Positions 1 to 64,000 of a stretch of DNA of 64,000 bases are shown one piece after another (positions within the stretch are counted from its first letter, which is position 1; the number at the start of each line of letters is the position of its first letter). A program made the position numbers and the translations under genes. The notes below the pieces were generated by a model. The model was not told the origin of the DNA, did not search any database, and saw nothing but the letters and a program-made list of their open reading frames with translations. The DNA lies in the sequence record ON190025.1. One strand, written 5' to 3'.

Positions 1-1141
1 GATATGCGTCGTGGAACACACGTTGGTTTACTTTGGCGAATATCTCACCTTGTACTTCAAGACCTGCAACCGATGCAGTTGAACCATTATCACGAATGAT
101 CAACGCTTGACCGTTACCACCATCAGTGTTGATGTCAACATCACTAATCTCATGAATTAATTCCAGATTCTGATTCGCACCCGTAATCCAGTTAATACCT
201 GAGTTTTCGGTTGCATATAGAGTCTCGTTGAAGCTTAAACGCGCACCTGCTTTGCTGATCGCAACGTTTCCCGTAAATGTATCGCCTGTAACATTTGCAA
301 ATCGCGCATCAGATTCAGCTTCAGTGTAGTACCTACCGTCATGTGTGTGTGAATCGTTCGCTACAGTCGCTGTAACAGTCACGGTCGCATTAGCCGATCC
401 ATCAATAGTCATAGACGCAGAACCGCTTACATCGCCCGTTAGAGTCGTTGTAAGAGTGCGTGCAGATGTCCATTTGTCTGCATTTGGGTGATATGCTTCA
501 GTGAAGACGTTATTACCTTCATACGTGAACGCAGAGCCGTTTACACTCAGAGTTGAACCATTGTTGCCGATTTGCAACGTTCCGTCTGTACGTAATAGAG
601 AGCTTCCGTAATAAACCCCAGACGTAAACTCATTCTGATCATTGATTCTCAACCAATCATCAAACCCACGCAATGCTGTTTTCATGTTGATATCAATACT
701 ATCAACAGAAAAGTCGGCAGCAGTAGCATCAATTCTGAAGCGAGTAGTGACTACATCATTTTCTCGAATACTGAAACTATCAGTCGAGTTCATAATGTAC
801 CAGTTTTTCGAGTTGACGTTGTCGCGCAACAACAGACGTGGCGATGCCCCGTTGATCTCAATTTCGTTTGCCGTGTTTGTCAATTTACCTGACATTGTAT
901 CGCCGGTTTTCTTCACGTAGCCGCCAGCAACAATCGGAGCAAAACGACCATCAGATTCAGCTTTCGTGAATGCAGAAGTCGTCCCACCGTTACCTAATTC
1001 GCCTGGTAGTGGTGTATCATGTTCTGTATAAATTTTGTGGCCTTGGTAGCGAATTGTCTCGCCTTGCGGGTCAAAGCGAAGATTCCCTCCGTGCCAAACT
1101 ATGTTACCACCAATTGCGGTAGTTGATCTTAGTTCTGCCAT
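1..1141 (-). CDS. Long tail fibre distal-type subunit, 3' end off window
   Basis: Absent from the ORF track; ATG at 1141, manual translation MAELRSTTAIGGNIVWHGGNLRFDPQGET..., YHPNADKWT and VANDSHTHDGRYY fibre repeats, still open at base 1. Confidence 0.85.
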   Translation of the reverse strand, partial: MAELRSTTAIGGNIVWHGGNLRFDPQGETIRYQGHKIYTEHDTPLPGELGNGGTTSAFTKAESDGRFAPIVAGGYVKKTGDTMSGKLTNTANEIEINGASPRLLLRDNVNSKNWYIMNSTDSFSIRENDVVTTRFRIDATAADFSVDSIDINMKTALRGFDDWLRINDQNEFTSGVYYGSSLLRTDGTLQIGNNGSTLSVNGSAFTYEGNNVFTEAYHPNADKWTSARTLTTTLTGDVSGSASMTIDGSANATVTVTATVANDSHTHDGRYYTEAESDARFANVTGDTFTGNVAISKAGARLSFNETLYATENSGINWITGANQNLELIHEISDVDINTDGGNGQALIIRDNGSTASVAGLEVQGEIFAKVNQRVFHDAY

Positions 1142-2836
1142 GTTATTCTCTCATTGAGTACGTTTTATCATTTATTTATCATGTATAAAAAAAGCTCCCG
1201 AAGGAGCTTTTTATTTAAGTAGTTTTTCTAGACTTTCTAGACGTTTTTCAAGTTCTTCGCGTTTTCGTTTCTCTTCTTTAATACCTTCGATCAACAAACC
1301 AACCATGTTCCCGTATGAAACAGAATACATGTTGTTTTGCTCGACAACTGCTTCTGGTAGAACTTCAATAACTTCTTGAGCAATCACACCAGTTTGACGA
1401 GGCCCGTCAATATCAGTACGCTCATACGTATAACCATTCAGGCTGTCAATTTTTTCAAGTGGGTTTAGAATGCGCTTGATATCAGTTTTTATTCTTATAT
1501 CAGAATACGCAGTAATATTACCCGGCGCGGTAAAATTACCACCCGAAGATAATGTAAACGTCTTCCGACTGCCCCACGACTGTGCATTAGTATACATGTA
1601 AAGCGTATCATCAGAACCTAAGTGTAAGTTTTCACTCGTATTGCCAGCCGAAACAGCATTTGCCGCAGTCGTCTCGCCCGATGCAATTACAGTGTTACCA
1701 CCTGACGATACAATCAAGTTCGTACCGTTCACACCACCATCTAATGCTTTAATCGACGCTCCAGGGTGTGAACCTGCTTTTAGTTTCAATTCACCTGTCA
1801 TCGTATCGCCAGACTTATACACATATCTTGAATTCGATTCTGATTCTGTGTAATAACGACCGTCGTGAGTATGAGAATCGTTTTTAACCGCGACGCTTAA
1901 AGTCACATTCGAACTACCGTCAATTGAAACTGAACCACTTGCATCACCGTTCAACGTCAGCGTACGAGAAGTTGTCCATCGGTCTGCATTTGGGTGATAA
2001 TCGTCCATGAAAATGCGCTGTGTACTACTCCAAGAAGTTGTCAAGCCACGACGGAAATACAGCTCGTTATCAGAATAATTGTTACTACCACCAAGTAATT
2101 GCCATGCTTGATAACCAGAATCCCAGCCGTTCACAGATAACGCAGAATACCAATTCGAAAAACTGCTCGGTCTGTCTAAGTTTGTAAACTGTGCAGATAC
2201 TGATCGAGCCACAAGTGTATTCGGTGTAATCGGTGTATCGCGAGTATCGTCAACAACAATCCACGTATGCGTGTGTGAATCATTTGCTACAGATGCAGTT
2301 AACGTAACGTTCGAACTACCGTCAATAGATACTGAACCGCTCAAATCACCGCTCAATGTCAATGTTCGTGCATTAGTCCATTTGTCTGCATTTGGGTGAT
2401 AGGCATCAGTAAAGATCTGTGACCAAGAACCCCACGTACCGTTATTTTGATTACGAACAAACCAATTGTTAGTTCGCCAGTCGGATGCTAATTGAGTTTT
2501 CCACGATGCACTATAAGATTGTGTCAATACTGCATGGTCTTGTCCTATCGGAGTTCCATTCGCCGATGATTGAGCGTAACCGAAAGAATACCCACTATCA
2601 TCACCATAAGTGTCAAGGTCGGTTATTATGACACTTTGCAATCTAGGGGTTTTTAAAACCCCTGTCATTGTATCACCAGCTTTTTGTACGTATCTAGTAT
2701 CGTGAGTATGCGAGTCGTCTGCTACTGTGACGTTTAATGTAACATCCGAGCTACCATCCCATGAGACGCTACCACTCGCGTCGCCGCTTAAATTCAACGT
2801 ACGAGCGGTAGTCCATTTGTCTGCATTTGGGTGATA
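468..2836. repeat. Four 26 bp near-identical repeats in tail fibre genes (468, 1974, 2376, 2811)
   Basis: GTCCATTTGTCTGCATTTGGGTGATA at 468, 2376 and 2811; 2-mismatch copy at 1974; encodes YHPNADKWT. Confidence 0.9.
1186..1212 (-). terminator. Rho-independent terminator, C(UUCG)G loop
   Basis: Minus strand AGCTCC-TTCG-GGAGCT followed by a T run. Confidence 0.85.
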
Positions 2837-2962
2837 GGCATCATGAAACACCTTTTGCGTGTTTTGTGCAAAAAGCTCAGTATCAACAACTAGACTTCCG
2901 ACCTGTGTCATTGACGATACGTTCAACGTACCGAAAATGTTAGTAGGACCTAATTTTGCCAT
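1211..2962 (-). CDS. Tail fibre protein with C-terminal intramolecular chaperone (peptidase S74-like) domain
   Basis: Three YHPNAD(K/R)WT...DSHTH repeats; C-terminal SDIRIKTDIK...GVIAQEV...YGNMVGLLIEGIKE plus coiled coil. Confidence 0.85.
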   Translation of the reverse strand: MAKLGPTNIFGTLNVSSMTQVGSLVVDTELFAQNTQKVFHDAYHPNADKWTTARTLNLSGDASGSVSWDGSSDVTLNVTVADDSHTHDTRYVQKAGDTMTGVLKTPRLQSVIITDLDTYGDDSGYSFGYAQSSANGTPIGQDHAVLTQSYSASWKTQLASDWRTNNWFVRNQNNGTWGSWSQIFTDAYHPNADKWTNARTLTLSGDLSGSVSIDGSSNVTLTASVANDSHTHTWIVVDDTRDTPITPNTLVARSVSAQFTNLDRPSSFSNWYSALSVNGWDSGYQAWQLLGGSNNYSDNELYFRRGLTTSWSSTQRIFMDDYHPNADRWTTSRTLTLNGDASGSVSIDGSSNVTLSVAVKNDSHTHDGRYYTESESNSRYVYKSGDTMTGELKLKAGSHPGASIKALDGGVNGTNLIVSSGGNTVIASGETTAANAVSAGNTSENLHLGSDDTLYMYTNAQSWGSRKTFTLSSGGNFTAPGNITAYSDIRIKTDIKRILNPLEKIDSLNGYTYERTDIDGPRQTGVIAQEVIEVLPEAVVEQNNMYSVSYGNMVGLLIEGIKEEKRKREELEKRLESLEKLLK

Positions 2963-2992
2963 TTCATATTCCTATTAGTTGTTTTATAATAT

Positions 2993-5900
2993 TTATGACT
3001 CACTCAGTGACACGACAGACACTGCACCATTTTTATTGAAACTCGCAGACTCAAGCAACAGCTTGTGTTCGCGCTCAATTTCAATATCACTTAATGCCTT
3101 TGTGTGCAATTTACCTTTATGAGTCACACCATTAAAGCGAAAATCTTCACTCGTTGATGAGTTATACCCAAATGTAATGTCATGATCAGATTTAAATTCT
3201 ATGAAATCGTCATCTAGTGTCGCAGTATCTAGTAATGAACCATTCACATACAATCTAAACAGTTTCGCTTTTTTAACGAGCGATATAGCAGTTATCTCGT
3301 TCACTGTATGCGGGATACCTGCAAGAGTATACCACCGATCACCAGATGTCTCAGATACTGAAATACGAGCGTCATATCGACCGTTATTTGCAACGATACC
3401 AGTATGAAAACCTCTACTCGCCATGATTAACGCTTCGGTATCTTGAGTCTCAGATAGTGCAGTACACAGAACAGTCATCGTAAACTCACTCGTATCCCAA
3501 TCTGCATCACTAAAAGTAACATCTAGTGAATTATCAATCAGTACACCACCATTGGCAGCTAATGTACCGTCAGTGTATAACCCACCTTTATCAATCAACG
3601 GGTTATTGAATTGAGTGATTGACGTTCTTGACATCGATTTGTCTGTAAACGGCTCAATGTCAGTAAAATCAAGATATGCATATAGTGAATCGGTATTACC
3701 GACTTCATCAAACACGCCTGCATATGTTGTACCATCTTTATTGACATTTGGCTTATTGAAACTACCGCGCAAGAAAGATGTACGAGTGTAGTTAATACGT
3801 TCACCTAGTTCGTTATAACGGCGACCTTCTTTTTCTTCGAGAAGCTTTTGACCGTTTTTAAACCCAATCAACGACCACGTACCGCGAGTGATAATTTCAC
3901 TCGGACCATAATCAGCACTGAAGTACGTTTTGAAATACTCATCGAGTGTACCATCTTGCGCTGAAGATGCATCACAACGAGCAATACTCAATAACCAACC
4001 ATCTTCCATCTTATCAATAGCGTGCTTAACCCAGTTGTGCGCGTCTTGTGCGTCAGTAACTTCAGAACCCGTAGAAATGTATACGTCACCGTCAAACTCG
4101 TAGTACTGAGAGACTACAGTCCCTGCGTATGTGTCGAGGTTACCAAATGCACGCAAGTTCATCCCGTGGTCGAAAATACAGAAATTTAACCCGCGTCTCG
4201 ATAAAGGAGTCCCTTGTTTAACACCGTCAATGAACGTAGCTGTACCATCATCAAATGACTCAGAACTCGAACGAATCTGAATTTCTGTTTCAGCAGAGTC
4301 ATCCCACCCCTCGACTAAACGCGAGCTATTAAGCTGACCTTTATTGTCGATACTTGTTTTTACGTTCATCAACTCTTGAATTTCCGATTGTTCAAGAGCT
4401 TTCGCATAAATCTTATAATCAGCAACGCCACCGTAGAAGCCTTCACTAATAGAATCTCTAAACGCACCAGTATTGAGAACTTTAAGATACCCGACACCAA
4501 GACCGATGTCACGCGGGCTTCCGTTGTGAGTTTTAGTCACAACCCCATCAACATACCATTTTGTAATACCAGTTTCACCATCGAATACTACAGCACAATG
4601 TCTCCATTCATTAAGAGTACCTGGCAAACCGTCAGAACCGCCCGAAGATACCCGCTCACCCGCAATACCTGCGTAGTTCGAATCTCCCCACCCATAGCCG
4701 ATTTCGAACCCACTTGATGTATCCCAACTATTACCACAAGATACCAGAACTGAGTCACGAGAACGTTGATTGCGTTTATTGATCCATGCCATCCACGTAA
4801 AACTATCTTCAGGTGGCACGTAACCGTCAACAACCCACGCACAAGGAGTTCCTTGAGTTCGTTCATAGCCATTAGAACTATACCATATTGCGTCACTTCC
4901 CGGTGACCAGTATGTAGTATGACCGACAGGAGATGGTTTTATATCTCGCTCGCTGAAAAGATAATATACAGATGGCTGTTTCGTGTTATTAATCGACATA
5001 TGAGAATAAGAAACTGAAGTGTAATCTCTAGCCTCAACATCGGGGTGATTGATATACTCAGCGTCATGATTAAATCCAGATGCGTCGTGTAGATTATACT
5101 GAGCTGGGTTAATGAAACGACCTGTAGTATTTGATACCTTGTAATCATTTGCACGGTCAGTCATCAATTCAAGCTGAACATTCTTGAAGTACTTCGGACC
5201 CGTTGGCCCATAATGTCCATAAAAGTAAATCGTTGCGCTTGAATTAGAACTCCAATCCCACTGAGCATCGATCTCAAATTCAACTTGAATTCGTTCCCAT
5301 GCTTTTGAGCGAGTTGGTCTTACGTACATACGCTTCGCAAACGAACGATTGCCGCCGATCACAGGTCTATATAACCCGATATCCCAATACGGAATGCCAC
5401 TACCAACGTCTTCAGTATAAACGTCAAGTGATAAAATCATCTTACGACCGATACGACGATCATTAGGCGAACCATTTGGGTCAGTTTCTAAACCAGGGTC
5501 TAGTAATTCATTATTAAGGGTCGTGTGTGTTAACCCAAGCCAACCACCATCAATGTTATTCGCATACCCGACAGTTTCACCTTGAAACTCTTTAAAGTGT
5601 GCATGAATACGATTATTGTCGGGGTCTGAGCCACCGTTCCAACCACTAGACCAACCCGGTACGATTAGCGCGTCTTCATGTAAGTCGGGATCCCAGCCGA
5701 TGTTTGTATGCACTAACGGGTCAAACGGAACTGCACCTAACAATGAGCTATTCACAATACGGTTTTCAAATCCCGGTTCTAGATCGTCAAATGTATAATG
5801 CACCTGAAGACCACGTGCAAGTTCTTTGATTTCAGCAGTCGAAAGCGCGTGGTCATACACTCGAACATCATTCAGCTTACACGTCGGTCGATAATTGCTC

Positions 5901-6451
5901 GCACCTAGGTGTGTAGTAGACCATGCGAATAGAGCAATGTAATCTTCTTGATATGCCATGTCATACGAGAAAGTTCTCTCAACTACGCCATCAACCCATA
6001 GTGTCACAACACCATCAGTATATCTCATAACACAGTGATGCCATTTCAAGTGCATATTAGTCGTACCGTAGTACGTGTGATATGTTCGCGACGTACCATT
6101 ACCTGTATTACAACTCAACAAAGCAGAAGTGACACTATCACATTTAAGCGTCAACCCGGGCCCTGTGTCGTCGGAGTGGCTATGCAGAGTAACTATACCA
6201 TTCGCAGTTGAAAGATGATAATTCCCCATTGGTCTGATCCACGCAGTCAGCGTGAAATCTTTGTTTAAATTAACTTTGCGCTCACTTCGTAGATAATCAT
6301 TAGTATTGTAAACTGTGCGCTCTTGACACAGCCCCAATTTACCTTGACTATCTACGATTGCACCGCTATCGTTATAAAGACTCAAGTGGTTTTCATTACC
6401 ACTCCAGTCTTTAAGATCTTTATGTAAAGGGTACCATGCAATTAATGACAT
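2993..6451 (-). CDS. Tail fibre-associated multi-lectin protein (LamG/concanavalin-like domains plus ILEI/PANDER-like domain)
   Basis: 1152 aa; repeated FTxxAWI...WxHxxxxY...LxVDG...YxxALSxxEI LamG signatures; RRGLNF...DTY...RGTWSLIG segment. Confidence 0.7.
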   Translation of the reverse strand: MSLIAWYPLHKDLKDWSGNENHLSLYNDSGAIVDSQGKLGLCQERTVYNTNDYLRSERKVNLNKDFTLTAWIRPMGNYHLSTANGIVTLHSHSDDTGPGLTLKCDSVTSALLSCNTGNGTSRTYHTYYGTTNMHLKWHHCVMRYTDGVVTLWVDGVVERTFSYDMAYQEDYIALFAWSTTHLGASNYRPTCKLNDVRVYDHALSTAEIKELARGLQVHYTFDDLEPGFENRIVNSSLLGAVPFDPLVHTNIGWDPDLHEDALIVPGWSSGWNGGSDPDNNRIHAHFKEFQGETVGYANNIDGGWLGLTHTTLNNELLDPGLETDPNGSPNDRRIGRKMILSLDVYTEDVGSGIPYWDIGLYRPVIGGNRSFAKRMYVRPTRSKAWERIQVEFEIDAQWDWSSNSSATIYFYGHYGPTGPKYFKNVQLELMTDRANDYKVSNTTGRFINPAQYNLHDASGFNHDAEYINHPDVEARDYTSVSYSHMSINNTKQPSVYYLFSERDIKPSPVGHTTYWSPGSDAIWYSSNGYERTQGTPCAWVVDGYVPPEDSFTWMAWINKRNQRSRDSVLVSCGNSWDTSSGFEIGYGWGDSNYAGIAGERVSSGGSDGLPGTLNEWRHCAVVFDGETGITKWYVDGVVTKTHNGSPRDIGLGVGYLKVLNTGAFRDSISEGFYGGVADYKIYAKALEQSEIQELMNVKTSIDNKGQLNSSRLVEGWDDSAETEIQIRSSSESFDDGTATFIDGVKQGTPLSRRGLNFCIFDHGMNLRAFGNLDTYAGTVVSQYYEFDGDVYISTGSEVTDAQDAHNWVKHAIDKMEDGWLLSIARCDASSAQDGTLDEYFKTYFSADYGPSEIITRGTWSLIGFKNGQKLLEEKEGRRYNELGERINYTRTSFLRGSFNKPNVNKDGTTYAGVFDEVGNTDSLYAYLDFTDIEPFTDKSMSRTSITQFNNPLIDKGGLYTDGTLAANGGVLIDNSLDVTFSDADWDTSEFTMTVLCTALSETQDTEALIMASRGFHTGIVANNGRYDARISVSETSGDRWYTLAGIPHTVNEITAISLVKKAKLFRLYVNGSLLDTATLDDDFIEFKSDHDITFGYNSSTSEDFRFNGVTHKGKLHTKALSDIEIEREHKLLLESASFNKNGAVSVVSLSES

Positions 6452-6462
6452 ATAAATTCACC

Positions 6463-8001
6463 TTATGAGAAAATAAAGTCGATTGATTCACTCGTTGAGT
6501 TATACACAATCGACGCTGCACCGTCGTCGAATTTCATTTCACTTCGACCATCGTGCTGAACTACGCTACCGTTATACGTTATATTGTCTGTATGCGTCGC
6601 AGCAGCGTTTGACTTGATTTTTAATATGTTAACACCCGCTTCTAAATTAACCGCTTCTACAGTGCTACTAGAGTCGGTATCCGCTGAAACAAACACGCTT
6701 GCAGGAGTAACAAGTTCAGTGTCACTACTTAACTTCAGATAGCGACTTGTAGATGAACCGTAGATAAGATTACCATTCATCGTCAAGTTACCCGTCATCG
6801 AATCACCTGCGGCGTTTACGTAACGACCGTCTAGATTCGTCGTGAAGTTTCCAGTGTGCAGTACAACGTTATCGTTGAATTTCAATGCGCTTGCACTGTT
6901 CTGAGAACCACCATCAATAGTCAACGAGTTTAACCCTGCAATCAAGTTCAAATGACGAGTTGTTTCGTTGTCGTTCGCGTCTGCTTCGATAGTAAGATCG
7001 CCAATTGATGACATGTGTATGTCAGTACTATTGAAATCTAAGAAATATTCATTAGTTCGGCGAATACCAAATCCCACATCAAACAATAAATGCCCAGACA
7101 TCGTATCACCTGATTTAAGTACACGAGTATTCGCGTTATCATTTGCTGTCTTAGCGGCAGTCGCAGATGCATATACAGTCGAGCTTGTTGTGCTAACCGA
7201 GTCGGTGATGTTTCTGTTATTCGGGCTGAATACGCGATTGCCTCGCTCTCTCAATTCACGTTCAGCGTCTACATACGAATTTGCACCAACGCCAACAGTC
7301 AATGCAGTTATCTGACTACTATCTTCGATTTTGAATGCTTTGTCGGTACTTTCACTTGAAAGATATAACACAGCCCCAGCACCTATACCGCGAGTCTGAA
7401 AGTTCCACGGTCTAGATGAAGGGAAACGAAGTTGTCTCGACCCCTCGTTAGTCTCAGGCGCAGTCAATGTATTGAAAATACCCGTCATCGAGTCACCCGA
7501 TACATTCAAATAGCGACCATCAAGTAAAGACTGATTTCCAGTATGCAACATAGTTCGATGTGTTGAACCGTCGTAATACTGCATGTTCCCTAAGTGATCA
7601 AATGACCAGTATCGACCAGATTGTTTAGATTCAATCATAAACTCGTTACCGTCAGCACCAGATGATGTCCCGCGATATTTCAAGTTCCACGCATATGCAT
7701 TATTACCTAGATAAATCCATGCGTCGGCGACCGCAAGATTGTCACCTTGACCATCTGAGTAACCGCCATCAAATCTCATCACTTCGCCAAGCGCATTAAC
7801 TTTCAATACACCTGACATTGAATCACCAGCACGCTTAACAACAGATTCGGTTAAATCGGTATGCGGGTCTGGCTTGTCGTGTTCTGTATAAATTTTGTAG
7901 CCGTTGTAAAGAACAGTTTCACCTTGTGGGTCAAATCGTAAATTACCTCCGTGCCATACTAGTTTACCGCCAATTGCGGTAGTTGATCTTAATTCTGCCA
8001 T
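6463..8001 (-). CDS. Long tail fibre subunit, N-terminus paralogous to the 1141 gene
   Basis: Same N-terminus MAELRSTTAIGG; repeated LDGRYxNxxGDSMTG fibre motifs. Confidence 0.8.
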   Translation of the reverse strand: MAELRSTTAIGGKLVWHGGNLRFDPQGETVLYNGYKIYTEHDKPDPHTDLTESVVKRAGDSMSGVLKVNALGEVMRFDGGYSDGQGDNLAVADAWIYLGNNAYAWNLKYRGTSSGADGNEFMIESKQSGRYWSFDHLGNMQYYDGSTHRTMLHTGNQSLLDGRYLNVSGDSMTGIFNTLTAPETNEGSRQLRFPSSRPWNFQTRGIGAGAVLYLSSESTDKAFKIEDSSQITALTVGVGANSYVDAERELRERGNRVFSPNNRNITDSVSTTSSTVYASATAAKTANDNANTRVLKSGDTMSGHLLFDVGFGIRRTNEYFLDFNSTDIHMSSIGDLTIEADANDNETTRHLNLIAGLNSLTIDGGSQNSASALKFNDNVVLHTGNFTTNLDGRYVNAAGDSMTGNLTMNGNLIYGSSTSRYLKLSSDTELVTPASVFVSADTDSSSTVEAVNLEAGVNILKIKSNAAATHTDNITYNGSVVQHDGRSEMKFDDGAASIVYNSTSESIDFIFS

Positions 8002-8057
8002 TAGCGTTATTCCATGTGTTTGAAATTAGAATATATGACAGTATTTAGTATAGCCGT

Positions 8058-8084
8058 AAAAAAGGGCGCTATTTGCGCCCTTTT
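8058..8084 (-). terminator. Rho-independent terminator
   Basis: GGGCGC/GCGCCC stem flanked by A6 and T4. Confidence 0.75.
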
Positions 8085-8593
8085 GTTTTTTGTTTCTTTG
8101 CTTTTCGTTTAGCCCGTCTAAGTTCTTTTCGTTTAGCGATTTTATCTGCTCTTCGAACTGCGTCGTAATCAGCAGCACAAGACGCAGCAAACGCATCAGG
8201 TTTGAACACGGGCTCTTGACCAACATATCCCAATATAGTACCTTTAGCTTCGTTATAGGCAACGTGAGATTTGTGTGTAGGGTCAGGGTTGATGTCAACG
8301 TGAACTTCAAAGCCTCTAGTACCGCACATTGGCTTAACCATTAGTGCAGTTTCACCCGCTTTGTATACTTCATTCATCAATCGACTTCTGATACCATCTT
8401 TACATGATAAGTATGCAGGTTCAGTCTCAACTGCTTTAAACACTTGAGCACCTTTACTACCTTCAAGATGAATTATGATCACAGTCGCGTAACTAATCAT
8501 GTCACTTTTACGCTTACTATCACACCCAACGTATATTGTGCTATTTGGATGACTGTTATTGATAGCTGTTTCTATCGCTTCCCAATCGAACAT
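8069..8593 (-). CDS. RNase H-fold protein, YkuK/DUF458-like
   Basis: IYVGCDS, YATVIIIH, EVHVDIN and KPDAFAASCAAD motifs; basic C-terminal tail; GAGG SD before ATG 8593. Confidence 0.75.
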   Translation of the reverse strand: MFDWEAIETAINNSHPNSTIYVGCDSKRKSDMISYATVIIIHLEGSKGAQVFKAVETEPAYLSCKDGIRSRLMNEVYKAGETALMVKPMCGTRGFEVHVDINPDPTHKSHVAYNEAKGTILGYVGQEPVFKPDAFAASCAADYDAVRRADKIAKRKELRRAKRKAKKQKTKGRK

Positions 8594-8606
8594 TTTCACC
8601 TCTTAC

Positions 8607-8633
8607 AAAAAAGGGCAGCACAATGCCGCCCTT
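8607..8633 (-). terminator. Rho-independent terminator after the DUF2828 gene
   Basis: GGGCGGCA/TGCTGCCC stem then T6 on minus strand. Confidence 0.75.
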
Positions 8634-8642
8634 ATCACTTAT

Positions 8643-10079
8643 TTAAAAGCTGTAGCGTTCGACGCCTACAGTTTTCATCATGATCTTGACTGGCTCAAGC
8701 TCACCACTCAACAGTGAAGTCAAGATAGATGGGCTACAACCAGATACCAGTGCAGTGCCCGCTTCGCCAGCTTTAACCGGAACGTTGCCAAGACGACCAC
8801 GAATGTTCCAAAAGACCAGTTGTGGCATTTCATAACCAGCACGTGCGTACTTGGCTTTGATTGCATCGAAGTTCGCAGGTTCACCGCGACCGTACCATCC
8901 ACCACCAGTGTTTGCTTGATCGAATTCCATGTCACTCATGATAAGCAACTTGGTTGGCATATCTTCTTGTGAAAGATTTGCACGCTTCGCACGTTCTAAC
9001 AGAACATCAAAGCACTTACCGATGTTCGTGCTCATGTCTTCGCCTGAACGATTCATGTTATCAAGACGCTCTTTCAATGAAGAGCCGCGCAACTGGTGGA
9101 AGTGCGGGTCGCTTGAGAACGAAATGAACTGATCTTTGAAGATGCCTTCATTGCGTTCAGCAACATAAATCCCAAGAGACATTGCAACTTGCTTACAAGT
9201 CACACCTGAATGGTCTGTACCTGCGTTAATTGGCGTGCTCATAGAGCCAGACACGTCAACAACAGGGATGATGCGTTCATCAGAACCTTCCATGTAGTTT
9301 GGCAGAGCTTTCCATTGCTCGTTCGCTACAGACGCATTACCGTGACTAACGCTCTTAACGACATCGTATGGGAACAGTGCGCCAGCGTTGATCTTCGCTT
9401 CACCTTTTTGAAGTGACTCGATGTAGCTTGTGTAACGAGCTGAAGCGTTACGACCGAATGCTTGTTGATAACGAGCAGACGCTACAGAAGGCAACTTACC
9501 GAAGTCGATTGCATCCCATTTTTGCGCACACATCTTCTGCTCAACAGTGTCAGACAGAAGCGACAGAATCTTACGCCACTGCTTCGCAGTTACGCCAAGA
9601 GACTTGATTGTGCGCTTGAACACATGACCGTTTTTGCTGTTTTCACGTGGGAACCACTTCGCAGCAAGACCATTCTTGTCATTGACAATTGCGTTCGACC
9701 ACATTGTAATCGCATCTTTTTCAAGACGTGTACCGAAAGCAGAAATCAAGTCATCGTAACGACCTAGTTCTGGAATTTTCGACATTACAGCACGAGCTAC
9801 GTCAGGCTGTTCATTACAAAGTTTAGTGAATAGTGTACGGAAAGTACCACGTTCACCCGCACCACCTCGAACGTCACGAGACCACAAAAGAATGCGAGTC
9901 GCTAGTTCTGGGTTTTCTGCAAACGCACGACCGAACAGCGTTTTAGACTGATCGTTGCCACGCATAGCAGCAATACCGAAGAACAAGTTTAGACACTCGT
10001 TACCTGAAGTGCTGTGAGTAACTGCACCGTTTGCTGTGCGTGAATCGTTTGTTTGCATTGCGTTCATAAATACTGACAT
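8643..10079 (-). CDS. DUF2828-family protein (helical TROVE/Ro60-like N-terminal region plus C-terminal vWA)
   Basis: TANGAVTHSTSGNECLNLFF, RDVRGGAGER, LAAKWFPRE, KINAGALFPY; MIDAS DVSGSM, SDMEFD, VFWNIR. The TROVE relationship is inferred. Confidence 0.85.
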   Translation of the reverse strand: MSVFMNAMQTNDSRTANGAVTHSTSGNECLNLFFGIAAMRGNDQSKTLFGRAFAENPELATRILLWSRDVRGGAGERGTFRTLFTKLCNEQPDVARAVMSKIPELGRYDDLISAFGTRLEKDAITMWSNAIVNDKNGLAAKWFPRENSKNGHVFKRTIKSLGVTAKQWRKILSLLSDTVEQKMCAQKWDAIDFGKLPSVASARYQQAFGRNASARYTSYIESLQKGEAKINAGALFPYDVVKSVSHGNASVANEQWKALPNYMEGSDERIIPVVDVSGSMSTPINAGTDHSGVTCKQVAMSLGIYVAERNEGIFKDQFISFSSDPHFHQLRGSSLKERLDNMNRSGEDMSTNIGKCFDVLLERAKRANLSQEDMPTKLLIMSDMEFDQANTGGGWYGRGEPANFDAIKAKYARAGYEMPQLVFWNIRGRLGNVPVKAGEAGTALVSGCSPSILTSLLSGELEPVKIMMKTVGVERYSF

Positions 10080-10115
10080 TGTTCATTTCCTCATAATTAA
10101 TTGCTGTAAAATGTC
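10075..10115 (-). promoter_or_regulatory. 5' UTR copy of the helix-NN-NCWGCAA motif pairing over the DUF2828 start codon
   Basis: GACATT-TT-ACAGCAA-TTAATTATGAGGAAATGAAC-AATGTC; AATGTC contains the ATG and the GAGG SD is in the loop. Confidence 0.8.
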
Positions 10116-10127
10116 GTTGATGTGATG

Positions 10128-10156
10128 ATTATACACGGATTTTAACCCGTGTAAAC
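10128..10156 (-). promoter_or_regulatory. Sigma70-type early promoter of the DUF2828 gene, palindromic spacer
   Basis: GTTTAC-17 nt-TATAAT; TACACGG...CCGTGTA inverted repeat. Confidence 0.8.
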
Positions 10157-10168
10157 AATTATTTTCAA

Positions 10169-10489
10169 TTATTTGTAATTGTGATGGCGAGTGATATTCG
10201 TACCGTTTTTGAATATTTCAACTGCCACATAACCACCAGTTTCATAGCAAGTGCGTAAATTTCGGTAGCCGTACTCTTCAAAGAATGCACGGATGAAACT
10301 AGAACCTTTCTTATCACAATCGCTAATATGAATTGGTACTTTGATTTTAATCGGGAAAAAAGCCCCGTTTTCAACTGCATGAGTGAATTCTTTTTCACAT
10401 TCAGCATTATAGTGTTCGCTAAGAACTTTACGAGCTACCTGCTCCCGTTCATTAATTTGCTTTGAAAGTTCATCATGACTAAGCATCAT
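10169..10489 (-). CDS. Hypothetical protein, apparent paralogue of 10486-10821
   Basis: 106 aa; FPIxIxV...CD...GY/FxN pattern shared with neighbour. Confidence 0.7.
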   Translation of the reverse strand: MMLSHDELSKQINEREQVARKVLSEHYNAECEKEFTHAVENGAFFPIKIKVPIHISDCDKKGSSFIRAFFEEYGYRNLRTCYETGGYVAVEIFKNGTNITRHHNYK

Positions 10490-10821
10490 TGAAACCCCGC
10501 TTGTTTATTTTCTCGAATTGTCAATTTCACAAACGAATATGAGTAGTCTCTCATATCACGTGGGTCGCCAGAATAACGACCGAACTGTGCATCGAAATTG
10601 TGAAATCCCTCGCGTTTCATGACGCTTTTAATAAGAGTCATCATTTCATCACAACACTCGTTATGCTCAAGATTCACTTGAATTGTAATCGGGAACTGAA
10701 ATCCCGAAACACCACCGATCTTACGCTCAATTGATTTGCGCATTTCAACGACGAACTGCTCTTCGCGTTTCGAGCGATTCTGTTTGACTTGTTGAGTTAA
10801 AACATCGTATAGATTATTCAT
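10486..10821 (-). CDS. Hypothetical protein
   Basis: 111 aa, ATGA-type overlaps with neighbours. Confidence 0.75.
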   Translation of the reverse strand: MNNLYDVLTQQVKQNRSKREEQFVVEMRKSIERKIGGVSGFQFPITIQVNLEHNECCDEMMTLIKSVMKREGFHNFDAQFGRYSGDPRDMRDYSYSFVKLTIRENKQAGFQ

Positions 10822-11186
10822 AGATATTCCTTAATATCTTTTGAAAAGTGACGAATACATGAACTATCAAGACGTTTACGACCATCACCGTCAATATCAG
10901 GTAATGTGTACCCATCATTGAATGGCTGACCGCTTGATTTAGCGATTTCGTATGCATCACTTCGATTGAAATATTCACCGCAGTAATTGATGAAACCTTG
11001 ACCACGATCACCAAGCTCGTTACGATGCTCATATGTACAGCCAAGTTCTTTCAATAGCTTAAACACGCCTTGCATGTTTCGTCCGAAATGACAGCTATCT
11101 GCGACTACGATCTCTCGCTGCTCACCATTCGGCATAGTCACTCGAATCGCATTAGCAGCACAAGAAATTACATTTACGTGCGACAT
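10818..11186 (-). CDS. Conserved-type phage hypothetical protein
   Basis: 122 aa, QGFINYCGEYFNRSDAYEIA motif, coupled overlaps. Confidence 0.75.
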   Translation of the reverse strand: MSHVNVISCAANAIRVTMPNGEQREIVVADSCHFGRNMQGVFKLLKELGCTYEHRNELGDRGQGFINYCGEYFNRSDAYEIAKSSGQPFNDGYTLPDIDGDGRKRLDSSCIRHFSKDIKEYL

Positions 11187-11536
11187 GTATCGTACCTCAT
11201 AAAAATAGAACCAACACGTTTGTATTGATTAGAATACATTAACAGTTTTGTCATTTTGCTGTGAGCAACAGGGTTGCTTGTTACAAGAACGACAGTTCGT
11301 GGGTAATTGCGATGGTCGATGGCATGTGATAGAATATCATAACCCTCTCGACCGACAGCATCACCTAAATCATTGTCCATGAAAAGTGTAATGTCAGTAA
11401 GATTCGTATACTTGACGAATTTCATGCCGTCGTCGAATGTACGAATCACGCGCTTTTCATCGTCTAGAATATTCGGTTTGGTGAACTTATTAATGTCACG
11501 TAAGTCATCAATCATTACAAACATAGTATTTCTCAT
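11174..11536 (-). CDS. Cyclic-phosphate-processing receiver (cREC)-like domain protein
   Basis: IDDLR, MDNDLG, GYD and TSNPVA match the LDDxR/SLDHDLG/GYD/HSxNPxG pattern of this stand-alone receiver family. Confidence 0.65.
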   Translation of the reverse strand: MRNTMFVMIDDLRDINKFTKPNILDDEKRVIRTFDDGMKFVKYTNLTDITLFMDNDLGDAVGREGYDILSHAIDHRNYPRTVVLVTSNPVAHSKMTKLLMYSNQYKRVGSIFMRYDTCRT

Positions 11537-11586
11537 TAGTTATTAGTGCTAAATACATCATACAGGTTTAATGAGTGGAAGTCAAC

Positions 11587-11958
11587 ATGAACGACGAAAA
11601 AATTATTTCTTTCGAACAGTATCTAAATGAGGGATGGTTTGAAAGGCAATGGTCGCGATACAAAGCAGGTGCTGACTCGCGTAGTATTAAGAAACTGGCC
11701 AAGATGCATACAAAGCTACTGCATATTGAGCAAAAAGCCAAGCAAAACAAATATCGTTATGAAGCAGTTCGATACAATTACGAACACATCAAGATGAATG
11801 TTTTAGATGCTAAGAAGCTCATCAATAAGTTGAGATATAAGAAAGGTATTAGCGATGAGCTAATAATGGCAATGGATAAGTTAGATGTCGAGCTAGATCG
11901 TCTCAACGACTTTGCGGTTGAAGGTCTTCATCAGCTAATGATTCAACACAAGTTATAA
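11587..11958 (+). CDS. Late protein, possible capsid-internal protein
   Basis: CTAAATA upstream; N-terminus IISFEQYLNE/G resembles a T4 capsid-targeting sequence. Confidence 0.65.
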   Translation: MNDEKIISFEQYLNEGWFERQWSRYKAGADSRSIKKLAKMHTKLLHIEQKAKQNKYRYEAVRYNYEHIKMNVLDAKKLINKLRYKKGISDELIMAMDKLDVELDRLNDFAVEGLHQLMIQHKL

Positions 11959-11961
11959 AAT

Positions 11962-11986
11962 AAAAGCCCCATTTAGGGGCTTTTTT
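11962..11986. terminator. Bidirectional terminator between convergent genes
   Basis: AAAA-GCCCC-ATTTA-GGGGC-TTTTTT. Confidence 0.8.
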
Positions 11987-11987
11987 G

Positions 11988-12200
11988 TTAGTATGAATGG
12001 CGCAACTTTTTTTCGATCATTCGATCTACAATCGTGGAGTACATAAGATGTTCTTTGTAATATTTCTCATCAACTCGGTTACATTGAAAGTCTCGAAAAT
12101 CTTTGCGCAGACGTGCAATAAATTTATTCAGTGTTTTGCGCACTTTGCAAACTTCAGACAATTCCATGCTTTTTAGTGTTTCTTCAGAAAGTATTTCCAT
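11988..12200 (-). CDS. Hypothetical protein
   Basis: 70 aa, GAGG SD. Confidence 0.65.
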   Translation of the reverse strand: MEILSEETLKSMELSEVCKVRKTLNKFIARLRKDFRDFQCNRVDEKYYKEHLMYSTIVDRMIEKKLRHSY

Positions 12201-12229
12201 GATTGCTCACCTCTTAGTTAATAGAATAC

Positions 12230-12274
12230 GGGAGACACAGGAATCGAACCCATTGCCTTGACCACATATCTCCC
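12230..12274 (-). ncRNA. 45 nt tRNA-like minihelix (acceptor plus T arm only)
   Basis: GGGAGAT...ATGGG-TTCGATT-CCTGT-GTCTCCC; no anticodon arm, no CCA. Confidence 0.55.
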
Positions 12275-12298
12275 ACTGAGAAGTTACGCCAATTCAGA

Positions 12299-12532
12299 TT
12301 AATGCGCTATGCTTTGTAAACGGCGCATACGCTCACGCTGCGATAACTCATCGAGGCTTGGTTTCTTAACCTCTTCGTCTTTCTCTGCGTCTTCAGTTTC
12401 TGCTTCCTTTTTAATCTTTTCAGCATCGGGACCAATGTTCTTCCAAAGAGGTGCATTGCGCCAATTTTCATTATACCCATTGCCAGAACCACGCCCTTCA
12501 CGAGCATGAGACTTTTGATGAATGTTCTTCAT
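12299..12532 (-). CDS. Hypothetical protein
   Basis: 77 aa, start overlaps upstream stop. Confidence 0.65.
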   Translation of the reverse strand: MKNIHQKSHAREGRGSGNGYNENWRNAPLWKNIGPDAEKIKKEAETEDAEKDEEVKKPSLDELSQRERMRRLQSIAH

Positions 12533-12738
12533 TATTCGTTAGATTTCTTCGTTACTTGAGTTGCAAGACCTACCGCAGCAGCACCAGCGGCTACTTTGGC
12601 ACCTGCTTTCGCAGCTTTACCAGCTTTCTTTGCACCAGACTTGACACGATCTTTTACTGAACGTTTCTTTTTCTTATTATCTTCTGGCTTTTGTTCTTCT
12701 AGTTCCATCATGAACTTATCGAATGTTTTATCACTCAT
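12532..12738 (-). CDS. Small basic late protein, possible capsid-internal protein
   Basis: CTAAATA upstream on minus strand; KTFDKFMME(LEE) N-terminus; Lys/Ala-rich. Confidence 0.65.
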   Translation of the reverse strand: MSDKTFDKFMMELEEQKPEDNKKKKRSVKDRVKSGAKKAGKAAKAGAKVAAGAAAVGLATQVTKKSNE

Positions 12739-12828
12739 GAGATTTCTCCAATTGATTTGAGTTCATCTATATTTAGAATCACATCTAAATGTTTCTTTAG
12801 ACTATATCAATTATCAAACGCCATAAAC

Positions 12829-12853
12829 AAAAAAACCTGCTCAAGGCAGGTTT
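12829..12853 (-). terminator. Terminator ending the tRNA/ncRNA operon
   Basis: AAACCTGC-CTTGA-GCAGGTTT then T run. Confidence 0.85.
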
Positions 12854-12868
12854 AGATGTGCAATACAC

Positions 12869-13113
12869 AGACATTCGAGAAGTGTTTTATCGTCTTTCCT
12901 TAAATCTCATTTGACTATAACGATGTTTCTCATCGGAAAAATACTCATGTTTCGGCATGAGTCCTATTTCGTTTGACAGTACGAACACCGTCTTAATGGT
13001 CATTTCCTACCACGAGAATGCGACAGGCTCACGTCATCACTGAGAAAGCAGCTAGTGCGCCTCATTACTATTAAAGTTTGCTTTGATTTTGTAATGATTG
13101 CTGTACAATGTCT
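12869..13113 (-). ncRNA. ~245 nt structured RNA closed by the motif helix
   Basis: AGACATT-GT-ACAGCAA...AATGTCT; internal hairpins TCATTAC/GTAATGA, ACTCATG/CATGAGT, CGATG/CATCG, TTCGT/ACGAA; no ORF in the track. Confidence 0.75.
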
Positions 13114-13124
13114 TATTGCGAATT

Positions 13125-13213
13125 TGGCGGAAGCACTGGGAGTCGAACCCAGAGAACGCTATTAACGTCCGACACCTTAGCAGGGTGCTGTCATACCTTT
13201 AGACCATGCTTCC
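13125..13213 (-). tRNA. tRNA-Ser(GCT)
   Basis: Cloverleaf, long variable arm, CCA. Confidence 0.95.
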
Positions 13214-13252
13214 AACGTCTCATCAATTAATGGCATGCTGCTCTCATGCTCA

Positions 13253-13285
13253 GACACATATTTGCTCTTATTGCTGACGTGTGCC
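13253..13285 (-). ncRNA. Minimal hairpin copy of the motif
   Basis: GGCACA-CG-TCAGCAA-TAAGAGCAAATA-TGTGTC. Confidence 0.55.
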
Positions 13286-13368
13286 ACGCGCTTCGCAGAT
13301 CCACTTTAGATAATTTAAAGACCTAGCGGGACTCTTAGCAGGTCTATCCACTCTCTTTCGATTCGCGT
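13286..13368 (-). ncRNA. Structured spacer element
   Basis: ACGCG/CGCGT closing stem, AGACCT/AGGTCT hairpin, repeated AGTGGAT. Confidence 0.4.
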
Positions 13369-13381
13369 TGCTAAGTGAATT

Positions 13382-13458
13382 TGGTGCCCAACCCGAGATT
13401 CGAACTCGGAACTTCTAGTGTTTGAAACTAGTGCCTCTGCCAATTGGACTAGTTGGGC
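13382..13458 (-). tRNA. tRNA-Leu(CAA), short variable loop
   Basis: CTAGT-TTCAAAC-ACTAG anticodon arm, CCA. Confidence 0.92.
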
Positions 13459-13469
13459 TTGATTAAACT

Positions 13470-13570
13470 GCCGCGACTCTTTAATCCCTAACACCTGTCA
13501 GCTTTCGCTCGGCTGAGACCGTTTTTCAACGGCGGTAGTCTAGCTTCGTATAGAACGCGGCTTATGCTAG
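13470..13570 (-). ncRNA. ~100 nt pseudoknotted RNA of unknown class
   Basis: CTAGC/GCTAG stem crossed by GCCGCG/CGCGGC; two GAAA-loop hairpins. Confidence 0.6.
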
Positions 13571-13574
13571 AATT

Positions 13575-13651
13575 TGGTACGCACGGGCGGATTCGAACCG
13601 CCATCCCTGAGATTTTAAGCCTCATGCCTCTGCCAATTGGACCACGTGCGC
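13575..13651 (-). tRNA. tRNA-Leu(TAA), short variable loop
   Basis: TGAGG-CTTAAAA-TCTCA, CCA. Confidence 0.92.
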
Positions 13652-13653
13652 AT

Positions 13654-13727
13654 TGGAGCTCGAACAGGGAATCGAACCCTGACCTGCGGATTTGCAATCC
13701 GTTATACTGCCATTATACGATTCGAGC
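13654..13727 (-). tRNA. tRNA-Cys(GCA)
   Basis: Cloverleaf, U73, CCA. Confidence 0.95.
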
Positions 13728-13739
13728 ATAAATGTACTT

Positions 13740-13816
13740 TGGGGTGACAGACGGGGATCGAACCCGCATCTTCCGGAATCACAACCCGGGGGTATTTCCA
13801 CTTCACCCACTGCCAC
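13740..13816 (-). tRNA. tRNA-His(GTG), C73 but no encoded G-1
   Basis: CCGGG-TTGTGAT-TCCGG; base at -1 is T. Confidence 0.92.
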
Positions 13817-13942
13817 ACCAAAGTACACTTAAAAGTTTGCATTATGTCTTGGAGAAATAGATAAATCTACTAGCAACACCGCCGTCGCTACCTGCAATAC
13901 TTTGGGATGTTTACGACATCAAACGAATGCGCTTCCTGTGCA

Positions 13943-14182
13943 TTAATCAGTTTTCTTTAAGTAGATTCTATCAGGCGATAGTTCTCTTGTAAACATGTTT
14001 TTGAAATAAATTTCGATATCTGCTTCAGTCGTTGAAGACTCAATTTCAAGAGCACGCTCAAGAATCTTGTTACGCTTAAACCCAGCGCGCCAACAGTCAA
14101 ACATAAGTCTGTCCATTTTATTTAGCTTTTCGATTTGATTTGAGTTTACGTATTCATGAGTTTCAAGTAATACAGGCGTCAT
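13943..14182 (-). CDS. Hypothetical protein
   Basis: 79 aa ORF between tRNAs. Confidence 0.6.
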   Translation of the reverse strand: MTPVLLETHEYVNSNQIEKLNKMDRLMFDCWRAGFKRNKILERALEIESSTTEADIEIYFKNMFTRELSPDRIYLKKTD

Positions 14183-14205
14183 AATTTATTTCTCATCATA
14201 AAGAA

Positions 14206-14279
14206 TGGTAGTCCCTAGTGGAATCGAGCCACTTCTTTCTCTGTGTAAAAGAGACGTACTTCCATTATACTAAGGGACC
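14206..14279 (-). tRNA. tRNA-Val(TAC)
   Basis: Cloverleaf, T-loop CTCGATT, CCA. Confidence 0.92.
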
Positions 14280-14285
14280 AAAATT

Positions 14286-14359
14286 TGGAGCGGGTACACG
14301 GACTCGAACCGAGACGAACGACTTGGAAGGACGTCATGCTACCATTACATCATACCCGC
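14286..14359 (-). tRNA. tRNA-Gly(TCC)
   Basis: Cloverleaf, U73, CCA. Confidence 0.93.
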
Positions 14360-14370
14360 ATTGTTAATCT

Positions 14371-14526
14371 GAAGCGTCGAACAAATCACGTATTGCACGT
14401 AGATTCGTAAGCTCTACAGTAAGTGTTCTTATAAAGAACGGGTTGGTCTCATTCGCGAGACATTTTTCAACATATCGAATTTTATCGCGTATGTTGCCCT
14501 TGCTTAGTGTAAAGTAGTCATGCTTC
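14371..14526 (-). ncRNA. Candidate multi-hairpin RNA in tRNA spacer
   Basis: GAAGC/GCTTC closing stem with four hairpins (CAACATA/TATGTTG, GTCTC/GAGAC, GTTCT/AGAAC, GTAGA/TCTAC). Confidence 0.4.
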
Positions 14527-14548
14527 GTAACCTCTTTGTTTTTGAATT

Positions 14549-14624
14549 TGGAGGTGACACCGATACTCGAAATCGGATCTTACGCCGTATGAAAGCGTTG
14601 CTCTGCCACTTGAGCTACATCACC
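14549..14624 (-). tRNA. tRNA with CAT anticodon (Met-like), atypical U73
   Basis: ACGCT-TTCATAC-GGCGT, CCA. Confidence 0.85.
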
Positions 14625-14857
14625 AATTGCAGTAATTAACTCATTTAATCGCACACTGGCTGACACCATATATTCATGGTCTGAGTGAGGAACCACATAG
14701 TGGGTACTGTTACCTCTGCTTAGTTTTGATTGTTTTACATGACGATGACTAGAAACGTTCATAATAATGCCACGCGATACATCCTATATCGCTGCTAACA
14801 TCTAAGTTAGCGTATCCTGCCTTTCGGCTACAGTGTCGTTTCCGACGAATTAAGTAC

Positions 14858-15085
14858 AGACAATACCGAAGTGTTTTTTCGTCTTTTGCATAAATCGGAG
14901 TTGACTAGCTTATTGATTCTCAACAAGCAAATATCGTCTGTTTCAGCGACGCGCCTATCTGACTATTTCTAGACAGAGAGAATCTTTCCTTTCAAGCTGC
15001 GCCTAAGCAAGCTCAGGTTAAAATCAGCCCAGGTTAAGATCATCACTTCTTTTAAGTAATTTCAATTGTTTGCTGTATATTGTCT
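14858..15085 (-). ncRNA. ~228 nt structured RNA closed by the motif helix, paralogous to 12869-13113
   Basis: AGACAAT-AT-ACAGCAA...ATTGTCT; shares AAGACGAWAAAACACTTC (17/18) and AGTGATGA with the 12869 RNA. Confidence 0.75.
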
Positions 15086-15148
15086 CCCTCACCATGCTCG
15101 TGATATGCCGAAGCAAAGTATCATTCGTCGCATGATAAGAGCTTAATA

Positions 15149-15224
15149 TGGCACGCCGTATGAGATTCGAACTCATAACCCCATCCTTAGAAGGGACGTG
15201 CTCTTCCAATTGAGCTAACAGCGC
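15149..15224 (-). tRNA. tRNA-Arg(TCT)
   Basis: CGTCC-CTTCTAA-GGATG, CCA. Confidence 0.93.
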
Positions 15225-15298
15225 ATTGAAAAGATTCGAACCATGAACTAGTGTAGACGATGGTAGTAAAGAGAGTCTACGCTCATGTGTTCGAAATT

Positions 15299-15373
15299 TG
15301 GTGGACACGCAGGGAGTCGAACCCTATCTTCCTCATTGCAAGTGAGGCGCTTTCCCAATTAAGCTAACGGCCC
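15299..15373 (-). tRNA. tRNA-Ala(TGC), irregular acceptor stem
   Basis: G3.U70 present; inner acceptor pairs mismatched or bulged. Confidence 0.85.
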
Positions 15374-15380
15374 ATATTTT

Positions 15381-15590
15381 TTACAACTGTGTGATTGAAA
15401 TATATTCCCAACCGTATAAACCTTCAAGTTCTTCAATCGGCTCACTAACAATGTCAGAAATATATTCAGCAACTTTTGCTTCAACTTCTTCATTAGATAA
15501 TTCTTCACTAACGGAAAAAACATCTTCGTTATTGTTGCCACCGAAATCCCCACCAATGTCATATTCACACCATACAGAAATATAGTTCAT
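15381..15590 (-). CDS. Small acidic hypothetical protein
   Basis: MNYISVWCEYDIGG..., 69 aa. Confidence 0.65.
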   Translation of the reverse strand: MNYISVWCEYDIGGDFGGNNNEDVFSVSEELSNEEVEAKVAEYISDIVSEPIEELEGLYGWEYISITQL

Positions 15591-15614
15591 GTTATTCTCG
15601 CAGTTGTTTGAAAA

Positions 15615-15690
15615 TGGTGCCCTGACACGGATTCGAACCGCGAACCTGCTCATTACAAGTGAGCTGCACTGCCAGTTGTGCTATCAGGGC
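15615..15690 (-). tRNA. tRNA-Thr(TGT)
   Basis: Cloverleaf, CCA. Confidence 0.95.
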
Positions 15691-15696
15691 GTTACT

Positions 15697-15808
15697 GAGT
15701 GTTATTACTAGCGTCGTCCAGACCAGTGATACCAACACTGAAAGGGAATCGAACCCTAAACATTTCTTTCCGATAAGAATATTAGTAAATTGTTTGCTGA
15801 AAACACTC
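15697..15808 (-). ncRNA. YrlA-like circularly permuted tRNA mimic (candidate phage Y RNA)
   Basis: GAGTGT-TT-TCAGCAA...AGGG-TTCGATT-CCCT (T arm), CAGTG-TTGGTAT-CACTG (closed acceptor), GTC-TGGAC-GAC (D arm)...ACACTC. Confidence 0.75.
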
Positions 15809-15817
15809 TTCGGTATT

Positions 15818-15891
15818 TGGCTGGGGATAACAGATTCGAACTGATACCAACGCATTCAAAGTACGTTATGCTGCCTTTACACCAATCCCCA
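15818..15891 (-). tRNA. tRNA-Gln(TTG)
   Basis: U1-A72, G73, CCA. Confidence 0.95.
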
Positions 15892-15910
15892 ATTGTTCTT
15901 AAATTATCTT

Positions 15911-15986
15911 TGGCGGAACCGACGGGTTTCGAACCCGCTACCTTCTCCGTGACAGGGAGACATGCAACCACTTACACCTCGGCTCC
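15911..15986 (-). tRNA. tRNA-Asp(GTC)
   Basis: Cloverleaf, CCA. Confidence 0.95.
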
Positions 15987-16054
15987 CCAAAGACAACTTA
16001 AAGTAGTTGCTTTGTTTTTCAAGTTCACACTTAACGGTAGTGACTCTCCGAATT

Positions 16055-16130
16055 TGGCGCTTCATGTTGGACTCGAACCAACGACTCTCTGATTAACAGT
16101 CAGACACTCTACCAACTGAGTTAATGAAGC
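16055..16130 (-). tRNA. tRNA-Asn(GTT) copy 1
   Basis: Cloverleaf, CCA. Confidence 0.95.
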
Positions 16131-16131
16131 A

Positions 16132-16206
16132 TGGCGGGCGTGGAGAATTTCGAAATCTCGACTTGTCGGTTAACAGCCGACTACTCTGCCTCTGAGTTAC
16201 ACACCC
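16132..16206 (-). tRNA. tRNA-Asn(GTT) copy 2
   Basis: Cloverleaf, divergent body, CCA. Confidence 0.92.
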
Positions 16207-16218
16207 TTGAATTTAAAC

Positions 16219-16276
16219 AGTAATCCTTTTTGCTTTTTCCAAATAAAAGTTTTGTATTGTTTGCTGTAAGATTACT
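16219..16276 (-). ncRNA. 58 nt RNA consisting mainly of the motif
   Basis: AGTAATC-TT-ACAGCAA...GCAAAAAG-GATTACT. Confidence 0.7.
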
Positions 16277-16281
16277 TAAAC

Positions 16282-16355
16282 TGGCAGGGGCATAGAGATT
16301 CGAACTCTAACGAACGGGTTTGGAATCCGTCATGCTGCCTTTACATCATGCCCCT
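16282..16355 (-). tRNA. tRNA-Trp(CCA)
   Basis: Cloverleaf, CCA. Confidence 0.95.
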
Positions 16356-16361
16356 AAAATC

Positions 16362-16435
16362 TGGTAGTCCCTAAGAGAATCGAACTCTTACCAAGCGATT
16401 ATCGGTCGCACGCTCTACCGTTGAGCTAAGGGACT
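16362..16435 (-). tRNA. tRNA-Ile(GAT), C at position 33
   Basis: GCGA-CCGATAA-TCGC, CCA. Confidence 0.88.
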
Positions 16436-16499
16436 AAAGTGAGCACATTTCAGTGCTCGTGTTAATCGGTTAAGTGACTAAACTTCCCGGTTAACTAAT

Positions 16500-16598
16500 T
16501 GGCGGAAGACTAGGGATTCGAACCCTAACATCACCTCCCGGTGACCGACGGTTTTCAAGACCGTTGCCGCTACCCAGAATCTCTCGGCTAAGCCTTCC
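16500..16598 (-). tRNA. tRNA-Ser(TGA), enlarged D loop
   Basis: ACGGT-CTTGAAA-ACCGT, long variable arm, CCA. Confidence 0.92.
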
Positions 16599-16604
16599 AA
16601 TTAA

Positions 16605-16847
16605 TTATTTGTGTCTACCCCACATCAGCTTATCAAACTGACTAAGATATTCTTCAACTGCATCAGCATTCGCTTGACTGACAACCCAAACATTATCTTG
16701 TGATTTTGATTTGGTGTCTCTAACAGCGCCAAGTTTTTGCATCATGTTTCGATGTCTCTCTCTATCCATTGCACCACTAAAAAGTGAGCCAGAAACTCCG
16801 AAAGTAACATCTTTCGACTCGGTAATGAATTCATCAAATGTTTTCAT
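16605..16847 (-). CDS. Putative internal head protein (IP-like)
   Basis: MKTFDEFITE/S matches the T4 IP capsid-targeting sequence pattern; AAGGA SD; CTAAATA upstream. Confidence 0.75.
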   Translation of the reverse strand: MKTFDEFITESKDVTFGVSGSLFSGAMDRERHRNMMQKLGAVRDTKSKSQDNVWVVSQANADAVEEYLSQFDKLMWGRHK

Positions 16848-16893
16848 TGTAATTTTCCTTATTGCGTAAAACAATATTTAGTCGAAATAAATT

Positions 16894-16970
16894 TGGTTGC
16901 GTGGGGCTGGATTCGAACCAGCGTTCTCCGGCTTATGAGACCGACGAGATGACCACTTCTCTACCCCGCA
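16894..16970 (-). tRNA. Initiator-like tRNA-fMet(CAT) with a bulged acceptor stem
   Basis: Body resembles the bacterial initiator (TGCGGGG...CTCGTCGG.CTCATAA...CGCAACCA); one extra A in the 3' acceptor strand. Confidence 0.85.
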
Positions 16971-16980
16971 ATTATTCAAC

Positions 16981-17067
16981 AGCTTGCGTTCTTTGGTCTG
17001 TTTATCGCTGTCTGAACTGAGTTCGCCGAGCGATCAATAGATTAAGTTAAATTGCAGTATGCAAGCT
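16981..17067 (-). ncRNA. 87 nt motif-closed RNA
   Basis: AGCTTGC-AT-ACTGCAA...ATCGCT/AGCGAT hairpin...AAAGAAC-GCAAGCT. Confidence 0.7.
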
Positions 17068-17072
17068 AAAAC

Positions 17073-17158
17073 TGGTGGAGCGTAGAGGAATCGAACCTCT
17101 CTACCCGTTAAGGGTCAGGGATTTACAGTCCCCTGTCTCACCTTGAGACGTACGCTCC
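17073..17158 (-). tRNA. tRNA-Tyr(GTA)
   Basis: Long variable arm, CCA. Confidence 0.95.
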
Positions 17159-17164
17159 GTAATT

Positions 17165-17239
17165 TGGTTCTCCCGACGAGATTCGAACTCGCGCACTTCA
17201 CCTTGAAAGGGTGATGACCTACCGTTAGTCCACGGGAGA
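17165..17239 (-). tRNA. tRNA-Glu(TTC)
   Basis: TCACC-CTTTCAA-GGTGA, CCA. Confidence 0.93.
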
Positions 17240-17302
17240 ATTAAATTGTATATTGATTTGCAAGCTATCTAACTTACAAAGCGATACACAATGTATCTAA
17301 TT

Positions 17303-17379
17303 TGGTACGCCGCCCTGGACTCGAACCAGACACCTGAGAGTTAAAAGCTCCCTGCTCTTCCATGATGAGCTACCGACGC
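17303..17379 (-). tRNA. tRNA-Lys(TTT) copy 1
   Basis: Cloverleaf, CCA. Confidence 0.95.
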
Positions 17380-17390
17380 ATTATAAAATA

Positions 17391-17465
17391 TGGTGGGTCG
17401 CAAGAGATTCGAACTCTCACCGGTCTGGTTAAAAGCCAGATGTACTACCGTTATACGAACGACCC
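17391..17465 (-). tRNA. tRNA-Lys(TTT) copy 2
   Basis: Cloverleaf, divergent body, CCA. Confidence 0.93.
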
Positions 17466-17554
17466 AGATTTGATTTTCACGTTAAGAGCGTTTGCTAAAT
17501 AACTCAAAACTAAAACCCCTTGCTTGATTTAACTCTTACAAACAAGCTATAATA

Positions 17555-17629
17555 TGGTGCACCCCCTCGGAATCGAACCGAGCACTGCGGGACTTCAATC
17601 CGCCGCTTTTCCTGATAAGCTAAGGGTGC
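17555..17629 (-). tRNA. tRNA-Phe(GAA)
   Basis: GCGGA-TTGAAGT-CCCGC, CCA. Confidence 0.9.
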
Positions 17630-17630
17630 A

Positions 17631-17708
17631 TGGTACGCAAGAAGAGATTCGAACTCTTAACTTCTGGTTTCTAAGACCAGTGCCTCTGCCAGATTGGGCT
17701 ACTTGCGC
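17631..17708 (-). tRNA. tRNA-Leu(TAG), short variable loop
   Basis: CTGGT-CTTAGAA-ACCAG, CCA. Confidence 0.92.
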
Positions 17709-17726
17709 ATTAAATTTTGTAAACTT

Positions 17727-17857
17727 CTTTTCTTCATTGTACATGATGTTTATATCGTTGTAAACATCTTTTTTTGAAAAACTTTTCATTCGTTTTTGAA
17801 TGATGTTTCGCTTTTCTTCATTGTACATGATGTTTATATCGTTGTAAACATCTTTTT
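17727..17857 (-). promoter_or_regulatory. Exact 47 bp direct repeat (17727-17773, 17811-17857), each a sigma70-type promoter
   Basis: TTTACA-17 nt-TACAAT in each copy, with inverted repeat GATGTTTA...TAAACATC over the -35. Confidence 0.8.
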
Positions 17858-18063
17858 GAATTTATTTTGAAGAACTTAACGTTTTCATTTTCTATGTGTT
17901 AATATTAACACTCGCTCAAGACATCATAAACACTAATTTATGAAAAAGTTCGTTAAATTCTATCATCTCGACAGTACTTAACGAGATACGGTCCTAAGCG
18001 TATCAATTCGTAGAAGCAGTTTCGGGAATGTGCGAAAGCGAGCTTCAATCAAACAACACTAAC

Positions 18064-18139
18064 TGGCACCCAATACAAGATTCGAACTTGTAACCTTCGC
18101 CTTCGTAGGGCGCTGCTCTTCCAATTGAGCTAATCGGGC
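18064..18139 (-). tRNA. tRNA-Arg(ACG)
   Basis: Cloverleaf, CCA. Confidence 0.95.
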
Positions 18140-18147
18140 ATTAAAAC

Positions 18148-18224
18148 TGGTCCGTGACAAGCGATTCGAACGCTTAACTTCTCCGCCCCAAACGGAGTAC
18201 TCTACCAGATTGAGCTAGTCACGG
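18148..18224 (-). tRNA. tRNA-Pro(TGG) copy 1
   Basis: Cloverleaf, CCA. Confidence 0.93.
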
Positions 18225-18233
18225 ATTTTAAAT

Positions 18234-18307
18234 TGGTCGGGACGAAGAGACTCGAACTCTTACCACATGCTCCCAAAGCATGAACGCTACCTTTACGCCA
18301 CGTCCCG
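18234..18307 (-). tRNA. tRNA-Pro(TGG) copy 2
   Basis: Cloverleaf, divergent body, CCA. Confidence 0.93.
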
Positions 18308-18327
18308 TTTGTTCTTTAACTTTGTTT

Positions 18328-18357
18328 ATCATACTCTGTAATCAAAGTACGTTAAAC
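18328..18357 (-). promoter_or_regulatory. Probable sigma70-type promoter for the downstream tRNAs
   Basis: TTTAAC-17 nt-TATGAT just downstream of a terminator. Confidence 0.5.
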
Positions 18358-18384
18358 AAAATTTCTTAACTTTCTTACGCCCAT

Positions 18385-18408
18385 AAAAAAGGACGCTATT
18401 TGCGTCCT
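18385..18408 (-). terminator. Rho-independent terminator
   Basis: GGACGC/GCGTCC stem plus T6. Confidence 0.8.
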
Positions 18409-18437
18409 CAAGTATACTTCTATGTTATACTATCGGA

Positions 18438-18551
18438 CTACAAGAGGGTATCCCACTTCTGGTTCGCAATCGGATTCGCTAGATACACGAATTCTGAGCG
18501 CAGAAAATCGCTGCGTAATGTCTCAGATGAATGTGTAAACGAATGCGTCAT
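18438..18551 (-). CDS. Possible 37 aa peptide
   Basis: MTHSFTHSSETLRSDFLRSEFVYLANPIANQKWDTLL, GAGAG upstream, terminator downstream. Confidence 0.35.
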   Translation of the reverse strand: MTHSFTHSSETLRSDFLRSEFVYLANPIANQKWDTLL

Positions 18552-18678
18552 TGAATGCTCTCTTGAAATAAAAATTAAAATTTGTTTTGTTTCTTTATAG
18601 TACTTATAACACTAAATCTGACGATTTGCGGTATTTTCGCAGAAAATTGAAAAAAATTATCAATTTTCTGCGATTTTA

Positions 18679-18915
18679 TTAACCTAAGTGTTTTCGCTTG
18701 TTCATTTCAGCAAGAATTTCGTCGTTGTAGTGCTTATTAAGCTCAACGAATTTCTTGTGCTGATCTGAAGTCAATTCGTTTGTATCGTTCAGATGCTTCA
18801 AAAACCCAAGAGGCTTACGAAACGACTTGCGATATTCATTCAGACGCTCATCTGTTAGATTGCGCAATTGTTTCGGAGTCAGTAACGTTTTGTTGATATT
18901 AAATGTTCCGCTCAT
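18679..18915 (-). CDS. Hypothetical protein
   Basis: MSGTFNINK..., 78 aa, GAGG SD. Confidence 0.65.
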   Translation of the reverse strand: MSGTFNINKTLLTPKQLRNLTDERLNEYRKSFRKPLGFLKHLNDTNELTSDQHKKFVELNKHYNDEILAEMNKRKHLG

Positions 18916-18941
18916 GTTATACCTCACTAGTTTATCAAAAA

Positions 18942-19057
18942 TGGTAGTCGGGGCTGGATTCGAACCAGCGACCACGTGCTTAACAGGCAATTGAAGGAGT
19001 GCTGGAGCGATACTTGTCAGTATCATTCTTCGTGCTCTACCACTGAGCTACCCGACT
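18942..19057 (-). ncRNA. tRNA-shaped RNA, anticodon loop replaced by a motif-bearing insert (CCA present)
   Basis: AGTCGGG/CCCGACT-A-CCA, normal D and T arms; insert GATACT-GACA-AGTATC-GCT-CCAGCAC. Confidence 0.75.
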
Positions 19058-19093
19058 ATGAATTATTTAACTTTGAATTTCAAATTTCGATAT

Positions 19094-19354
19094 TCAAAGT
19101 TTCGTTTGTCTTTTTTTACTGTAATACGTATCCCAATCAATAGAAACAGGACAGTTCTTACTACCCACACGAGATAAGAAAACGTCGTGAGTGTCTTTGT
19201 AAGCTTCTCTGAGAGACTTTACTTGTTTCTCATGATGAGTTATGTACTCAGCACACGCTTTGTTGTACTCAGCTTTAGAGAAGCGTTCATCGCCCGTGAA
19301 ATTACCGTTTAGATACGGTCGAATAACACGAACACGTTCTTTAGACCATCCCAT
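19094..19354 (-). CDS. Hypothetical protein
   Basis: 86 aa ORF. Confidence 0.65.
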   Translation of the reverse strand: MGWSKERVRVIRPYLNGNFTGDERFSKAEYNKACAEYITHHEKQVKSLREAYKDTHDVFLSRVGSKNCPVSIDWDTYYSKKRQTKL

Positions 19355-19378
19355 ACTAAAACTATTTTCAATTTATTT

Positions 19379-19456
19379 TGGTGACCCCAACAGGACTCGA
19401 ACCTGTAACCTACCGATTATGAGTCGGTTGCTCTAACCAAGTTGAGCTATAGGGCC
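19379..19456 (-). tRNA. tRNA(CAT), most like Ile2 (lysidine type)
   Basis: GGCCC acceptor and GACTCATAATC arm resemble bacterial tRNA-Ile2. Confidence 0.85.
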
Positions 19457-19457
19457 A

Positions 19458-19826
19458 TTATTTCTCTAGAAATCGACCTACTTTAGCAGCGAAGATGTTT
19501 GCTTCTTCTGTAATACGAGCAGTCGATTTAATTTGATGAAATGCGTCTTGTTGATGCAGCAAATCGAGCTTATCTGCACATTTCATCAATTCTTTTATAG
19601 TTTGCATAATCTCAATATTATCAAACTGACTTGTATCAGGGTGATAATTTAGATTGTCTAATATCGGCAGAACTTGTTGATAGCAACCCATGCCAATGAA
19701 GTTTATCATAAGTCTATACTGCATTTCAACAGCAAATGTACAATATTTTCGAAGATTGCGCTTTACAATCTCACAACGATGCAATATACAATCAAGTTCG
19801 TCATTTATGTCATTAAACTTATTCAT
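19458..19826 (-). CDS. Hypothetical protein
   Basis: MNKFNDINDEL..., 122 aa. Confidence 0.65.
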   Translation of the reverse strand: MNKFNDINDELDCILHRCEIVKRNLRKYCTFAVEMQYRLMINFIGMGCYQQVLPILDNLNYHPDTSQFDNIEIMQTIKELMKCADKLDLLHQQDAFHQIKSTARITEEANIFAAKVGRFLEK

Positions 19827-19840
19827 AAACCCTCGAAAAT

Positions 19841-19965
19841 TGGTGGAGAGTACGGGATTTGAACCACGTGACAAAAAGATTTACCTAGTTATTAAGGTTT
19901 GCAGCATGAATGCTTGTCAGTATTCTTTAACATTCTTTTGCTCTACCAGACTGAGCTAACTCTCC
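19841..19965 (-). ncRNA. tRNA-shaped RNA with motif-bearing insert (CCA present)
   Basis: GGAGAGT/ACTCTCC-A-CCA; AAAAGA/TCTTTT stem encloses GAATACT-GACA-AGCATTC-AT-GCTGCAA. Confidence 0.75.
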
Positions 19966-19975
19966 GGAATTTGAA

Positions 19976-20088
19976 GGTGAAGTGCAGGACTCGAACCTGC
20001 GACCTCCGGCGTGCATGTGAATGCAGAATGAAATCTTATCAGACTTCGTTTTTTGGCCGGCGTTCTAACCTACTGAACTAACTTCACC
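19976..20088 (-). ncRNA. tRNA-shaped RNA with motif-bearing insert (no CCA)
   Basis: GGTGAAGT/ACTTCACC; insert AAAAAAC-GAAGTCT-GATA-AGATTTC-AT-TCTGCAT. Confidence 0.75.
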
Positions 20089-20103
20089 AATGTAAAAACA
20101 TAT

Positions 20104-20227
20104 TGAGCAGGGTGCAGGATTCGAACCTGCGTCACGATCTTGGAAATGATATGCTAAATTGATTGCAGAATACAAACTTAACAGCTTGCGTTTATGCTAC
20201 GTGTGCTAGCCACTACACCAACCCTGC
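20104..20227 (-). ncRNA. tRNA-shaped RNA with motif-bearing insert (no CCA; acceptor extends to 17 bp)
   Basis: GCAGGGT/ACCCTGC; insert ATAAAC-GCAAGCT-GTTA-AGTTTGT-AT-TCTGCAA. Confidence 0.75.
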
Positions 20228-20301
20228 TCAATATGTTCTTGAGAGTGCTTGTGATTAACCACAAGCACCAAAAATCCTCTAGTTTATTTTGCCTTAGCTA
20301 A

Positions 20302-20481
20302 TCAACACAACCTGAAATCGTGCGCTTTATTTACGGGATGAATGACCCGTTCGCATATGATTAGCGCAAAAGTATGAATGCGCACCTTTTCTTCTTCAAT
20401 GTCCAAGGCAAAGAGGACGATGAATACTAGTGCGAGAAGATATACAATCAAATTGTTCACCTCGCTTGATAAGTGAGAGTA
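20302..20481 (-). CDS. Possible small membrane protein
   Basis: Hydrophobic LIVYLLALVFIVLFAL stretch after a GAGG SD; start uncertain. Confidence 0.4.
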   Translation of the reverse strand, partial: YSHLSSEVNNLIVYLLALVFIVLFALDIEEEKVRIHTFALIICERVIHPVNKAHDFRLC

Positions 20482-20484
20482 CAT

Positions 20485-20607
20485 TGGTCGAGTGTAACGG
20501 AATCGAACCGTTCCCACGATCTCCCTATGATATGCGTAAATTGGTTGCTGAATATAATCATGTCTGATTACAGTATGCTACGTGTGCTGCCACTACACCA
20601 ACACTCG
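20485..20607 (-). ncRNA. tRNA-shaped RNA with motif-bearing insert (CCA; acceptor extends to 21 bp); paralogue of 20104
   Basis: CGAGTGT/ACACTCG-A-CCA; insert GTAATC-AGACAT-GATTAT-AT-TCAGCAA. Confidence 0.75.
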
Positions 20608-20622
20608 ACCAATATACTCTCG

Positions 20623-20773
20623 ATATTTTAAATGTGCGCTACTTGCACGCCGACTGAGCGAATTTTAACTCAGCTAGTTTTTGATTGAGAATTCGTCCGC
20701 TAAGAGTATCCCTGCACGCCAGAACGTATACTGGCTCCATGTATTCATTGCGGCTAACGCACATTTAAAATAT
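20623..20773 (-). ncRNA. ~150 nt RNA closed by a perfect 16 bp stem
   Basis: ATATTTTAAATGTGCG/CGCACATTTAAAATAT; internal GCCAG/CTGGC and CTGAG/CTCAG hairpins; GGCGTGCA twice. Confidence 0.6.
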
Positions 20774-20774
20774 T

Positions 20775-20879
20775 ACTCATCTTCAGAGAAGAGGCAGAAA
20801 CGATGAGTTTAGTCTGCTTAATCAATATTGTTCATCTTCAATAAGAGGCGAGAACGATGAACTTAGCTCGCTTAATCAA
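20775..20879 (-). repeat. Tandem ~50 nt repeats folding as covarying pseudoknots
   Basis: GCGAG/CTCGC vs GCAGA/TCTGC and GTTCATC/GATGAAC vs ACTCATC/GATGAGT. Confidence 0.75.
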
Positions 20880-20887
20880 CTGTGTTA

Positions 20888-21010
20888 ATCTTAACATCAT
20901 TTCAGTGTAAGTCAACAACTTTTTTCAAATATTTCATCGAGTTGAAAGTTTGTGTTCTGTCTCTCGACTCGATGAAATACATTCTACATGCTTTTCAGAA
21001 TAAGTCAACA
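20888..21010 (-). promoter_or_regulatory. Two tandem early promoters driving the tRNA/ncRNA cluster
   Basis: AAAAAGTTG-TTGACT-16 nt-TAAGAT (20888-20915) and AAAAAGTTG-TTGACT-16 nt-TAGAAT (20981-21008). Confidence 0.8.
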
Positions 21011-21025
21011 ACTTTTTGAAAGTTT

Positions 21026-21280
21026 TTATACTGAAAGAATGATACCGCTTTCTGTCTCACCTCGTTCAAGCGCAGCGTGCTTGATTTGAAGCTGAGATAC
21101 AGCTTGTTGAAGCTCAGTGATAGCTTTATCGTAAAGTTTGTTGTTCTCTTTAAGTAAAGCAATCTGATCGGTCTGCATACCGATGATATACGTCAATAAT
21201 ACAACGTTCTCTTCAGTAGTTAGAGTTTCGGGAGCTTCATTGTACTTCTTTAATACTGCTTCAGTAGATAAATCAGTCAT
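21026..21280 (-). CDS. Coiled-coil hypothetical protein
   Basis: MTDLSTEAVLKK..., 84 aa, overlaps the 57B stop. Confidence 0.7.
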   Translation of the reverse strand: MTDLSTEAVLKKYNEAPETLTTEENVVLLTYIIGMQTDQIALLKENNKLYDKAITELQQAVSQLQIKHAALERGETESGIILSV

Positions 21281-21728
21281 TACTATCAACCCAATTTAAA
21301 TCAAGTGGTTCAAGATATTCATCAACAAGCCGAACTTCAGCGTTGACGGGCATAGGTGTGATCGCGTCGTCATAAGACAACGTAACGTGAGGGGTATAGT
21401 CAGGGTAGTCGTGAGTACCACCGATAGAGATAAGATCATCGTGACGTTCTACAAGTTCTGGACATACCATCTTAGCAACAACTGCATATTTGCCGTCTTG
21501 CGTTTTCCAACAGTCGATATGTTCAACAGTAGCAACGAAAGTGGTATCGACAACAGGTACATCAATTTGCTTACGACTATAAAGCACAGTCACGTGAAAT
21601 TTATCTGGTTCTAACGGATTTTTTAGACGAAGCGTTTTCTGCAATCGAACTAACTCTTGCTTACTCGCCTCGTCTAATCTGATACCAACGTAAGTTCCCT
21701 GACTTTCAAGGAACTTAGATAGTTTCAT
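21273..21728 (-). CDS. 57B: 2H-phosphoesterase, T4 gp57B homologue
   Basis: Two HxT motifs (FHVTVLYS, PHVTLSY); position beside 57A. Confidence 0.85.
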   Translation of the reverse strand: MKLSKFLESQGTYVGIRLDEASKQELVRLQKTLRLKNPLEPDKFHVTVLYSRKQIDVPVVDTTFVATVEHIDCWKTQDGKYAVVAKMVCPELVERHDDLISIGGTHDYPDYTPHVTLSYDDAITPMPVNAEVRLVDEYLEPLDLNWVDSND

Positions 21729-21994
21729 TATTCAGCGTCTTTTTCTTGTTCGCCGTCGCCTTCAGCAGGACGTTCAGCTTTACCGGTTAGAATTGCGATT
21801 TCGTCAACGTAGTTCTGTAGAGAACTTGCTTGCGTCTGATCGAAATCGAGTAGTTGAGCTAGTACACCCACGAACTGACCAAAAGAATTGCGCTCTTCTT
21901 GAAGAGTCTCTTGTAGGTCAAAGGTACGCACTTTAAGATCTTTGATTTGTGCGTCTTTCTGTTCGATTACTTGTTCAGCAGTTTGTTGTGACAT
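21728..21994 (-). CDS. 57A: Tail fibre chaperone gp57A-like
   Basis: Short coiled-coil ORF between gene 1 and 57B. Confidence 0.7.
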   Translation of the reverse strand: MSQQTAEQVIEQKDAQIKDLKVRTFDLQETLQEERNSFGQFVGVLAQLLDFDQTQASSLQNYVDEIAILTGKAERPAEGDGEQEKDAE

Positions 21995-21998
21995 GTTT

Positions 21999-22643
21999 TC
22001 ACCTTAAATTTAAATTATCAATTTGTTCATACAGTTCTTCAAGAGAACCGTTATTGTCTATTTGAATAGCGTCTTCAATAAAACCCAATTCGGTATCGCT
22101 AATGTGATTAGATGCCAGAGAACCTTCTCGGTTAACTTGTAACATCGTGCCACCAAGCTCATATACTAAATTCATTTCGTTTTCAAAACGAACATCAGTA
22201 ATTATAAAGAGCAAGTCGGGGTTGTTAAACACTAACTGATTGTATTTATCACGTGCATAATTGATCCAATGCTGATCGTTAAGAGAACGTGCAACATCAG
22301 TACCTGTCATTTGTAAGAGATCTCGAATACTAAAAAGACCAGTGTGTGGAAGTAGAGTAAAGTATACGTAATCATAATCAGCATCTACGTTTGCGTAGTC
22401 ACAGCACTTCAATACAAGTTCAATTGCTTCGTCTAACGTAAATACTGGAACTTCGCGGTCACAATCTGTTTGACCGTCTATGTCTGCATAATCATAGCCA
22501 TATTCTTTTAACCCAATGAACAACCCTTCTTTAATCGGGTCGGCAAATTTGTAAATGTAAGTGCTATCACTATGAGATTTTTTAATGGCAGCAGCAAGGG
22601 TATCTTTCCCTGAACGCTTTTGTCCATTGATTCCTATAATCAT
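21999..22643 (-). CDS. 1: Deoxynucleoside monophosphate kinase
   Basis: IIGINGQKRSGKDT P-loop, FADPIK, LLQMTGTD, ITDVRFENE. Confidence 0.92.
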   Translation of the reverse strand: MIIGINGQKRSGKDTLAAAIKKSHSDSTYIYKFADPIKEGLFIGLKEYGYDYADIDGQTDCDREVPVFTLDEAIELVLKCCDYANVDADYDYVYFTLLPHTGLFSIRDLLQMTGTDVARSLNDQHWINYARDKYNQLVFNNPDLLFIITDVRFENEMNLVYELGGTMLQVNREGSLASNHISDTELGFIEDAIQIDNNGSLEELYEQIDNLNLR

Positions 22644-22731
22644 AATGAGTTACCTATTAATAGTGTGTTTCGTCTCACGATTATACGACAGATCTGGTGA
22701 TTTCTAAACAATGCGACAAGGTGCCTATTCT

Positions 22732-22830
22732 CTAATATTACTAATACCTCTAACTTCACTAAAACTACTAATACTACTAAGATGATGCCCAATTTTTGGG
22801 CCTCACACCAAATTCTGCCGCTTCGCTCTA
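22732..22830 (-). repeat. Origin-like element A: hairpin plus six TTAG at 9 bp period
   Basis: CTAA on plus strand at 22732, 22741, 22750, 22759, 22768, 22777; hairpin GAGGCCC-AAAAATT-GGGCATC. Confidence 0.8.
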
Positions 22831-22841
22831 GATTCAGATAC

Positions 22842-22863
22842 AAAAAAGCCCCGTAAGGGGCTT
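22842..22863 (-). terminator. Terminator after gene 3
   Basis: GCCCC/GGGGC stem plus T6. Confidence 0.8.
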
Positions 22864-22872
22864 AATTGCTTT

Positions 22873-23409
22873 CTATGAACCCATATAGGGTGTTATTACT
22901 TCTTCTTTGCCATCGACTTTATGAATCATTTCAAAATATGAATATTCAAACTCGACATCACAAGTTACGACTTCAACATCACCAGATTCAGTATAGTTCC
23001 ATTCTACAGCACTGAGTGACTTTGGGAATGCATTGACAAAACGATATGTTGCTACAATTTTATCTTTGTTGTTGTCTAGAACATGTAGAAGCATAGTAAC
23101 TGGAACAATCCCGTCACTTGTACTAGCACCTGTTGGGTTGTTCATTGTGATCAACCATCTATACAGCTCGGCATACGTCCGCATTTCTTCATCGACTATA
23201 AATTGAATCGAAAGATCGTCATATGATGTACCAGAACCTGCAACATGGTTATTTGCTAGTTTGGCATACTTCGGACCACGAGTAATGCTTGCAATTTCCA
23301 TCGTAACACCCGGGATAGTGGCAGTTTGTATCTGCCACTGGAACGTTTGAGTTGCGTTATTATCAGGGATGTCGATTCGGAAATTATTCTTCATCGTTAA
23401 GTTTTTCAT
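22873..23409 (-). CDS. 3: Tail tube terminator / sheath stabiliser gp3
   Basis: Tube-protein fold pattern LSIQFIVDEEM...FVNAFPKSLS; synteny with gene 1. Confidence 0.85.
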   Translation of the reverse strand: MKNLTMKNNFRIDIPDNNATQTFQWQIQTATIPGVTMEIASITRGPKYAKLANNHVAGSGTSYDDLSIQFIVDEEMRTYAELYRWLITMNNPTGASTSDGIVPVTMLLHVLDNNKDKIVATYRFVNAFPKSLSAVEWNYTESGDVEVVTCDVEFEYSYFEMIHKVDGKEEVITPYMGS

Positions 23410-25382
23410 TAATTCACCGTTCTTCTATTTGGTGAAGGCACTTTCGCTTCACTGTTTACGCTTAACGGTCTATTGAAGTTCGTTGTATTCTGAACTGAAT
23501 TGACCGCATTGTTCACGAAGTTAGTTCCAACCTCTTTCGTTTGCTGTGCTGCTCGAAATGCTGCTTCTCGCGCTGCGACAGCTTCTAAGATGATTGAACG
23601 CTTAACTTCTTGCATTGGCTTAATGATCCCCTCGTTGATCATACGTTGACGTTCAGCCGCTACAATTGCGTCTTCTGCTATTTGCTTCTTCTCGACTTCA
23701 GCTTGCAAGAACTTGTCAAGAGATTCGGCAGACGTTGCTAAATTCTTAGCAGGGTCTTTGATAGCATCAGCAGCGTTCTTAGCACCGTCTATAACCGCTT
23801 GTGCTGTATTCTTAGCCCCATCAACGATCATATCCCCAGCTTTGCCTAGATAGTCTGTTTGATAACGCGCATTGAGTCTTTCACGAACTTCAGCTTTGTC
23901 AGCATCTAGTTTCGCTCTTTTACCTTCAATATCAGCATCTGCTATGAACTTGTCCATGCCTTCTGAACGCATCCAGTCTGGTAATGCATTTAATGCATCA
24001 ACTACAAATGATTTAACGTTTAACATCAAGTCATCTATTGCTAACATAAGCAATCTAAACGAATCGGGAATTGATAACCAACCAGCTATGATTTTGTTAA
24101 TTGCATTAACGTACATTCTGAAAGCTTTCTTAACGAAAGATACCACTGCATCGAAGCCAGATACAATTCCATCAACTGCACCTTCTGGTACTGCTTCTTG
24201 AATATTTTCACTGACAATACCGAACCATTCTCCGATACCTCGAACCATATCGCTAAACCAATTCGACACTATATTAAACAACATTTCCCGTTTTTCGGGG
24301 TCGCTGAAAATACTTTTCAATGCAACGAAGATTCGGTCGATTTCTTCTTCAAATAGCTTGTAAATACCATAACCTGCAAGCATACCTGCTAGTGCGAGTG
24401 GGTTTAACATGATTGAAATCATACGACCTAGTCCTAAGAATGTTTGACGAACAACTGCCCACATCCATTTTTTGACCGTACCTCTCATGTCAGTTGCAAG
24501 ATCTTTGATTATTCCACCTGTCCCTTGACTAAACTTACCAAACCCTAAGAGTATGCTTGAGGCAATGCGACCTAATCTACCGAATTTACTAGCTGTTGAT
24601 GCAGCATCTGCCATAGATGTTGAAAACTTTACTAATTGCCCGCCTAGCATTATTAGACCTACACCAACTAGTCTGAACAACTTGGCAATCCACCCTAGCT
24701 TTTCACCTGTTAAGTGATTCGCGATTCGACGTAGATCACTCGCTTGGTTGCGTTGCACTTTCATGTTTTCTTTGTAACGAAATTGCTCAGTTTTACGAGC
24801 ACGAGTATCAGTAACGACTTGATATGCAAATATCTTCTTGTATAACGCGCTTATAAAGCCCACAGTAAGCGGAGAGTTGTTACCCGCACCGTTCGTCAAG
24901 AAGCTATTTAAATCGTCGGCAGTCGTCTTCTGAAGCCCGATTATTCGCTTCATGTCGTTGACTCTGAAGATCAGTCGTTCAAACCATCGAGTAAACCCCT
25001 CCTGCATACGAGCAAACTGCATTTTTGCAGTCAATCGCATCTCTTGAATACCGCGATCAATTCTAGACAAGTGACCTTTGAAATCTAAAGTAGTTTTGAT
25101 GATATCAGTTAGTGATATAATCGAAGCGCGGACTCTGTTTGATGTCTGTTCGAAGTTTTCAATGACGCGCTGGAATAGATTTTTTTGTTGTGCAACTGCC
25201 TTTTCGTTAGTTTTGAAGACCGATTGCATTGTTTCGAGCATCGTTGACGTTGTTATATCAATGTTGTTGATATGACGAGCCACACGCTGCATCGTGTAAA
25301 CTTCAGGTCGGTCTTCTTGTTGGAGAATCAAATGATCTAATCTTCCGATTATCTCATTCATCTTTTTTTCATCAGCCGCCAT
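23409..25382 (-). CDS. 29: Baseplate hub / tape-measure protein gp29-like
   Basis: 657 aa helical protein with hydrophobic segments in the baseplate hub cluster. Confidence 0.65.
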   Translation of the reverse strand: MAADEKKMNEIIGRLDHLILQQEDRPEVYTMQRVARHINNIDITTSTMLETMQSVFKTNEKAVAQQKNLFQRVIENFEQTSNRVRASIISLTDIIKTTLDFKGHLSRIDRGIQEMRLTAKMQFARMQEGFTRWFERLIFRVNDMKRIIGLQKTTADDLNSFLTNGAGNNSPLTVGFISALYKKIFAYQVVTDTRARKTEQFRYKENMKVQRNQASDLRRIANHLTGEKLGWIAKLFRLVGVGLIMLGGQLVKFSTSMADAASTASKFGRLGRIASSILLGFGKFSQGTGGIIKDLATDMRGTVKKWMWAVVRQTFLGLGRMISIMLNPLALAGMLAGYGIYKLFEEEIDRIFVALKSIFSDPEKREMLFNIVSNWFSDMVRGIGEWFGIVSENIQEAVPEGAVDGIVSGFDAVVSFVKKAFRMYVNAINKIIAGWLSIPDSFRLLMLAIDDLMLNVKSFVVDALNALPDWMRSEGMDKFIADADIEGKRAKLDADKAEVRERLNARYQTDYLGKAGDMIVDGAKNTAQAVIDGAKNAADAIKDPAKNLATSAESLDKFLQAEVEKKQIAEDAIVAAERQRMINEGIIKPMQEVKRSIILEAVAAREAAFRAAQQTKEVGTNFVNNAVNSVQNTTNFNRPLSVNSEAKVPSPNRRTVN

Positions 25383-25549
25383 TATTGTTGTTCCTTATTC
25401 TTTTCTTTGATGTGATGTATAAGCTGTGCGGCATAGATTTCGCGCTCGAATAGAACCATTGTCTCTAAATCGTATAGGGAAAAATTGCCATGAGTGATCA
25501 TGGCAAAGTTTTCTTTGTAATACTCTTCGAGTGAGTATCTACCGAGCAT
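25382..25549 (-). CDS. 51: Baseplate hub assembly catalyst gp51-like, short form
   Basis: Manual translation MLGRYSLEEYYKENFAMITHGNFSLYDLETMVLFEREIY..., 55 aa, coupled to both neighbours. Confidence 0.7.
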   Translation of the reverse strand: MLGRYSLEEYYKENFAMITHGNFSLYDLETMVLFEREIYAAQLIHHIKEKNKEQQ

Positions 25550-26397
25550 TATACGAAAAAATCTTCGATGCCTCGTAGAGTTACTTTCTCTGCGTTACCA
25601 CACTTAGGACATTTAACGTCAACATAAGTGGTGATTCGCGGCACTGCATCTACGAAAGTTTGAACTTTCTTGAATGCAGCAGTGTCTAGTTCACCCATGA
25701 TATTGATCAACTGACCTTGTGCTGCAAGCTCTTCTTTACTGTACACAGTATCACCAACGTGAACTTCTTTGATTGATTCAACAGCAATATTGAACAGACC
25801 TTCAGGTGTGTTAGGGTCGTTGTTCTCATACACGCGAATATTCGGGTGTTGGAGTTTGATTAATACTTGTTTGTTAACACGAACTGTATCTTCACCGGTG
25901 AATGCAGGCACAAACGCAGCGTTTAAGTCTATATTTGCTGTGATTCGTTCACCACATAGACGCTTGTCAGGTGCGAATACTGATTCGATTGCTTCTTCGT
26001 TTGATTGATTAACGATCTCTGCGAACAAGTCATCGGCAGATTTCTCAAGTTCAGCTTCTTCTTGTGCGTCTAGCTGCTTGAGTTCTTCTTCTGGCTTATC
26101 TGCACAGCAGTTATATTCCGCTTGAATTTCAGTTACGCCATTGCTGTTCATATACATGTGCATGAACAAGTATTCAGCATCACCAACCGTTAGGTCTTCC
26201 ATCTTGATGTCTGAAACAATACAGTTTTCAAGACATTGCTCGATTGCATCAACCTTTTCATCTGATTCGTTAGCGATCAACAGTGTTTTATGCTCTTTTG
26301 CAAGCATGGCACGTAACTTGATCTCTTCGCCAGTAGATGGTAGTTTTACAGTATATTGAGGCGCAGCAAGTACGCTCAAATCAAATGGTTTTGTCAT
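25549..26397 (-). CDS. 26: Baseplate hub subunit gp26-like
   Basis: PQYTVKLPSTGEEIKLRAMLAKEHK N-terminus; C-terminal CPKCG zinc ribbon. Confidence 0.8.
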   Translation of the reverse strand: MTKPFDLSVLAAPQYTVKLPSTGEEIKLRAMLAKEHKTLLIANESDEKVDAIEQCLENCIVSDIKMEDLTVGDAEYLFMHMYMNSNGVTEIQAEYNCCADKPEEELKQLDAQEEAELEKSADDLFAEIVNQSNEEAIESVFAPDKRLCGERITANIDLNAAFVPAFTGEDTVRVNKQVLIKLQHPNIRVYENNDPNTPEGLFNIAVESIKEVHVGDTVYSKEELAAQGQLINIMGELDTAAFKKVQTFVDAVPRITTYVDVKCPKCGNAEKVTLRGIEDFFV

Positions 26398-26409
26398 GAT
26401 ATTTTTGCC

Positions 26410-27156
26410 TTAAAATAAGTTTGGGAATGTTTCTGCCGCAGTATTGTAAATGCTGTTATATGTTTTTTCGAAATTCTGTGTTATATCTAACGTGTCTGCG
26501 ATTGTGCTAGATAAATCTTCAGTCATGTACGTTGCACTTTCGTAAACAAATTCAACCTCGAATTCGGCAACTGCATTGCTATTTTCATAGCCCAACTGAA
26601 CTCCACCGACTCGAATAGGAAACGCATTTTTTAAACTGGTCATAGTAACCATGTTCGCGTTGCGGTCGTACGTGTAAATCTCGATAGTGCGTGCGTAATT
26701 CGAGAAGAACCCGACTTGTGCAGAGTCGTTTGAATAAATCTGTTTGAACCACCCCAATAGCATTTTACGCTCAGGGTGTGACGGTGAAAGATACAGCGAC
26801 ATCGTTACCGTTTCATCAGTTTTCGTTTTGATTACATGATGCGGACGTCTTCTCGATCTATCAATATCTGTTTCATATGATGACCCAGGTATATTTACTG
26901 ATTTAACCATCATCCCGATGTTTCGCTCGAATTCAAACCCACTACCGAATAACGCAGCAGTCGAGGCTAATGCATCTTTAACCCCGATACCGTTTACTCT
27001 AGTCGATGCAGCATTCGAGAACGTTTCACCAGTGTTCATTAACTGCTTTGCTGTATCTTGCAGCGATGCAAAACGCACCGCATACAAGTTTTGTCTTGCT
27101 AAATCGTTCTTATTGATCTGAGATAAGAACTTTTTAACGTCAATACCGATTGCCAT
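26410..27156 (-). CDS. 54: Baseplate tail-tube initiator gp54
   Basis: DLARQNLYAVRF, VKSVNIPG, AFPIRVGGVQL...FEVEFVY tube-like fold. Confidence 0.8.
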   Translation of the reverse strand: MAIGIDVKKFLSQINKNDLARQNLYAVRFASLQDTAKQLMNTGETFSNAASTRVNGIGVKDALASTAALFGSGFEFERNIGMMVKSVNIPGSSYETDIDRSRRRPHHVIKTKTDETVTMSLYLSPSHPERKMLLGWFKQIYSNDSAQVGFFSNYARTIEIYTYDRNANMVTMTSLKNAFPIRVGGVQLGYENSNAVAEFEVEFVYESATYMTEDLSSTIADTLDITQNFEKTYNSIYNTAAETFPNLF

Positions 27157-27159
27157 TCG

Positions 27160-27756
27160 TTATCTCCTTCTATAACGATCATCGTACGCACGAACAGCAG
27201 AAATGTTACGACCATTTTTAGCAACGAATTGCTGTAGTGGCATGTGAATAACATTGTACCAATCATGTGGTTTGACTTCTTCAAGTGAACCTTTAATTCG
27301 CTTTAGAATGTACAATTTAACCATATGTTTACTGAACTTGATGTTTTTCACTCGACCCCAATCAACCGATAGTCGAGTTGTGTTACTTACTGTTTTTGTA
27401 GTTGCGTATCGTAGTAAAATTGTTAAAAACTTCTCGCGATCTTTCGGTGGGATGTAGTGCAAGTTCAAGCCTAACATATATCCCTTTTCGACCCCGAGAC
27501 AGATAATACACGGGAATTTATCCCAATACGGAAGTTTGTCTTTGTGTTTAGCATCATATGCGAATACATACATGTTGCCTTTGTGTGGTCGCTGTACTTT
27601 TCGACTACGTATTGCATCATGAACACGCTTTTTGAACCATGCTAATGATTTGCGTTGATTCTTCGCGATTGGTTGACGACCAAGCTCGTGCGTTTGAGCT
27701 TTGAAGCTATCAAGCAAACTTTCCTTTTTCTTCTTTGCTCGTTCTGGTCTAGCCAT
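27160..27756 (-). CDS. 2: DNA end protector gp2
   Basis: MYVFAYDAKHKDKLPYWDKFP, GLNLHYIPP. Confidence 0.92.
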   Translation of the reverse strand: MARPERAKKKKESLLDSFKAQTHELGRQPIAKNQRKSLAWFKKRVHDAIRSRKVQRPHKGNMYVFAYDAKHKDKLPYWDKFPCIICLGVEKGYMLGLNLHYIPPKDREKFLTILLRYATTKTVSNTTRLSVDWGRVKNIKFSKHMVKLYILKRIKGSLEEVKPHDWYNVIHMPLQQFVAKNGRNISAVRAYDDRYRRR

Positions 27757-27757
27757 A

Positions 27758-28213
27758 TTACACTCTCAGTCCTATCAATTTTCTCAGTCCGTGTTCAGTC
27801 AAGACTTTGAATTGCCAACCTTTCTGCTTTGCGAATTTAATCGCAGCAGCCCATTTATCTTGATTCACTTGAAACGTATATACTTCTTTTAAAAGACGTT
27901 TCTTAGCCTTTTCAGTAAGCCTCTGTGGCTTCTCAGGCGGCATCGTTTCTTTGTGCGGTTTAATTTCAAATATGAATTCGCGCCCATCACTGAACTTCAC
28001 GTAAAAGTCCATAAAATATCTACGTTTTTTCCCGCCGTCAGCCGAACTAACATATGGGATTACAATCTCTTCAGAATTCCAGCGAACTACGTGTGGGTTG
28101 TTGTCACACCAACGCATAAACGACAATTCCCATGAGCTTCTATACTCAATCTTTTGATAATTGCCTTTGTATTTTGACTTGTTCGACGGAACAAATTTTC
28201 CAGAATATGCCAT
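27758..28213 (-). CDS. 4: Head completion nuclease gp4
   Basis: YRSSWE, WNSEEIVIPY, RYFMDF, EIKP, NQDKW. Confidence 0.95.
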   Translation of the reverse strand: MAYSGKFVPSNKSKYKGNYQKIEYRSSWELSFMRWCDNNPHVVRWNSEEIVIPYVSSADGGKKRRYFMDFYVKFSDGREFIFEIKPHKETMPPEKPQRLTEKAKKRLLKEVYTFQVNQDKWAAAIKFAKQKGWQFKVLTEHGLRKLIGLRV

Positions 28214-28280
28214 GTAGCGCCTCCTTTCATATATTTAGTATCGCATCTAAATACAGATATATATTTTTAAAAAGGAGATC

Positions 28281-29417
28281 ATGAAAATGAATCTTACTAG
28301 TACAATCGCTGCAAAAAGTAGCACTCTAGTAGAAACAATATCAGGAGGAGTTCAAAGTACTACACAAGAGCTTTCGACAGGTGAAGATGTTACTAAACTC
28401 GGTCGTGACTCGAATAATGTAGCATTGACATACCCGCTTAATTTAGGGGCTGAGTCTGGACACCCGAATTTCTTTATTTTTAGAGCGTATGACTTGGCAC
28501 ACACAACAAAACAACACTATACGGACATGCGTAGTTCGTTTACTGCCGCGCAAACTGAAAATGAACAATCTGGTGAAGTTCCTAGCGAACTGAAGGCTAC
28601 ACTTGCACTTTACGCGCCTAATATCGTTGAAGAAGTGTCTCACGAATATGATAAAACACCGACTTCAGTGTTAAATGACTTTCTTGCTAGTGCAGCTTCA
28701 GCAGCGGGCTCAGATACAGTGTCTGAGGGTGTTGATCGCGGTAAACGAGCAGTCGCGACAGCAGCAGGCGCAACACTGGCTCAGATTAAACGTTCATTCA
28801 TTCAATCGAATGCAGCAGGACAGTTGGAGAAGAACAGCAGTGTCGTAACAGACAACGTGACTGTAACTGCGTATAAAGGTACAGCGCAGCGTACACAAAC
28901 AATGGTATATCAATTCCACCCTAAGTCGTTAGATGAATTGAAAGTAGTTGCAGAGATTATAAAGACGTTCTATGGGCTATCGTTGCCAGTGAAAGGTCAG
29001 ATTGATTCGCAGTTATTAGATACAGGGACAGCAAATTTAGGCTCGGGTTTTGCAGCAGGTTTTGCGAAATACGCGACGTTATTGAAAACTCCGCCTGTAT
29101 GGATGATTGAAGAAGTGTCAGACACAGACGCGACGCGATACACACCTCGCTTTATTTTCGGGCCAGCTGGTATCACATCTGTGAAGTTGAATCGTACACC
29201 TGATCAGTACTGGCGCACATTTAGAGGTACAGCTGGTGACCCAGCGGGTATTGAGCTTGAGATTACATTTAGCGAACTTATCCCACTTGATCGTGCTATG
29301 TATCAACGCGACCTTAACAGTAATGTTCGAGGTTATGACAGTGGAACGAAAACGGCTAGTGGTAGTAATACAAACTCTGGTTCGTTCTTTGGTGATATTG
29401 AGGGATTGATTAAATGA
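28281..29417 (+). CDS. 48: Baseplate tail-tube cap gp48
   Basis: RTQTMVYQFHPKS, PPVWMI, FGPAGITSV, LEITFSE. Confidence 0.8.
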   Translation: MKMNLTSTIAAKSSTLVETISGGVQSTTQELSTGEDVTKLGRDSNNVALTYPLNLGAESGHPNFFIFRAYDLAHTTKQHYTDMRSSFTAAQTENEQSGEVPSELKATLALYAPNIVEEVSHEYDKTPTSVLNDFLASAASAAGSDTVSEGVDRGKRAVATAAGATLAQIKRSFIQSNAAGQLEKNSSVVTDNVTVTAYKGTAQRTQTMVYQFHPKSLDELKVVAEIIKTFYGLSLPVKGQIDSQLLDTGTANLGSGFAAGFAKYATLLKTPPVWMIEEVSDTDATRYTPRFIFGPAGITSVKLNRTPDQYWRTFRGTAGDPAGIELEITFSELIPLDRAMYQRDLNSNVRGYDSGTKTASGSNTNSGSFFGDIEGLIK

Positions 29418-29992
29418 TTTTTTCGATATTTGAAAAGACTGATTATCAAGGGGTTGAAACTGCGGACATATTCAAGAATTTGAATTATTATCATAAGCAG
29501 ATCATCCCGTCGTTTACGACTATTCAGTATAAAATAAGGGGCGATTATCGCCCTGAACAAATTGCATATGAATTGTACGGTGACACGTCGTTGTATTGGT
29601 TGATATTACTTCTCAATCAGCGCGTTGACCCGTTTTATGATTGGGTTCAGCCCAATGAATCTGTAGCTGAGAATGCTATTTATCGTTATCAGTATATTGG
29701 TGGGAATGAGCAAGTTCATCATCACGTCGATGAACAAGGTCGTTGGTGGTTTGATATGATTGAAGACCCTGAAAACCCGCGTAATTGGTATAACAAGTTC
29801 GACTGGGAAAATAATGTCCCTGAAGAAGGTCAGGAAGATTTTCGAGAACTGTTGTATCACGGCGTTATGATTCCAGTATCAGTTGATGAATTTGAGTTCA
29901 ATAAGAATGAAACGAATCGCGTGATTAACATTCTTTCGCGTGACGATATTAGTACATACATCAGCACGTTTATGAAATTAGCAGGGGTATAA
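29414..29992 (+). CDS. 53: Baseplate wedge gp53
   Basis: RPEQIAYELYGDTSLYWLILLLN LysM-like motif, DPFYDW. Confidence 0.92.
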   Translation: MIFSIFEKTDYQGVETADIFKNLNYYHKQIIPSFTTIQYKIRGDYRPEQIAYELYGDTSLYWLILLLNQRVDPFYDWVQPNESVAENAIYRYQYIGGNEQVHHHVDEQGRWWFDMIEDPENPRNWYNKFDWENNVPEEGQEDFRELLYHGVMIPVSVDEFEFNKNETNRVINILSRDDISTYISTFMKLAGV

Positions 29993-29993
29993 C

Positions 29994-31265
29994 ATGTTTG
30001 AAATGCGCTCCGCTAACCCAATTGAGAACTTTGTGGTTAGCAAAATTCACATTCGTGGTGTTGATTTCGCCTCGGCTGTTGAAAATGAAATCACACACAT
30101 GGAAATTTATGAGTCGCTTGACGGGTTAGTTTCGGGCATGTTCATGTTCACAGATTCAGTCGGAATCGTTGACACTGTTCGAATGACGGGGTTTGAAGCT
30201 ATCGATGTTGATTTTGCTTCATATGTCGGGGAGCAAGCAAACAAGGTATATCGAAAAACGTTTCGTGCGACTGGTATATCAAGAATGCCGTCAACGACTG
30301 GTGGGTTCGAAACTATAATTGTTCGTTTTACTAATAACCTATTGACATTGAATGATTACGTTAAACGCCCGTATGTGTTCAAGAAAACTAGTATATCGAA
30401 CATAATCAAAACGATTTTAGACAATTTGGGTGATGAGAAGCCCGTGTATGAAATTGAATCTTCTCTTTATCAACGTGATTACGTGACCCAGATCGGTAAA
30501 CCTTACGACATCATCAGCAGTCTTGTAGACCATGCAAGTACTGACGTGAATAACAGTTGTAAGTTCATGTTTTACGAAGATCGGGACTCGGTTAAATTCA
30601 CGTCTCTTGGTACGATCAGAAACAAAGATTACGATTATATAATTCGTAAAGGTGCTGATACAGGTGACGGTAAATGGACATCTGGTCGCGGTAAAACAAT
30701 CACAGCATTGCGCGTTGTAGTGAAAGAACAGTCTAATATGCATGAGATTTCTAGTGGTTTATTCGGTTCTAGAACATATTCTCATAGTTTAATTCGCAAA
30801 AAGTTGACGACTAAAGATGTTCGTCGTGGTGATTATATTGAAAAGGTTGGGATTTTAAATGACAAAGCTCATATGTACACGAGTGAATCAGAATTTCCTA
30901 GTGAAGTTCCAGTAACCGAACAACCGTTGAATAGCATTCAATTGATATCAAACGACGGCTTTTACGAGCATGACAATAAACACCCTCTAGGGTCTGTTCA
31001 TGGCGTTTCATTAATGGAAGAAACGTACTTGAATGCAAAACAGATACTTGTAGAAATACCAGGTAATACGAATATTACAGTTGGTGATGTTGTGTTTCTT
31101 GACTATCACGCAGTAACTGGTGACAACCATTCGAGTCTTGATGTGTCAGGGAAATGGATTGTTCATGAATTGAAGCATCGCGTTGAGCCTAACTCATTCA
31201 TAACTACGCTTGAATTATCAAGTGATTCGTCGATGAATGTAGCAGTTGCGGGGAGCAAGAAATAA
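29994..31265 (+). CDS. 27: Baseplate hub gp27-like
   Basis: IYESLDG, FMFYED, VEIPGNTNITVGDVV, SGKWIV; precedes gp5. Confidence 0.75.
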   Translation: MFEMRSANPIENFVVSKIHIRGVDFASAVENEITHMEIYESLDGLVSGMFMFTDSVGIVDTVRMTGFEAIDVDFASYVGEQANKVYRKTFRATGISRMPSTTGGFETIIVRFTNNLLTLNDYVKRPYVFKKTSISNIIKTILDNLGDEKPVYEIESSLYQRDYVTQIGKPYDIISSLVDHASTDVNNSCKFMFYEDRDSVKFTSLGTIRNKDYDYIIRKGADTGDGKWTSGRGKTITALRVVVKEQSNMHEISSGLFGSRTYSHSLIRKKLTTKDVRRGDYIEKVGILNDKAHMYTSESEFPSEVPVTEQPLNSIQLISNDGFYEHDNKHPLGSVHGVSLMEETYLNAKQILVEIPGNTNITVGDVVFLDYHAVTGDNHSSLDVSGKWIVHELKHRVEPNSFITTLELSSDSSMNVAVAGSKK

Positions 31266-32482
31266 TGTTTATGGGATTAGATGGGTTTGATTGGTGGACT
31301 GGTGTTGTTGAAGATAGAACAAACGACCCACTCAAACTCGGTAGAATTAAAGTCAGAATGATTGGGTTTCACCCCGAGAAGAAAAGTTCAAATCAAGGTA
31401 TTCGAACTGAAGAACTTCTTTGGGTTCACCCTATGCAGTCGCTTGATAACGCTGCAATGAACGGGATCGGTAATACACCAATAGGGGTAGTTGAAGGTAC
31501 ATGGGTATTTGGCTTTTTCAGAGATAAGTTGCATCAAGATGCAATTGCGATGGGTGTTTTGCCCGGTATACCTGAAGAATTAGCTAACGGTAGTAAGGGG
31601 TTTAATGACCCAAACGAAAAATACCCGTTAGCTGATAAACTCAATGAGCCCGATACAAACCGTTTAGCTCGAAACGATGTAGATCCCGATGTGTATGATG
31701 AAAACCAATCTCAGAGCGATTTTGATAGTGGCGATGCGCCTTATGTGTATAGACCACATGAAATAATCGCTAGTAAACGCGCAGCCGAAGAGAAAGACAT
31801 TCCGATTGCGGGATATAATCAAAACGGTCCCGTTTATAACGAGAAAGGGACGCCGTACGCAGCGCAGTACCCGTTCAATCATGTACACGAGTCTGAATCT
31901 GGGCACATCAGAGAGGTTGATGACACAGAGGGTGCAGAGCGTTTACATACGTATCATCGAACAGGTACATTTGAAGAAATTCACCCTGACGGTAGTAAAG
32001 TTACAAAGATTGTTGGTGATGATTTTGAGATTGTTCAAAAAGATCAGAATGTCTTTATCAAAGGGAACTTGAATATAACCGTTGTCGGTGACGCGACGTT
32101 CTATTGTCAGCAAAACGTAACGCAGCAAGTTGATGGTGATTTGAAGCAGCATGTTAAGGGTAATGTTGATCAGCATGTTGAAATGAATGTTACTCAAACA
32201 GTTGATAAAGATGTTAGTCAGACAGTGCATCAGAACGTCACACAGAACGTTGACGGGAATGTTAATCAAACTGTGGGCGGGAATGTTCAAAGTAACGTCA
32301 CGGGCGATTACACGCAGAATATCAGCGGTAATTACACAATAACAGTCGGTGGCTCGATGTCAGAAAGCGTTAGTTCGTCTTATACACGTTCGGCGTCATC
32401 AATTAGTGATGACGGTGGTGGCGCAACGCTTAGTCTCGCAGGAGCTGCGGCATTAGACGGTTCAACAGTGAGCCTAGGGTAA
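31265..32482 (+). CDS. 5: Baseplate central spike gp5, no lysozyme domain
   Basis: GVVEDRTNDPLKLGRIKVR OB fold, YPFNHVHESESGH, VxGNVxQxV beta-helix repeats; 405 aa. Confidence 0.92.
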   Translation: MFMGLDGFDWWTGVVEDRTNDPLKLGRIKVRMIGFHPEKKSSNQGIRTEELLWVHPMQSLDNAAMNGIGNTPIGVVEGTWVFGFFRDKLHQDAIAMGVLPGIPEELANGSKGFNDPNEKYPLADKLNEPDTNRLARNDVDPDVYDENQSQSDFDSGDAPYVYRPHEIIASKRAAEEKDIPIAGYNQNGPVYNEKGTPYAAQYPFNHVHESESGHIREVDDTEGAERLHTYHRTGTFEEIHPDGSKVTKIVGDDFEIVQKDQNVFIKGNLNITVVGDATFYCQQNVTQQVDGDLKQHVKGNVDQHVEMNVTQTVDKDVSQTVHQNVTQNVDGNVNQTVGGNVQSNVTGDYTQNISGNYTITVGGSMSESVSSSYTRSASSISDDGGGATLSLAGAAALDGSTVSLG

Positions 32483-32486
32483 TTGA

Positions 32487-32972
32487 ATGGCTAGTATTAC
32501 ACCAATCACTTTACCGAACATTGCAGAAGGGGAGAACGTCGATGTGACGTTCTCCGCTGTCATGGACGAAGGTGAGACACTTGTTCAGATATCAATAACT
32601 GACCATCGAGCGAATGCGGGTATTAGTGTCTCAGGCGCAAGATATTACGGTCAGTATCAAGATTCGTTTGATCTGGGACCTAGTGGTCTGAAATACAGAG
32701 ATACACGAGACAATAGCTATCATGAAGTGAGTAGATTTAGCGATCTACCGAACAACCCTGAACATGGTCACGTGTATCGATTCGAAGCGCCGAGCGTGTT
32801 ATCAACTGACTACACATATACAGTTACAGTTGATTACGAATACGAAGACCCGCTTGTACCAGGAGTAATTGAAGAGCGCCAGCTCGTTGAATCATTCACT
32901 CAGAACGTTAAAGGTAAGTGGGATACATGGGCGCAGCAACTTAGAGATTATATAGCAGCAGGAGGTAACTAA
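32487..32972 (+). CDS. 5.1: gp5.1-like baseplate protein
   Basis: Position between 5 and 5.4; size. Confidence 0.6.
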   Translation: MASITPITLPNIAEGENVDVTFSAVMDEGETLVQISITDHRANAGISVSGARYYGQYQDSFDLGPSGLKYRDTRDNSYHEVSRFSDLPNNPEHGHVYRFEAPSVLSTDYTYTVTVDYEYEDPLVPGVIEERQLVESFTQNVKGKWDTWAQQLRDYIAAGGN

Positions 32973-33268
32973 TGCCAGCTTTAGCAGGTGCAGATGAACC
33001 AACAACAGGTCATGGGACATACCCGCCAACAGTAGTAACGGGTGGGAGTGGGAAAGTAACAGTGCAAGGTAAACCTGCATTATCAAAAGATAACATGGTT
33101 CACGTAACGCACTGTAATACAGTTCCGAACCACGATTGCCACGCAGGTAGCGCAGCATCGTTCAGTCCGAAAGTGTTTATCGAGGGGAGCAATGCAATCC
33201 GTATCGGTGACACGTTAACATGTGGCGATACGGTTGCAGGAGGCGCAGGGAAGGTTACAAGTTCTTAG
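32972..33268 (+). CDS. 5.4: PAAR spike-tip protein gp5.4
   Basis: GHGTYPP, GKPAL, RIGDTLTCG. Confidence 0.92.
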   Translation: MPALAGADEPTTGHGTYPPTVVTGGSGKVTVQGKPALSKDNMVHVTHCNTVPNHDCHAGSAASFSPKVFIEGSNAIRIGDTLTCGDTVAGGAGKVTSS

Positions 33269-33614
33269 TGTGATTTTTGATACGCTCTTCGCTATCTAGC
33301 GTAGTAACATCAACATCTTCAGCTTTGAATGACTTGTCTTCGAGTACAGGAGCTTCAAGCTCAGTAAATTCGTCTACTTTGTACTTGGCTGTGTCGTTGA
33401 CTGCTTCGTTCATGGTAGGACGAGTAATTGGCGATGTTGCGATTTTAAAACCACTCGCAGCAACTGTGAGTAGAAGTGCAGCAGTGATGATTTTACCGTA
33501 AGGTAGTTTAATGTCTAGCTTGAAAATCTTCGCCATGGAGAAAGACACTGCTAGAATTAGAAGTAAGATTACAAACATGCCAATAATTGGCAAAACAGGT
33601 AGAAGAAATTCCAT
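33255..33614 (-). CDS. Membrane protein (two TM segments)
   Basis: MEFLLPVLPIIGMFVILLLILAV...; AAGGA SD. Confidence 0.7.
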   Translation of the reverse strand: MEFLLPVLPIIGMFVILLLILAVSFSMAKIFKLDIKLPYGKIITAALLLTVAASGFKIATSPITRPTMNEAVNDTAKYKVDEFTELEAPVLEDKSFKAEDVDVTTLDSEERIKNHTKNL

Positions 33615-33663
33615 TACGTTTCCTTTTAAGAGAGGGCAGTGAAACACTGCCCTTTTGTGATTA

Positions 33664-34539
33664 TTACTTGATTGGTGTTTGTACTGCGATATCATCAAGC
33701 ATTTTCGTCGGCACGAACACTTTGTTGTTTGACTTCGCAAGCTCACGTAGAGTTTTTTGCTCTTCGATGAATCGTACGTTAGAGTTCATCAGTTTGTCAG
33801 CCACTAGCTTTTTGGTTTCAGCTTCGTATAGCTCGATCTCACGCTGACGCTTTGATACTTCTTCACGTGTTGTGATTTGTAGCAAGTCTAGCTTACGTTG
33901 TGCTTTAACTGTGTCTTCTTCTTGACGACGTTCAGCAGATTTGATTTGTGCGTCTGTGATTGTCTTAGGGTAATCTACATTAGTAACACCTACGACTTTA
34001 AGAACGAACGGCGTATCTTTCAGCTCTTGATTCAAGCGATTAAGAACGAACGAGTTCAGTTTTTGACGTTCAGACGCAACCTGTTTGATGCTGTATTCAG
34101 CTACAATACTAGGTACAATCGTGTTTAGTTTAGCTTTCGCATAACGTTTAAACACGTCTTTCTGATCAATTACACCAAGCTGATCTGTCTGTGCTCGGAA
34201 CGGTACTTTAGCGAATACGAAGTTGTACTTCGCAGGGTCAATCGCCATTGTCATTTCGACTGAGTAAGCAAGCATAAGCTCATCTTTTGGCATGAACGTG
34301 TTGAAGTTCATTTGGTAGAAGCTGTCAGATACGTCAAGAAGTACTAGACGATCTGGGTAGCGCCATGCCCAATCGAGACGAAATTTAGACGGTTGTCGCG
34401 GCTCTGCTTCTAAATTGAAGCCATTAGGCGTTTGAATCTTACCGACGAAACCCGTTGGGATTTCAGCAGGTGTGCCACAGCCTACAAGTGCTAGACCTAG
34501 CGCAGATACTGATAATAGTTTTGCAAGTTTCTTAAACAT
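33664..34539 (-). CDS. SPFH/band-7 domain lipoprotein
   Basis: Lipobox LALVGC; IPTGFVG; VGVTNVDYPKTITDA plus C-terminal coiled coil. Confidence 0.75.
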   Translation of the reverse strand: MFKKLAKLLSVSALGLALVGCGTPAEIPTGFVGKIQTPNGFNLEAEPRQPSKFRLDWAWRYPDRLVLLDVSDSFYQMNFNTFMPKDELMLAYSVEMTMAIDPAKYNFVFAKVPFRAQTDQLGVIDQKDVFKRYAKAKLNTIVPSIVAEYSIKQVASERQKLNSFVLNRLNQELKDTPFVLKVVGVTNVDYPKTITDAQIKSAERRQEEDTVKAQRKLDLLQITTREEVSKRQREIELYEAETKKLVADKLMNSNVRFIEEQKTLRELAKSNNKVFVPTKMLDDIAVQTPIK

Positions 34540-34613
34540 GTTTTGCTCTCTTAGTTAATGAAGTTAATATCACAATCTATTTTGTTTGTGCGCTTCGTTG
34601 CGCTGAGGAGTAC

Positions 34614-34642
34614 ATAATAGGCAAATAAGATATGCCTGTCAA
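34614..34642 (-). promoter_or_regulatory. Sigma70-type promoter of the SPFH cassette
   Basis: TTGACA-17 nt-TATTAT with AGGCA...TGCCT inverted repeat. Confidence 0.8.
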
Positions 34643-34650
34643 CACTTTTC

Positions 34651-34658
34651 TATAAATA
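34651..34658 (+). promoter_or_regulatory. T4 late promoter (gene 25)
   Basis: TATAAATA. Confidence 0.8.
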
Positions 34659-34681
34659 AATTTAAAATCGGAGAAAAAACT

Positions 34682-35101
34682 ATGGCAATTGCAGAGTTGA
34701 ACACGTTAAAGCCAGGGAGTTTCTATTTCAGTGACATCCCTGCAAACTTTAATAAAAGTGTTGTAAACAATGACTTGAGCGCATCGTATGACTTAAAAGC
34801 AATACAAGAATCTATCGTAGGTATCGTGAGTACGAATAAAGGAGAACGACCGTTCAACCCTGAATTCGGCTGTGACATTAACAATCAATTGTTTGAGAAT
34901 ATTTCTCCAGCAAGCGCGTTCTCAATCAAATATAGTATTGAAAACGCAATTTCAAGATGGGAACCTCGTGTTGCTATTCAGCGAATTGATGTCATCCCTG
35001 TATATGATGAAAACACGTATGACGTGTCTATACAGTATCACTTGAAAACTAACTTCGATAGATTGTTTGCCTTGTCAACTAGACTAGTAAATCGTCTATA
35101 A
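34682..35101 (+). CDS. 25: Baseplate wedge gp25
   Basis: TNKGERPFNPEFGC, WEPRV. Confidence 0.95.
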   Translation: MAIAELNTLKPGSFYFSDIPANFNKSVVNNDLSASYDLKAIQESIVGIVSTNKGERPFNPEFGCDINNQLFENISPASAFSIKYSIENAISRWEPRVAIQRIDVIPVYDENTYDVSIQYHLKTNFDRLFALSTRLVNRL

Positions 35102-35106
35102 ACGAT

Positions 35107-35132
35107 AGCCCGCTCATTGAGTGGGCTTTTTT
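35107..35132 (+). terminator. Terminator after gene 25
   Basis: AGCCCGCTCA/TGAGTGGGCT plus T6. Confidence 0.75.
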
Positions 35133-35186
35133 GTATATTAAATATAAGAAACGAAATTTACATAATTTTACCAACAGGGGAATAAC

Positions 35187-37145
35187 ATGACAACTAACTC
35201 GAATTTGCCTGTTAGTTCTGGCTCGTTTGAGACAATCAAGCAAGATCTTATTCAATATCTGAAAGGTCAAGACGAGTTCAAGGATTATGACTTCAAGGGA
35301 AGTCGTCTGAACGTACTAACAGATTTGCTTGCATACAGCACAATGTACATGCAGCACTACTCGAATGCAGCATTGTTCGAGAGTTTTATTCGCACTGCTC
35401 AAAAACACAGCAGTGTAGTTCAGCACGCTCAAGATATGGGTTACGCGCCTAGTTCTTTATCGGCAGCAACACATACAATCGGTATCAAAGCGTATCACGC
35501 TGAAAACCCAGTTGAAATTACGCTAGGTACGGGTACTCGTTTCAGTGCTGACGTTGATGGGGTTGATTACTACAGCTACATCGTGTGGGAACCTCACATT
35601 CTAATCGGTGCAAAGCAGGACCCATTAGACCCACAAAGCCCGCTTGTATATCAAGACCAGATAGACCTCGTTCAAGGCACTTTAGGTCGATATGAGGCGC
35701 TATTTAGTGAAACCGAATCGATTACGATCAAAGACCCAGATTTAGATCGAAACTATGTGCGTGTGTTCGTTGATAACACGGAATGGACTAACTGGACAGA
35801 CAAATCGATAGTCAATGTAACAGGCGGTTCAAACGTATTCTATTTGCGTGAAACTGTAGATGGTTACACTGAGGTTTACTTCGGTGAAGGCGAACTAACT
35901 GACTTTGTAGAAAGTGGTGGTGCTTACGACCCGGGTTATATCGGCGGTCTGCGTCCAATCGAAGGTCAGCGCATTCGTGTTCAATATGTGAAAACACAGG
36001 GACCAGTTGCGAACGGCTCAAAACGATTCACATGGGCAGATGACATTCCTAACTTCCAGTTAGATGATAAAAACATCGACGATAACCCGAATAACGATGA
36101 AAACTTTGTTGGTTCGATTGGTGGTGGTTATGCGGAAGGCACGGAGCGTATTCGCGAACTAGCCCCTATTTTCAGAGAGTCGCAGCGTCGTTGTGTTACT
36201 AAACTTGACTATGAAACATTTGTTTCTCAGAAGTTCGGTAACATCGTTCAGTCTGTTCAGGCGTTTGGAAGCTCAGATAAGCCAGGTTATGTGTTTATCT
36301 CGATTAAGCCGAAGAGCGGCTTGACACTTCCACAAGTAGCGCGACAAGACATCGAAGAATATTTGAAAGAATTCAATATTGTTACAGTGACGCCTAAAGT
36401 TGTTGACCCCGATTACTTGTATGTAAAACACAATCTAAGAATCAACTACCGTACAGGTTCATTGGCTGAAGGTGCTGATTATTTGAAAGCTCAAATTATC
36501 AATGCGATTTCAGATTATTACTACAATGATGTTGAGATCTTCAATGCATCGTTCCATGTTTCTAAAATGTTGAGCTATGTTGATGAAGCTCACCCGTCAA
36601 TTCTAGGTTCTAGATGTGACATCAGTTTAATTCGTGAATTAGCGAATTTTGCTCAAACGCCTATGAGTGGCTATAGTTTCTTAAACCCGATTACTGAGCG
36701 TTCTGTAAAATCAGAAGATATCATGTTCACACCGGGCGGTTATGACGTGCAGATCAGAACGACAGCCGCACGAACTGCACCGACCGAAGAAGATATCGGT
36801 ACGATGTTATTGGGTCCATTTGCACCCGGTGATATTACAAACCCGCTAGACCCAGAAACTGGCTTGCCTACGGGTGCTTATACTGATAACGACTTTGATC
36901 GTGAAGTAATCGGCTCGCGCAGCTTATACTACCGAATTGGTACTATCAACTACGCATCAGGTATGATGGACTATGATTTCATCAACTTGGGGATAAACTC
37001 AGCAGATTGGGATGTGACTGGTAATTTGATTGTATCAGCTTCGCCTACACGATCTAATATATACACAGATGACGGTAGCTTGATCGTATATGAGAACGAG
37101 CTTCGTCCTCAATACACAGATATCGTTCTTGAGGGTATTTCTTAA
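35187..37145 (+). CDS. 6: Baseplate wedge gp6
   Basis: FKDYDFKGSRLNVLTDLLAY, RCVTKLDYE. Confidence 0.95.
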   Translation: MTTNSNLPVSSGSFETIKQDLIQYLKGQDEFKDYDFKGSRLNVLTDLLAYSTMYMQHYSNAALFESFIRTAQKHSSVVQHAQDMGYAPSSLSAATHTIGIKAYHAENPVEITLGTGTRFSADVDGVDYYSYIVWEPHILIGAKQDPLDPQSPLVYQDQIDLVQGTLGRYEALFSETESITIKDPDLDRNYVRVFVDNTEWTNWTDKSIVNVTGGSNVFYLRETVDGYTEVYFGEGELTDFVESGGAYDPGYIGGLRPIEGQRIRVQYVKTQGPVANGSKRFTWADDIPNFQLDDKNIDDNPNNDENFVGSIGGGYAEGTERIRELAPIFRESQRRCVTKLDYETFVSQKFGNIVQSVQAFGSSDKPGYVFISIKPKSGLTLPQVARQDIEEYLKEFNIVTVTPKVVDPDYLYVKHNLRINYRTGSLAEGADYLKAQIINAISDYYYNDVEIFNASFHVSKMLSYVDEAHPSILGSRCDISLIRELANFAQTPMSGYSFLNPITERSVKSEDIMFTPGGYDVQIRTTAARTAPTEEDIGTMLLGPFAPGDITNPLDPETGLPTGAYTDNDFDREVIGSRSLYYRIGTINYASGMMDYDFINLGINSADWDVTGNLIVSASPTRSNIYTDDGSLIVYENELRPQYTDIVLEGIS

Positions 37146-40100
37146 TGACAAACGTATTACAAGCACCTCCAATTATGGGGGTGTCTATTGACAAATTGAC
37201 GCGAAACTATGCGGAACTTTCATGGTCAACCGTGGGCGAAAACTTTCGCTACGAGATTCATGTTCGTTCGGCTGTTAGTGCAGAAATTCTTCTAACACAA
37301 AGTTTCACAGCGTTATACCCTAACCCGTTTACTAGCGAAACGAGACTGTTTACGAATATTAACAGTTCTGTTCGTTATTATCAATGGAGAATTCGTTCTG
37401 TTTACAAGGGTTTTGAACCGAGTGAGTGGGTTACATCTGATATCGGGTATACGTCGGACACAAACGATTACGACATCACGACTCAAGACGAATTCATTCC
37501 CGCATCTTCATTCATTGAAGAGCGTTTGAATAACGACAACGACCAATACCTAAACAGTCGTAACAATCTACAAGCTACCCTAGTCCGACCAGGTTTTGAA
37601 TTTGATACTAATATGTTTAACGTCGATTCAGCGGCATATTGGTTTGTAACAAACCCAGGTTTTAGTGCAAACTACGGTAAAGTTCCAACTGTATGTCAGA
37701 ACGTTGATCGTGTAATCCCTGTTGTCATCGACGATGTGATTTATGCGTTCGAGCGTTGGCAGGAAGTTTGTAAAGTGTCTAACGATGGTGGTAGAACGTG
37801 GCAGACATATAAAGCAACGAACTCAAGACTAGGAAACCCAGTCTATGATTGCATCTGTAAGCAGTCTAACGCATTTAGTTACCTACTAGGGTATGATTAC
37901 CTTATTCAAGGCGTACAATCGAATGACGTTGATTACTCGCACGATAATGGGCTTGAATATTCACACGCATCGGTTGACTTGACGTTCGATAAACTAGACT
38001 TCGACTTAGGTTTTGGTTTCGATGTAGAGCGTTTTAAAGATCTAGCTATATTGCCACCACAAGTGCGTAACAAAGCAGACGCTTTCGGCGTTGATGACGT
38101 GATGACTGTCGTAACATATGCAAACACCTACGTGTGGCATAACAACAGAATCCCGCGCATCTTCGATAACGTATTATCAGAACTATATGGCGAACGTATA
38201 TTCGAAACAACTGGCGAATTGAACAACGAACCTGTTTACTTCGAAGATAAGATTGTGAAAAACGACTTGAGTCGACCTGATTTCGATGAAAACACAGCAG
38301 ATGTATGTGTTAAGAAAATTCAGTACTTCGACGACCCAGAGCAAGGTCTTGATTATCAAGACGGTAACATGTACGCGCTAGTCATCGGTGAATGGGAGCA
38401 TGATGAGAACGGTAAACGAATTGGTACATCTGACCCGAATGGGATTCGCGGTGTTTATCGGCTAAATCGCACAGCAACATTAAGAGATGGTATCGTTATT
38501 GGTTATACTAACTTGACATGGGAACGTGTATACGGAAACATTGAAGAAGAACGCGAACTTCTAAACGAACGTTCAGTTATTTCACGCGACAACACTCATT
38601 TGATTGTAGGTCACGATCTAACAAAGAACTACGGTGAAGAAGGCAACCCAGCTTACGACAATCGCCAAGAGTCTAGCGGTGCACCTGGTAATTTTCACTC
38701 AACTGCGGGTGATAACTACGGTACAATAGATGACCCGTATCTAGTTTCAGACAACGATGAAGTTGACGAAGCTGTTCGTATGTTCACTAAACCGTTCTTT
38801 ACAACATACGTTAAGCCGATGACACAGATTATCGCGACGAAAGACGGTGATGACTGGTACTACAAGCCGCAAGATTATTACGGATCCGCGCATTTCAACT
38901 GGATGCAGCGTGCTGAAACACGTGATTGGAAATCTTGGGCAAATGAAATCATGTACTACAAGAAAGAGTCAATTTTCAGAAGCGACTTTGAAGATCTCGA
39001 CGAATATAAATGGAAAGAGACATTCGACGAAGGTGAATACAAACTAGAAGCTCCAAATCTATCGATTTTCGGGTTTAATGGTTATGCAGCAGGTGCGATC
39101 ATTCACAGCGCGAACGACAACAAGGTAATAGGTTACTACAAGTTCCCATATCGCGTTGACATCACAGCGCCAATTCGCTGGTCGCCTGAGCGTCGTGTAA
39201 TCACGGCTAGTTTGTCGAATTATTCACCAGTAATTATCGAGCCGCCTGAAGAAGACCCAACAAGTATGCTTGACCCGACTCTGACACCATTGATTTACAA
39301 GATGATGCCAGAGAATTATCTCGATGCAGACGGGTTTTACAAGAGTTTTGCAAAGCACTACTTAGATTTCATCAGTAAAGGTGATGGTACGGCTTATAAT
39401 AACGTGTATAACTTGCTTAACAGCAAAAACCCACTTGACGACCATTACACTGAGTATCTACACAAATTAGTATACGAGCGAAATCGTATTCTAGAGCCAG
39501 AGAAACGTGATGCAGTTGTTAAATTTTTCTTGGCACGACGTGCAGATTTTTACAGCACTAAAGGTATTTTAGACTCATACAAGTTCTTGTTCAAGTTGCT
39601 GTACAACGAAGATGTTGAAGTTGAAATAGAATCGCTTAACACGTTTGAATATTCAATCGTTGTTAACTCAAATGACGTAACCGATGATGTAGTAGGTCGT
39701 AGAATTTATTCAGAGACAGGCAACGCAGACGTGACATATGTTGATCGTCATTACATTGAAGGTAAGCGTTACTGGAAATTGACATTGAACAACTTAATCG
39801 GTGAGTTGAACATCGGCGACACGTTAGAAATCGACGGTCTAGAATTCACTGCAACAGCGATTACTCGCGTACAAGGTGAACGAATCGACTACGATTCAAA
39901 TGAATTTCTTGATCGAAGCAAATCATACTACGTTATGAAGATTCGTTCTGAGATTCAGCTTAGTCAGTACAAAGATGATGTAATTCGATTTGTACACCCA
40001 ATTGGGTTTGGGTTCTTAGGTATTACGTTGCTGACAGTATTGATCAATCACGGTATCTCAGTCAACCACCACGAAACGATTGTAGATTCATACAGATTGA

Positions 40101-40642
40101 TTCGATATGACAACGGTATAGGGAATAACTTCACTGAAGAAACTTCATTGCTTGATGGTAACGACGATAGAATTTATAACTCGTTCGGTGAACTTCAATT
40201 GAAGCCACATCCGTTAGCACTAGAAGACCCGCTTGATCATGCGATTCAAGATCGATTGACTAATACACAGGGTATTACAATCATCGACTACAACAACTAC
40301 TGGGCTAATGATCGTGTAATTGCTTTAGATGAGTATTCAGCTATCGACGAGCAACGATATATAGAAACAGACACGGGTGATATCAACGATGAATGGGGCG
40401 GTAAGAAACGTGTTCTGAATCCCAATTACAACCCAACTGCGAAAGTTCAATCAGCAGACGCAAACGGGTCGGTATATTGGGGAATGACAGCATACGAACG
40501 AACTCCTGCATTTATGTTTGACTGGTCAGCAGCATCGACGAGTATTTCAGATATGTACGAAGATTCTGATTACAGATTGAAAGACAACGTTGGCAACCCA
40601 TATGACCCAGTAACGCCGACTCAAAAACAAATAGGTGAATAA
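37145..40642 (+). CDS. 7: Baseplate wedge initiator gp7
   Basis: FYSTKG..SYKFLFKLLYNEDV, FVHPIGFGFLG; synteny. Confidence 0.92.
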   Translation: MTNVLQAPPIMGVSIDKLTRNYAELSWSTVGENFRYEIHVRSAVSAEILLTQSFTALYPNPFTSETRLFTNINSSVRYYQWRIRSVYKGFEPSEWVTSDIGYTSDTNDYDITTQDEFIPASSFIEERLNNDNDQYLNSRNNLQATLVRPGFEFDTNMFNVDSAAYWFVTNPGFSANYGKVPTVCQNVDRVIPVVIDDVIYAFERWQEVCKVSNDGGRTWQTYKATNSRLGNPVYDCICKQSNAFSYLLGYDYLIQGVQSNDVDYSHDNGLEYSHASVDLTFDKLDFDLGFGFDVERFKDLAILPPQVRNKADAFGVDDVMTVVTYANTYVWHNNRIPRIFDNVLSELYGERIFETTGELNNEPVYFEDKIVKNDLSRPDFDENTADVCVKKIQYFDDPEQGLDYQDGNMYALVIGEWEHDENGKRIGTSDPNGIRGVYRLNRTATLRDGIVIGYTNLTWERVYGNIEEERELLNERSVISRDNTHLIVGHDLTKNYGEEGNPAYDNRQESSGAPGNFHSTAGDNYGTIDDPYLVSDNDEVDEAVRMFTKPFFTTYVKPMTQIIATKDGDDWYYKPQDYYGSAHFNWMQRAETRDWKSWANEIMYYKKESIFRSDFEDLDEYKWKETFDEGEYKLEAPNLSIFGFNGYAAGAIIHSANDNKVIGYYKFPYRVDITAPIRWSPERRVITASLSNYSPVIIEPPEEDPTSMLDPTLTPLIYKMMPENYLDADGFYKSFAKHYLDFISKGDGTAYNNVYNLLNSKNPLDDHYTEYLHKLVYERNRILEPEKRDAVVKFFLARRADFYSTKGILDSYKFLFKLLYNEDVEVEIESLNTFEYSIVVNSNDVTDDVVGRRIYSETGNADVTYVDRHYIEGKRYWKLTLNNLIGELNIGDTLEIDGLEFTATAITRVQGERIDYDSNEFLDRSKSYYVMKIRSEIQLSQYKDDVIRFVHPIGFGFLGITLLTVLINHGISVNHHETIVDSYRLIRYDNGIGNNFTEETSLLDGNDDRIYNSFGELQLKPHPLALEDPLDHAIQDRLTNTQGITIIDYNNYWANDRVIALDEYSAIDEQRYIETDTGDINDEWGGKKRVLNPNYNPTAKVQSADANGSVYWGMTAYERTPAFMFDWSAASTSISDMYEDSDYRLKDNVGNPYDPVTPTQKQIGE

Positions 40643-41666
40643 AGTGGCAAAAATTTACAGATCAACAATCACAACAGAGTATCGAGTTAATAACTTGATG
40701 AACTTCTACGAAAACGTAGGTGATGACGACGACAAGAACACAATTTACCTTATGTTCGGTCGTAACGAGCCTTGGTCAGACCGCGAAGATGAAATAAACT
40801 TCGCGCCACCTTACCCAAACGATAGCCCAGATGGGAAAGCAGACGTTTGGGCGCGTGCGCTAGGTCTGATTAAGATTCCAAAATCACAGCTTCGCCCTGT
40901 TATTCCTCGTAAGGACTGGGGCGACCCTGACCTAAACGATTCACTTCGTTTCACATTTGGCGATATCGTGACAGTTAATACGATGTCAATCAACAGTCAC
41001 CCGAGCGCATTGAACGGCTATATGGTTTATCGATGTGTCGATATTCCAGAGACTGACCCGAATAACACAAACATTCGTGGTACATGTTCAATATCAACAG
41101 TCACAAATAAAAATGACTGTGTAGCAGTTGGCGGTGAATGGAATGCACCGTCGTCACCTGGTAACCAAGAGAATATCCCTCATGGTACAGGGAATGCGAT
41201 TGAAACAGGTGACGGTTACGTATGGGAATATCTGTACACTATCCCGCCGAATGAAGTCTTAACGAACGTGACAAAAGAATACATCGTTTGTCCGTTCCCT
41301 AACGACATCATCGAAAATCGAGTTGCGTGGGGTCTTGATCAGAATATCGTATTCAACGAAAACTACGACGAAACTATTTTCAACGTAGGTGCAGTTCAGT
41401 TACGATTCCGAGCTAAATTAGCAGGCTCTGACTTTATTCACTTATTCGGTCCCGGGAATAACGGGTATCGTCAGATTTCACTTGTTCAGAACCCATTATT
41501 GATTCGTCAAGAAGGTGATACCGAAGACACGAAAGCGACTGAAGTTAGATACGACCCGCATGAGATACAAGCAGGAACAGGTCAAATTATCTACATGGAA
41601 AATCGTCAGCCGATTCGTAAAACATTAGACCAGGTAGAAGAATTCAATCTGATCTACAACTTCTAA
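40635..41666 (+). CDS. 8: Baseplate wedge gp8
   Basis: GDGYVWEYLYTIPP, IIYMENRQPI. Confidence 0.93.
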   Translation: MNKVAKIYRSTITTEYRVNNLMNFYENVGDDDDKNTIYLMFGRNEPWSDREDEINFAPPYPNDSPDGKADVWARALGLIKIPKSQLRPVIPRKDWGDPDLNDSLRFTFGDIVTVNTMSINSHPSALNGYMVYRCVDIPETDPNNTNIRGTCSISTVTNKNDCVAVGGEWNAPSSPGNQENIPHGTGNAIETGDGYVWEYLYTIPPNEVLTNVTKEYIVCPFPNDIIENRVAWGLDQNIVFNENYDETIFNVGAVQLRFRAKLAGSDFIHLFGPGNNGYRQISLVQNPLLIRQEGDTEDTKATEVRYDPHEIQAGTGQIIYMENRQPIRKTLDQVEEFNLIYNF

Positions 41667-41719
41667 TAAATACAGTAAATAACTCATAAGGCGCATGTGC
41701 GCCTTTCTTGGAGAAAGAA

Positions 41720-42676
41720 ATGGGACGTAATAGATTAGAAACTGGTACGGCGGGTTCGGTCGGTACTGGTGATACAATTCACAATGGTGGTAATAAGCTG
41801 CGTGATAACTCAGATGAGTTTTACCATATTAATGCAGACTTTGAGCTAACCGATGCAGGTGAAAACTATATCCCTGCATATAATGACATCGCACCTAGAC
41901 CTCATGCAGGTGGTTATTGGCAGAGAATTCCACCGAGTTCTACTGCGGGCGGTTCGGGTGGTCCGAACAATACAAACTTACTGACATCAATCGTAACAGG
42001 TGGTAAATATGACATCGACACGTCATCATTAGGCGGCGGTGCATCGATGACTTTGAATTTACCTAAGATTGGCACGACAGCAGGGATGGCAAAACGCGGT
42101 GAGCGAATCGAGTTTCAGAACACAACTGCAACATTAGATACAAACCCGATTGTACTAGCACCATCATCAGGAGACGCTATTGTAGGTGCCCCAGAACTTA
42201 ACGGAACTCAAATTGTTCGTACAAATCGATGTCATATCATCTGCACTGTCATTGACGATGGTACGGGATTAGCAGGAACGCCGCAGTGGGGTGTCAAAAT
42301 CAACCCGATTGCAGGTGACTTCGGTGCGCCAGTTAATGACACGATTTACTCAATTCCAGACACAGTGACAGTTACAATGCCGCTATTTGATATTCAATCG
42401 TATGCAGCATGTAAATTGATGGTTTATGCAGAGAATAGCGACCCTCTACAAGGTGGTGCTGTTACTCGACGTATGTCATCGGAATTGTTGCTGCTAAATA
42501 ACATAACAGACGTTTATATTGATGAATACTCAGTAATCAATACAGACAAAGATTTTGGTAACTTGATTCTAATTGAACCGCGAGTTGACGATGGTAACAT
42601 CGTTCTTGATATTACATCAAACGACGATAACGTGTCAATTGCTATCAAATCTATCGAAACAATCAGATTATCGTAA
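41720..42676 (+). CDS. 9: Baseplate long-tail-fibre connector gp9
   Basis: GDTIHNGGNKL N-terminus, PHAGGYWQ; synteny. Confidence 0.85.
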   Translation: MGRNRLETGTAGSVGTGDTIHNGGNKLRDNSDEFYHINADFELTDAGENYIPAYNDIAPRPHAGGYWQRIPPSSTAGGSGGPNNTNLLTSIVTGGKYDIDTSSLGGGASMTLNLPKIGTTAGMAKRGERIEFQNTTATLDTNPIVLAPSSGDAIVGAPELNGTQIVRTNRCHIICTVIDDGTGLAGTPQWGVKINPIAGDFGAPVNDTIYSIPDTVTVTMPLFDIQSYAACKLMVYAENSDPLQGGAVTRRMSSELLLLNNITDVYIDEYSVINTDKDFGNLILIEPRVDDGNIVLDITSNDDNVSIAIKSIETIRLS

Positions 42677-42685
42677 GGGACAATA

Positions 42686-44932
42686 ATGAAACAGACGATC
42701 AACGTCGGACAAATTGTTGATGATGGTACCGGTGATTACCTACGAGCAGGCGGTATCAAGACCCGTGACAACTTCGACGAAATATACAGTCAATTAGGCG
42801 ACGGTAGCAGATTATATGCTGCCGGTGCTTGGCGCAATTGGAAATTTGCATCTACATATCTAAACGGTGATACATCGTACAACCCTGCTAACGCTGAACT
42901 GTATTTCGACGAGAACGGCGATGGTCAGGGACCTGAATTGCGCGTAAGCTTTGGTGAATCATGGACTATCGATACGTCACTGGGTCCAGTTGATGTATAT
43001 CTACCTAGTGGTGTTGAAGAAGCAGACTACGGTAAAGCGATTCGTTTACGTGACGTTAAAGGCACATGGTCTAAGCAGCTTGTAACAGTATACCCAGACC
43101 CTAAAGACTCGATAAAACGTGTCGCAGGTTCAACTCAAAACGACTTAGGTTCTGGCGCGGAATTCGGGAATGCATATCAAGATCTTGAGCTTGTATTCAC
43201 CCCACCACGTCATTGGGAATATGTTGCACAGAAATACGTAAACGGTTTGACATTCGGTGACATCCCTAGTGTTCTACGTCGAGCAATCATCGCACGACAA
43301 GATCAGCGTGACTTCAACGTATCACTTGAATTAAATGGCGGGTTATACAATCAAGCTGCGGTAGAAGTGTATCGTCGTGGTAACTTGTTATACTTCGGTG
43401 ACGAACTTAGCGACTTCAGCGACTATGGTTCAATCCCGCTTCACACTGTTGAAGCATGGGTATCAAACAACCCAGAAACATATCACGTTGGTGATTTAGT
43501 ACGAGGTGACGCTGTTACAGGTCGTGATGACCGCATCTGGCAATGTCTAGAAGAACACAACAGCATCGGCGCATGGGAAGAGTCTAAATGGGCTGAATTC
43601 GCAGATTTCCCAGAGTATGTAGACCACGTAGGTAGTACTGCATATGCAGTTGGTGATATCGTAACTCAAGACCACAATGGTTACTCTCAGACATTTGAAT
43701 GTTTGATTTCACATACATCAGCATCGGGATATACAGATCTAACGGCTGATTCTCGTTGGAGACAGTTGACAAACGATGATCTAGCTCCGCTTGACGGTAG
43801 AACGATTCGTTTGCGTTTGGCTGCAAATGACGCTGACCCAATTGCGTTTATCACATACTTGAGTGACGTGTCGAGCTTCCGTAGTAGCTACGTTTTAAAA
43901 TCAATTAAAGTAATCGACCAAAACAACTACGCGGTAGACGAATCACCGGGACAAATCGTACGTAAAGATTTCGTACCTGACATGCAAATCACGTTGAGTG
44001 ATTTCGGTCTTCCTGATTATACGCAGTTTAACACCGAAACACTAGAAGTTTTAGTCAATGGTTCTCAGTTAACCAAGTCGAATACAGCAGGTAATGGTGA
44101 TAGTCTAGCAGGCGGTGAGTATGATTACGATTATATTCAAGACTCGGAAGGTCGTTGGAATACGATTGTTTTCGCCGACCCGTTAATCGATAGCGACATT
44201 GTAACAGTTCGTTGGTATGACAACGTAATCGGTACATTGCTTACATGGGATGACGGCGACGATAACTTGCAACAAAGAACTCGTGAGATTTTCGTATCGC
44301 GTGACGATTGGGCAGACGTACGACGTTCAAACAAGATCATGTACACCGACCCGCAAAACCCATCAGCGGCAGTAACTGAAGTTCTGCCAGACTCTGAGAC
44401 GTTTGCACCGGGCGGTACGCTGACATCACTGTTTGAAAGTATCTTCCCTATTGGCTCGGTATACACAAATGCAAACAACCCGAATAACCCAGCCGATTAT
44501 ATGGGATTTGGTACATGGGTTCGATATGCAGAAGGGCGTACAGTCGTGGGTTGGAACCCAAATGACGACGGTAAGTTCCATCGAAACAATAACAATGAAA
44601 ATATCGTTCAAGCAGGTGGTACGGGTGGTTCGATTGGTGTGACTCTCACTCAAGAGAATATACCCGAGCTAATCAGTACAACAAACCCAGATTACGCGAA
44701 TGATTCTTCACGTGATATTAACAACATCACCGAACAATACAGTTTAGTTGCACGTTCAGCTACTTCAGGCGGTGACATTAACTTGAATGGTTGTTTAGGC
44801 GACCCTGAAAACACTACGCCACTAGCTTACTACAAAGAAGAGCCAATCAAGGTCAATCATGGTCAGGTGGCTCAGGCGGTTGACGTAACTCAGCCATATA
44901 TCACTGCATACACTTGGATAAGGACTGCATAA
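42686..44932 (+). CDS. 10: Baseplate wedge / tail pin gp10
   Basis: VDDGTGDYLRAGGIK N-terminus; FPIGSVY, QPYITAYTWIRTA C-terminus. Confidence 0.93.
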   Translation: MKQTINVGQIVDDGTGDYLRAGGIKTRDNFDEIYSQLGDGSRLYAAGAWRNWKFASTYLNGDTSYNPANAELYFDENGDGQGPELRVSFGESWTIDTSLGPVDVYLPSGVEEADYGKAIRLRDVKGTWSKQLVTVYPDPKDSIKRVAGSTQNDLGSGAEFGNAYQDLELVFTPPRHWEYVAQKYVNGLTFGDIPSVLRRAIIARQDQRDFNVSLELNGGLYNQAAVEVYRRGNLLYFGDELSDFSDYGSIPLHTVEAWVSNNPETYHVGDLVRGDAVTGRDDRIWQCLEEHNSIGAWEESKWAEFADFPEYVDHVGSTAYAVGDIVTQDHNGYSQTFECLISHTSASGYTDLTADSRWRQLTNDDLAPLDGRTIRLRLAANDADPIAFITYLSDVSSFRSSYVLKSIKVIDQNNYAVDESPGQIVRKDFVPDMQITLSDFGLPDYTQFNTETLEVLVNGSQLTKSNTAGNGDSLAGGEYDYDYIQDSEGRWNTIVFADPLIDSDIVTVRWYDNVIGTLLTWDDGDDNLQQRTREIFVSRDDWADVRRSNKIMYTDPQNPSAAVTEVLPDSETFAPGGTLTSLFESIFPIGSVYTNANNPNNPADYMGFGTWVRYAEGRTVVGWNPNDDGKFHRNNNNENIVQAGGTGGSIGVTLTQENIPELISTTNPDYANDSSRDINNITEQYSLVARSATSGGDINLNGCLGDPENTTPLAYYKEEPIKVNHGQVAQAVDVTQPYITAYTWIRTA

Positions 44933-45618
44933 TGACGACTAAAGCAAGACATGCGTCACAAGTGTGGAGTAATGACTCACGCATGAAAGTTTTCGATCAA
45001 GATGCGATTAGCGACTCGGGATTATTCCCGGGTGATCGCTTCAATTTCCGCGGTGCGGTATTGGGCGATTCGACAGTCGATGAGATTCAAGACGGTGCGT
45101 GGGACCCAAACGTGCAAGCTGCGATTATGCAGCTTGCTATGGCAGCAATTATGCCAGTAGGGACAATCATTGCTTCAACTGACGCTTCGAACCCATTCAA
45201 CACAAATCAATTTAATGAAACGATTACGTACAACGGTACATCGGGAGTTGAATACATAACGCTATACGGTGTTCCTGTTCAACTAGAAGTAGGCGATTCT
45301 GATAACGATATTGCAGAGAAAGTGTTCACTGCGTTACTAGAATCAGATCTGTTTGACATGGTTCCGACAGATCATGTACCACCATCAAATACGTTTCTTT
45401 TGAAGCACCGAAGCTCAAGACCGCACAATACAGCGTACACAGCGACGTTTGCAGACATTCTAGACCCTTTAGGGGCACCAACTGGGATTCAAGCGAAAAG
45501 CGTTGTCACGGGTACATCAGACGGTCAGACGAGCCTTGGTTACGGTGAGTGGGAATTATATCACACTGATTCAACTACATTCACAGACCCTGTATATTAT
45601 TACAGAAGGATTGCATAA
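44932..45618 (+). CDS. 11: Baseplate short-fibre connector gp11
   Basis: KARHASQV, MPVGTII, YYYRRIA; synteny. Confidence 0.85.
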   Translation: MTTKARHASQVWSNDSRMKVFDQDAISDSGLFPGDRFNFRGAVLGDSTVDEIQDGAWDPNVQAAIMQLAMAAIMPVGTIIASTDASNPFNTNQFNETITYNGTSGVEYITLYGVPVQLEVGDSDNDIAEKVFTALLESDLFDMVPTDHVPPSNTFLLKHRSSRPHNTAYTATFADILDPLGAPTGIQAKSVVTGTSDGQTSLGYGEWELYHTDSTTFTDPVYYYRRIA

Positions 45619-47156
45619 TGTCAGGAACAAACATATTCACGCACGCTAGTGATGCAGCGCAATATGTTTACCTACAGCCCTTCACATCGCCTGGTTCAGC
45701 GTTTGAGTCAGGCGGTGATGTGCAGAGTATAATGGAGCTATTTGACGATAGCGCATTAGCACCACTTCCGTCACTTCCGTATGCGACAACGACTGAGGCT
45801 GGTATTGTTGAGTACGCAACTCAAACAGAAGCTAATGCACTTGACGACTTATTAACTGTAATCACACCAGCGTCACTAGACGGGGTTGATCAGTTCGTGT
45901 CACCAGCAACCAGTACTCAGTTAGGTAATCTACAAGAATTGCGTAATACTGATTTGACAAGAACATATTCGTCATCAGATGCAAGTCGTTTGCTGTCATA
46001 TCGCCGTCTAAATGAAATGATGACGACTCGTAATGCACTAGCAGATGACACAACAAACGAATCACAAGGTTTTGCTGAGTTTGCAAATCTAAGCGAAACT
46101 TTAGCATATAACCCTGATCGATTCATTTCTCCACTTAGAACGTGGAACTTAATTAAAGCAGAGATACCAAACCCTTGGGCTCAAGCGACAGAAACATACA
46201 CGGGCGTGCTTCGTACTGTAGCAGAACGAGACGGGTATAAATCAGACGGTTCGATTGCAATTACAGTTAAAGGTCTTAATTACGTTAAAGCGACGACATC
46301 TAAGCGTGGTGCATTCAAATTAACACAGAACAACTATGACCGTAATGCAAGCGATTCAGATGAATATGCTATAACTCCCGGTACAATTGACAATCTAATA
46401 GCGACACCGACTAAGCACGGGTTCTTTGAACTACCAAGCTCGTATGTAAACGACTCAACGAAAGCCACAAGTGCTGCACTTGGTGTTGATTTGAATACAC
46501 TATTGGGCCCAGACGGTGGTACAATTACTGGTGTTTTGAAGTGCGACAACATTTACACAAACATCATTTCTCGTCAAAAGCAGAGCAGCTATGGTGGAAC
46601 ATATTACACAACTGTGCGAGAGCAGAGAGAAATGTTCCCAAACAACCAATTAGACGCGAAGATCGGTCTCGAAGGGCGCCCTGTGGGTAGTATTTTTCAC
46701 TGTACTTCATCAGTTGACCCGAATGAGATTTTCGGTGGCGTATGGTATAAGATGAGAGCAGGTCGAACTATGATGGGGCAGGGTATCGGTGATGATGGGT
46801 TCACTCGCAGATATTACGCAGCGGGTTCGTTCAGTGACATCGACCGTGTTCAGTTATACGAGAGTAATTTACCACAACACCAACACGCAGGTTGGGGTGA
46901 AGCATATACAGGCTCACGCGAGGGGTGTATTCGCTACGAAACTCATCGAAGCCCGTATGGTGTAACATATACGTGTGATGAATATAATACTGTCAGTTAC
47001 TGGAGATTCGGTATAACAGGTTCGCGTAATAATCCCGGTTCGAAATCTACTGATCGTGATAATTACATGTATTACAACGAAGCAGTTGGTGGTAATGAGC
47101 CGCATGAGAATATGATGCCATACTACCCAGTTTACATTTGGAGACGAGTTAAATGA
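45618..47156 (+). CDS. 12: Short tail fibre gp12, paralogue 1
   Basis: ATTTEAGIVEYAT repeats, collar domain, HQH, PHENMMPYYPVYIWRRVK. Confidence 0.85.
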   Translation: MSGTNIFTHASDAAQYVYLQPFTSPGSAFESGGDVQSIMELFDDSALAPLPSLPYATTTEAGIVEYATQTEANALDDLLTVITPASLDGVDQFVSPATSTQLGNLQELRNTDLTRTYSSSDASRLLSYRRLNEMMTTRNALADDTTNESQGFAEFANLSETLAYNPDRFISPLRTWNLIKAEIPNPWAQATETYTGVLRTVAERDGYKSDGSIAITVKGLNYVKATTSKRGAFKLTQNNYDRNASDSDEYAITPGTIDNLIATPTKHGFFELPSSYVNDSTKATSAALGVDLNTLLGPDGGTITGVLKCDNIYTNIISRQKQSSYGGTYYTTVREQREMFPNNQLDAKIGLEGRPVGSIFHCTSSVDPNEIFGGVWYKMRAGRTMMGQGIGDDGFTRRYYAAGSFSDIDRVQLYESNLPQHQHAGWGEAYTGSREGCIRYETHRSPYGVTYTCDEYNTVSYWRFGITGSRNNPGSKSTDRDNYMYYNEAVGGNEPHENMMPYYPVYIWRRVK

Positions 47157-48580
47157 GCAAAGGAACTCAAATTTTCAATCACGTGATTGACGATGCGGGT
47201 ACGGTTACAGTTGAAGTCGAAGGTACTTCCTTTGATGGTCTTACTGGGGGTAATAACGATCTCCAAACGTGTCTTGAGCTTGTACAAGCTCATGCACTTC
47301 AACCATTACCCGATTACCCTATAGCATCAACATCTGTCGCAGGTATTACACTATTAAGTGATAATTCAGCAGTTGTCGATGAGCTTAATGACACTAGCGC
47401 AGTGACACCATCAGCCTTAAATTATTGGATGGAAAATCACGCGACTGCAACAGAACTTCAATATGGCTTCGTGAAGCTAATCACAAACAGCACGATTGAT
47501 AATATTGACCCGACAGCCGCAGTAGAAGAAGCTCAGAAGCACGCATTCACGCTTAAAACATTGAACTATGCGTTGAATACTCGTTTCTATGCAACCGAAT
47601 CTGCACCGGGTGCAGTGCGTCTAGCGACATATGCACAAGCAACGACGACTGGTACATTATCTGATAGTGTAGCGATGACTCCTCAGAGAGTTAAAGAAAT
47701 GCTTGACGTGTGGGCGAATACTACAGCATCAGATGCCACAGAAACGACGAAAGGGTTGATTCGATTAGCAAACGGAACTGAAGTAAACAGCACATCAGTA
47801 TCAGAAAACAATTTAGCGATTTCACCGTATCGATTCAATGAACGTACAGCAACAACTACTAGAAAGGCAGGGTTCTATCTACCGAACTCAACAGTTGCAA
47901 ATGCGCGTACATCTAACGATCATGCAGTTACAGTCGGTACATTAGATTTATTCACTGCGACTAGCTCACGTGTCGGTGTTGCGAAACTTGCAAACAATCT
48001 AACAACAAACGACGCGACTCAAGCACTAAGTGCGGCAATGGGTTATAAGTTGAATAATGAAAAGATTGGGGTTTCAGGCGGGACAGTAACTGGTACATTG
48101 AAAATCGACGATGTTCAATCTGTAAGTGGTACTCAGTTAATGACGAATGGTCTGATTGAATCATCAGCCATGTTGAATATGTACCCTGTTGGTGCTATTT
48201 ACATGTCACTTGAATCTACATCACCAGCTACGCTATTCGGCGGGACATGGTCTAGAATTGCAGAAGGTCGTGTGCTTGTATCTGAAGGTACACATGGTGG
48301 TAGAACATTCAACGTCGGTCAAACAGGCGGCGAATACGAAGTTATCTTAACTGAAGAAACAATGCCAACTCACAAACACGCAGGTTGGGGTGAACGTTGG
48401 ACTTACGGTGGGAACGGTTTGGGATTTGGAATTGCGTATCAATACGGTCGTAACAACCCAGGTTCAGGTCGCACTGATAATGACAACTACTTGTATTACT
48501 CATCACCAGAAGGTGGTGGTCAACCACATAATAACGTACAGCCATACTATACTGTTTACATGTGGGAAAGAACTGCATAA
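47153..48580 (+). CDS. 12: Short tail fibre gp12, paralogue 2
   Basis: ATETTKGLIRLA repeats, YPVGAIY collar, HKH, PHNNVQPYYTVYMWERTA. Confidence 0.85.
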   Translation: MSKGTQIFNHVIDDAGTVTVEVEGTSFDGLTGGNNDLQTCLELVQAHALQPLPDYPIASTSVAGITLLSDNSAVVDELNDTSAVTPSALNYWMENHATATELQYGFVKLITNSTIDNIDPTAAVEEAQKHAFTLKTLNYALNTRFYATESAPGAVRLATYAQATTTGTLSDSVAMTPQRVKEMLDVWANTTASDATETTKGLIRLANGTEVNSTSVSENNLAISPYRFNERTATTTRKAGFYLPNSTVANARTSNDHAVTVGTLDLFTATSSRVGVAKLANNLTTNDATQALSAAMGYKLNNEKIGVSGGTVTGTLKIDDVQSVSGTQLMTNGLIESSAMLNMYPVGAIYMSLESTSPATLFGGTWSRIAEGRVLVSEGTHGGRTFNVGQTGGEYEVILTEETMPTHKHAGWGERWTYGGNGLGFGIAYQYGRNNPGSGRTDNDNYLYYSSPEGGGQPHNNVQPYYTVYMWERTA

Positions 48581-48620
48581 AGACAAGCATATTATAGCTT
48601 GAAAGTCAATGCTAATAAAC

Positions 48621-48648
48621 GGGTGAGATTGATTTCTCACCCTTTTTT
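48621..48648 (+). terminator. Terminator after gene 12
   Basis: GGGTGAGA/TCTCACCC plus T6. Confidence 0.85.
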
Positions 48649-48652
48649 ATAT

Positions 48653-48753
48653 TAGCGCAGCGAAGAAAATGGCAAGAGGCGGAAAAATTCCGTCTCATCT
48701 TAGTAGTATTAGTGGTTTTAGTGAAGTTAGGGATATTAGTATGATTAGTATTA
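48653..48753 (+). repeat. Origin-like element B, inverted homologue of element A
   Basis: TTAG at 48700, 48709, 48718, 48727, 48736, 48745; hairpin GAGGCGG-AAAAATT-CCGTCTC. Confidence 0.8.
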
Positions 48754-48830
48754 AATACGTGTTTAAAACCATGAATATGCTTGCTATTATTAACACATAA
48801 AGACATTCCCTCCCTGTTTCTTTGTATTGC

Positions 48831-48838
48831 TATAAATA
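48831..48838 (+). promoter_or_regulatory. T4 late promoter (wac)
   Basis: TATAAATA. Confidence 0.8.
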
Positions 48839-48877
48839 GTAGTAAGCTATGTTCATTTACAATACAAGGGAACAAAA

Positions 48878-50560
48878 ATGACAATTCAAAAGCCTATCAT
48901 TGAAGAGCTTAGATATGTAAATGGTCAACCAGATCCTTCTCAACGTCCCGATCAGACTCGAATCAATTGGGCTAAGAACGGTGAAAGCATCAACGGTGCT
49001 ACTGGTGACACGACTTCAGACGGTGTATTAAACCGCGCAGGAGTACAGATTCAAGAAAACGTTCTAAACTCTCATTACAACACAAAAGCACAGCAAAACG
49101 CAATTGAAGAACTTGTTGATACTGTTAACGAACTGACAGGTGGCGGTGACGCTAACTTGGGTGCTCGTGTGGCTCAAAACGAGTTTGATATTGATGTACT
49201 TGAAGGTCAAATGACTAACGTCATTGATGACATCGGTGTACCGAGTAGCGTTGACGTACTTGCAACAGGTCTGCATAAAGGCATCGAAGATGTTGAATCA
49301 GATATTGGTGTTCGTAACAGCCTAGATATTCCAAACGAAGTTGAAAACAACGATACAGTTCGTAAAGATCTATATTTCATCAAGCGTCGTATTGGTAATG
49401 ACCGTAACTACGATGTCAACGGCAACCCATCGCCTAGTACAAACCCAACTGGTATGAAATATCAGATTGAAGATCTGTACAACAAAACAGCTACGATCAA
49501 CGCTGAAATTGGCGAGAACGCAATCCCGCTTTCAATCAACGGTCGTTTATACGAACTAGAGCAAAACTCACAAGTTGGTTCTGTTGATCAGATTCGTGAT
49601 GAACTAGGTGAAACGGCAGATGCCGACCCTGCTCGTCCCGTGTATCTTCGTCTTGATGATGCTGAAAGTTCTATTTCAGACAATGCATCAGATATTGCAT
49701 TATTACAACAGGAAGTTGAGACACCGACTACAGGTCTACTTGATCGCGTTAGCGCGAATGAAGTTACAATTGCAGATAATCAGTCACAGATTGGCTCCGT
49801 TACTAATTTATTTATTGAAATGTCAACTGATATCGGTTCATACGCAGTAGATGACGTGTACTCGGGTAGCATGAAAGCTCGTCTATCGACGTTTAACGAC
49901 GATATCAATAGCTTGTGGGGTCGTTTAGGGGCTACTGACGCAGAAACTGGCACAGTGTCTTACAGAGTGTCACAGCTTGAGTCTAGTCTAGGTGAGCGTA
50001 CAAACCCTGTTGAATTCACTGCATGGTACACGATTCAAGAAAACCGTGGCTTAGTTGAATCTGCTCAGGCAGACGTTGACGGTCTATTGGCTGTAGTTGG
50101 TCAGAGTGATAGCGAAGTGGGTACATTGCGTGCTCGTGTTCTGGAACTTGAAGCACAGTTGGATCATGCATTATTGTCTTCGGATACTCCGAGTACAGTT
50201 GATTTGACAACTACACCTACAGATGTATTCAGTTTATTCAATCTTGAGACAGACGTGAGTGGTTACACGTATGCAGGTGGTGTATTGACACGTAACGGTC
50301 TATCATTGAGCAAAACGATGTCTATTCATTGGGTTGTTGTTTCACCAGTAAACACTACAATCACGATTCGAATTGATTTCGATCATGATAACGGCACAAG
50401 CTCATCAATCGAGAAAACACGTACGCTTCGTGCAAACCAAGTTACTCCAGTTACAATCACTAACGTTGCGAATCTAGATGACTTGAGTGAGATTCGAGTA
50501 TTGGCTAGTACAGCGGCTAACGTTACTATCGACCATGAATCATTTGTACTAAAAGTATAA
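48878..50560 (+). CDS. wac: Fibritin (whisker/collar)
   Basis: LRYVNGQP...QTRINWAKNGE...GVLNR N-terminus, segmented coiled coil. Confidence 0.92.
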   Translation: MTIQKPIIEELRYVNGQPDPSQRPDQTRINWAKNGESINGATGDTTSDGVLNRAGVQIQENVLNSHYNTKAQQNAIEELVDTVNELTGGGDANLGARVAQNEFDIDVLEGQMTNVIDDIGVPSSVDVLATGLHKGIEDVESDIGVRNSLDIPNEVENNDTVRKDLYFIKRRIGNDRNYDVNGNPSPSTNPTGMKYQIEDLYNKTATINAEIGENAIPLSINGRLYELEQNSQVGSVDQIRDELGETADADPARPVYLRLDDAESSISDNASDIALLQQEVETPTTGLLDRVSANEVTIADNQSQIGSVTNLFIEMSTDIGSYAVDDVYSGSMKARLSTFNDDINSLWGRLGATDAETGTVSYRVSQLESSLGERTNPVEFTAWYTIQENRGLVESAQADVDGLLAVVGQSDSEVGTLRARVLELEAQLDHALLSSDTPSTVDLTTTPTDVFSLFNLETDVSGYTYAGGVLTRNGLSLSKTMSIHWVVVSPVNTTITIRIDFDHDNGTSSSIEKTRTLRANQVTPVTITNVANLDDLSEIRVLASTAANVTIDHESFVLKV

Positions 50561-50570
50561 GGGGTAAGTT

Positions 50571-51500
50571 ATGCAAGCGTATAACGCTACATCGCCTCGT
50601 GAAATGAAAGATTTGATTTTAAGGCGCCTTGGTGCGCCTATTGTCAATGTCGAAGTATCTGAAGATCAGATATACGACTGCATTTCACGTGCGCTAGAAC
50701 TTTACATTGAATATCACCCAGACGGGGTGAACAAAACATATTCTATCATTTCATTGTCTGAAGAACAAGCTCAAACAGGTATCATAGATCTTGATATCCC
50801 TGCGACTGCGATCACAAAAATTTTGCGCGGTGAGAGTAGCTTCTTCACAATGGACGGGACTGCGACATACTCATGGTTCAGCGACTTTTTACAAGGTCTC
50901 GCGGGCGGTGCAGGACAAGGTTCATGCAATTCGTATCATCAAGGTATGTTAGGTGGTAGTGGTGGCGGTTTAAGTGATTATTGGAACTTGATGTCATACA
51001 AAAGTTTGATGATGGACTTAATGTCACCAGAACACGATTACTGGTATAATGGTGTTAACAAACAATTGCGCATCAATGCCAATTTGCAACCGAATGAAGT
51101 TGTTGTAGTCGAAGCATATGTTCCTAGTGCATTGTTAGTTTCTGAATCTGCGACTGGTATCATCGGTAACAAAGCAGCAACAATTGGTTCATATGAAGAC
51201 ACTACAGCGCAAGAGCGTTGGGATGACCCGTATGCGATTCTAAGACAGAATAACACAATCGGTAACCCTAACCAGTTCGCTGAACAGAACGCATATTCGG
51301 TGCGTTGGGTTAAAGACATGGCTACTGCTATGGTTAAACAGCTTAACGGTACGATTCTGAAGAAGCACCAAGGGCTTCAATTACCAGGTGGTATTACAGT
51401 AGACGGTAAAGAGATTTACGCAGAGGCAGAAGAAGAAATGAATCGCTTGCGTGAAGAACTTATGTCACTGACCGTTCCGCTTGGCGTATTCATGGGGTGA
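50571..51500 (+). CDS. 13: Neck protein gp13
   Basis: LKDLILRRLGAPIVNVEV-like motif, LPGGITVDG. Confidence 0.95.
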   Translation: MQAYNATSPREMKDLILRRLGAPIVNVEVSEDQIYDCISRALELYIEYHPDGVNKTYSIISLSEEQAQTGIIDLDIPATAITKILRGESSFFTMDGTATYSWFSDFLQGLAGGAGQGSCNSYHQGMLGGSGGGLSDYWNLMSYKSLMMDLMSPEHDYWYNGVNKQLRINANLQPNEVVVVEAYVPSALLVSESATGIIGNKAATIGSYEDTTAQERWDDPYAILRQNNTIGNPNQFAEQNAYSVRWVKDMATAMVKQLNGTILKKHQGLQLPGGITVDGKEIYAEAEEEMNRLREELMSLTVPLGVFMG

Positions 51501-51503
51501 TTT

Positions 51504-52343
51504 ATGGGAGCATACGACGACAATACAGGTGGTATGTTCGCTAAGTTGGAAAGTCAAAAAGGGTTTGACAAGATCTACAATGATCATTTAGTCAACCCTT
51601 ATTTCAACTGGGTAAATCATACCAACGAACAGAATTTAACAGACATGCTTGTTGCAGAGTCTATCATCAACCGTGGCGTTGAATGTGTTTACATTCGACG
51701 TGAAATGCAAAACGTCGACCTTGTATTCGGCGAAGATCCGTTGAGTAAATTTACAAAGAACTTCAGAATGGCGTTGTATGTTGAATCATTTGACGGCTGG
51801 GATGGCGACGGCGATTGGTATAGTAAGTTCGGCTTTCAAGTTAACGATGAAATGAATGTCTGTATCAACCCAAAACTGTTCGCTCAACAAGGAGATGGCA
51901 ATCAACCGCTAATGGGTGACTTGATATATTTCCCTCTTGCTAACAGTCTATTTGAGATTAGTTGGGTTGAAAGAGAAGACCCGTGGTATATGAATGGTGT
52001 TTTGCCTATGCGTAAGATGAAAATGACGAAATTCGTATACTCTGGTGAGGAAATCAATCTTGAGAAGCCAGACGCAGTTGTTGACTCGATTGACGACATT
52101 TTAAACTTTGGTCAAGATACTGACGAAATGATTGATATTGACAAAATCAATTCACTTGATGGTCGTTGGGACATCGGAATCGAGCAGGGTGATGAAATTA
52201 CTCAAATCGAAGATGAAGTTGAAAAATACTACGAATCTGAGCAAGTTGTGCCTCAGGGTAGTGATGTTAAACCAACAGACCCACGTCAAGAAGCACCAGT
52301 TGGGTTTAATGTAAATAACAGTAATCCATTTGACAGTTTTTAA
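51504..52343 (+). CDS. 14: Neck protein gp14
   Basis: LVFGEDPLSKF, YSKFG, GDLIYFP. Confidence 0.95.
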   Translation: MGAYDDNTGGMFAKLESQKGFDKIYNDHLVNPYFNWVNHTNEQNLTDMLVAESIINRGVECVYIRREMQNVDLVFGEDPLSKFTKNFRMALYVESFDGWDGDGDWYSKFGFQVNDEMNVCINPKLFAQQGDGNQPLMGDLIYFPLANSLFEISWVEREDPWYMNGVLPMRKMKMTKFVYSGEEINLEKPDAVVDSIDDILNFGQDTDEMIDIDKINSLDGRWDIGIEQGDEITQIEDEVEKYYESEQVVPQGSDVKPTDPRQEAPVGFNVNNSNPFDSF

Positions 52344-52352
52344 GGGGGCATC

Positions 52353-53414
52353 GTGAAAGGGTATTTCTATCACAGATCGATACGCAAATACGTTCTCTTG
52401 ATGGGAAACTTGTTCTCTAACATATACGTATCTCGCGGAGATACGTATAGAAAGGTGCCAATTACAGTTTCTTCAAAGGAGCAATTCGTTGCATCTTTGA
52501 ATAGTCAAGAGCTTAACGGCGACGGTAGCGTAGCGAATGTAGCTACGCTGCTACCAAGAATTGGCTTGGACATGGTGTCGTGTACTTATGACGCGACGAG
52601 AAAAACTAACGTTTCAAACCGTAAGCTGACACGTGATTATACGGGTGATCGACCTAAATCGAATAAGCTCTTTAACTCAGTCCCTTACGACTTTGAATTT
52701 GAAGTCAGTGTTTATACACGTCATCAAGATGATGCATTTCAAATTATAGAACAAATACTTCCTTATTTTCAACCGCAATTTAACACTATGATTAAAGAGC
52801 TTGATGAAAATGAGGTTGTAGTAGATGAGCGTGATATTCCTATTATATTAGAATCAGCCGTACCCGAAGCGACATTTGAAGGCGCGGCTGGCGATATGCG
52901 ACATATCGAATGGACATTGAACTTGCGTCTTAAAGGTTGGTTATACCCACCTACAAATGCTCAGTTCGGTGAGATTAGAACGATTTACTTGAACTTCCAA
53001 GACGAAGAGCAATCAATCATTCATGCAGAACGTGAAGCTGTTTCTAGTTCATGTGACATTGATTGGATCGTTCGTTCTCAAGTCGATGCTGCTAGTTCAA
53101 TTAGCTGGCGATATAGAATCGAATCATCATACGATGTTGATTGGAATATACGTAGTGATATAAGTAGCGACCTTGATGTTGATTGGTCGAGACGATTCAG
53201 CACGAGCGGTAATATTGATGTTGAGTATTCGACATATAGTTCAGTGAGCGCATCGAGTGAATTTGATTGGTCTACTCGCTCTACAATTGATAGCGATTAT
53301 AACATCTACTGGTATAACAGAGATGAAGTGGGCGCCTCGTACGGTGTAGTTTGGGATCATTCTCGTGAATCTGTCATTAGCTCTACTGACGTGACGTACA
53401 ACATTGAAAACTAA
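52353..53414 (+). CDS. 15: Tail sheath stabiliser gp15 with C-terminal 14 aa repeat extension
   Basis: YFYHRSIRKY, LLPRI, QIIEQILPYFQP. Confidence 0.92.
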   Translation: MKGYFYHRSIRKYVLLMGNLFSNIYVSRGDTYRKVPITVSSKEQFVASLNSQELNGDGSVANVATLLPRIGLDMVSCTYDATRKTNVSNRKLTRDYTGDRPKSNKLFNSVPYDFEFEVSVYTRHQDDAFQIIEQILPYFQPQFNTMIKELDENEVVVDERDIPIILESAVPEATFEGAAGDMRHIEWTLNLRLKGWLYPPTNAQFGEIRTIYLNFQDEEQSIIHAEREAVSSSCDIDWIVRSQVDAASSISWRYRIESSYDVDWNIRSDISSDLDVDWSRRFSTSGNIDVEYSTYSSVSASSEFDWSTRSTIDSDYNIYWYNRDEVGASYGVVWDHSRESVISSTDVTYNIEN

Positions 53415-53466
53415 TATGGTGGTCTTCTAAATATGAAGACCGTCCTTATCTTTTTGGAGAGAAATC

Positions 53467-54015
53467 ATGCCTATCGTAACAGGTGATTTAAGATTTAATA
53501 AAAGTCTGCACGTAGTTGCGGCTTCGCCGGGAAACGGCAACACAAACGATCAAGAAGTTGATTCACTGGGTGGTGGTATCAGTGCTACCGAGCTAGTTTC
53601 AGGTCAAGTTCATGATCTTTTCGATGCGGTACCTTCATCTGAAGCTTCTTCAGGTCGTGTTGAGTATCGCTTAATTTACGTCAAAAATAACCACCCATCG
53701 CTAACTTTGTATGATGCAATGGTGTATATGTCTGCCAATACAGCATCGACAGATTCTACTATCGAGCTAGGTCTAGACCCAGTGGCGCTTAACGGCGTTG
53801 ATTCGCTTATCACTCTAAATGACGAAGTTGATTCAGGTACTGAATTGTCAGCGGTTGTATTCGGTGAACATTCGACATTCGAATCAGGTCTTGATATCGG
53901 TAATTTAGCGGCAGGTGAATATCGAGCAATTTGGGTTAGGCGTACTATCAATGCAGGTGCAGCGGCAGCATTAGAAACTGCAACTATTACTGTTCGTGGA
54001 GACACTGACGCTTAA
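53467..54015 (+). CDS. Hypothetical late (probably virion) protein
   Basis: 182 aa beta-rich; GGAG SD; CTAAATA within a GTCTTC/GAAGAC palindrome upstream. Confidence 0.75.
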   Translation: MPIVTGDLRFNKSLHVVAASPGNGNTNDQEVDSLGGGISATELVSGQVHDLFDAVPSSEASSGRVEYRLIYVKNNHPSLTLYDAMVYMSANTASTDSTIELGLDPVALNGVDSLITLNDEVDSGTELSAVVFGEHSTFESGLDIGNLAAGEYRAIWVRRTINAGAAAALETATITVRGDTDA

Positions 54016-54125
54016 TGCCTGTTTATATCGCTGTGTGCTTAACGTACGCAGCGTTTGTCTATTGTATTGAGTGTTTGTACTCATATTATTGAAAAACGCT
54101 CACAGAGCGTTTTATAGAGGAACGT

Positions 54126-56436
<2,311 letters not shown>

Positions 56437-56437
56437 T

Positions 56438-56445
56438 TATAAATA
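56438..56445 (+). promoter_or_regulatory. T4 late promoter (gene 18)
   Basis: TATAAATA. Confidence 0.8.
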
Positions 56446-56482
56446 TTAAATGAACAAACAACTTAATGGTAAGGAAAAATAA

Positions 56483-58498
56483 ATGACTCTTTTATCTCCG
56501 GGTGTCGAAAATAAAGAGATTAACCTTGCAAGTGCTATCGGTCGTGCGTCTACAGGGCGTGCTGCTATGGTGGGGAAATTTGAGTGGGGTCCAGCATACA
56601 GCATCACTCAAGTAACTTCAGAGTCCGACTTGGTTACTATTTTCGGTCGTCCAAACGACTATACCGCAGCATCATTCATGACTGCGAACAACTTCTTGAA
56701 GTATGGTAACGATCTACGTCTAGTGCGTATCTGTGATGAGTCAAGTGCTCAGAACGCGACTGCATTATACAACGCTGTTGAATACACGCTAGGTGCATCA
56801 AACGGCTGTGTTGTTGGTGATGAAATCACAATTACTTACTCAGGTGTTGGTCCGCTTACTGAAAAAGGTAAAGTACTTGAAGTAGATGCGGGTAACAACA
56901 ACGCAGCAACTAAGATTTTCTTGCCTTCGGCAGAGATCGTTGCGGCTGCTAAAGCTGACGGGAACTACCCGGGCGTGGGTACAGTTACACTACAACCAAC
57001 TCAAGGTGATATTGCACTTTCTGCGATTGAAATTATCGATACTGGTTCAGTATACTTCCCTAATATCGAATTGTCAACAGGCGCGTTAACAGAGATTGAA
57101 ACTGAAGGCGGTGCACTGAAATATGCTGATCTAATCGAGAAGCAAGGTTTCTCTCGTATTGCTGCACGTTATGTTGGTAGCTACGGTGACAACATTTCTG
57201 TTGAAGTGATTAACTACGCTGACTATCAGACTGCATTTGCATTCGCGGCTGGTCATACACTAGGTGACATCGATCTACCAATCTACCCAGATGGTGGTAC
57301 TCGTTCAATCAACCTAGCTAGTTACTTCACTTTCGGCCCTGCAAACAGCAACCAATACGCTGTAATTGTTCGCGTATCTGGTGAAGTTGAAGAAGCGTTC
57401 ATCGTTTCTACGAACCCAGGTGACAAAGACGTGAACGGTCAATCTATTTTCATCGACGAGTACTTTGAAAATAGCGGTTCTGCGTACATCACTGCGATAG
57501 CAGAGGGTTGGAATACTGGCTCAGGTGCATACAATCTTGGTGGTGGTTACGACGCTAACGCTGGCGCAGACGACTGGATGCTTGGTCTAGATATGCTATC
57601 TGACCCAGAAGTGCTTTACACAAACTTGATCATTGCGGGTAATGCTGCGGCAGAAGAGCTATCAATTGCATCGACTGTTCAGAAATACGCGATTGACTCA
57701 GTTGGTAATGTACGTCAAGACTGTGTTGTTTTCGTATCGCCACCGGGTGTTCACGTAATCAACAAACAAGCGCATGTTGCAGTAGCGAATATTCAAGGCT
57801 GGCGCACGGGTATCGACCCGACTAACGGTCAACCTGTAACTGACAATCTAAACGTAAGCACGACTTATGCAGTGGTTGACGGTAACTATAAGTATCAGTA
57901 CGACAAGTACTCAGATCGCAATCGTTGGGTTCCTCTAGCGGGTGATATTGCAGGTCTATGTGCTTACACTGACCAAGTTTCTCAACCTTGGATGTCACCA
58001 GCGGGCTTCAATCGTGGTCAAATCAAGGGCGTAAACCGTCTAGCAGTTGATCTACGTCGTGCTCACCGTGATGCGCTATATCAAATCGGTATTAACCCTG
58101 TAGTGGGCTTTGCAGGTCAAGGCTTCGTACTATACGGTGATAAGACTGCTACACAGCAAGCAAGTGCATTTGACCGCATTAACGTGCGTCGTCTGTTCAA
58201 CTTGCTGAAGAAAGCGATCTCAGATGCTGCTAAGTATCGTCTATTCGAATTGAACGATGAGTTCACACGCTCAAGCTTCAAATCAGAAATCGACGCTTAC
58301 TTGACTAACATTCAAGATCTAGGCGGTATTTACGATTTCCGTGTTGTATGTGATGAGACAAACAACCCAGGGTCTGTCATCGACAGAAACGAGTTTGTAG
58401 CAAGTATCTACGTGAAACCTGCTAAGTCAATCAACTACATTACGCTGAACTTCGTAGCAACGTCAACTGACGCTGACTTTGCAGAAATCATCGGCTAA
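56483..58498 (+). CDS. 18: Tail sheath protein gp18
   Basis: LLSPGVENKE, WMSPAGFNRGQI, FDRINVRRLF. Confidence 0.97.
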   Translation: MTLLSPGVENKEINLASAIGRASTGRAAMVGKFEWGPAYSITQVTSESDLVTIFGRPNDYTAASFMTANNFLKYGNDLRLVRICDESSAQNATALYNAVEYTLGASNGCVVGDEITITYSGVGPLTEKGKVLEVDAGNNNAATKIFLPSAEIVAAAKADGNYPGVGTVTLQPTQGDIALSAIEIIDTGSVYFPNIELSTGALTEIETEGGALKYADLIEKQGFSRIAARYVGSYGDNISVEVINYADYQTAFAFAAGHTLGDIDLPIYPDGGTRSINLASYFTFGPANSNQYAVIVRVSGEVEEAFIVSTNPGDKDVNGQSIFIDEYFENSGSAYITAIAEGWNTGSGAYNLGGGYDANAGADDWMLGLDMLSDPEVLYTNLIIAGNAAAEELSIASTVQKYAIDSVGNVRQDCVVFVSPPGVHVINKQAHVAVANIQGWRTGIDPTNGQPVTDNLNVSTTYAVVDGNYKYQYDKYSDRNRWVPLAGDIAGLCAYTDQVSQPWMSPAGFNRGQIKGVNRLAVDLRRAHRDALYQIGINPVVGFAGQGFVLYGDKTATQQASAFDRINVRRLFNLLKKAISDAAKYRLFELNDEFTRSSFKSEIDAYLTNIQDLGGIYDFRVVCDETNNPGSVIDRNEFVASIYVKPAKSINYITLNFVATSTDADFAEIIG

Positions 58499-58549
58499 GA
58501 GCAATCACGAGGGGCTTTTTAGCCCCTCTAAATAATAAGGTAAGAGAAA

Positions 58550-59050
58550 ATGGCACTTAATGTAGACAACATTAAAAGAGCTTTCAGTAACGGTGATTTC
58601 GCTCGTCCAAACTTGTTCGAAGTTGAGATTCCGTATCTGGGACAAAATTTTAAATTCCAATGTCGAGCTTCTTCTATGCCACCGGGCAGCGTTGAAAAGC
58701 TTGAGGTCTCATATCAGAACCGTAAATACAACATCGCAGGTGATCGTACTTTCGATGATTGGAACGTTACGGTTTACAATGATGAGAATCACGACATTCG
58801 TAAAGCTATCTTGGCATGGCAAGCTCGTGCAGTAGGCTTAGGTAAAGACATTTCAGGTGAGACGCCAGATCAGTACAAGCGTACTGGTACAATCACGCAA
58901 TTAGACCGTAATGGAGACCCGACTACTTCAGCAACTGTATTCGGTATCTTCCCAACAATGGTCGGTGAAGTTGCGCTTGATTGGGACTCAAACAACGAAA
59001 TCGAAACGTTTGAAGTAACATTCAGCCTAGACTACTTCACAATGGACTAA
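58550..59050 (+). CDS. 19: Tail tube protein gp19
   Basis: ARPNLFEV, AGDRTFDDW. Confidence 0.97.
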   Translation: MALNVDNIKRAFSNGDFARPNLFEVEIPYLGQNFKFQCRASSMPPGSVEKLEVSYQNRKYNIAGDRTFDDWNVTVYNDENHDIRKAILAWQARAVGLGKDISGETPDQYKRTGTITQLDRNGDPTTSATVFGIFPTMVGEVALDWDSNNEIETFEVTFSLDYFTMD

Positions 59051-59089
59051 AGACTAGGGGCTTAATTGCCCCTTTATTGAGGTAAAAAT

Positions 59090-60640
59090 ATGTTAGAGTT
59101 TATGAAATTCTGGGCGAAAGAAGAAGAACAGGAAATACAACAAATCGATAAAAACCCTGTCCGTTCGTTTTCTGCGCCAGATAACGTAGATGGTGCTAAA
59201 GAGATTCATACTAACTTATTAGCACCTCAAATGGGAACTAACTTTATCCCGACTGACGGTCAATCTGCTCAAGGGACAGTACCCGTAAAAGAGTTGATAA
59301 AGGGATATCGAGCACTAGCAGAATATCACGAAGTCGATGATGCTATTCAAGAAATCGTCGATGAAGCTATCGTTTATGAAAACGATAAAGAAGTTGTGTG
59401 GTTGAACTTAGACAACACTGACTTCTCAGAAAATATCAAGACTAAAATTAACGAAGAATTTGATCGAGTGGTTGGCTTACTACAGATGCGTAAGCACGGC
59501 TACAAGTGGTTTCGAAAATGGTACGTTGATTCTCGAATCTACTTTCACAAAATTCTAGACAAAGAAGATAATATCATTGAGTTGCGCCCACTAGACCCGA
59601 CAAAAATGGAACTAGTTCGCGAAATTCAAAAAGAGACTATTGATGGTGTTGAAGTTGTAAAGGGCACGCTTGAGTATTACGTTTACAAGCAATCTGATTA
59701 CAAAATGCCGTCATGGATGAGTGGTTCTTCTCGCTCACAATCATCATTCAGAATTCCGAAAGATGCTATCGTATTTGCTCACAGCGGGTTAATGAAGGGA
59801 TGTGCTGACGAGCCGTATATTATCGGCTACTTAGATCGCGCAATTAAACCTGCGAACCAGTTGAAGATGCTAGAAGACGCATTGGTGATATACCGTCTAG
59901 CACGTGCACCTGAACGTCGAGTGTTTTATGTTGACGTAGGTAACTTGCCAACTCAGAAAGCACAACAATACGTAAACGGCATCATGCAAAACGTTAAAAA
60001 CCGCATTGTGTATGATACATCAACAGGTAAAGTCAAGAATACGACTAACGCAATGTCAATGCTTGAAGATTACTATCTTCCTCGCCGAGAAGGTTCGAAG
60101 GGTACAGAAGTAAGCACACTACCTGGCGGTCAGTCACTTGGTGACATCGAAGACGTTCTGTACTTCAATCGTAAGTTGTACAAAGCGATGCGTATTCCTA
60201 CATCACGCGCAGCGACAGAAGATCAAAATGGTGGTATCAACTTCGGTCAAGGCACTGAAATTTCGCGTGATGAGCTGAAATTCACGAAATTCGTTAAGCG
60301 TTTGCAGACGAAATTCGAAACTGTAATCACTGACCCGTTAAAACATCAGTTGATTGTAAATAACATCATAACAGAAGAAGAGTGGGATGCAAACCACGAA
60401 AAACTGTATGTTGTTTTCAACCAAGACTCGTATTTTGAAGAAGCTAAGGAATTAGAGATTCTAAATAGTCGTATGAACGCAATGCGCGACGTGCAAGAGT
60501 ACGCGGGCAAATATTACAGTCATAAATACATTCAGAAGAACATTTTACGTTTGTCTGACGATCAAATCACTGCTATGCAGAGTGAGATTGACGAAGAAGA
60601 GACAAACCCAAGGTTCCAACAAGACGATCACGGATTTTAA
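59090..60640 (+). CDS. 20: Portal protein gp20
   Basis: LEDALVIYRLARAPERRVFYVDVGNLP. Confidence 0.97.
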   Translation: MLEFMKFWAKEEEQEIQQIDKNPVRSFSAPDNVDGAKEIHTNLLAPQMGTNFIPTDGQSAQGTVPVKELIKGYRALAEYHEVDDAIQEIVDEAIVYENDKEVVWLNLDNTDFSENIKTKINEEFDRVVGLLQMRKHGYKWFRKWYVDSRIYFHKILDKEDNIIELRPLDPTKMELVREIQKETIDGVEVVKGTLEYYVYKQSDYKMPSWMSGSSRSQSSFRIPKDAIVFAHSGLMKGCADEPYIIGYLDRAIKPANQLKMLEDALVIYRLARAPERRVFYVDVGNLPTQKAQQYVNGIMQNVKNRIVYDTSTGKVKNTTNAMSMLEDYYLPRREGSKGTEVSTLPGGQSLGDIEDVLYFNRKLYKAMRIPTSRAATEDQNGGINFGQGTEISRDELKFTKFVKRLQTKFETVITDPLKHQLIVNNIITEEEWDANHEKLYVVFNQDSYFEEAKELEILNSRMNAMRDVQEYAGKYYSHKYIQKNILRLSDDQITAMQSEIDEEETNPRFQQDDHGF

Positions 60641-60653
60641 GAGGTAGCACATA

Positions 60654-60821
60654 ATGAGCTTAGAAACAATGGTAGCAGCGGCACGAGACGGTAAATTGGC
60701 AGATTTTGAATCTCAATTTCGCCAAGAAATCGGTCAGCGTGTAGCGGCGCGTATTGACGACATGAAGCAAGAACTTGGTCGTTCAATTACAGTAGACGGT
60801 GAAATCAATCAGGAGGACTAA
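60654..60821 (+). CDS. 67: Prohead core protein gp67-like
   Basis: 55 aa manual ORF MSLETMVAAARDGKLADFESQF..., GAGG SD, between 20 and 68. Confidence 0.75.
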   Translation: MSLETMVAAARDGKLADFESQFRQEIGQRVAARIDDMKQELGRSITVDGEINQED

Positions 60822-61313
60822 ATGAAGTTCATTTCCGAAGCCGTTCAAGAGAAAATCGTCGAAGATTTGGTAGAAGCAGTTCTTGGTGGTCAGTTAGATC
60901 GCCAAGATATCAGCGACACTATCAAAGCGTTTGCTGAAGCTGAAGATATCGGCGTTCACAGCAATAAAGACATCACGAACGAAGTTGAAGTTGTACTTGA
61001 CGTGCTAAGTTCTCTTGAAGACGGGTTATCAATCGATGAAGCGTGTGAAAAATTCGAACTTTCCGAAAAGCTAGTTAAGCAAGTTTCTATTGCTAACAAA
61101 AAAGCTGGCGGTAGTTTAATTACGAAGCGCAAAGACCGAAAAACCAGAGCGCGAAAAGCGACTCAAACAACTGGTCTAAGTAAATCGAAGAGACAAAAAA
61201 CAGCGCGAAAAGCGGCTAAAACACGCAAGCGTATGAAAGGCACTAGTGCAGATCGTAAAGCAAAAAAATTGCGTAAGAAGTCGATGAAGAAGCGTCAACA
61301 AATGGGGCTTTAA
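60822..61313 (+). CDS. 68: Prohead core protein gp68
   Basis: RARKATQTTGLSKSKR...RKAAKTRK basic C-terminus. Confidence 0.88.
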   Translation: MKFISEAVQEKIVEDLVEAVLGGQLDRQDISDTIKAFAEAEDIGVHSNKDITNEVEVVLDVLSSLEDGLSIDEACEKFELSEKLVKQVSIANKKAGGSLITKRKDRKTRARKATQTTGLSKSKRQKTARKAAKTRKRMKGTSADRKAKKLRKKSMKKRQQMGL

Positions 61314-61315
61314 TT

Positions 61316-61957
61316 ATGGAATTACAACTCTTAATTGAAGACTGGGGTTTATCTAGCGGTTGCGCTGATAGCTTCGGTGAAAAGCCTCTTGTTGAAGCGA
61401 AAATGCCCACGGAAAAGGGCGGTGACTTGTACATCGAAGGTATTTTCATGCAATCGAATGTCGTAAACCGTAATGGTCGTCGATACCCGAAAAAAGTCAT
61501 GGAAAATGCTGTATCTAAATACATGAAAGAACAAGTCAACACGAATCAAGCGTTGGGCGAGCTTAATCACCCAAGTCGTTCAAACGTTGACCCCGCTGAA
61601 GCTGCGATTCGAATTACTGAGTTGTGGTGGGACGGCGATAACGTAATGGGTAAAGCTATCGTACTAAATACACCGAAGGGACAAATAGTTCGAGGTCTGA
61701 TCGAAGGTGGTTGGGTACCGGGCGTGAGTTCAAGAGGTCTTGGTTCAGTTAAGCAAGTTGACGGCATCAACGAAGTGCAAGATTTCCGTCTTACAGTAGG
61801 CGTTGATGTAGTGTGGGGTCCTAGTGCACCTGCTGCTTACGTTAAACCAGTAACTGAGTCAAATGAAGCTGCTAAGTCAGTAAAAACAGAAGAAATTACA
61901 GAAAGTAATGACGCTGAATTTGCGAAACTAGCGGAAACGTTAAAAACTCTCTTATAA
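61316..61957 (+). CDS. 21: Prohead protease gp21
   Basis: EGIFMQ, NRNGRRYP, GELNHP, GVSSRGLGS. Confidence 0.97.
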   Translation: MELQLLIEDWGLSSGCADSFGEKPLVEAKMPTEKGGDLYIEGIFMQSNVVNRNGRRYPKKVMENAVSKYMKEQVNTNQALGELNHPSRSNVDPAEAAIRITELWWDGDNVMGKAIVLNTPKGQIVRGLIEGGWVPGVSSRGLGSVKQVDGINEVQDFRLTVGVDVVWGPSAPAAYVKPVTESNEAAKSVKTEEITESNDAEFAKLAETLKTLL

Positions 61958-61960
61958 ATA
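61953..61960 (+). promoter_or_regulatory. T4 late promoter (gene 22)
   Basis: TATAAATA. Confidence 0.8.
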
Positions 61961-61989
61961 TATAAAACATATTTAAGGAATTGAAGAAG

Positions 61990-62838
61990 ATGCAAATCAA
62001 AGAGCAACTACTTGAAGCTGTATCGCAAGACGATGCAAAAATCACTACTGCTTTGGATGGCATTTTTGAATCAGTTGAACTTTCCGAAGATGTTCGTAAT
62101 AAGTTCAGCACTGTTTTCGAAAGTGTAATCAAAACTAAAGCCGTTGAGCTTGCTGAAGCACATATCGCTGAAGCTGCTGAAAAGGCAGAAGCAGTAATCA
62201 ACGAACACAAAGCAGAGCTTGATGAAGCCGCTGAAAAATACGGTGAACATCTAGCAGAGCAAATGTCGAATAAACTAGATTCATATCTAGACCACGTTGT
62301 TGAAACATGGATGACTGAAAACAAACTAGCTGTTGAAAACGGTCTAAAAGTTTCAATGTTCGACGGGTTGATGGAAGGCATGAAGAATGTATTCATTGAG
62401 AACAACGTTCACTGTCCAGACGAGAAGATCGATATGATCGAAGCTCTTGAAGAAAACATTCAAGATCTTGAAGGTCGTCTAGATACAGTTGTTATCGAGA
62501 ACCGTCAACACAAAGAATACGCTAACTACGTAGAAAAAAATATCATCATCGAGCGCGTGACTGCTGGTATGGCTGACTCTCAAAAAGAGAAAGTTTCTGA
62601 CCTAGCTGAATCAATTCGCTTCGACGAGAACTTTGAAGACAATCTAAATAGTGTTATCAAGTTCGCATCAGGCATCAAACTTGCTGAAAAAGAAGATATG
62701 CCAAGTGATGACGACAAAAAACCGGCTGATAAAAAAGACGGTGAAGACGACGCTGACAAGAAAGACGACAAAGATATGAAAGAATCCGCAGTACCATCTA
62801 TGGCTGCATACTTGAAAGCTGCTCGTACTAATCGATAA
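61990..62838 (+). CDS. 22: Prohead scaffold gp22
   Basis: LDSYLDHVVETWMTENKLAVENGLK. Confidence 0.93.
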   Translation: MQIKEQLLEAVSQDDAKITTALDGIFESVELSEDVRNKFSTVFESVIKTKAVELAEAHIAEAAEKAEAVINEHKAELDEAAEKYGEHLAEQMSNKLDSYLDHVVETWMTENKLAVENGLKVSMFDGLMEGMKNVFIENNVHCPDEKIDMIEALEENIQDLEGRLDTVVIENRQHKEYANYVEKNIIIERVTAGMADSQKEKVSDLAESIRFDENFEDNLNSVIKFASGIKLAEKEDMPSDDDKKPADKKDGEDDADKKDDKDMKESAVPSMAAYLKAARTNR

Positions 62839-62862
62839 GCAATAAAACGTCAAAAAGCGTTA

Positions 62863-62870
62863 TATAAATA
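62863..62870 (+). promoter_or_regulatory. T4 late promoter (gene 23)
   Basis: TATAAATA. Confidence 0.8.
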
Positions 62871-62908
62871 CATCTATAAATTTTAGAACAAATTAAGGAA
62901 TCATTCAA

Positions 62909-64000
62909 ATGAACCTAACTGAAAAATGGAAAGAATTGCTTGAAGCAGACGGTGCGGAAATGCCAGAGATTGCGACTGCAACTAAGCAAAAAATCATGTC
63001 GAAAATCTTTGAAAACCAAGATCGCGACATCAACAACGATCCAATGTACCGTGACCCACAGTTAATCGAAGCATTCAATGCTGGTCTAAACGAAGCTGTA
63101 GTTAACGGTGACCATGGTTACGATCCGTCTAACATCGCTCAAGGTGTTACTACTGGTGCAGTAACAAACATCGGTCCGACTGTAATGGGTATGGTTCGTC
63201 GTGCTATTCCTCAGCTTATCGCATTCGATATCGCTGGTGTTCAGCCAATGACTGGCCCAACTAGCCAAGTATTCACACTTCGCTCAGTATACGGTAAAGA
63301 CCCGCTAACTGGTAAAGAAGCTTTCCACCCGACTCGTCAAGCTGACGCTTCGTTCTCTGGTCAAGCTGCTGCATCAACAATTGCAGATTTCCCAACTACT
63401 GGTGCTGCAACTGACGGTACTCCGTACAAAGCTGAAGTAACTACTTCTGGTGGCGACGTTGACACTCGTTACTTCCTAGCACTTGGCGCTGTTACTCTAG
63501 CAGTTGCAGGTGAAATGACTGCTACAGAATACACTGACGCAGTTGCAGGTGGTCTTCTAGTTGAGATCGACGCTGGTATGGCAACATCTCAGGCTGAACT
63601 ACAAGAGAACTTCAACGGTTCAAGCAACAACGAGTGGAACGAGATGTCATTCCGCATCGACAAACAAGTTGTTGAAGCGAAATCACGTCAATTGAAAGCT
63701 CAATACTCAATCGAGCTTGCACAAGATCTACGTGCTGTACACGGTCTAGACGCTGACGCTGAACTTAGCGGTATTCTTGCTAACGAAGTTATGGTTGAGC
63801 TTAACCGCGAAATCGTTAACCTAGTTAACTCTCAAGCGCAAATCGGTAAGTCTGGTTGGACTCAAGGTCAAGGCGCAGCGGGTGTATTCGACTTCGCAGA
63901 CGCTGTAGACGTTAAAGGTGCTCGTTGGGCTGGTGAAGCTTACAAAGCTCTACTAATTCAAATTGAGAAAGAAGCGAACGAAATCGGTCGTCAAACTGGT
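62909..64000 (+). CDS. 23: Major capsid protein gp23, 3' end off window
   Basis: Absent from the track; manual translation MNLTEKWKELLE...MGMVRRAIPQLIAFDIAGVQPMTGPT...KSRQLKAQYSIELAQDLRAVHGLDA. Confidence 0.97.
   Translation, partial: MNLTEKWKELLEADGAEMPEIATATKQKIMSKIFENQDRDINNDPMYRDPQLIEAFNAGLNEAVVNGDHGYDPSNIAQGVTTGAVTNIGPTVMGMVRRAIPQLIAFDIAGVQPMTGPTSQVFTLRSVYGKDPLTGKEAFHPTRQADASFSGQAAASTIADFPTTGAATDGTPYKAEVTTSGGDVDTRYFLALGAVTLAVAGEMTATEYTDAVAGGLLVEIDAGMATSQAELQENFNGSSNNEWNEMSFRIDKQVVEAKSRQLKAQYSIELAQDLRAVHGLDADAELSGILANEVMVELNREIVNLVNSQAQIGKSGWTQGQGAAGVFDFADAVDVKGARWAGEAYKALLIQIEKEANEIGRQTG

Follow-up and report, generated by a model that had tools for sequence, protein, structure and literature searches.

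The tRNA clusters of T4-like phages have harboured stable RNAs without explanation for fifty years. In T4 these include species 1 and 2 (rnaC/rnaD), which are 120-140 nt long and have not been described as pseudoknots. The put element of phage HK022 is a cis-acting RNA antiterminator composed of two stem-loops. Small H-type pseudoknots, with invariant loops and covarying stems and occasionally in tandem, make up the preQ1-I/II, SAM-II/V, guanidine-III and fluoride aptamers, and a riboswitch joins such an aptamer to an expression platform ahead of the gene that it regulates. Type III antitoxins (ToxI, CptI and TenpI) and pseudo-ToxI consist of tandem H-type pseudoknot units of a few tens of nucleotides with single-stranded tails, all driven by one promoter (PMC5086642), and phages carry pseudo-ToxI mimics (PMC3475682).

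The locus that we describe here belongs to a KVP40-like Vibrio phage, the source of the window (the whole stretch of 64,000 nucleotides of record ON190025.1 that was analysed; 42% GC). On its minus strand, at 20879-20774, lie two tandem units with a period of 54 nt, PK1 and PK2, each of them an H-type pseudoknot. An RNA of about 150 nt, here called S RNA, and a cluster of tRNA genes follow. The same unit occurs once in phage 1.081.O and once in a second lineage, represented by marine contigs.

How does this locus compare with the known systems? As in type III antitoxins, the pseudoknots carry conserved tails (a 5' GAUUAA and a 3' A). Unlike those near-identical repeat arrays, the 54-nt units are 77% alike, and 1.081.O and the marine lineage have one unit only. 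Moreover, S RNA and tRNA-shaped genes follow, with no Rho-independent terminator and no ToxN, CptN or TenpN gene. Like put, the element is a bipartite structured phage RNA just 3' of an early promoter and could act on the transcribing polymerase; unlike put, its units are pseudoknots, and they also occur as a single copy about 190 nt from the promoter of a short transcription unit. With the small aptamers the units share their size, H-type topology, invariant loops and covarying stems, but they are not placed in the 5' UTR of a protein gene and no expression platform is seen: only 1 nt separates PK2 from the closing stem of S RNA, and 9 nt separate the marine unit from tRNA-Asn(GUU), and neither a coding gene nor a U-tract terminator comes after the units. 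T4 species 1 and 2 are likewise non-tRNA RNAs, co-transcribed and processed with tRNAs in a syntenic place beside genes 1, 57A and 57B, but no relation in sequence or fold is apparent. Acceptor arms of the TYMV type, together with the pseudoknot substrates of RNase P (PMC12710915), resemble the units in their coaxial helices (P2 of 7 bp and P1 of 5 bp), their unpaired 3' A and the tRNA-cluster setting; this likeness is geometric only, as the 3' CCA or RCCA is missing here and the 3' strand of P2 is internal to the transcript. Lastly, the T4 gene 32 pseudoknot sits in the mRNA leader of a single-stranded DNA-binding protein, whereas the element here heads a non-coding cluster, and gene 32 of KVP40 is annotated elsewhere than at this locus. 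The H-type fold class is classic, while this family is absent from Rfam. We found no description of the element in the literature, and no described counterpart that combines an invariant-loop pseudoknot, restriction to phages, a place at the head of tRNA and small-RNA units and sharing between unrelated phages.

The pseudoknot locus and its surroundings

The 701 bases around the units match 50 Vibrio phage records of the KVP40 group at 66-99.9% identity (Schizotequatrovirus, Mylasvirus and relatives), the nearest being R11Z, Va3, ValKK3 and VH7D. Upstream of the locus lie genes 1, 57A-like and 57B and a small ORF; downstream are 28 tRNA genes and several tRNA-shaped RNAs of 112-122 nt, all on the minus strand. 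The downstream cluster also encodes a Ro60-like protein, for which Pfam hits were obtained, and genes for 7-deazaguanine (queuosine-precursor) synthesis are annotated in the phage. The features are, in the direction of transcription:

20981-21008, minus strand: promoter P1, TTGACT, 16-nt spacer and TAGAAT preceded by TG (10 of 12 matches)
20930-20979, minus strand: hairpin H0, first element of the promoter P1 transcript, with a stem of about 12 bp seen in the alignment
20888-20915, minus strand: promoter P2, TTGACT, 16-nt spacer and TAAGAT with TG upstream
20829-20879, minus strand: PK1, whole unit (covariance model score 60.7 bits)
20879-20872, minus strand: PK1 tail, read from the sequence
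20871-20867 with 20852-20848, minus strand: PK1 helix P1, GCGAG with CUCGC
20866-20863, minus strand: PK1 loop L1, CUAA
20862-20856 with 20836-20830, minus strand: PK1 helix P2, GUUCAUC with GAUGAAC
20855-20853, minus strand: PK1 GUU
20847-20837, minus strand: PK1 long loop
20829, minus strand: PK1 conserved 3' A
20774-20825, minus strand: PK2, whole unit (covariance model score 82.2 bits)
20825-20818, minus strand: PK2 tail, read from the sequence
20817-20813 with 20798-20794, minus strand: PK2 helix P1, GCAGA with UCUGC
20812-20809, minus strand: PK2 loop L1, CUAA
20808-20802 with 20781-20775, minus strand: PK2 helix P2, ACUCAUC with GAUGAGU
20801-20799, minus strand: PK2 GUU
20793-20782, minus strand: PK2 long loop
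20774, minus strand: PK2 conserved 3' A
20623-20773, minus strand: S RNA, about 150 nt (42 predicted pairs, 22 two-sided changes in 10 phages)
19976-20087, 19844-19965 and 18945-19057, minus strand: tRNA-shaped RNAs, matched end to end by the Rfam tRNA model over 112-122 nt
18389-18409, minus strand: strong intrinsic terminator-like hairpin, 8 bp with 5 G-C pairs and a U run
18355-18328, minus strand: promoter-like site directly after the terminator

Each unit reads, in order, a tail UUGAUUAA, 5 nt of P1, CUAA, 7 nt of P2, GUU, the 3' strand of P1, a loop of 11-12 nt (CU plus 9-10 nt), the 3' strand of P2 and an unpaired A. This is the H-type order S1-L1-S2-L2-S1'-L3-S2', and both helices carry compensatory changes. 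Aligned over 56 positions, the two copies show 13 differences. Five base pairs, all of them still complementary, account for ten of these through changes on both sides, and the other three fall in the variable centre of the long loop. The preliminary description, made from the letters of the window, had noted that P1 and P2 differ between the units with pairing preserved, and this is borne out. Across all units the 5' tail GAUUAA, the loops CUAR, AUCGUU and CUCUU...UGAAGAU and the 3' A are near-invariant; outside the helices, variation is confined to L1 (CUAA or CUAG, with CUAGA in VS1) and to three central bases of the long loop. A core pattern has exactly two matches in the window, against 0.00 expected from 100 shuffles.

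The long loop could itself contain a mini-hairpin (UCUU/AAGA or CUU/AAG); this putative stem involves invariant bases only and competes with the last two pairs of P2. Nested minimum-energy folding of single units gave z-scores from -0.9 to +0.7, no better than shuffles, and these energies are uninformative because the program cannot form pseudoknots. The structural case therefore rests on covariation, to which thermodynamics adds no support.

Promoters P1 and P2 form a tandem pair of the early type, with promoter P1 as the upstream member, 93 nt from promoter P2. In the intergenic alignment of 10 phages their hexamers are invariant and their spacers variable, and the window has three matches to GTTGACTT-N14-16-TANNAT where 0.07 would be expected. 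Promoter P2 is preceded by an A-rich tract, as are early promoters of the T4 type, and early promoters ahead of tRNA genes are known in T4-like phages (PMC1524935). Since the -10 hexamer of promoter P2 ends at 20888, transcription is predicted to start at about 20881, which puts the tail of PK1 at about +3 and its P1 helix at about +11. The claim that the units begin close to this promoter is thus upheld, and the alignment of the units and the pair counts strongly support the broader one, of two tandem covarying pseudoknots just 3' of it. Their place at the 5' end of the transcript, also claimed, applies to the vibriophages, with PK1 at about +3, but not to the marine copy, which lies about 190 nt from a promoter-like site.

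Every orthologue retains hairpin H0, which in 1.081.O has undergone a single compensatory change, CGA/UCG to CAA/UUG. It has UUCAUCG...GAUGAA-AUAUU in common with PK1 and may be a degenerate third unit, left by a duplication of promoter and unit together. The closing stem of S RNA begins 1 nt after PK2, and its conserved G-U pairs identify the minus strand as the RNA strand. Its invariant loops include AAUGAAUACAU, CUUAGC and GUUAAAAUUCGC; it has no match in Rfam, and the first tRNA-shaped gene comes 15 nt after it. The internal terminator, 2.4 kb downstream of the units, is conserved in KVP40, where its loop differs but its stem is preserved. With this terminator and the promoter-like site directly after it, the cluster probably comprises at least two transcription units and not the single 8-kb non-coding operon initially proposed.

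Covariation and distribution of the unit

We took the region from ten further phages that span the whole range of identity, aligned the units and counted pairs under the pseudoknot structure. The counts cover 17 distinct units from 11 phages and the second lineage. Standard pairs were found in all 201 of the 201 pair cells with letters; the sole imperfection, an A-C at the first P1 pair of PK2 in F86 and D491s, was set aside as gaps in this count. Two-sided changes affect seven of the 12 pairs (four of five in P1, three of seven in P2) and 42 cells, and by eye they represent at least ten separate events. The covariation score was 0.553 against 0.223 in shuffles, none of 500 shuffles reaching the observed value. 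When, as a control, the 3' partners were slid by 1-3 columns, pairing went down to 25-55%. A lack of covariation in further homologues would have spoken against the fold, and the opposite was found.

Individual changes are easily followed. Among PK1 orthologues, GCGAG/CUCGC becomes GCGAA/UUCGC: KVP40, VS1 and the window have G-C as the last P1 pair, where nt-1, CZ01, F86, K566 and D491s have A-U. Among PK2 orthologues, ACUCAUC/GAUGAGU becomes UCUUAUC/GAUAAGA, with two P2 pairs changed in the group of F86, K566 and D491s; where the window has G-C as the first P1 pair, most others have A-U and 1.081.O has an intermediate G-U. The one unit present in 1.081.O combines P1 as in PK2 with P2 as in PK1. 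The simplest history would be a duplication, after which PK1 changed its P1 and PK2 its P2. With helices changed after the duplication, the copies can no longer mispair, which suggests selection for independent folding.

The second lineage came from one pattern scan each of a metagenome and a species-genome collection. The roughly 100 matches were filtered for complementarity of P1 and P2, which left three near-identical marine contigs, two of them Tara-type assemblies and one binned in a 'Chloroflexota' MAG. These contigs carry a single unit whose helices are both new and fully compensated (P1 GCACA/UGUGC, P2 GAUUAUC/GAUAAUC), while tail, L1, AUCGUU, CCUCUU, UGAAGAU and 3' A are all identical to those of the vibriophage units. 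In their genes, the two lineages have almost nothing in common. The DNA available for the second consists of partial contigs, namely a 75-kb contig (30% GC, 13 tRNA genes) and its metagenome bin. By protein comparison the contig shares no protein with the window; against the whole KVP40 genome there are just two in common, one Sir2-like and one of 114 aa. Pfam and PHROGs yielded almost no annotation on it, and both a direct protein search and a search with Pfam DUF7788 found no Ro60-like protein in the contig or its bin. The marine unit lies directly 3' of a folded RNA of about 150 nt, which has no similarity to the vibriophage S RNA above shuffles, and a TATAAT-type promoter-like sequence is found about 190 nt away. 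A relative of this lineage, reached through the 114-aa protein at 79% identity, keeps the tRNA-Asn, and its unit differs at a single base, in the variable loop; the RNA upstream, in contrast, has drifted.

Searches with a covariance model built from the units placed them at this single locus in each of the window, VH7D, KVP40, nt-1 and 1.081.O, and gave one match in the marine bin. Rfam 15, which the preliminary description had named as a check, gave only tRNA matches at the gathering threshold; for 20300-21150, at E up to 10, there were only weak chance matches to snoRNA and miRNA families, far below threshold. Thus no family matches the units, and those without a match include preQ1-I/II/III, SAM-II/V, fluoride, guanidine-III, pistol, twister and ToxI. 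No bacterial genome in the set of 185,579 species representatives has the core pattern, bar a mis-binned phage contig. In IMG/VR, strict, 5'-half and relaxed-loop patterns led to no phages beyond KVP40 and VH7D; the remaining matches fail the P1/P2 complementarity filter and are due to chance. A search for the sequence among sequencing runs turned up no RNA run. A locus search based on gp57B produced no new relatives. A blastn match in Vibrio phage vB_CoeS_P1 was likewise set aside as chance: it falls in a tape-measure gene region and has no partner strands. The searches for remote relatives used exact patterns taken from the invariant loops and would therefore miss diverged members.

What the unit may do

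We are confident that the pseudoknot RNA is real. As to its role, the reading that we favour, though tentatively, is that the unit may be an autonomous protein-recognition module of a stable leader RNA. The units would be transcribed from the early sigma-70-type promoter P2, and also from the upstream promoter P1, and PK1, PK2 and S RNA would together form a leader of about 260 nt. A cut by RNase P at the first tRNA-shaped gene would free this leader as a discrete stable RNA; in the marine lineage, a cut at tRNA-Asn would likewise free a leader, ending with the unit. The fold would then present its fixed loop and tail nucleotides to a macromolecular partner, which could be a conserved host protein of RNA handling or transcription, or a phage protein.

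What argues for such a module is that selection has preserved the fold and the sequences of the loops but left those of the helices free to change, which is the signature of an element recognised by a macromolecule. The sequence of the unit is kept whether it stands in tandem or single, at the 5' end or internally, before S RNA or before a tRNA, and both in a myovirus of 42% GC and in a phage of 30% GC; this constancy argues for a self-contained module and not for a switch that needs a particular downstream platform. Similarly, a single copy away from the 5' end, beside tRNA-Asn in an unrelated lineage, points to an autonomous module and not to a position-dependent switch in cis. The helices of PK1 and PK2 are mutually non-complementary (P1 differs, P2 partly), so each unit would fold alone. 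In all three architectures, however, the module stands between the promoter and the first tRNA or tRNA-like gene, a place that leaves room for a cis role in the early transcript.

We also envision, as a bolder and more doubtful proposal, a phage-specific class of structured RNA that is passed between unrelated marine phages with the small RNAs of tRNA clusters and acts on a conserved host machine. It could reprogram RNA polymerase in cis, as an RNA-only antiterminator with a new fold, or act in trans, where it would inhibit or distract either a host RNase or a defence nuclease that targets tRNAs.

Several other readings have to be weighed against the autonomous module, among them the three functions that the preliminary description had offered (tandem aptamer, antitermination signal and nuclease barrier). 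In put-like processive antitermination, the nascent pseudoknots would bind host RNA polymerase in cis and let it resist Rho and intrinsic terminators across the cluster. The module is indeed promoter-proximal (KVP40-like phages have it at about +3 to +11, 1.081.O at about +7 and the marine lineage at about +190), it is upstream of every tRNA gene of its transcription unit, the vibriophage region is long and untranslated with a conserved strong terminator downstream, and the module is found in phages only. We nevertheless consider this reading unlikely, if worth keeping in mind. The marine lineage has no terminator-like site between the module and the end of its transcription unit, and the sole such site, after a 163-aa ORF about 1.1 kb downstream, leaves little to read through; in the vibriophages, the promoter-like site directly after the internal terminator suggests re-initiation over read-through; and put itself has stem-loops, not a pseudoknot. 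A put-like element would act on downstream terminators, so the internal terminator neither supports nor excludes this reading. Somewhat less probable again is a role in RNA stability or processing, where the fold would shield the 5' end from RNase E, block 3' exonucleases after RNase P has cut, or serve as a spacer that steers RNase E to AU-rich linkers. Such single-stranded linkers do flank the units, their AUAUU or ACAUU fits the known preference of RNase E, and the module is at the 5' end in vibriophages and would become the 3' end of the upstream RNA once RNase P had cut at the marine tRNA-Asn. Yet the two lineages would then need opposite roles, a 5' cap and a 3' cap. Stabilisers at the 5' terminus are not known to tolerate as many as the roughly 10 unpaired nucleotides that precede P1 at the predicted 5' end. 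Moreover, a plain hairpin would suffice for this purpose, which leaves the invariant loops and tail across unrelated phages unexplained.

A tandem ligand aptamer, one of the functions initially suggested, or a small self-cleaving ribozyme that cuts the polycistronic transcript, would explain the invariant loops, the covarying stems and a length of about 50 nt, all typical of both classes. For an aptamer one might add the 7-deazaguanine genes of the phage and the marine copy ahead of tRNA-Asn, which is a queuosine tRNA. Both are very improbable: a threshold as loose as E up to 10 brought no match to a riboswitch or ribozyme of Rfam, the cut at the tRNA is already made by RNase P, and, for an aptamer, the closing stem of S RNA or a tRNA takes the place of an expression platform and no copy was found in the bacterial species genomes. 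An anti-defence decoy is a slightly less remote prospect, though still improbable. The units might mimic a type III toxin-antitoxin RNA, as pseudo-ToxI of PhiTE does, or, to sequester a host nuclease, a 12-bp tRNA acceptor/T-arm. A predicted strong early promoter followed by tandem H-type pseudoknots, their single-stranded tails conserved, is the anatomy of type III antitoxins (PMC5086642), phage mimicry of these is known (PMC3475682), the units lie among tRNAs with 7+5 bp equal to the length of an acceptor-T minihelix, and small pseudoknots can be RNase P substrates (PMC12710915). Set against this, the absence of the core pattern from the bacterial species representatives leaves no host antitoxin as a model, the units are too dissimilar and, in two lineages, single, no toxin gene or terminator follows, and the 3' strand of P2 is not succeeded by CCA or RCCA. 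Finally, it is hardly credible that the repeats act only as DNA, as promoter-proximal sites for a regulator, or that they arose by chance. They do adjoin two promoters, and a protein could bind the repeated TTGATTAA, but DNA binding offers no explanation for interleaved helices in which at least ten compensatory changes have affected both sides, the marine copy is not beside a promoter, and chance would yield the core pattern 0.00 times per window.

Whatever its role, the unit is a compact and very well-supported fold with nucleotide-invariant loops, common to two phage lineages that share hardly any genes, and it could give a clean handle on how large phages manage long untranslated units or deploy small RNAs against host machinery. 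RNA-only antiterminators and nuclease decoys are few, and should the unit prove to be one of these, their list would gain a new fold. Even as a mere processing spacer it would represent an RNA family that has so far gone uncatalogued, now annotated with spurious ORFs such as KVP40.0320.

Other small RNAs and proteins of the two lineages

Annotations also overlay S RNA with spurious small ORFs. VH7D (L120) is without 61 nt of S RNA (window 20652-20712), the gap lying between two 8-nt direct repeats GGCGTGCA, with the pseudoknots intact; R10Z, judged by blastn coverage, probably is without the same 61 nt. Either the centre of S RNA is dispensable in an isolated phage, or the assembly of VH7D collapsed there. 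The tRNA-shaped RNAs at 18945-19057, 19844-19965 and 19976-20087 have an insertion of about 40-50 nt and are labelled pseudo-tRNA, tRNA-Asn or tRNA-Cys in some records.

In the marine lineage, one contig (L355, 10411-11561) has eight tandem tRNA-Met(CAT) genes spaced by about 154 nt, and related contigs (L260 and L352) have repeated sets of Arg(TCT), Leu(TAA) and Met(CAT). A gene for an RNA 2'-phosphotransferase of the Tpt1 type lies nearby. The 114-aa protein (L260, 19637-19981) is embedded in a marine tRNA array and is 53% identical over 73 residues to KVP40.0210 (KVP40 113246-113458); as far as the available DNA shows, it and the Sir2-family protein are the only two proteins common to both pseudoknot lineages.

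A second small-RNA module is also present in both lineages, a 95-nt element with a T-arm that is about 80% identical between them and includes an exact match of 30 nt (phi-ST2, L008 2641-2670; marine contig, L169 9900-9929). This common element suggests that unrelated marine phages have exchanged small-RNA cassettes laterally. The blastn match between marine and vibriophage DNA was considered as the tRNA-shaped RNA of the window and rejected, as the alignment shows that the element is absent there. It is present in phi-ST2, ValKK3, PVA8, VH1 and XZ1.

What the first reader, a model, noticed from the sequence alone, without database searches (positions are those of the whole stretch)
22732..22830. 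Origin-like element A: covarying hairpin plus six TTAG iterons at exact 9 bp spacing
Seen on minus, just after the gene 3 terminator: GCGAAGC, a hairpin GAGGCCC-AAAAATT-GGGCATC, then CATC and TTAG every 9 bp six times. A homologue lies 26 kb away in the opposite orientation (48653-48753) with the same loop and compensatory stem changes. Known: T4 oriE uses iterons, and GCGAAGC forms a very stable DNA mini-hairpin. Inference: one of a pair of divergently oriented replication origins or helicase/primase loading sites.
Basis: partly seen in the sequence, partly recalled or inferred. Interest (0 to 1): 0.76.

Follow-up and report, generated by a model that had tools for sequence, protein, structure and literature searches.

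The report
Six-copy hairpin-plus-TTAG-repeat element in vibriophage
The reported hairpin followed by six TTAG repeats is real, but it is one of six near-identical, evenly spread, unannotated intergenic elements kept at the same genome positions in all KVP40-like Vibrio phages; it may mark replication start sites, which sequence alone cannot prove.

Summary
The window is Vibrio phage PVA23 (KVP40-like, T4-type), record bases 62001-126000. After the gene 3 terminator, on the minus strand, come GCGAAGC, a GC hairpin with loop AAAAATT, ATC, then six TTAG units exactly 9 bp apart. A copy lies at 48655-48753 on the plus strand.

It is not a pair. PVA23, VS2 and nt-1 each carry six copies at the same six gene junctions. 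All copies are intergenic and point the same way as the flanking genes. Their spacing is more even than chance (P about 0.006). The core evolves more slowly than the neighbouring genes and stays in place where a neighbour gene has been swapped.

Each array is the local AT-rich extreme and almost lacks C on the sense strand. Five of six loci have a conserved promoter just downstream (four T4-type early, one TTGACA-type). One copy sits at uvsY, where T4 has oriF.

No Rfam family, paper, host copy, DnaA box or RepEB relative was found.

Best reading, confidence about 0.35: six dispersed, strand-specific unwinding and protein-loading sites, that is origin-like elements. Rivals are an operator or roadblock array and an RNA leader element. 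The element is unannotated and its function is untested.

The parts
22846..22863 (-). Intrinsic terminator after gene 3 (tail completion protein); its T run extends to about 22841
   Evidence: 7-pair stem, 5 GC pairs, T run. Conserved in KVP40, VS2 and nt-1.
22820..22826 (-). GCGAAGC motif in the 5' part of element A (possible mini-hairpin)
   Evidence: Present at loci c1-c4 in PVA23 (degenerate at c3), nt-1 and VS2, and in the 1.081.O copies at c2-c4. Absent at c5, at c6 of VS2 and nt-1, and in three metagenomic copies. The 7-mer occurs 47 times in the genome.
22784..22804 (-). Hairpin of element A: GAGGCCC / AAAAATT / GGGCATC
   Evidence: On 28 copies, 87% of cells pair against 42-58% for slid controls; two pairs change on both sides.
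22727..22780 (-). Array of six 9-nt units, each starting with TTAG (element A)
   Evidence: GC 25%, 0.5th percentile of 60-bp windows in the genome.
22680..22708 (-). T4-type early promoter of gene 1 (TTTAGA, 17 nt, TATAAT), 18 nt beyond the array
   Evidence: The TGTTTAGA and GTATAAT blocks are invariant in five phages while the DNA between them varies. The -35 type GTTTAC is the T4-like early consensus (PMC1524935).
48621..48642 (+). Intrinsic terminator after the gp12-like tail fibre gene
48655..48665 (+). Degenerate GCGCAGCGAAG, counterpart of the GCGAAGC motif (element B)
48676..48696 (+). Hairpin of element B: GAGGCGG / AAAAATT / CCGTCTC (one G-T pair)
48700..48753 (+). Array of six 9-nt TTAG units (element B)
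48762..48790 (+). Early-type promoter-like site (TTTAAA, 17 nt, TATTAT) after element B
   Evidence: Conserved in VS2 and nt-1 but deleted in 1.081.O.
48831..48838 (+). T4-type late promoter TATAAATA of wac (fibritin; ATG at 48878)
   Evidence: Invariant in four phages.

Best explanation
Each copy is a cis-acting, strand-specific site on the phage chromosome where the duplex opens and a protein is loaded. The most likely role is one of six dispersed replication start or replisome-loading sites.

Proposed mechanism:
1. The 54-bp array is the easiest DNA to melt in its neighbourhood.
2. Negative supercoiling builds up behind RNA polymerase leaving the early promoter just downstream. At the two loci without an upstream terminator (c1 and c6), transcription can also enter the element from the upstream gene. 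Either would open the array.
3. The sense strand then folds the GC hairpin, and where present the GCGAAGC mini-hairpin. This fixes one edge of the bubble.
4. The sense strand displays five to seven TTAG units at 9-nt spacing as unstructured, C-free single strand.
5. An unidentified phage or host protein binds these units cooperatively and recruits helicase and primase.

Shown here: the anatomy, copy number, synteny, conservation, base composition, flanking terminators and promoters, and retention of the element where neighbouring genes are swapped.

Inferred: opening of the duplex, single-strand binding, and any link to replication.
For: - Copy number and position: exactly six copies in PVA23, nt-1 and VS2, at the same six junctions. 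There are no partial copies elsewhere in PVA23.
- Spacing: gaps of 26-56 kb are more even than random (P 0.004-0.007).
- uvsY: one copy lies between gp35 and uvsY. T4 oriF is the uvsY promoter region and oriG lies in gene 34 (PMC3016281).
- Melting: the arrays fall in the 0.1-2.8th percentile of GC content and are at or next to the local minimum at five of six loci.
- Strand asymmetry: variable array positions have C 2.4% against G 21.5%. G-T pairs occur only on the sense strand of the hairpin.
- Conservation: core identity is 80-84% between any two copies across genera. Flanking proteins are 62-72% identical.
- Anchor behaviour: the element stays while the downstream gene (c1) or the upstream gene (c6) is replaced by an unrelated one.
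- Phase: changes in unit number keep the 9-nt phase.
- Promoters: conserved promoters lie just downstream at five loci, four T4-type early and one TTGACA-type.
Against: - There are no replication data of any kind.
- No initiator-like gene lies beside any copy.
- The adjacent promoters point away from the element, whereas in T4 oriF and oriG the unwinding element lies downstream of the promoter.
- At c1 the array carries the ribosome site and start codon of the next gene, so there it is certainly in mRNA.
- Strict co-orientation with transcription (6 of 6) is predicted more directly by a transcriptional or RNA role.
- The spacing and uvsY arguments are post hoc.
- Hairpin covariation rests on one or two events, and two metagenomic copies break the stem.
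- T4 origins share no motif, so a consensus origin would be unusual for this group.
Confidence: 0.35

Rival explanations
1. Duplex-DNA operator or roadblock array. A small phage DNA-binding protein polymerises on the contiguous 9-bp units. Candidates are a ribbon-helix-helix type protein, like those that bind MetJ boxes or omega heptads. It would switch the adjacent early promoters, or block elongation from the upstream gene in one direction, as mycobacteriophage stoperators do.
For: - All copies are intergenic and co-oriented with transcription.
- Five of six lie 0-33 nt upstream of a conserved early-type promoter. At c4 and c5 the last unit abuts or overlaps the -35.
- At c1 and c6 the element sits between two genes with no terminator, which is where a roadblock would act.
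- Contiguous short direct repeats are typical of cooperative repressors (own knowledge).
Against: - The distance to the -35 varies (0, 2, 13, about 26, about 33 nt) with no helical phase.
- The promoters already have good -35 and -10 hexamers.
- The c1 target gene differs between PVA23 and nt-1, yet the element is kept.
- 1.081.O lost the early-type promoter at c3 but kept the element.
- The hairpin, its both-sided stem changes and the avoidance of C on one strand are not needed for duplex binding.
- The even spacing is unexplained.
Confidence: 0.25
2. RNA element. The hairpin followed by an unstructured, C-free (UUAGNNNNN)x6 tract is bound by an RNA-binding protein. This resembles the T4 gene 32 operator, or the UAG repeats bound by ring proteins such as TRAP and HutP. 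Alternatively it serves as an RNase E entry site. It would control translation or decay of transcripts that enter the downstream gene.
For: - Orientation always matches the mRNA.
- G-U pairs are allowed only on the sense strand.
- C avoidance keeps the tract unstructured.
- At c1 the Shine-Dalgarno sequence and start codon lie in units 5-6 in three phages.
- At c1 and c6 there is no terminator upstream.
Against: - Four of six copies sit directly after strong intrinsic terminators and before the next promoter, so they would be transcribed only by read-through.
- The folding z-scores are weak (-2.5 and -1.3).
- There is no Rfam match.
- The 9-nt period fits no ring protein I know (TRAP 5-6 nt, HutP 7 nt; own knowledge).
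- Even spacing and retention despite gene swaps are unexplained.
Confidence: 0.15
3. Another genome-level DNA signal used at a few fixed sites. Examples are a strand-specific nick site (as in T5), a sliding-clamp loading site for late transcription, a packaging start signal, or a chromosome-organising site.
For: A small fixed number of copies, even spacing, strand specificity and strong conservation. Copy c3 lies 78 nt before a late promoter.
Against: Nothing specific points to any of these. T4-type phages package by headful without a required site (own knowledge). Only two of six copies have a late promoter within 400 bp.
Confidence: 0.12
4. A recombination module, like the PeSL promoter and stem-loop cassettes, that persists because it mediates cassette exchange and has no other function.
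For: - Breakpoints of gene replacement coincide with the edges of c1 and c6.
- 1.081.O has a tandem duplication at c2.
- Its copies share phage-specific substitutions.
- PVA23 c6 has acquired a c1-like 5' part.
Against: - Number and positions are fixed across three phages of two genera (PVA23, VS2, nt-1), unlike PeSLs, which are numerous, variable and concentrated in hyperplastic regions (PMC4122927).
- Four copies lie in conserved core regions.
- About 75 nt are under strong purifying selection, including the phase of the units.
Confidence: 0.08
5. A small protein-coding gene, as annotated over the element in several records.
For: An open frame of 67 codons runs through element A (22640-22843, TTG start). 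Hypothetical proteins are annotated over copies in nt-1, K566, 6E35.1a and the D48x phages.
Against: - Two of three frames are open simply because the units carry TAG in only one frame.
- There is no ATG or ribosome site in copy A.
- The same frame is closed by TGA in copy B.
- Changes fall on all codon positions.
- At c1 real genes end and start inside the element in other frames.
Confidence: 0.01

Closest known systems
T4 ori(uvsY)=oriF and ori(34)=oriG (R-loop origins: middle promoter plus downstream unwinding element)
   Same: One copy lies at the gp35/uvsY junction next to the uvsY promoter. There are several dispersed sites per genome, each associated with a promoter.
   Different: T4 origins share no motif (PMC3016281). 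Here all six sites share about 80 conserved nt. The element lies upstream of the promoter, not downstream. The promoter is early-type, without a MotA box. No function has been tested.
T4 oriE 'iterons' and RepEA/RepEB
   Same: Evenly spaced direct repeats near a proposed origin, in the same general genome region as copy A (genes 1-5).
   Different: The T4 repeats have a 24-nt period and are the coding repeats of the gp5 beta-helix, inside gene 5. RepEB relatives were found essentially only in enterobacterial T-even phages, and no Vibrio phage is in the listed groups. The role of these repeats in T4 is itself unproven.
Iteron origins and their AT-rich unwinding repeats (lambda ori, RK2 and R6K origins, oriC 13-mers), and DnaA-trios
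   Same: Phased short direct repeats, AT-rich, with base composition specific to one strand. Every third triplet is TAG, and the array opens with TAG TAG TAT TAG, the letters of the DnaA-trio consensus (PMC8287927).
   Different: No DnaA box lies within 150 bp. The GC cluster is on the wrong side of the trios for a DnaA unwinding module. The period is 9, not 3. No Rep-like gene was found beside any copy.
Single-strand initiation signals and primosome assembly sites (G4 and phiX174 complementary-strand origins, plasmid ssi), and the d(GCGAAGC) mini-hairpin
   Same: An orientation-specific element of 70-100 nt with hairpins on one strand. GCGAAGC is present in most copies. This comparison rests on my own knowledge.
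   Different: Those signals act on single-stranded genomes or lagging strands and have no 9-nt repeat array. GCGAAGC is dispensable here and is a common 7-mer in this genome.
Baculovirus homologous regions (hrs)
   Same: Several near-identical repeat elements spread around a large viral genome in intergenic DNA. They are proposed both as origins and as enhancers of early genes (own knowledge). This is the best analogy for the distribution.
   Different: An unrelated virus and unrelated sequence. The hrs are clusters of 30-bp palindromes bound by IE-1.
Mycobacteriophage L5 stoperators
   Same: Asymmetric intergenic sites, all in one orientation relative to transcription, spread over the genome (own knowledge).
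   Different: Stoperators are 13 bp long, occur about 30 times per genome and are bound by the lysogenic repressor. Here the element is about 100 bp, has a hairpin and an array, occurs six times, and belongs to a lytic phage.
PeSL and PmSL cassettes of T4-like phages (PMC4122927)
   Same: Conserved intergenic motifs with a stem-loop in nt-1 and KVP40. Gene replacement breakpoints coincide with the element edges at c1 and c6.
   Different: PeSLs contain a sigma-70-type promoter, a stem-loop and a Shine-Dalgarno sequence. They are numerous and concentrated in hyperplastic regions. This element has no promoter inside and six fixed copies. That paper does not mention TTAG repeats.
T4 gene 32 translational operator
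   Same: A folded nucleation structure followed by an unstructured tract of repeated short A/U-rich motifs that reaches the start codon, as at c1 (own knowledge).
   Different: It is a single copy in front of gene 32, with a pseudoknot and UUAAA motifs. Here most copies lie upstream of promoters.

Membership tests
Iteron-type (initiator-dependent) replication origin | Array of phased direct repeats | tested here: met
   Five to seven TTAG units at exactly 9 bp in 28 copies. Insertions and deletions are whole units.
Iteron-type (initiator-dependent) replication origin | Adjacent AT-rich unwinding region | tested here: inconclusive
   The array itself is the local AT-rich extreme (0.1-2.8th percentile). 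No separate unwinding element was identified, and opening was not tested.
Iteron-type (initiator-dependent) replication origin | Cognate initiator protein, usually encoded nearby | tested here: inconclusive
   The neighbours of c1, c5 and c6 are an Alc homologue, a SprT-like protein, a glutaredoxin, a methyltransferase and proteins of unknown function. None is Rep-like. The rest of the proteome was not screened.
Iteron-type (initiator-dependent) replication origin | Supports replication (copy-number peak, plasmid amplification) | not testable with these tools
   This needs infection experiments.
T4 oriF/oriG-type R-loop origin | MotA-dependent middle promoter whose transcript primes synthesis | tested here: not met
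   The adjacent promoters are early-type (GTTTAn, 17 nt, TATAAT) and have no TGCTT box at -30.
T4 oriF/oriG-type R-loop origin | Unwinding element downstream of that promoter | tested here: not met
   The element lies upstream of the promoter. The region downstream is the gene leader and coding sequence.
T4 oriF/oriG-type R-loop origin | Position at uvsY or gene 34 | tested here: met
   Copy c4 lies between gp35 (next to gp34) and uvsY in PVA23, VS2, nt-1 and 1.081.O.
T4 oriE iterons with RepEA/RepEB | Evenly spaced 12-nt repeats inside gene 5 | tested here: not met
   The T4 repeats have a 24-nt period and lie within the gene 5 coding sequence. Here the period is 9 nt and the element is intergenic.
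T4 oriE iterons with RepEA/RepEB | RepEB homologue present | tested here: not met
   tblastn with T4 RepEB found 625 records, all listed groups enterobacterial or Pseudomonas. No Vibrio phage appears in the listed groups.
DnaA-trio basal unwinding module | At least three NAN trios, consensus 5'-TAG-3' | tested here: met
   The array opens with TAG TAG TAT TAG. Definition from PMC8287927.
DnaA-trio basal unwinding module | DnaA box within about 16 bp, on the 3' side of the trio strand | tested here: not met
   No DnaA box with one mismatch or fewer lies within 150 bp of any of the six copies. The nearest is 160 bp away, inside a gene. The GC-rich part lies on the 5' side.
PeSL / PmSL cassette | Sigma-70-like (or Mot-box) promoter plus stem-loop plus Shine-Dalgarno sequence within the motif | tested here: not met
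   The scan finds promoters only outside the element. Unit 5, the only -10 candidate, is one of the two most variable units.
PeSL / PmSL cassette | Many copies, mostly in hyperplastic regions, variable between relatives | tested here: not met
   Six fixed, syntenic copies, four of them in core regions.
Any Rfam RNA family | Match to a curated covariance model | tested here: not met
   The best hits lie on the terminator, score far below the gathering thresholds and have E of 0.075 or more.
Rolling-circle (HUH Rep) origin | Hairpin with the nick-site nonamer in the loop, flanked by iterons | tested here: not met
   The loop is AAA or AAAAATT. TAGTATTAG-like strings occur in the array, not in the loop. 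No search for an HUH gene was made.
Protein-coding gene | Conserved reading frame with start signal | tested here: not met
   The frame is closed in copy B, there is no ATG, and changes fall at all codon positions.

The most novel reading that the evidence does not exclude
KVP40-like phages start DNA replication at six sequence-defined, near-identical origins. At each one a supercoil-opened, C-free array of 9-nt TTAG units next to a GC hairpin is read as single-stranded DNA by a so far unknown initiator. This would be a consensus multi-origin system in a T4-type phage, a group in which origins are thought to share no motif.
Probability: 0.3. Interest if true: 0.8.

Novelty: new variant of a known kind. 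Interest (0 to 1): 0.6.

Why it matters
How T4-type phages choose where to start replication is still poorly defined. Even in T4 only two origins are understood, and no shared motif exists.

A compact element present six times at fixed positions, in phages that grow on the laboratory host Vibrio natriegens (nt-1), gives a directly testable candidate. It also gives a handle for finding the protein that reads it.

If it turns out to be a regulatory operator or an RNA element instead, it would define a missing layer of the KVP40 gene-expression programme. The KVP40 genome paper reported, as I recall, that no early or middle transcription signals could be identified.

On the practical side, several database records annotate spurious 'hypothetical proteins' across the element.

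Tried and rejected
- Rfam scan of the region: only sub-threshold noise on the terminator.
- Generic five-unit TTAG pattern in IMG/VR: 120 or more unrelated hits, mostly giant-virus coding repeats. Uninformative.
- Specific 18-mer in IMG/VR: only KVP40, VH7D and one chance contig.
- Specific pattern in metagenomes: five true copies and eight chance hits.
- Same pattern in 185,579 bacterial and archaeal genomes: nine hits in unrelated taxa, about the chance number, and none in Vibrio. There is therefore no host copy.
- Literature: four full-text searches found no description of the element. The KVP40 genome paper is not held.
- Promoter inside the element: rejected.
- Small ORF: rejected.
- DnaA-trio module: rejected.
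- T4 oriE and RepEB homology: rejected.
- PeSL identity: rejected.
- Concerted evolution as the main reason for similarity: not supported overall. Core identity is 83% between loci of the same genome, 84% between genomes at the same locus, and 80% otherwise. The 1.081.O copies do share phage-specific changes.
- Neighbouring genes as candidate binders: nothing suggestive.
- Not done: a screen for MotA and AsiA; analogous repeats in Aeromonas phages such as Aeh1 or 65.

Full report
**Identity of the window.** The region 21500-24000 is 100% identical to Vibrio phage PVA23 (ON190025.1, Schizotequatrovirus, a KVP40-like T4-type phage). It is 99% identical to VH7D, ValKK3 and others, and 84% to KVP40. 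A window coordinate plus 62000 gives the PVA23 record coordinate.

Element A lies between gene 3 (tail completion protein) and gene 1 (dNMP kinase), both on the minus strand. Element B lies between a gp12-like tail fibre gene and wac (fibritin), both on the plus strand.

**The observation.** Read on the minus strand, element A has these parts in order:
- the gene 3 terminator, 22846-22863, with a T run;
- GCGAAGC, 22820-22826;
- a hairpin, 22784-22804 (GAGGCCC, loop AAAAATT, GGGCATC);
- ATC;
- six 9-nt units, each beginning with TTAG, 22727-22780.

Element B follows its own terminator (48621-48642). It has a degenerate GCGCAGCGAAG, the hairpin GAGGCGG / AAAAATT / CCGTCTC (48676-48696) and six units (48700-48753).

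Four TTAG at 9-bp spacing occur nowhere else in the window and in none of 100 shuffles. The two elements are the only long inverted repeat in the 64 kb (85 nt, 81%).

**It is a family of six.** A blastn search with the 111-nt element finds 51 Vibrio phage records, typically with six places each. In the complete PVA23 genome the four-unit pattern occurs at exactly six loci, which I call c1 to c6:

| Locus | Record position | Strand | Note |
|---|---|---|---|
| c1 | 35.8 kb | + | |
| c2 | 84.7 kb | - | element A |
| c3 | 110.7 kb | + | element B |
| c4 | 137.5 kb | - | |
| c5 | 180.2 kb | + | |
| c6 | 226.5 kb | + | |

The hairpin motif and the array never occur apart from each other.

I built a covariance model from the six copies. 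It finds six copies in nt-1 (genus Mylasvirus) and six in VS2. It also finds copies at four of the same junctions in the parts of 1.081.O that I fetched. There the gene 3/gene 1 spacer holds two tandem copies and the c5 copy is degenerate. Further copies occur in KVP40, F86, K566 and 6E35.1a and on four marine metagenome contigs.

The six junctions are the same everywhere:
- c1: a conserved 142-aa ORF, then a variable gene;
- c2: gp3, then gp1;
- c3: gp12, then wac;
- c4: gp35, then uvsY;
- c5: a SprT-like protein, then glutaredoxin followed by gp24 and gp55;
- c6: a variable ORF, then a conserved 174-aa ORF upstream of a methyltransferase and rIIA.

Every copy points the same way as its flanking genes.

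**Conservation.** In 28 aligned copies several features are nearly invariant: the loop AAAAATT, the 3' arm of the stem, ATC, the TTAG of units 1-5, and most of units 1 and 2.

Core identity between any two copies, within or between genera, is 80-84%. The flanking proteins are only 62-72% identical between PVA23 and nt-1. Published whole-genome identity for nt-1 against KVP40 is 66% or more over 82% of the genome (PMC4122927).

Changes in length come as whole units:
- nt-1 c3 lacks exactly one unit;
- the 1.081.O copies have seven or more units;
- K566 c3 has TTCG or TTCA in three units but keeps the phase.

**The hairpin.** It folds as up to nine pairs around an AAA loop, with modest energy. 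Across the 28 copies, 87% of cells pair against 42-58% for slid controls. Two pairs change on both sides (C-G to G-C). This variant is seen in c2 of PVA23 and KVP40 and in c6 of PVA23, so it reflects one or two events.

G-T pairs occur at three positions and are compatible only with pairing of the sense strand. The 3' arm alternates between CCGTCTC and CCGCATC in many genomes and loci. The 5' arm is less conserved, and two metagenomic copies break the stem. The stem is therefore supported, but not strongly.

**The array.** Folded onto one 9-nt unit, positions 1-4 are TTAG (98-100%). Positions 5-9 read T>A>G, R, R>T, W, A>T.

At these variable positions C is 2.4% while G is 21.5%. The genome has C 19.6% and G 21.7%. 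The sense strand therefore avoids C at positions that otherwise vary freely.

The arrays are among the most AT-rich 60-bp windows of the genome (0.1-2.8th percentile). At five of the six loci they are at or within a few bases of the local AT-rich extreme.

**Surroundings.** At c2, c3, c4 and c5 a strong intrinsic terminator precedes the element by 5-30 nt.

Downstream of these four copies lies a promoter whose hexamers are invariant across phages while the DNA around them varies. The form is (T)GTTTAn, 17 nt, then TATAAT or TATACT or TATTAT. This is the -35 type of T4-like early promoters (PMC1524935). The distance from the last unit to the -35 is 0, 2, 13 or about 26 nt, so it is not fixed.

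At c6 a conserved small hairpin follows, then TTGACA, 17 nt, TACTAT (TAATAT in VS2). At c3 the wac late promoter TATAAATA comes after that. In 1.081.O the early-type promoter at c3 is deleted but the element remains.

At c1 there is neither terminator nor promoter. The upstream ORF ends inside the 5' part or just before the hairpin. The downstream gene starts inside unit 5 or 6:
- PVA23: GGAG in unit 5 and GTG in unit 6, followed by a lipoprotein signal peptide;
- VS2: GGAG in unit 5 and ATG in unit 6;
- nt-1: ATG in unit 5.

**The element as anchor.** At c1 the upstream proteins of PVA23 and nt-1 are 62% identical, but the downstream proteins are unrelated. At c6 the downstream proteins are 72% identical, but the upstream ones are unrelated. 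The element is kept while a neighbour is replaced, and the breakpoints lie at its edges.

**Distribution.** The six gaps in PVA23 are 48.9, 25.9, 26.9, 42.6, 46.3 and 56.3 kb. Among 200,000 random placements of six points on the circle:
- 0.7% have a smallest gap at least as large;
- 0.6% have a largest gap at most as large;
- 0.4% have a spread as small.

This test is post hoc. Because the loci are syntenic, the other genomes are not independent evidence.

**What it is not.**
- No Rfam family matches.
- It is not a PeSL. Those cassettes contain a promoter, are numerous and vary between relatives.
- It is not a gene. The frame is closed in copy B, has no start signal, and real genes abut the element at c1.
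- It is not borrowed from the host. There is no copy in any Vibrio genome, and the nine hits in 185,579 genomes match the chance expectation.
- It is not a DnaA unwinding module. The array opens with TAG TAG TAT TAG, the DnaA-trio letters. However, no DnaA box lies within 150 bp, and the GC cluster is on the wrong side.
- It is not homologous to T4 oriE. The T4 'iterons' are 24-nt-period coding repeats of the gp5 beta-helix inside gene 5. RepEB relatives were found in enterobacterial T-even phages, with no Vibrio phage listed.

T4 itself has only 50 bp between genes 3 and 1, and genes 12 and wac overlap, so it has no room for such an element at those junctions.

**Interpretation.** Three readings remain.

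(a) An origin-like unwinding and loading site. This accounts for:
- the fixed small number and even spacing of the copies;
- the copy at uvsY (T4 oriF is the uvsY promoter and oriG lies in gene 34);
- the array being the local melting point;
- the strand-specific features (C avoidance, sense-only G-T pairs, GCGAAGC);
- retention of the element when neighbouring genes change.

A promoter firing away from the element would drive negative supercoiling into it. I rate this reading about 0.35.

(b) A duplex operator or polar roadblock. This accounts best for the strict co-orientation with transcription and the closeness to promoters. It fails on the variable distance and phase, the swapped target gene at c1, the hairpin, and the C avoidance. 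I rate it about 0.25.

(c) An RNA leader element. This accounts best for c1 and for the sense-strand signs. Four copies, however, sit between a terminator and the next promoter. I rate it about 0.15.

Other genome-level signals rate about 0.12. A purely recombinational module rates about 0.08. A gene rates about 0.01.

A dual role, as enhancer and origin like the baculovirus homologous regions, is possible.

**Verdict.** It is a conserved six-copy cis-element family specific to KVP40-like vibriophages. It is unannotated, or mis-annotated as small ORFs, and I found no description of it in the literature I could search. The origin idea is the best single reading but is unproven. The 'pair' and the oriE analogy are wrong.

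Noticed in passing
window 13125-19456 (minus strand): A cluster of 28 tRNA genes lies downstream of gene 1, 57A and 57B. None is annotated in the PVA23 record, which shows only a few small ORFs in this stretch.
   Followed up: partly
window 17727-17773 and 17811-17857: An exact 47-nt direct duplication inside the tRNA cluster. Read on the minus strand it contains GTTTAC, about 17 nt, then TACAAT, a T4-type early promoter. Related copies lie at 20900-20934 and 20993-21027.
   Followed up: no
L002:35896-35921 (PVA23 record 35896-35921): PVA23_89 is annotated as starting at GTG 35919. An in-frame GTG 18 nt upstream, inside TTAG unit 6 and with GGAG in unit 5, gives a complete lipoprotein signal peptide ending in LAGC. 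The start is probably mis-annotated.
   Followed up: partly
L139:4097-4237 (nt-1 ORF204); L174:230-403 (K566_0421); L175:240-356 (6E35.1a p0208); window 22640-22843: Small 'hypothetical proteins' are annotated, or callable, across the element in several records. They are very probably artefacts of the stop-free frames of the TTAG array.
   Followed up: yes
L163:2116-2390 (phage 1.081.O): Two tandem copies of the whole element lie in the gene 3/gene 1 spacer, about 165 bp apart. The 1.081.O copies share phage-specific substitutions in units 2-4.
   Followed up: partly
All copies: 3' arm of the hairpin (window 22784-22790 and 48690-48696): The 3' arm exists in two states, CCGTCTC and CCGCATC. 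They are mixed among loci and genomes (about 15 against 13 of 28 copies). Each state gives one non-Watson-Crick pair at a different stem position. The reason is unknown.
   Followed up: no
L006:26570-26650 (PVA23 c6 downstream); alignment A11: An almost invariant 80-nt stretch follows copy c6. It has a small hairpin (AACTTGA..AAGTT), then TTGACA, 17 nt, TACTAT or TAATAT. It resembles the published PeSL cassettes.
   Followed up: no
L005:28674-29177 (PVA23_267): A clear Alc homologue (Pfam PF17527, E 1e-77) in a phage lineage reported not to modify cytosine. The same genome carries 7-deazaguanine synthesis genes (QueC, QueD, GTP cyclohydrolase I). How Alc would spare phage DNA here is an open question.
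   Followed up: no
L177:6903-7070 (T4 gene 5): The T4 oriE 'iterons' coincide with the 24-nt (8-codon) repeats that encode the gp5 C-terminal beta-helix. Their regular spacing may simply reflect protein structure.
   Followed up: partly
L163:33316-33509 (1.081.O): 'CRISPR spacers' are annotated inside the tail sheath stabiliser gene. They are evenly spaced at 42 nt and are most likely a coding tandem repeat, not a CRISPR array.
   Followed up: no

Follow-up and report, generated by a model that had tools for sequence, protein, structure and literature searches.

A hairpin followed by a nine-base TTAG array at six intergenic sites of KVP40-like Vibrio phages, a possible replication-origin module

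Plasmid iterons are, in general terms, repeats of ~17-22 bp that lie in helical phase and adjoin the gene encoding their own Rep protein. At the RNA level, the targets of HutP and TRAP consist of regularly spaced UAG-containing boxes with free spacers and a spacing of 5-7 nt, and the operator of T4 gene 32 places a structured element ahead of an unstructured A/U-rich tract with short repeats. T4-like phages also carry the terminator-promoter cassettes called PeSLs, reportedly described by Arbiol in 2010. The definition of a PeSL comprises no more than a stem-loop and a promoter; these cassettes are present in large numbers, concentrated in hyperplastic regions near indels, and no TTAG array is described for them (Comeau 2014, PMC4122927). 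Stable small hairpins, including those of the GCGAAGC type, are found in ssi signals and mini-hairpin origins such as G4 oric and RSF1010 ssiA, beside DNA that is read as a single strand (PMC13037366); these act on single-stranded replicons with a known primase. For T4 itself, the review PMC3016281 gives five origins in 169 kb, with oriF located at uvsY; the origins have no common local motif, the role of the oriE repeats is left undefined, and in oriF and oriG the promoter is followed by an unwinding element for which no particular sequence is required. The oriE repeats are 12-nt GTTGAAGGTAAT units placed every 24 bp inside the coding sequence of gene 5.

The element dealt with here has something of several of these systems, and we place it, as a variant, among the iteron and hairpin modules already known as cis-elements of phages. 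The combination of hairpin and TTAG array appears to be undescribed: it was found neither in the full-text literature nor in the genome papers of phi-pp2, phiGrn1/phiSt2 and nt-1/PeSL (the KVP40 genome paper was not covered), nor in the keyword-matched passages of two T4 reviews. The window, i.e., the whole stretch of DNA analysed, comprises 64,000 nt identical to bases 62001-126000 of ON190025.1, the record of Vibrio phage PVA23, a KVP40-like relative of T4 in the genus Schizotequatrovirus. In it, the second copy of gene 12 (ORF 47153-48580) is separated from wac (ATG at 48878) by 297 bases (48581-48877). The sequence-only reading had described this gap as ~300 bp long and otherwise unexplained; the length holds, whereas only ~100 bases, those of element B, are out of the ordinary, since the rest is occupied by a terminator, a sigma-70-type promoter, a late promoter and a leader hairpin. 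The layout, on the plus strand throughout, is as follows.

48621..48648, plus strand: intrinsic terminator past gene 12, bordering the cassette on its left (scan and sequence); stem 48621-48642 of 8 bp, loop of 6 nt, T6 run 48643-48648
48658..48665, plus strand: shortened remnant of the left motif AGCGAAGCG, with GCGAAG at 48660-48665
48676..48696, plus strand: hairpin GAGGCGG/AAAAATT/CCGTCTC (folding, pair counts, RNAalifold)
48696-48699, plus strand: CATC, between hairpin and array
48700..48753, plus strand: TTAG array of six 9-base units, with TTAG starting at 48700, 48709, 48718, 48727, 48736 and 48745
48762..48790, plus strand: promoter of the sigma-70/T4-early type (TTTAAA, 17 nt, TATTAT with TG), directed away from the array
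48815..48874, plus strand: wac leader hairpin, 15 bp, with arms 48815-48829 and 48860-48874

All the parts that had been read in element B were recovered, to the base, by direct reading of the sequence. Its hairpin folds into a 9-bp stem that includes one G.U (G.T in DNA) pair and closes on an AAA loop, with energies of -13.1 kcal/mol as RNA and -7.0 as DNA (z-scores of -5.6 and -4.7, respectively). It does not have the T-run of an intrinsic terminator, as it is followed by ATCTTAGTAG, and the scan flags the upstream terminator only. The array contains no C at all on the plus strand. The full left motif includes the mini-hairpin sequence GCGAAGC; it is found in element A and at the B locus of KVP40, nt-1, 6E35.1a and 1.081.O, so that the B copy of PVA23 has lost it in part.

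The signals on the wac side are of a more familiar nature. The leader hairpin sequesters the wac Shine-Dalgarno sequence in long transcripts started upstream (-19.3 kcal/mol), and the late promoter TATAAATA (48831-48838) lies within the hairpin loop, so that late wac transcripts are free of the hairpin (-2.5 kcal/mol). T4 genes e, soc, 49 and I-TevI have the identical hairpin/late-promoter design, according to PMC3014915, and what is seen at wac is ordinary T4-type signalling, outside the element. The same arrangement is kept in KVP40 and K566. With the Shine-Dalgarno sequence buried, wac cannot be translated from a transcript of the B-side promoter, and despite this the promoter is conserved: its hexamers are kept, with a free spacer, in KVP40, nt-1, K566, F86, 6E35.1a and VS2. 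The B locus of the phage 1.081.O has no sigma-70 promoter, and the one beside B is a neighbour of the element and no constant part of it.

Element A, in the same window, runs on the minus strand and its parts are these.

22820..22863, minus strand: left part, with the gene 3 terminator (stem 22846-22863), a T-run and GCGAAGC at 22820-22826
22784..22804, minus strand: hairpin with the GGCCC/GGGC stem variant (fold and pair counts)
22727..22780, minus strand: array of six TTAG units, starting at 22780, 71, 62, 53, 44 and 35
22680..22708, minus strand: sigma-70-type promoter for gene 1, encoding a dNMP kinase (TTTAGA, 17 nt, TATAAT)

The promoter of gene 1 stands 24 bp past the array and is directed away from it. 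The homology proposed between the two elements is borne out, given that ~95 bases align (alignment columns ~59-149) and that the succession of parts is identical in both (terminator, GCGAAG, hairpin, CATC, array). B had also been called the inverted homologue of A; the opposite orientation is real, but it only mirrors the direction of the genes, as A and B both follow those that flank them. A simple tandem repeat or a chance occurrence was ruled out by shuffling, together with the conservation in 51 records: three TTAG boxes in succession at 9-base steps match eight times in the window, always within A (22732-22780, minus strand) or B, against an expectation of 0.01 in shuffled sequences, none of which (0/100) reached eight.

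A and B are part of a larger family, since six copies are found in the whole PVA23 genome, at the following positions of the record.

35.8 kb: upstream of a lipoprotein gene
84.8 kb: element A, between gene 3 and gene 1
110.7 kb: element B, between gene 12 and wac
137.5 kb: between gene 35 and uvsY
180.2 kb: between an SprT-like gene and a glutaredoxin gene
226.5 kb: between PVA23_342 and PVA23_343

A profile built from these six copies finds no further match elsewhere in the PVA23 genome. In the divergent phage 1.081.O the six loci recur, with seven copies due to one tandem pair, and in both genomes every copy is co-directional with its flanking genes. By sensitive BLAST, the element is present in 51 phage records, all of them from KVP40-like Vibrio phages and including nt-1 (genus Mylasvirus), in most cases at six places each. 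None of 185,579 bacterial and archaeal genomes contains the 25-base core of the element, which rules out a host origin. Scans of IMG/VR with four or five TTAG boxes brought up unrelated and mostly coding tandem repeats among the matches listed, an 18-mer scan returned only KVP40 and VH7D plus one chance match, and a metagenome scan with a loose query gave two true matches out of 120, adding one further stem variant. No Rfam family reaches its gathering threshold over either element (the best scores are 18.7 bits versus 51 over B and 26 versus 50 over A), and all the sub-threshold matches fall on the terminators.

Which features are constrained becomes clear from an alignment in register, to which nine phages and one metagenomic contig contribute 22 distinct copies. 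Of the 132 boxes, 124 retain TTAG, while each of the five spacer bases carries between 0.4 and 1.7 bits; the step of the array is always nine bases, and the number of units ranges from five to seven, commonly six. The loop, the 3' arm and the ATC that follows are near-invariant, the upper 6 bp of the stem are conserved in the 22 copies, and the left motif stands ~12 variable bases 5' of the hairpin. Box-specific conservation along with an exact step indicates a site that is probably read by a factor. In the B array of K566 (L266:480-540), units 3-5 read TTCG, TTCG and TTCA, i.e., three TTAG boxes have been lost, whereas 6E35.1a, a close relative of K566, has its six B boxes intact; the K566 copy is either decaying or tolerant of changes.

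Could the constraint be that of a protein? Several public records annotate a small coding gene across the element, and two open frames per strand do run through the array, with ORFs of 38-67 aa placed by the records on the minus strand in PG216 and on the plus strand in K566, F86 and 6E35.1a. This reading is barely credible, since the ATG-started ORFs lie in three different frames in KVP40, nt-1/VS2 and 1.081.O, their start codon is not conserved, the annotators conflict on the strand, and the would-be Leu codon TTA is present in 124 of the 132 boxes with no synonymous change at all, against 24% TTA usage in the neighbouring genes. The frame differences between genomes and the invariant TTA codon led us to exclude it. 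Public annotations thus leave the element blank or place spurious small ORFs on it. The ‘hypothetical proteins’ annotated across it at L001:2297-2497, L266:421-594, L267:373-576 and L268:431-547 look like such ORFs.

The hairpin gives information of a different kind. B and A differ in two adjacent G-C pairs of the stem, which are swapped (GGCGG/CCGTC in B, GGCCC/GGGCA in A), a compensatory double change, and 90% of the stem cells of the alignment pair. The sequence-only reading had taken this covariation to imply selection on a single-strand or cruciform structure; the difference is real, but the A-type swap is common to PVA23 and KVP40 at the same locus and therefore probably represents a single event. 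The covariation suggests selection on structure, with the weight of one evolutionary event. Furthermore, both stem variants occur within one genome with pairing kept in each, which favours an intrastrand structure over a palindrome that a dimer would recognise in duplex DNA. A G.U (G.T) pair is present in the commonest stem and a U.G in one copy, and the hairpin is stronger on the sense strand, as the G.T pair weakens the hairpin of the complementary strand. In RNAalifold only the upper six pairs are retained and the array is left unstructured.

Copies within a genome resemble one another more than they do their counterparts in a distant phage: in the comparison of PVA23 with 1.081.O, paralogues are 83-85% identical and orthologues 77%, whereas at the short distance between PVA23 and KVP40 orthologues are 87-96% identical. 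These figures point to slow concerted evolution or to co-evolution with a shared partner. They would also be expected of a repeat with no function of its own, such as a recombination junction or a selfish cassette akin to PeSLs and homogenised by gene conversion, and this explanation can draw in addition on the terminator and element of 1.081.O, which are identical as a unit at two loci, on the tandem duplication in the same phage, on the description of PeSLs in nt-1 and KVP40 (PMC4122927) and on a 10-base direct repeat that brackets the B cassette. Nonetheless, we consider it improbable, because the conservation is box-specific and not uniform, the intergenic DNA flanking the element diverges and the element does not, the other copies are without flanking repeats, most copies lie in the conserved core and not in hyperplastic regions, and the six loci are fixed across the genus and nt-1, with none extra or missing in two complete genomes. 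A mobile element was rejected as well, since the other five copies have only unrelated 8-9-base matches in place of a target-site duplication.

The repeat at B, CATAAAGACA, stands at 48576-48585 and 48796-48805, on both sides of the terminator, the element and the promoter, with one copy overlapping the stop codon of gene 12; it is 11-12 bases long in KVP40 and nt-1. The tandem pair of 1.081.O lies in its gap between gene 3 and gene 1 (L144:7107-7400), as two complete copies 163 bases apart, and the gene 1 promoter follows the second copy only.

With PeSL cassettes the element has in common the genomes, the context of a terminator followed by an early promoter, and copies similar enough to recombine (PMC4122927). 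Unlike them, the hairpin-plus-TTAG combination occurs six times only, mostly in the conserved core, and is also seen where a terminator or a promoter is missing. Four loci have both of these signals, though with the ~100-base element between them. In all the genomes examined, B, A and the uvsY copy occupy syntenic sites amid conserved core genes, i.e., not hyperplastic or indel-prone regions.

The surroundings of the copies deserve a closer look in this respect. By scan, B, A and the glutaredoxin copy have a terminator 8-25 bases upstream and an outward promoter of the sigma-70/T4-early type downstream; an interval of 8-25 nt between such a terminator and the start of the element is also seen in other genomes. 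The sequence of the uvsY copy shows a terminator and a GTTTAA-type -35, which the scan does not call on the strand of the element; at the PVA23_342 copy the scan finds only a promoter, and at the lipoprotein copy neither signal. Terminator and outward promoter thus flank four to five of the six copies, so that most copies would, judging from these predicted signals, occupy the least-transcribed DNA of a compact genome. The lipoprotein copy is the exception: it fills the spacer between two co-directional genes (89 bases in PVA23, with the start codon of the record, and 83 in 1.081.O), extends to the start codon or to a point right beside it, and in PVA23 its array carries an AGGAG Shine-Dalgarno sequence. 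Being inside an operon spacer with neither terminator nor promoter, it must be transcribed.

This context is compatible with an array read in duplex DNA by a phage or host regulator, acting as an insulator or roadblock behind the terminators or as a switch of the early promoters. Invariant boxes with free spacers are what tandem-repeat operators look like, a position behind terminators suits a roadblock, and a promoter comes 2-30 bp after five of the six copies of PVA23 and after five of the seven of 1.081.O. On the other hand, the distance from the array to the -35 shows no helical phasing and ranges from ~2 to 30 bp, two loci (the lipoprotein locus, and B in 1.081.O) are promoterless, just six intergenic sites per genome carry the element, and the compensatory stem change, with both variants in one genome, is unexpected for a duplex site. 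On balance, a duplex regulator is rather unlikely.

An operator read on the sense-strand RNA has to be weighed too, in which the hairpin would nucleate an oligomeric or ring-shaped protein contacting UUAG every nine nt along an unstructured tract, and which would govern translation, processing or decay at operon boundaries. In its favour speak the co-orientation with the flanking genes in both genomes, the G.U and U.G pairs and the stronger sense-strand hairpin, the RNAalifold result that retains the hairpin and leaves the array unstructured, the array of the lipoprotein locus that reaches the start codon with its AGGAG in PVA23, and a step that is a multiple of three with 5-7 boxes (commonly six), numbers that a ring or filament could accommodate. 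There is an analogy with HutP/TRAP targets and with the gene 32 operator (UAG boxes, free spacers, a hairpin and then an unstructured tract), but the UAG here recurs every 9 nt and most copies lie behind terminators; in the scan of B and A, no terminator follows the array. Furthermore, four to five of the six copies stand just past strong intrinsic terminators and before the next promoter, where little RNA is expected, with the array 60-130 nt from the next start codon and a promoter in between; there is no terminator/antiterminator alternative after the array and no Rfam match, and an RNA operator predicts neither the even spacing of the sites nor the extreme instability of their duplexes. 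We regard it as unlikely; if true, it would be the sign of a new RNA-binding regulator in phages.

As for these last two properties, at each of the six sites the array has the lowest duplex stability of any 54-bp stretch within ±300 bp, and the six arrays fall between the 99.4th and the 99.97th percentile of the genome for duplex instability in 54-bp windows (B at the 99.83rd). The sites are 26-56 kb apart, with a minimum gap of 25.9 kb (P = 0.007 versus random placement); the same minimum-gap test gives P = 0.004 in 1.081.O, although the even spacing in the two phages counts as a single observation because the loci are syntenic. There is one site per 41 kb, which resembles the origin density of T4 as given in PMC3016281, and one copy abuts the promoter of uvsY.

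Taken together, an untranscribed spacer between terminator and promoter, easy melting, an even spread at a T4-like density and the copy at uvsY favour the reading of B as one of six cis-acting copies of a DNA-level unwinding and loading site and, thereby, as a candidate replication-origin module, which we hold to be quite possible, at somewhat less than an even chance. A bolder statement, that all six are the replication origins of KVP40-like phages, insulated by a terminator, opened by promoter-driven supercoiling and read every nine bases at TTAG by an initiator beside an extruded hairpin, is more doubtful. Protein binding, melting and replication at the element are what we infer in either case. 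The upstream terminator would keep incoming RNA polymerase off the site, and the adjacent early promoter, firing outward, would leave negative supercoils behind, under which the highly unstable TTAG array may melt; the hairpin, and perhaps also the GCGAAGC mini-hairpin, would form on the G-rich strand, and an oligomeric protein might then read TTAG every nine bases and recruit the phage helicase-primase. The gidA promoter beside oriC of E. coli has the same arrangement of an outward promoter and supercoils. We know of no initiator for the element: among the proteins neighbouring three of the loci there is no match to a DNA-binding or Rep family and no informative Pfam match, and the other neighbours are gp12, wac, gp3, the dNMP kinase, gp35, UvsY and the glutaredoxin. 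Neighbouring genes were set aside as a source of the binding factor for want of an informative Pfam match.

How does such a module compare with the origins already described? With oriF (at uvsY) and oriG (at gene 34) of T4 it shares the number of several sites per genome at a similar density, the format of short modules (~100 bp) that are intergenic or at gene edges, the association, at five of the six copies of PVA23, of a host-sigma promoter with an A+T-rich unwinding element, and one copy at the uvsY promoter. In the T4 origins, however, the unwinding element follows the promoter and is not bound to a specific sequence (PMC3016281), while the array described here is unstable but located upstream, is sequence-specific and common to six sites, and has no promoter at two loci. 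Of what the sequence-only reading stated on B, the structural part holds; the spacing, the instability, the context and the uvsY copy fit the origin-like character that it proposed, whereas the oriF/oriG layout and the promoterless copy do not.

T4 oriE and plasmid iteron origins resemble the element in having evenly spaced direct repeats beside an early promoter, in a syntenic position. The units of oriE differ in sequence, spacing and location, for which reason oriE-type iterons were rejected. Compared with plasmid iterons, the 5-7 repeats at an exact 9-bp step have a unit shorter than known iterons and off the helical phase; only four of the nine bases are fixed, the arrays are intergenic and come after a hairpin, and their surroundings contain no Rep gene, as judged from the neighbouring proteins at three loci. 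Mini-hairpin origins and ssi signals have in common with it the small stable hairpins; GCGAAGC, nonetheless, is common in this genome and missing from some copies of the element, that of B in PVA23 included. As a marker of origins the heptamer was given little weight due to this genome-wide frequency: PVA23 contains 47 copies of it on both strands, against ~18 expected from base composition. Two further comparisons, based on general knowledge of these sites, were discarded: DnaA-trio-like sequences (there are TAG triplets after a GC cluster, but TAG is only every third triplet) and lambda nut-like sites (no boxA-like motif, and a wrong placement relative to the promoters).

Several observations weigh against the origin reading and should be kept together with it. 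The array lies upstream of the promoter, opposite to T4 oriF/oriG; the lipoprotein copy is in an operon, B of 1.081.O is promoterless and B of K566 has lost three boxes; the 9-bp step is off the helical repeat, unlike that of classical iterons; and all the copies run along transcription, with a commonest G.T pair that is better tolerated in RNA, so that an RNA role fits co-orientation and this pair about equally well. If the origin reading were true, the element would be the first sequence-defined origin class common to all the origins of a T4-like genome, and a motif at six evenly spread syntenic sites is a concrete candidate for what defines an origin in T4-like phages. The KVP40-like group is large and well sampled, and one of its members, nt-1, grows on Vibrio natriegens, a host that is harmless and multiplies fast.

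Two minor observations concern the annotation of PVA23. The window contains a cluster of 28 tRNA genes (ARAGORN; 13125-19456, minus strand), over which the GenBank record has no RNA genes and a few small hypothetical CDS only. At the copies located at 35.8 and 226.5 kb of the record, the unrelated genes PVA23_88 and PVA23_342 extend into the left motif (L004:35801-35829 and L008:26465-26484); both proteins end in Ser-Glu-Ala, encoded by AGCGAAGCG, and the stop codons fall just before the hairpin.
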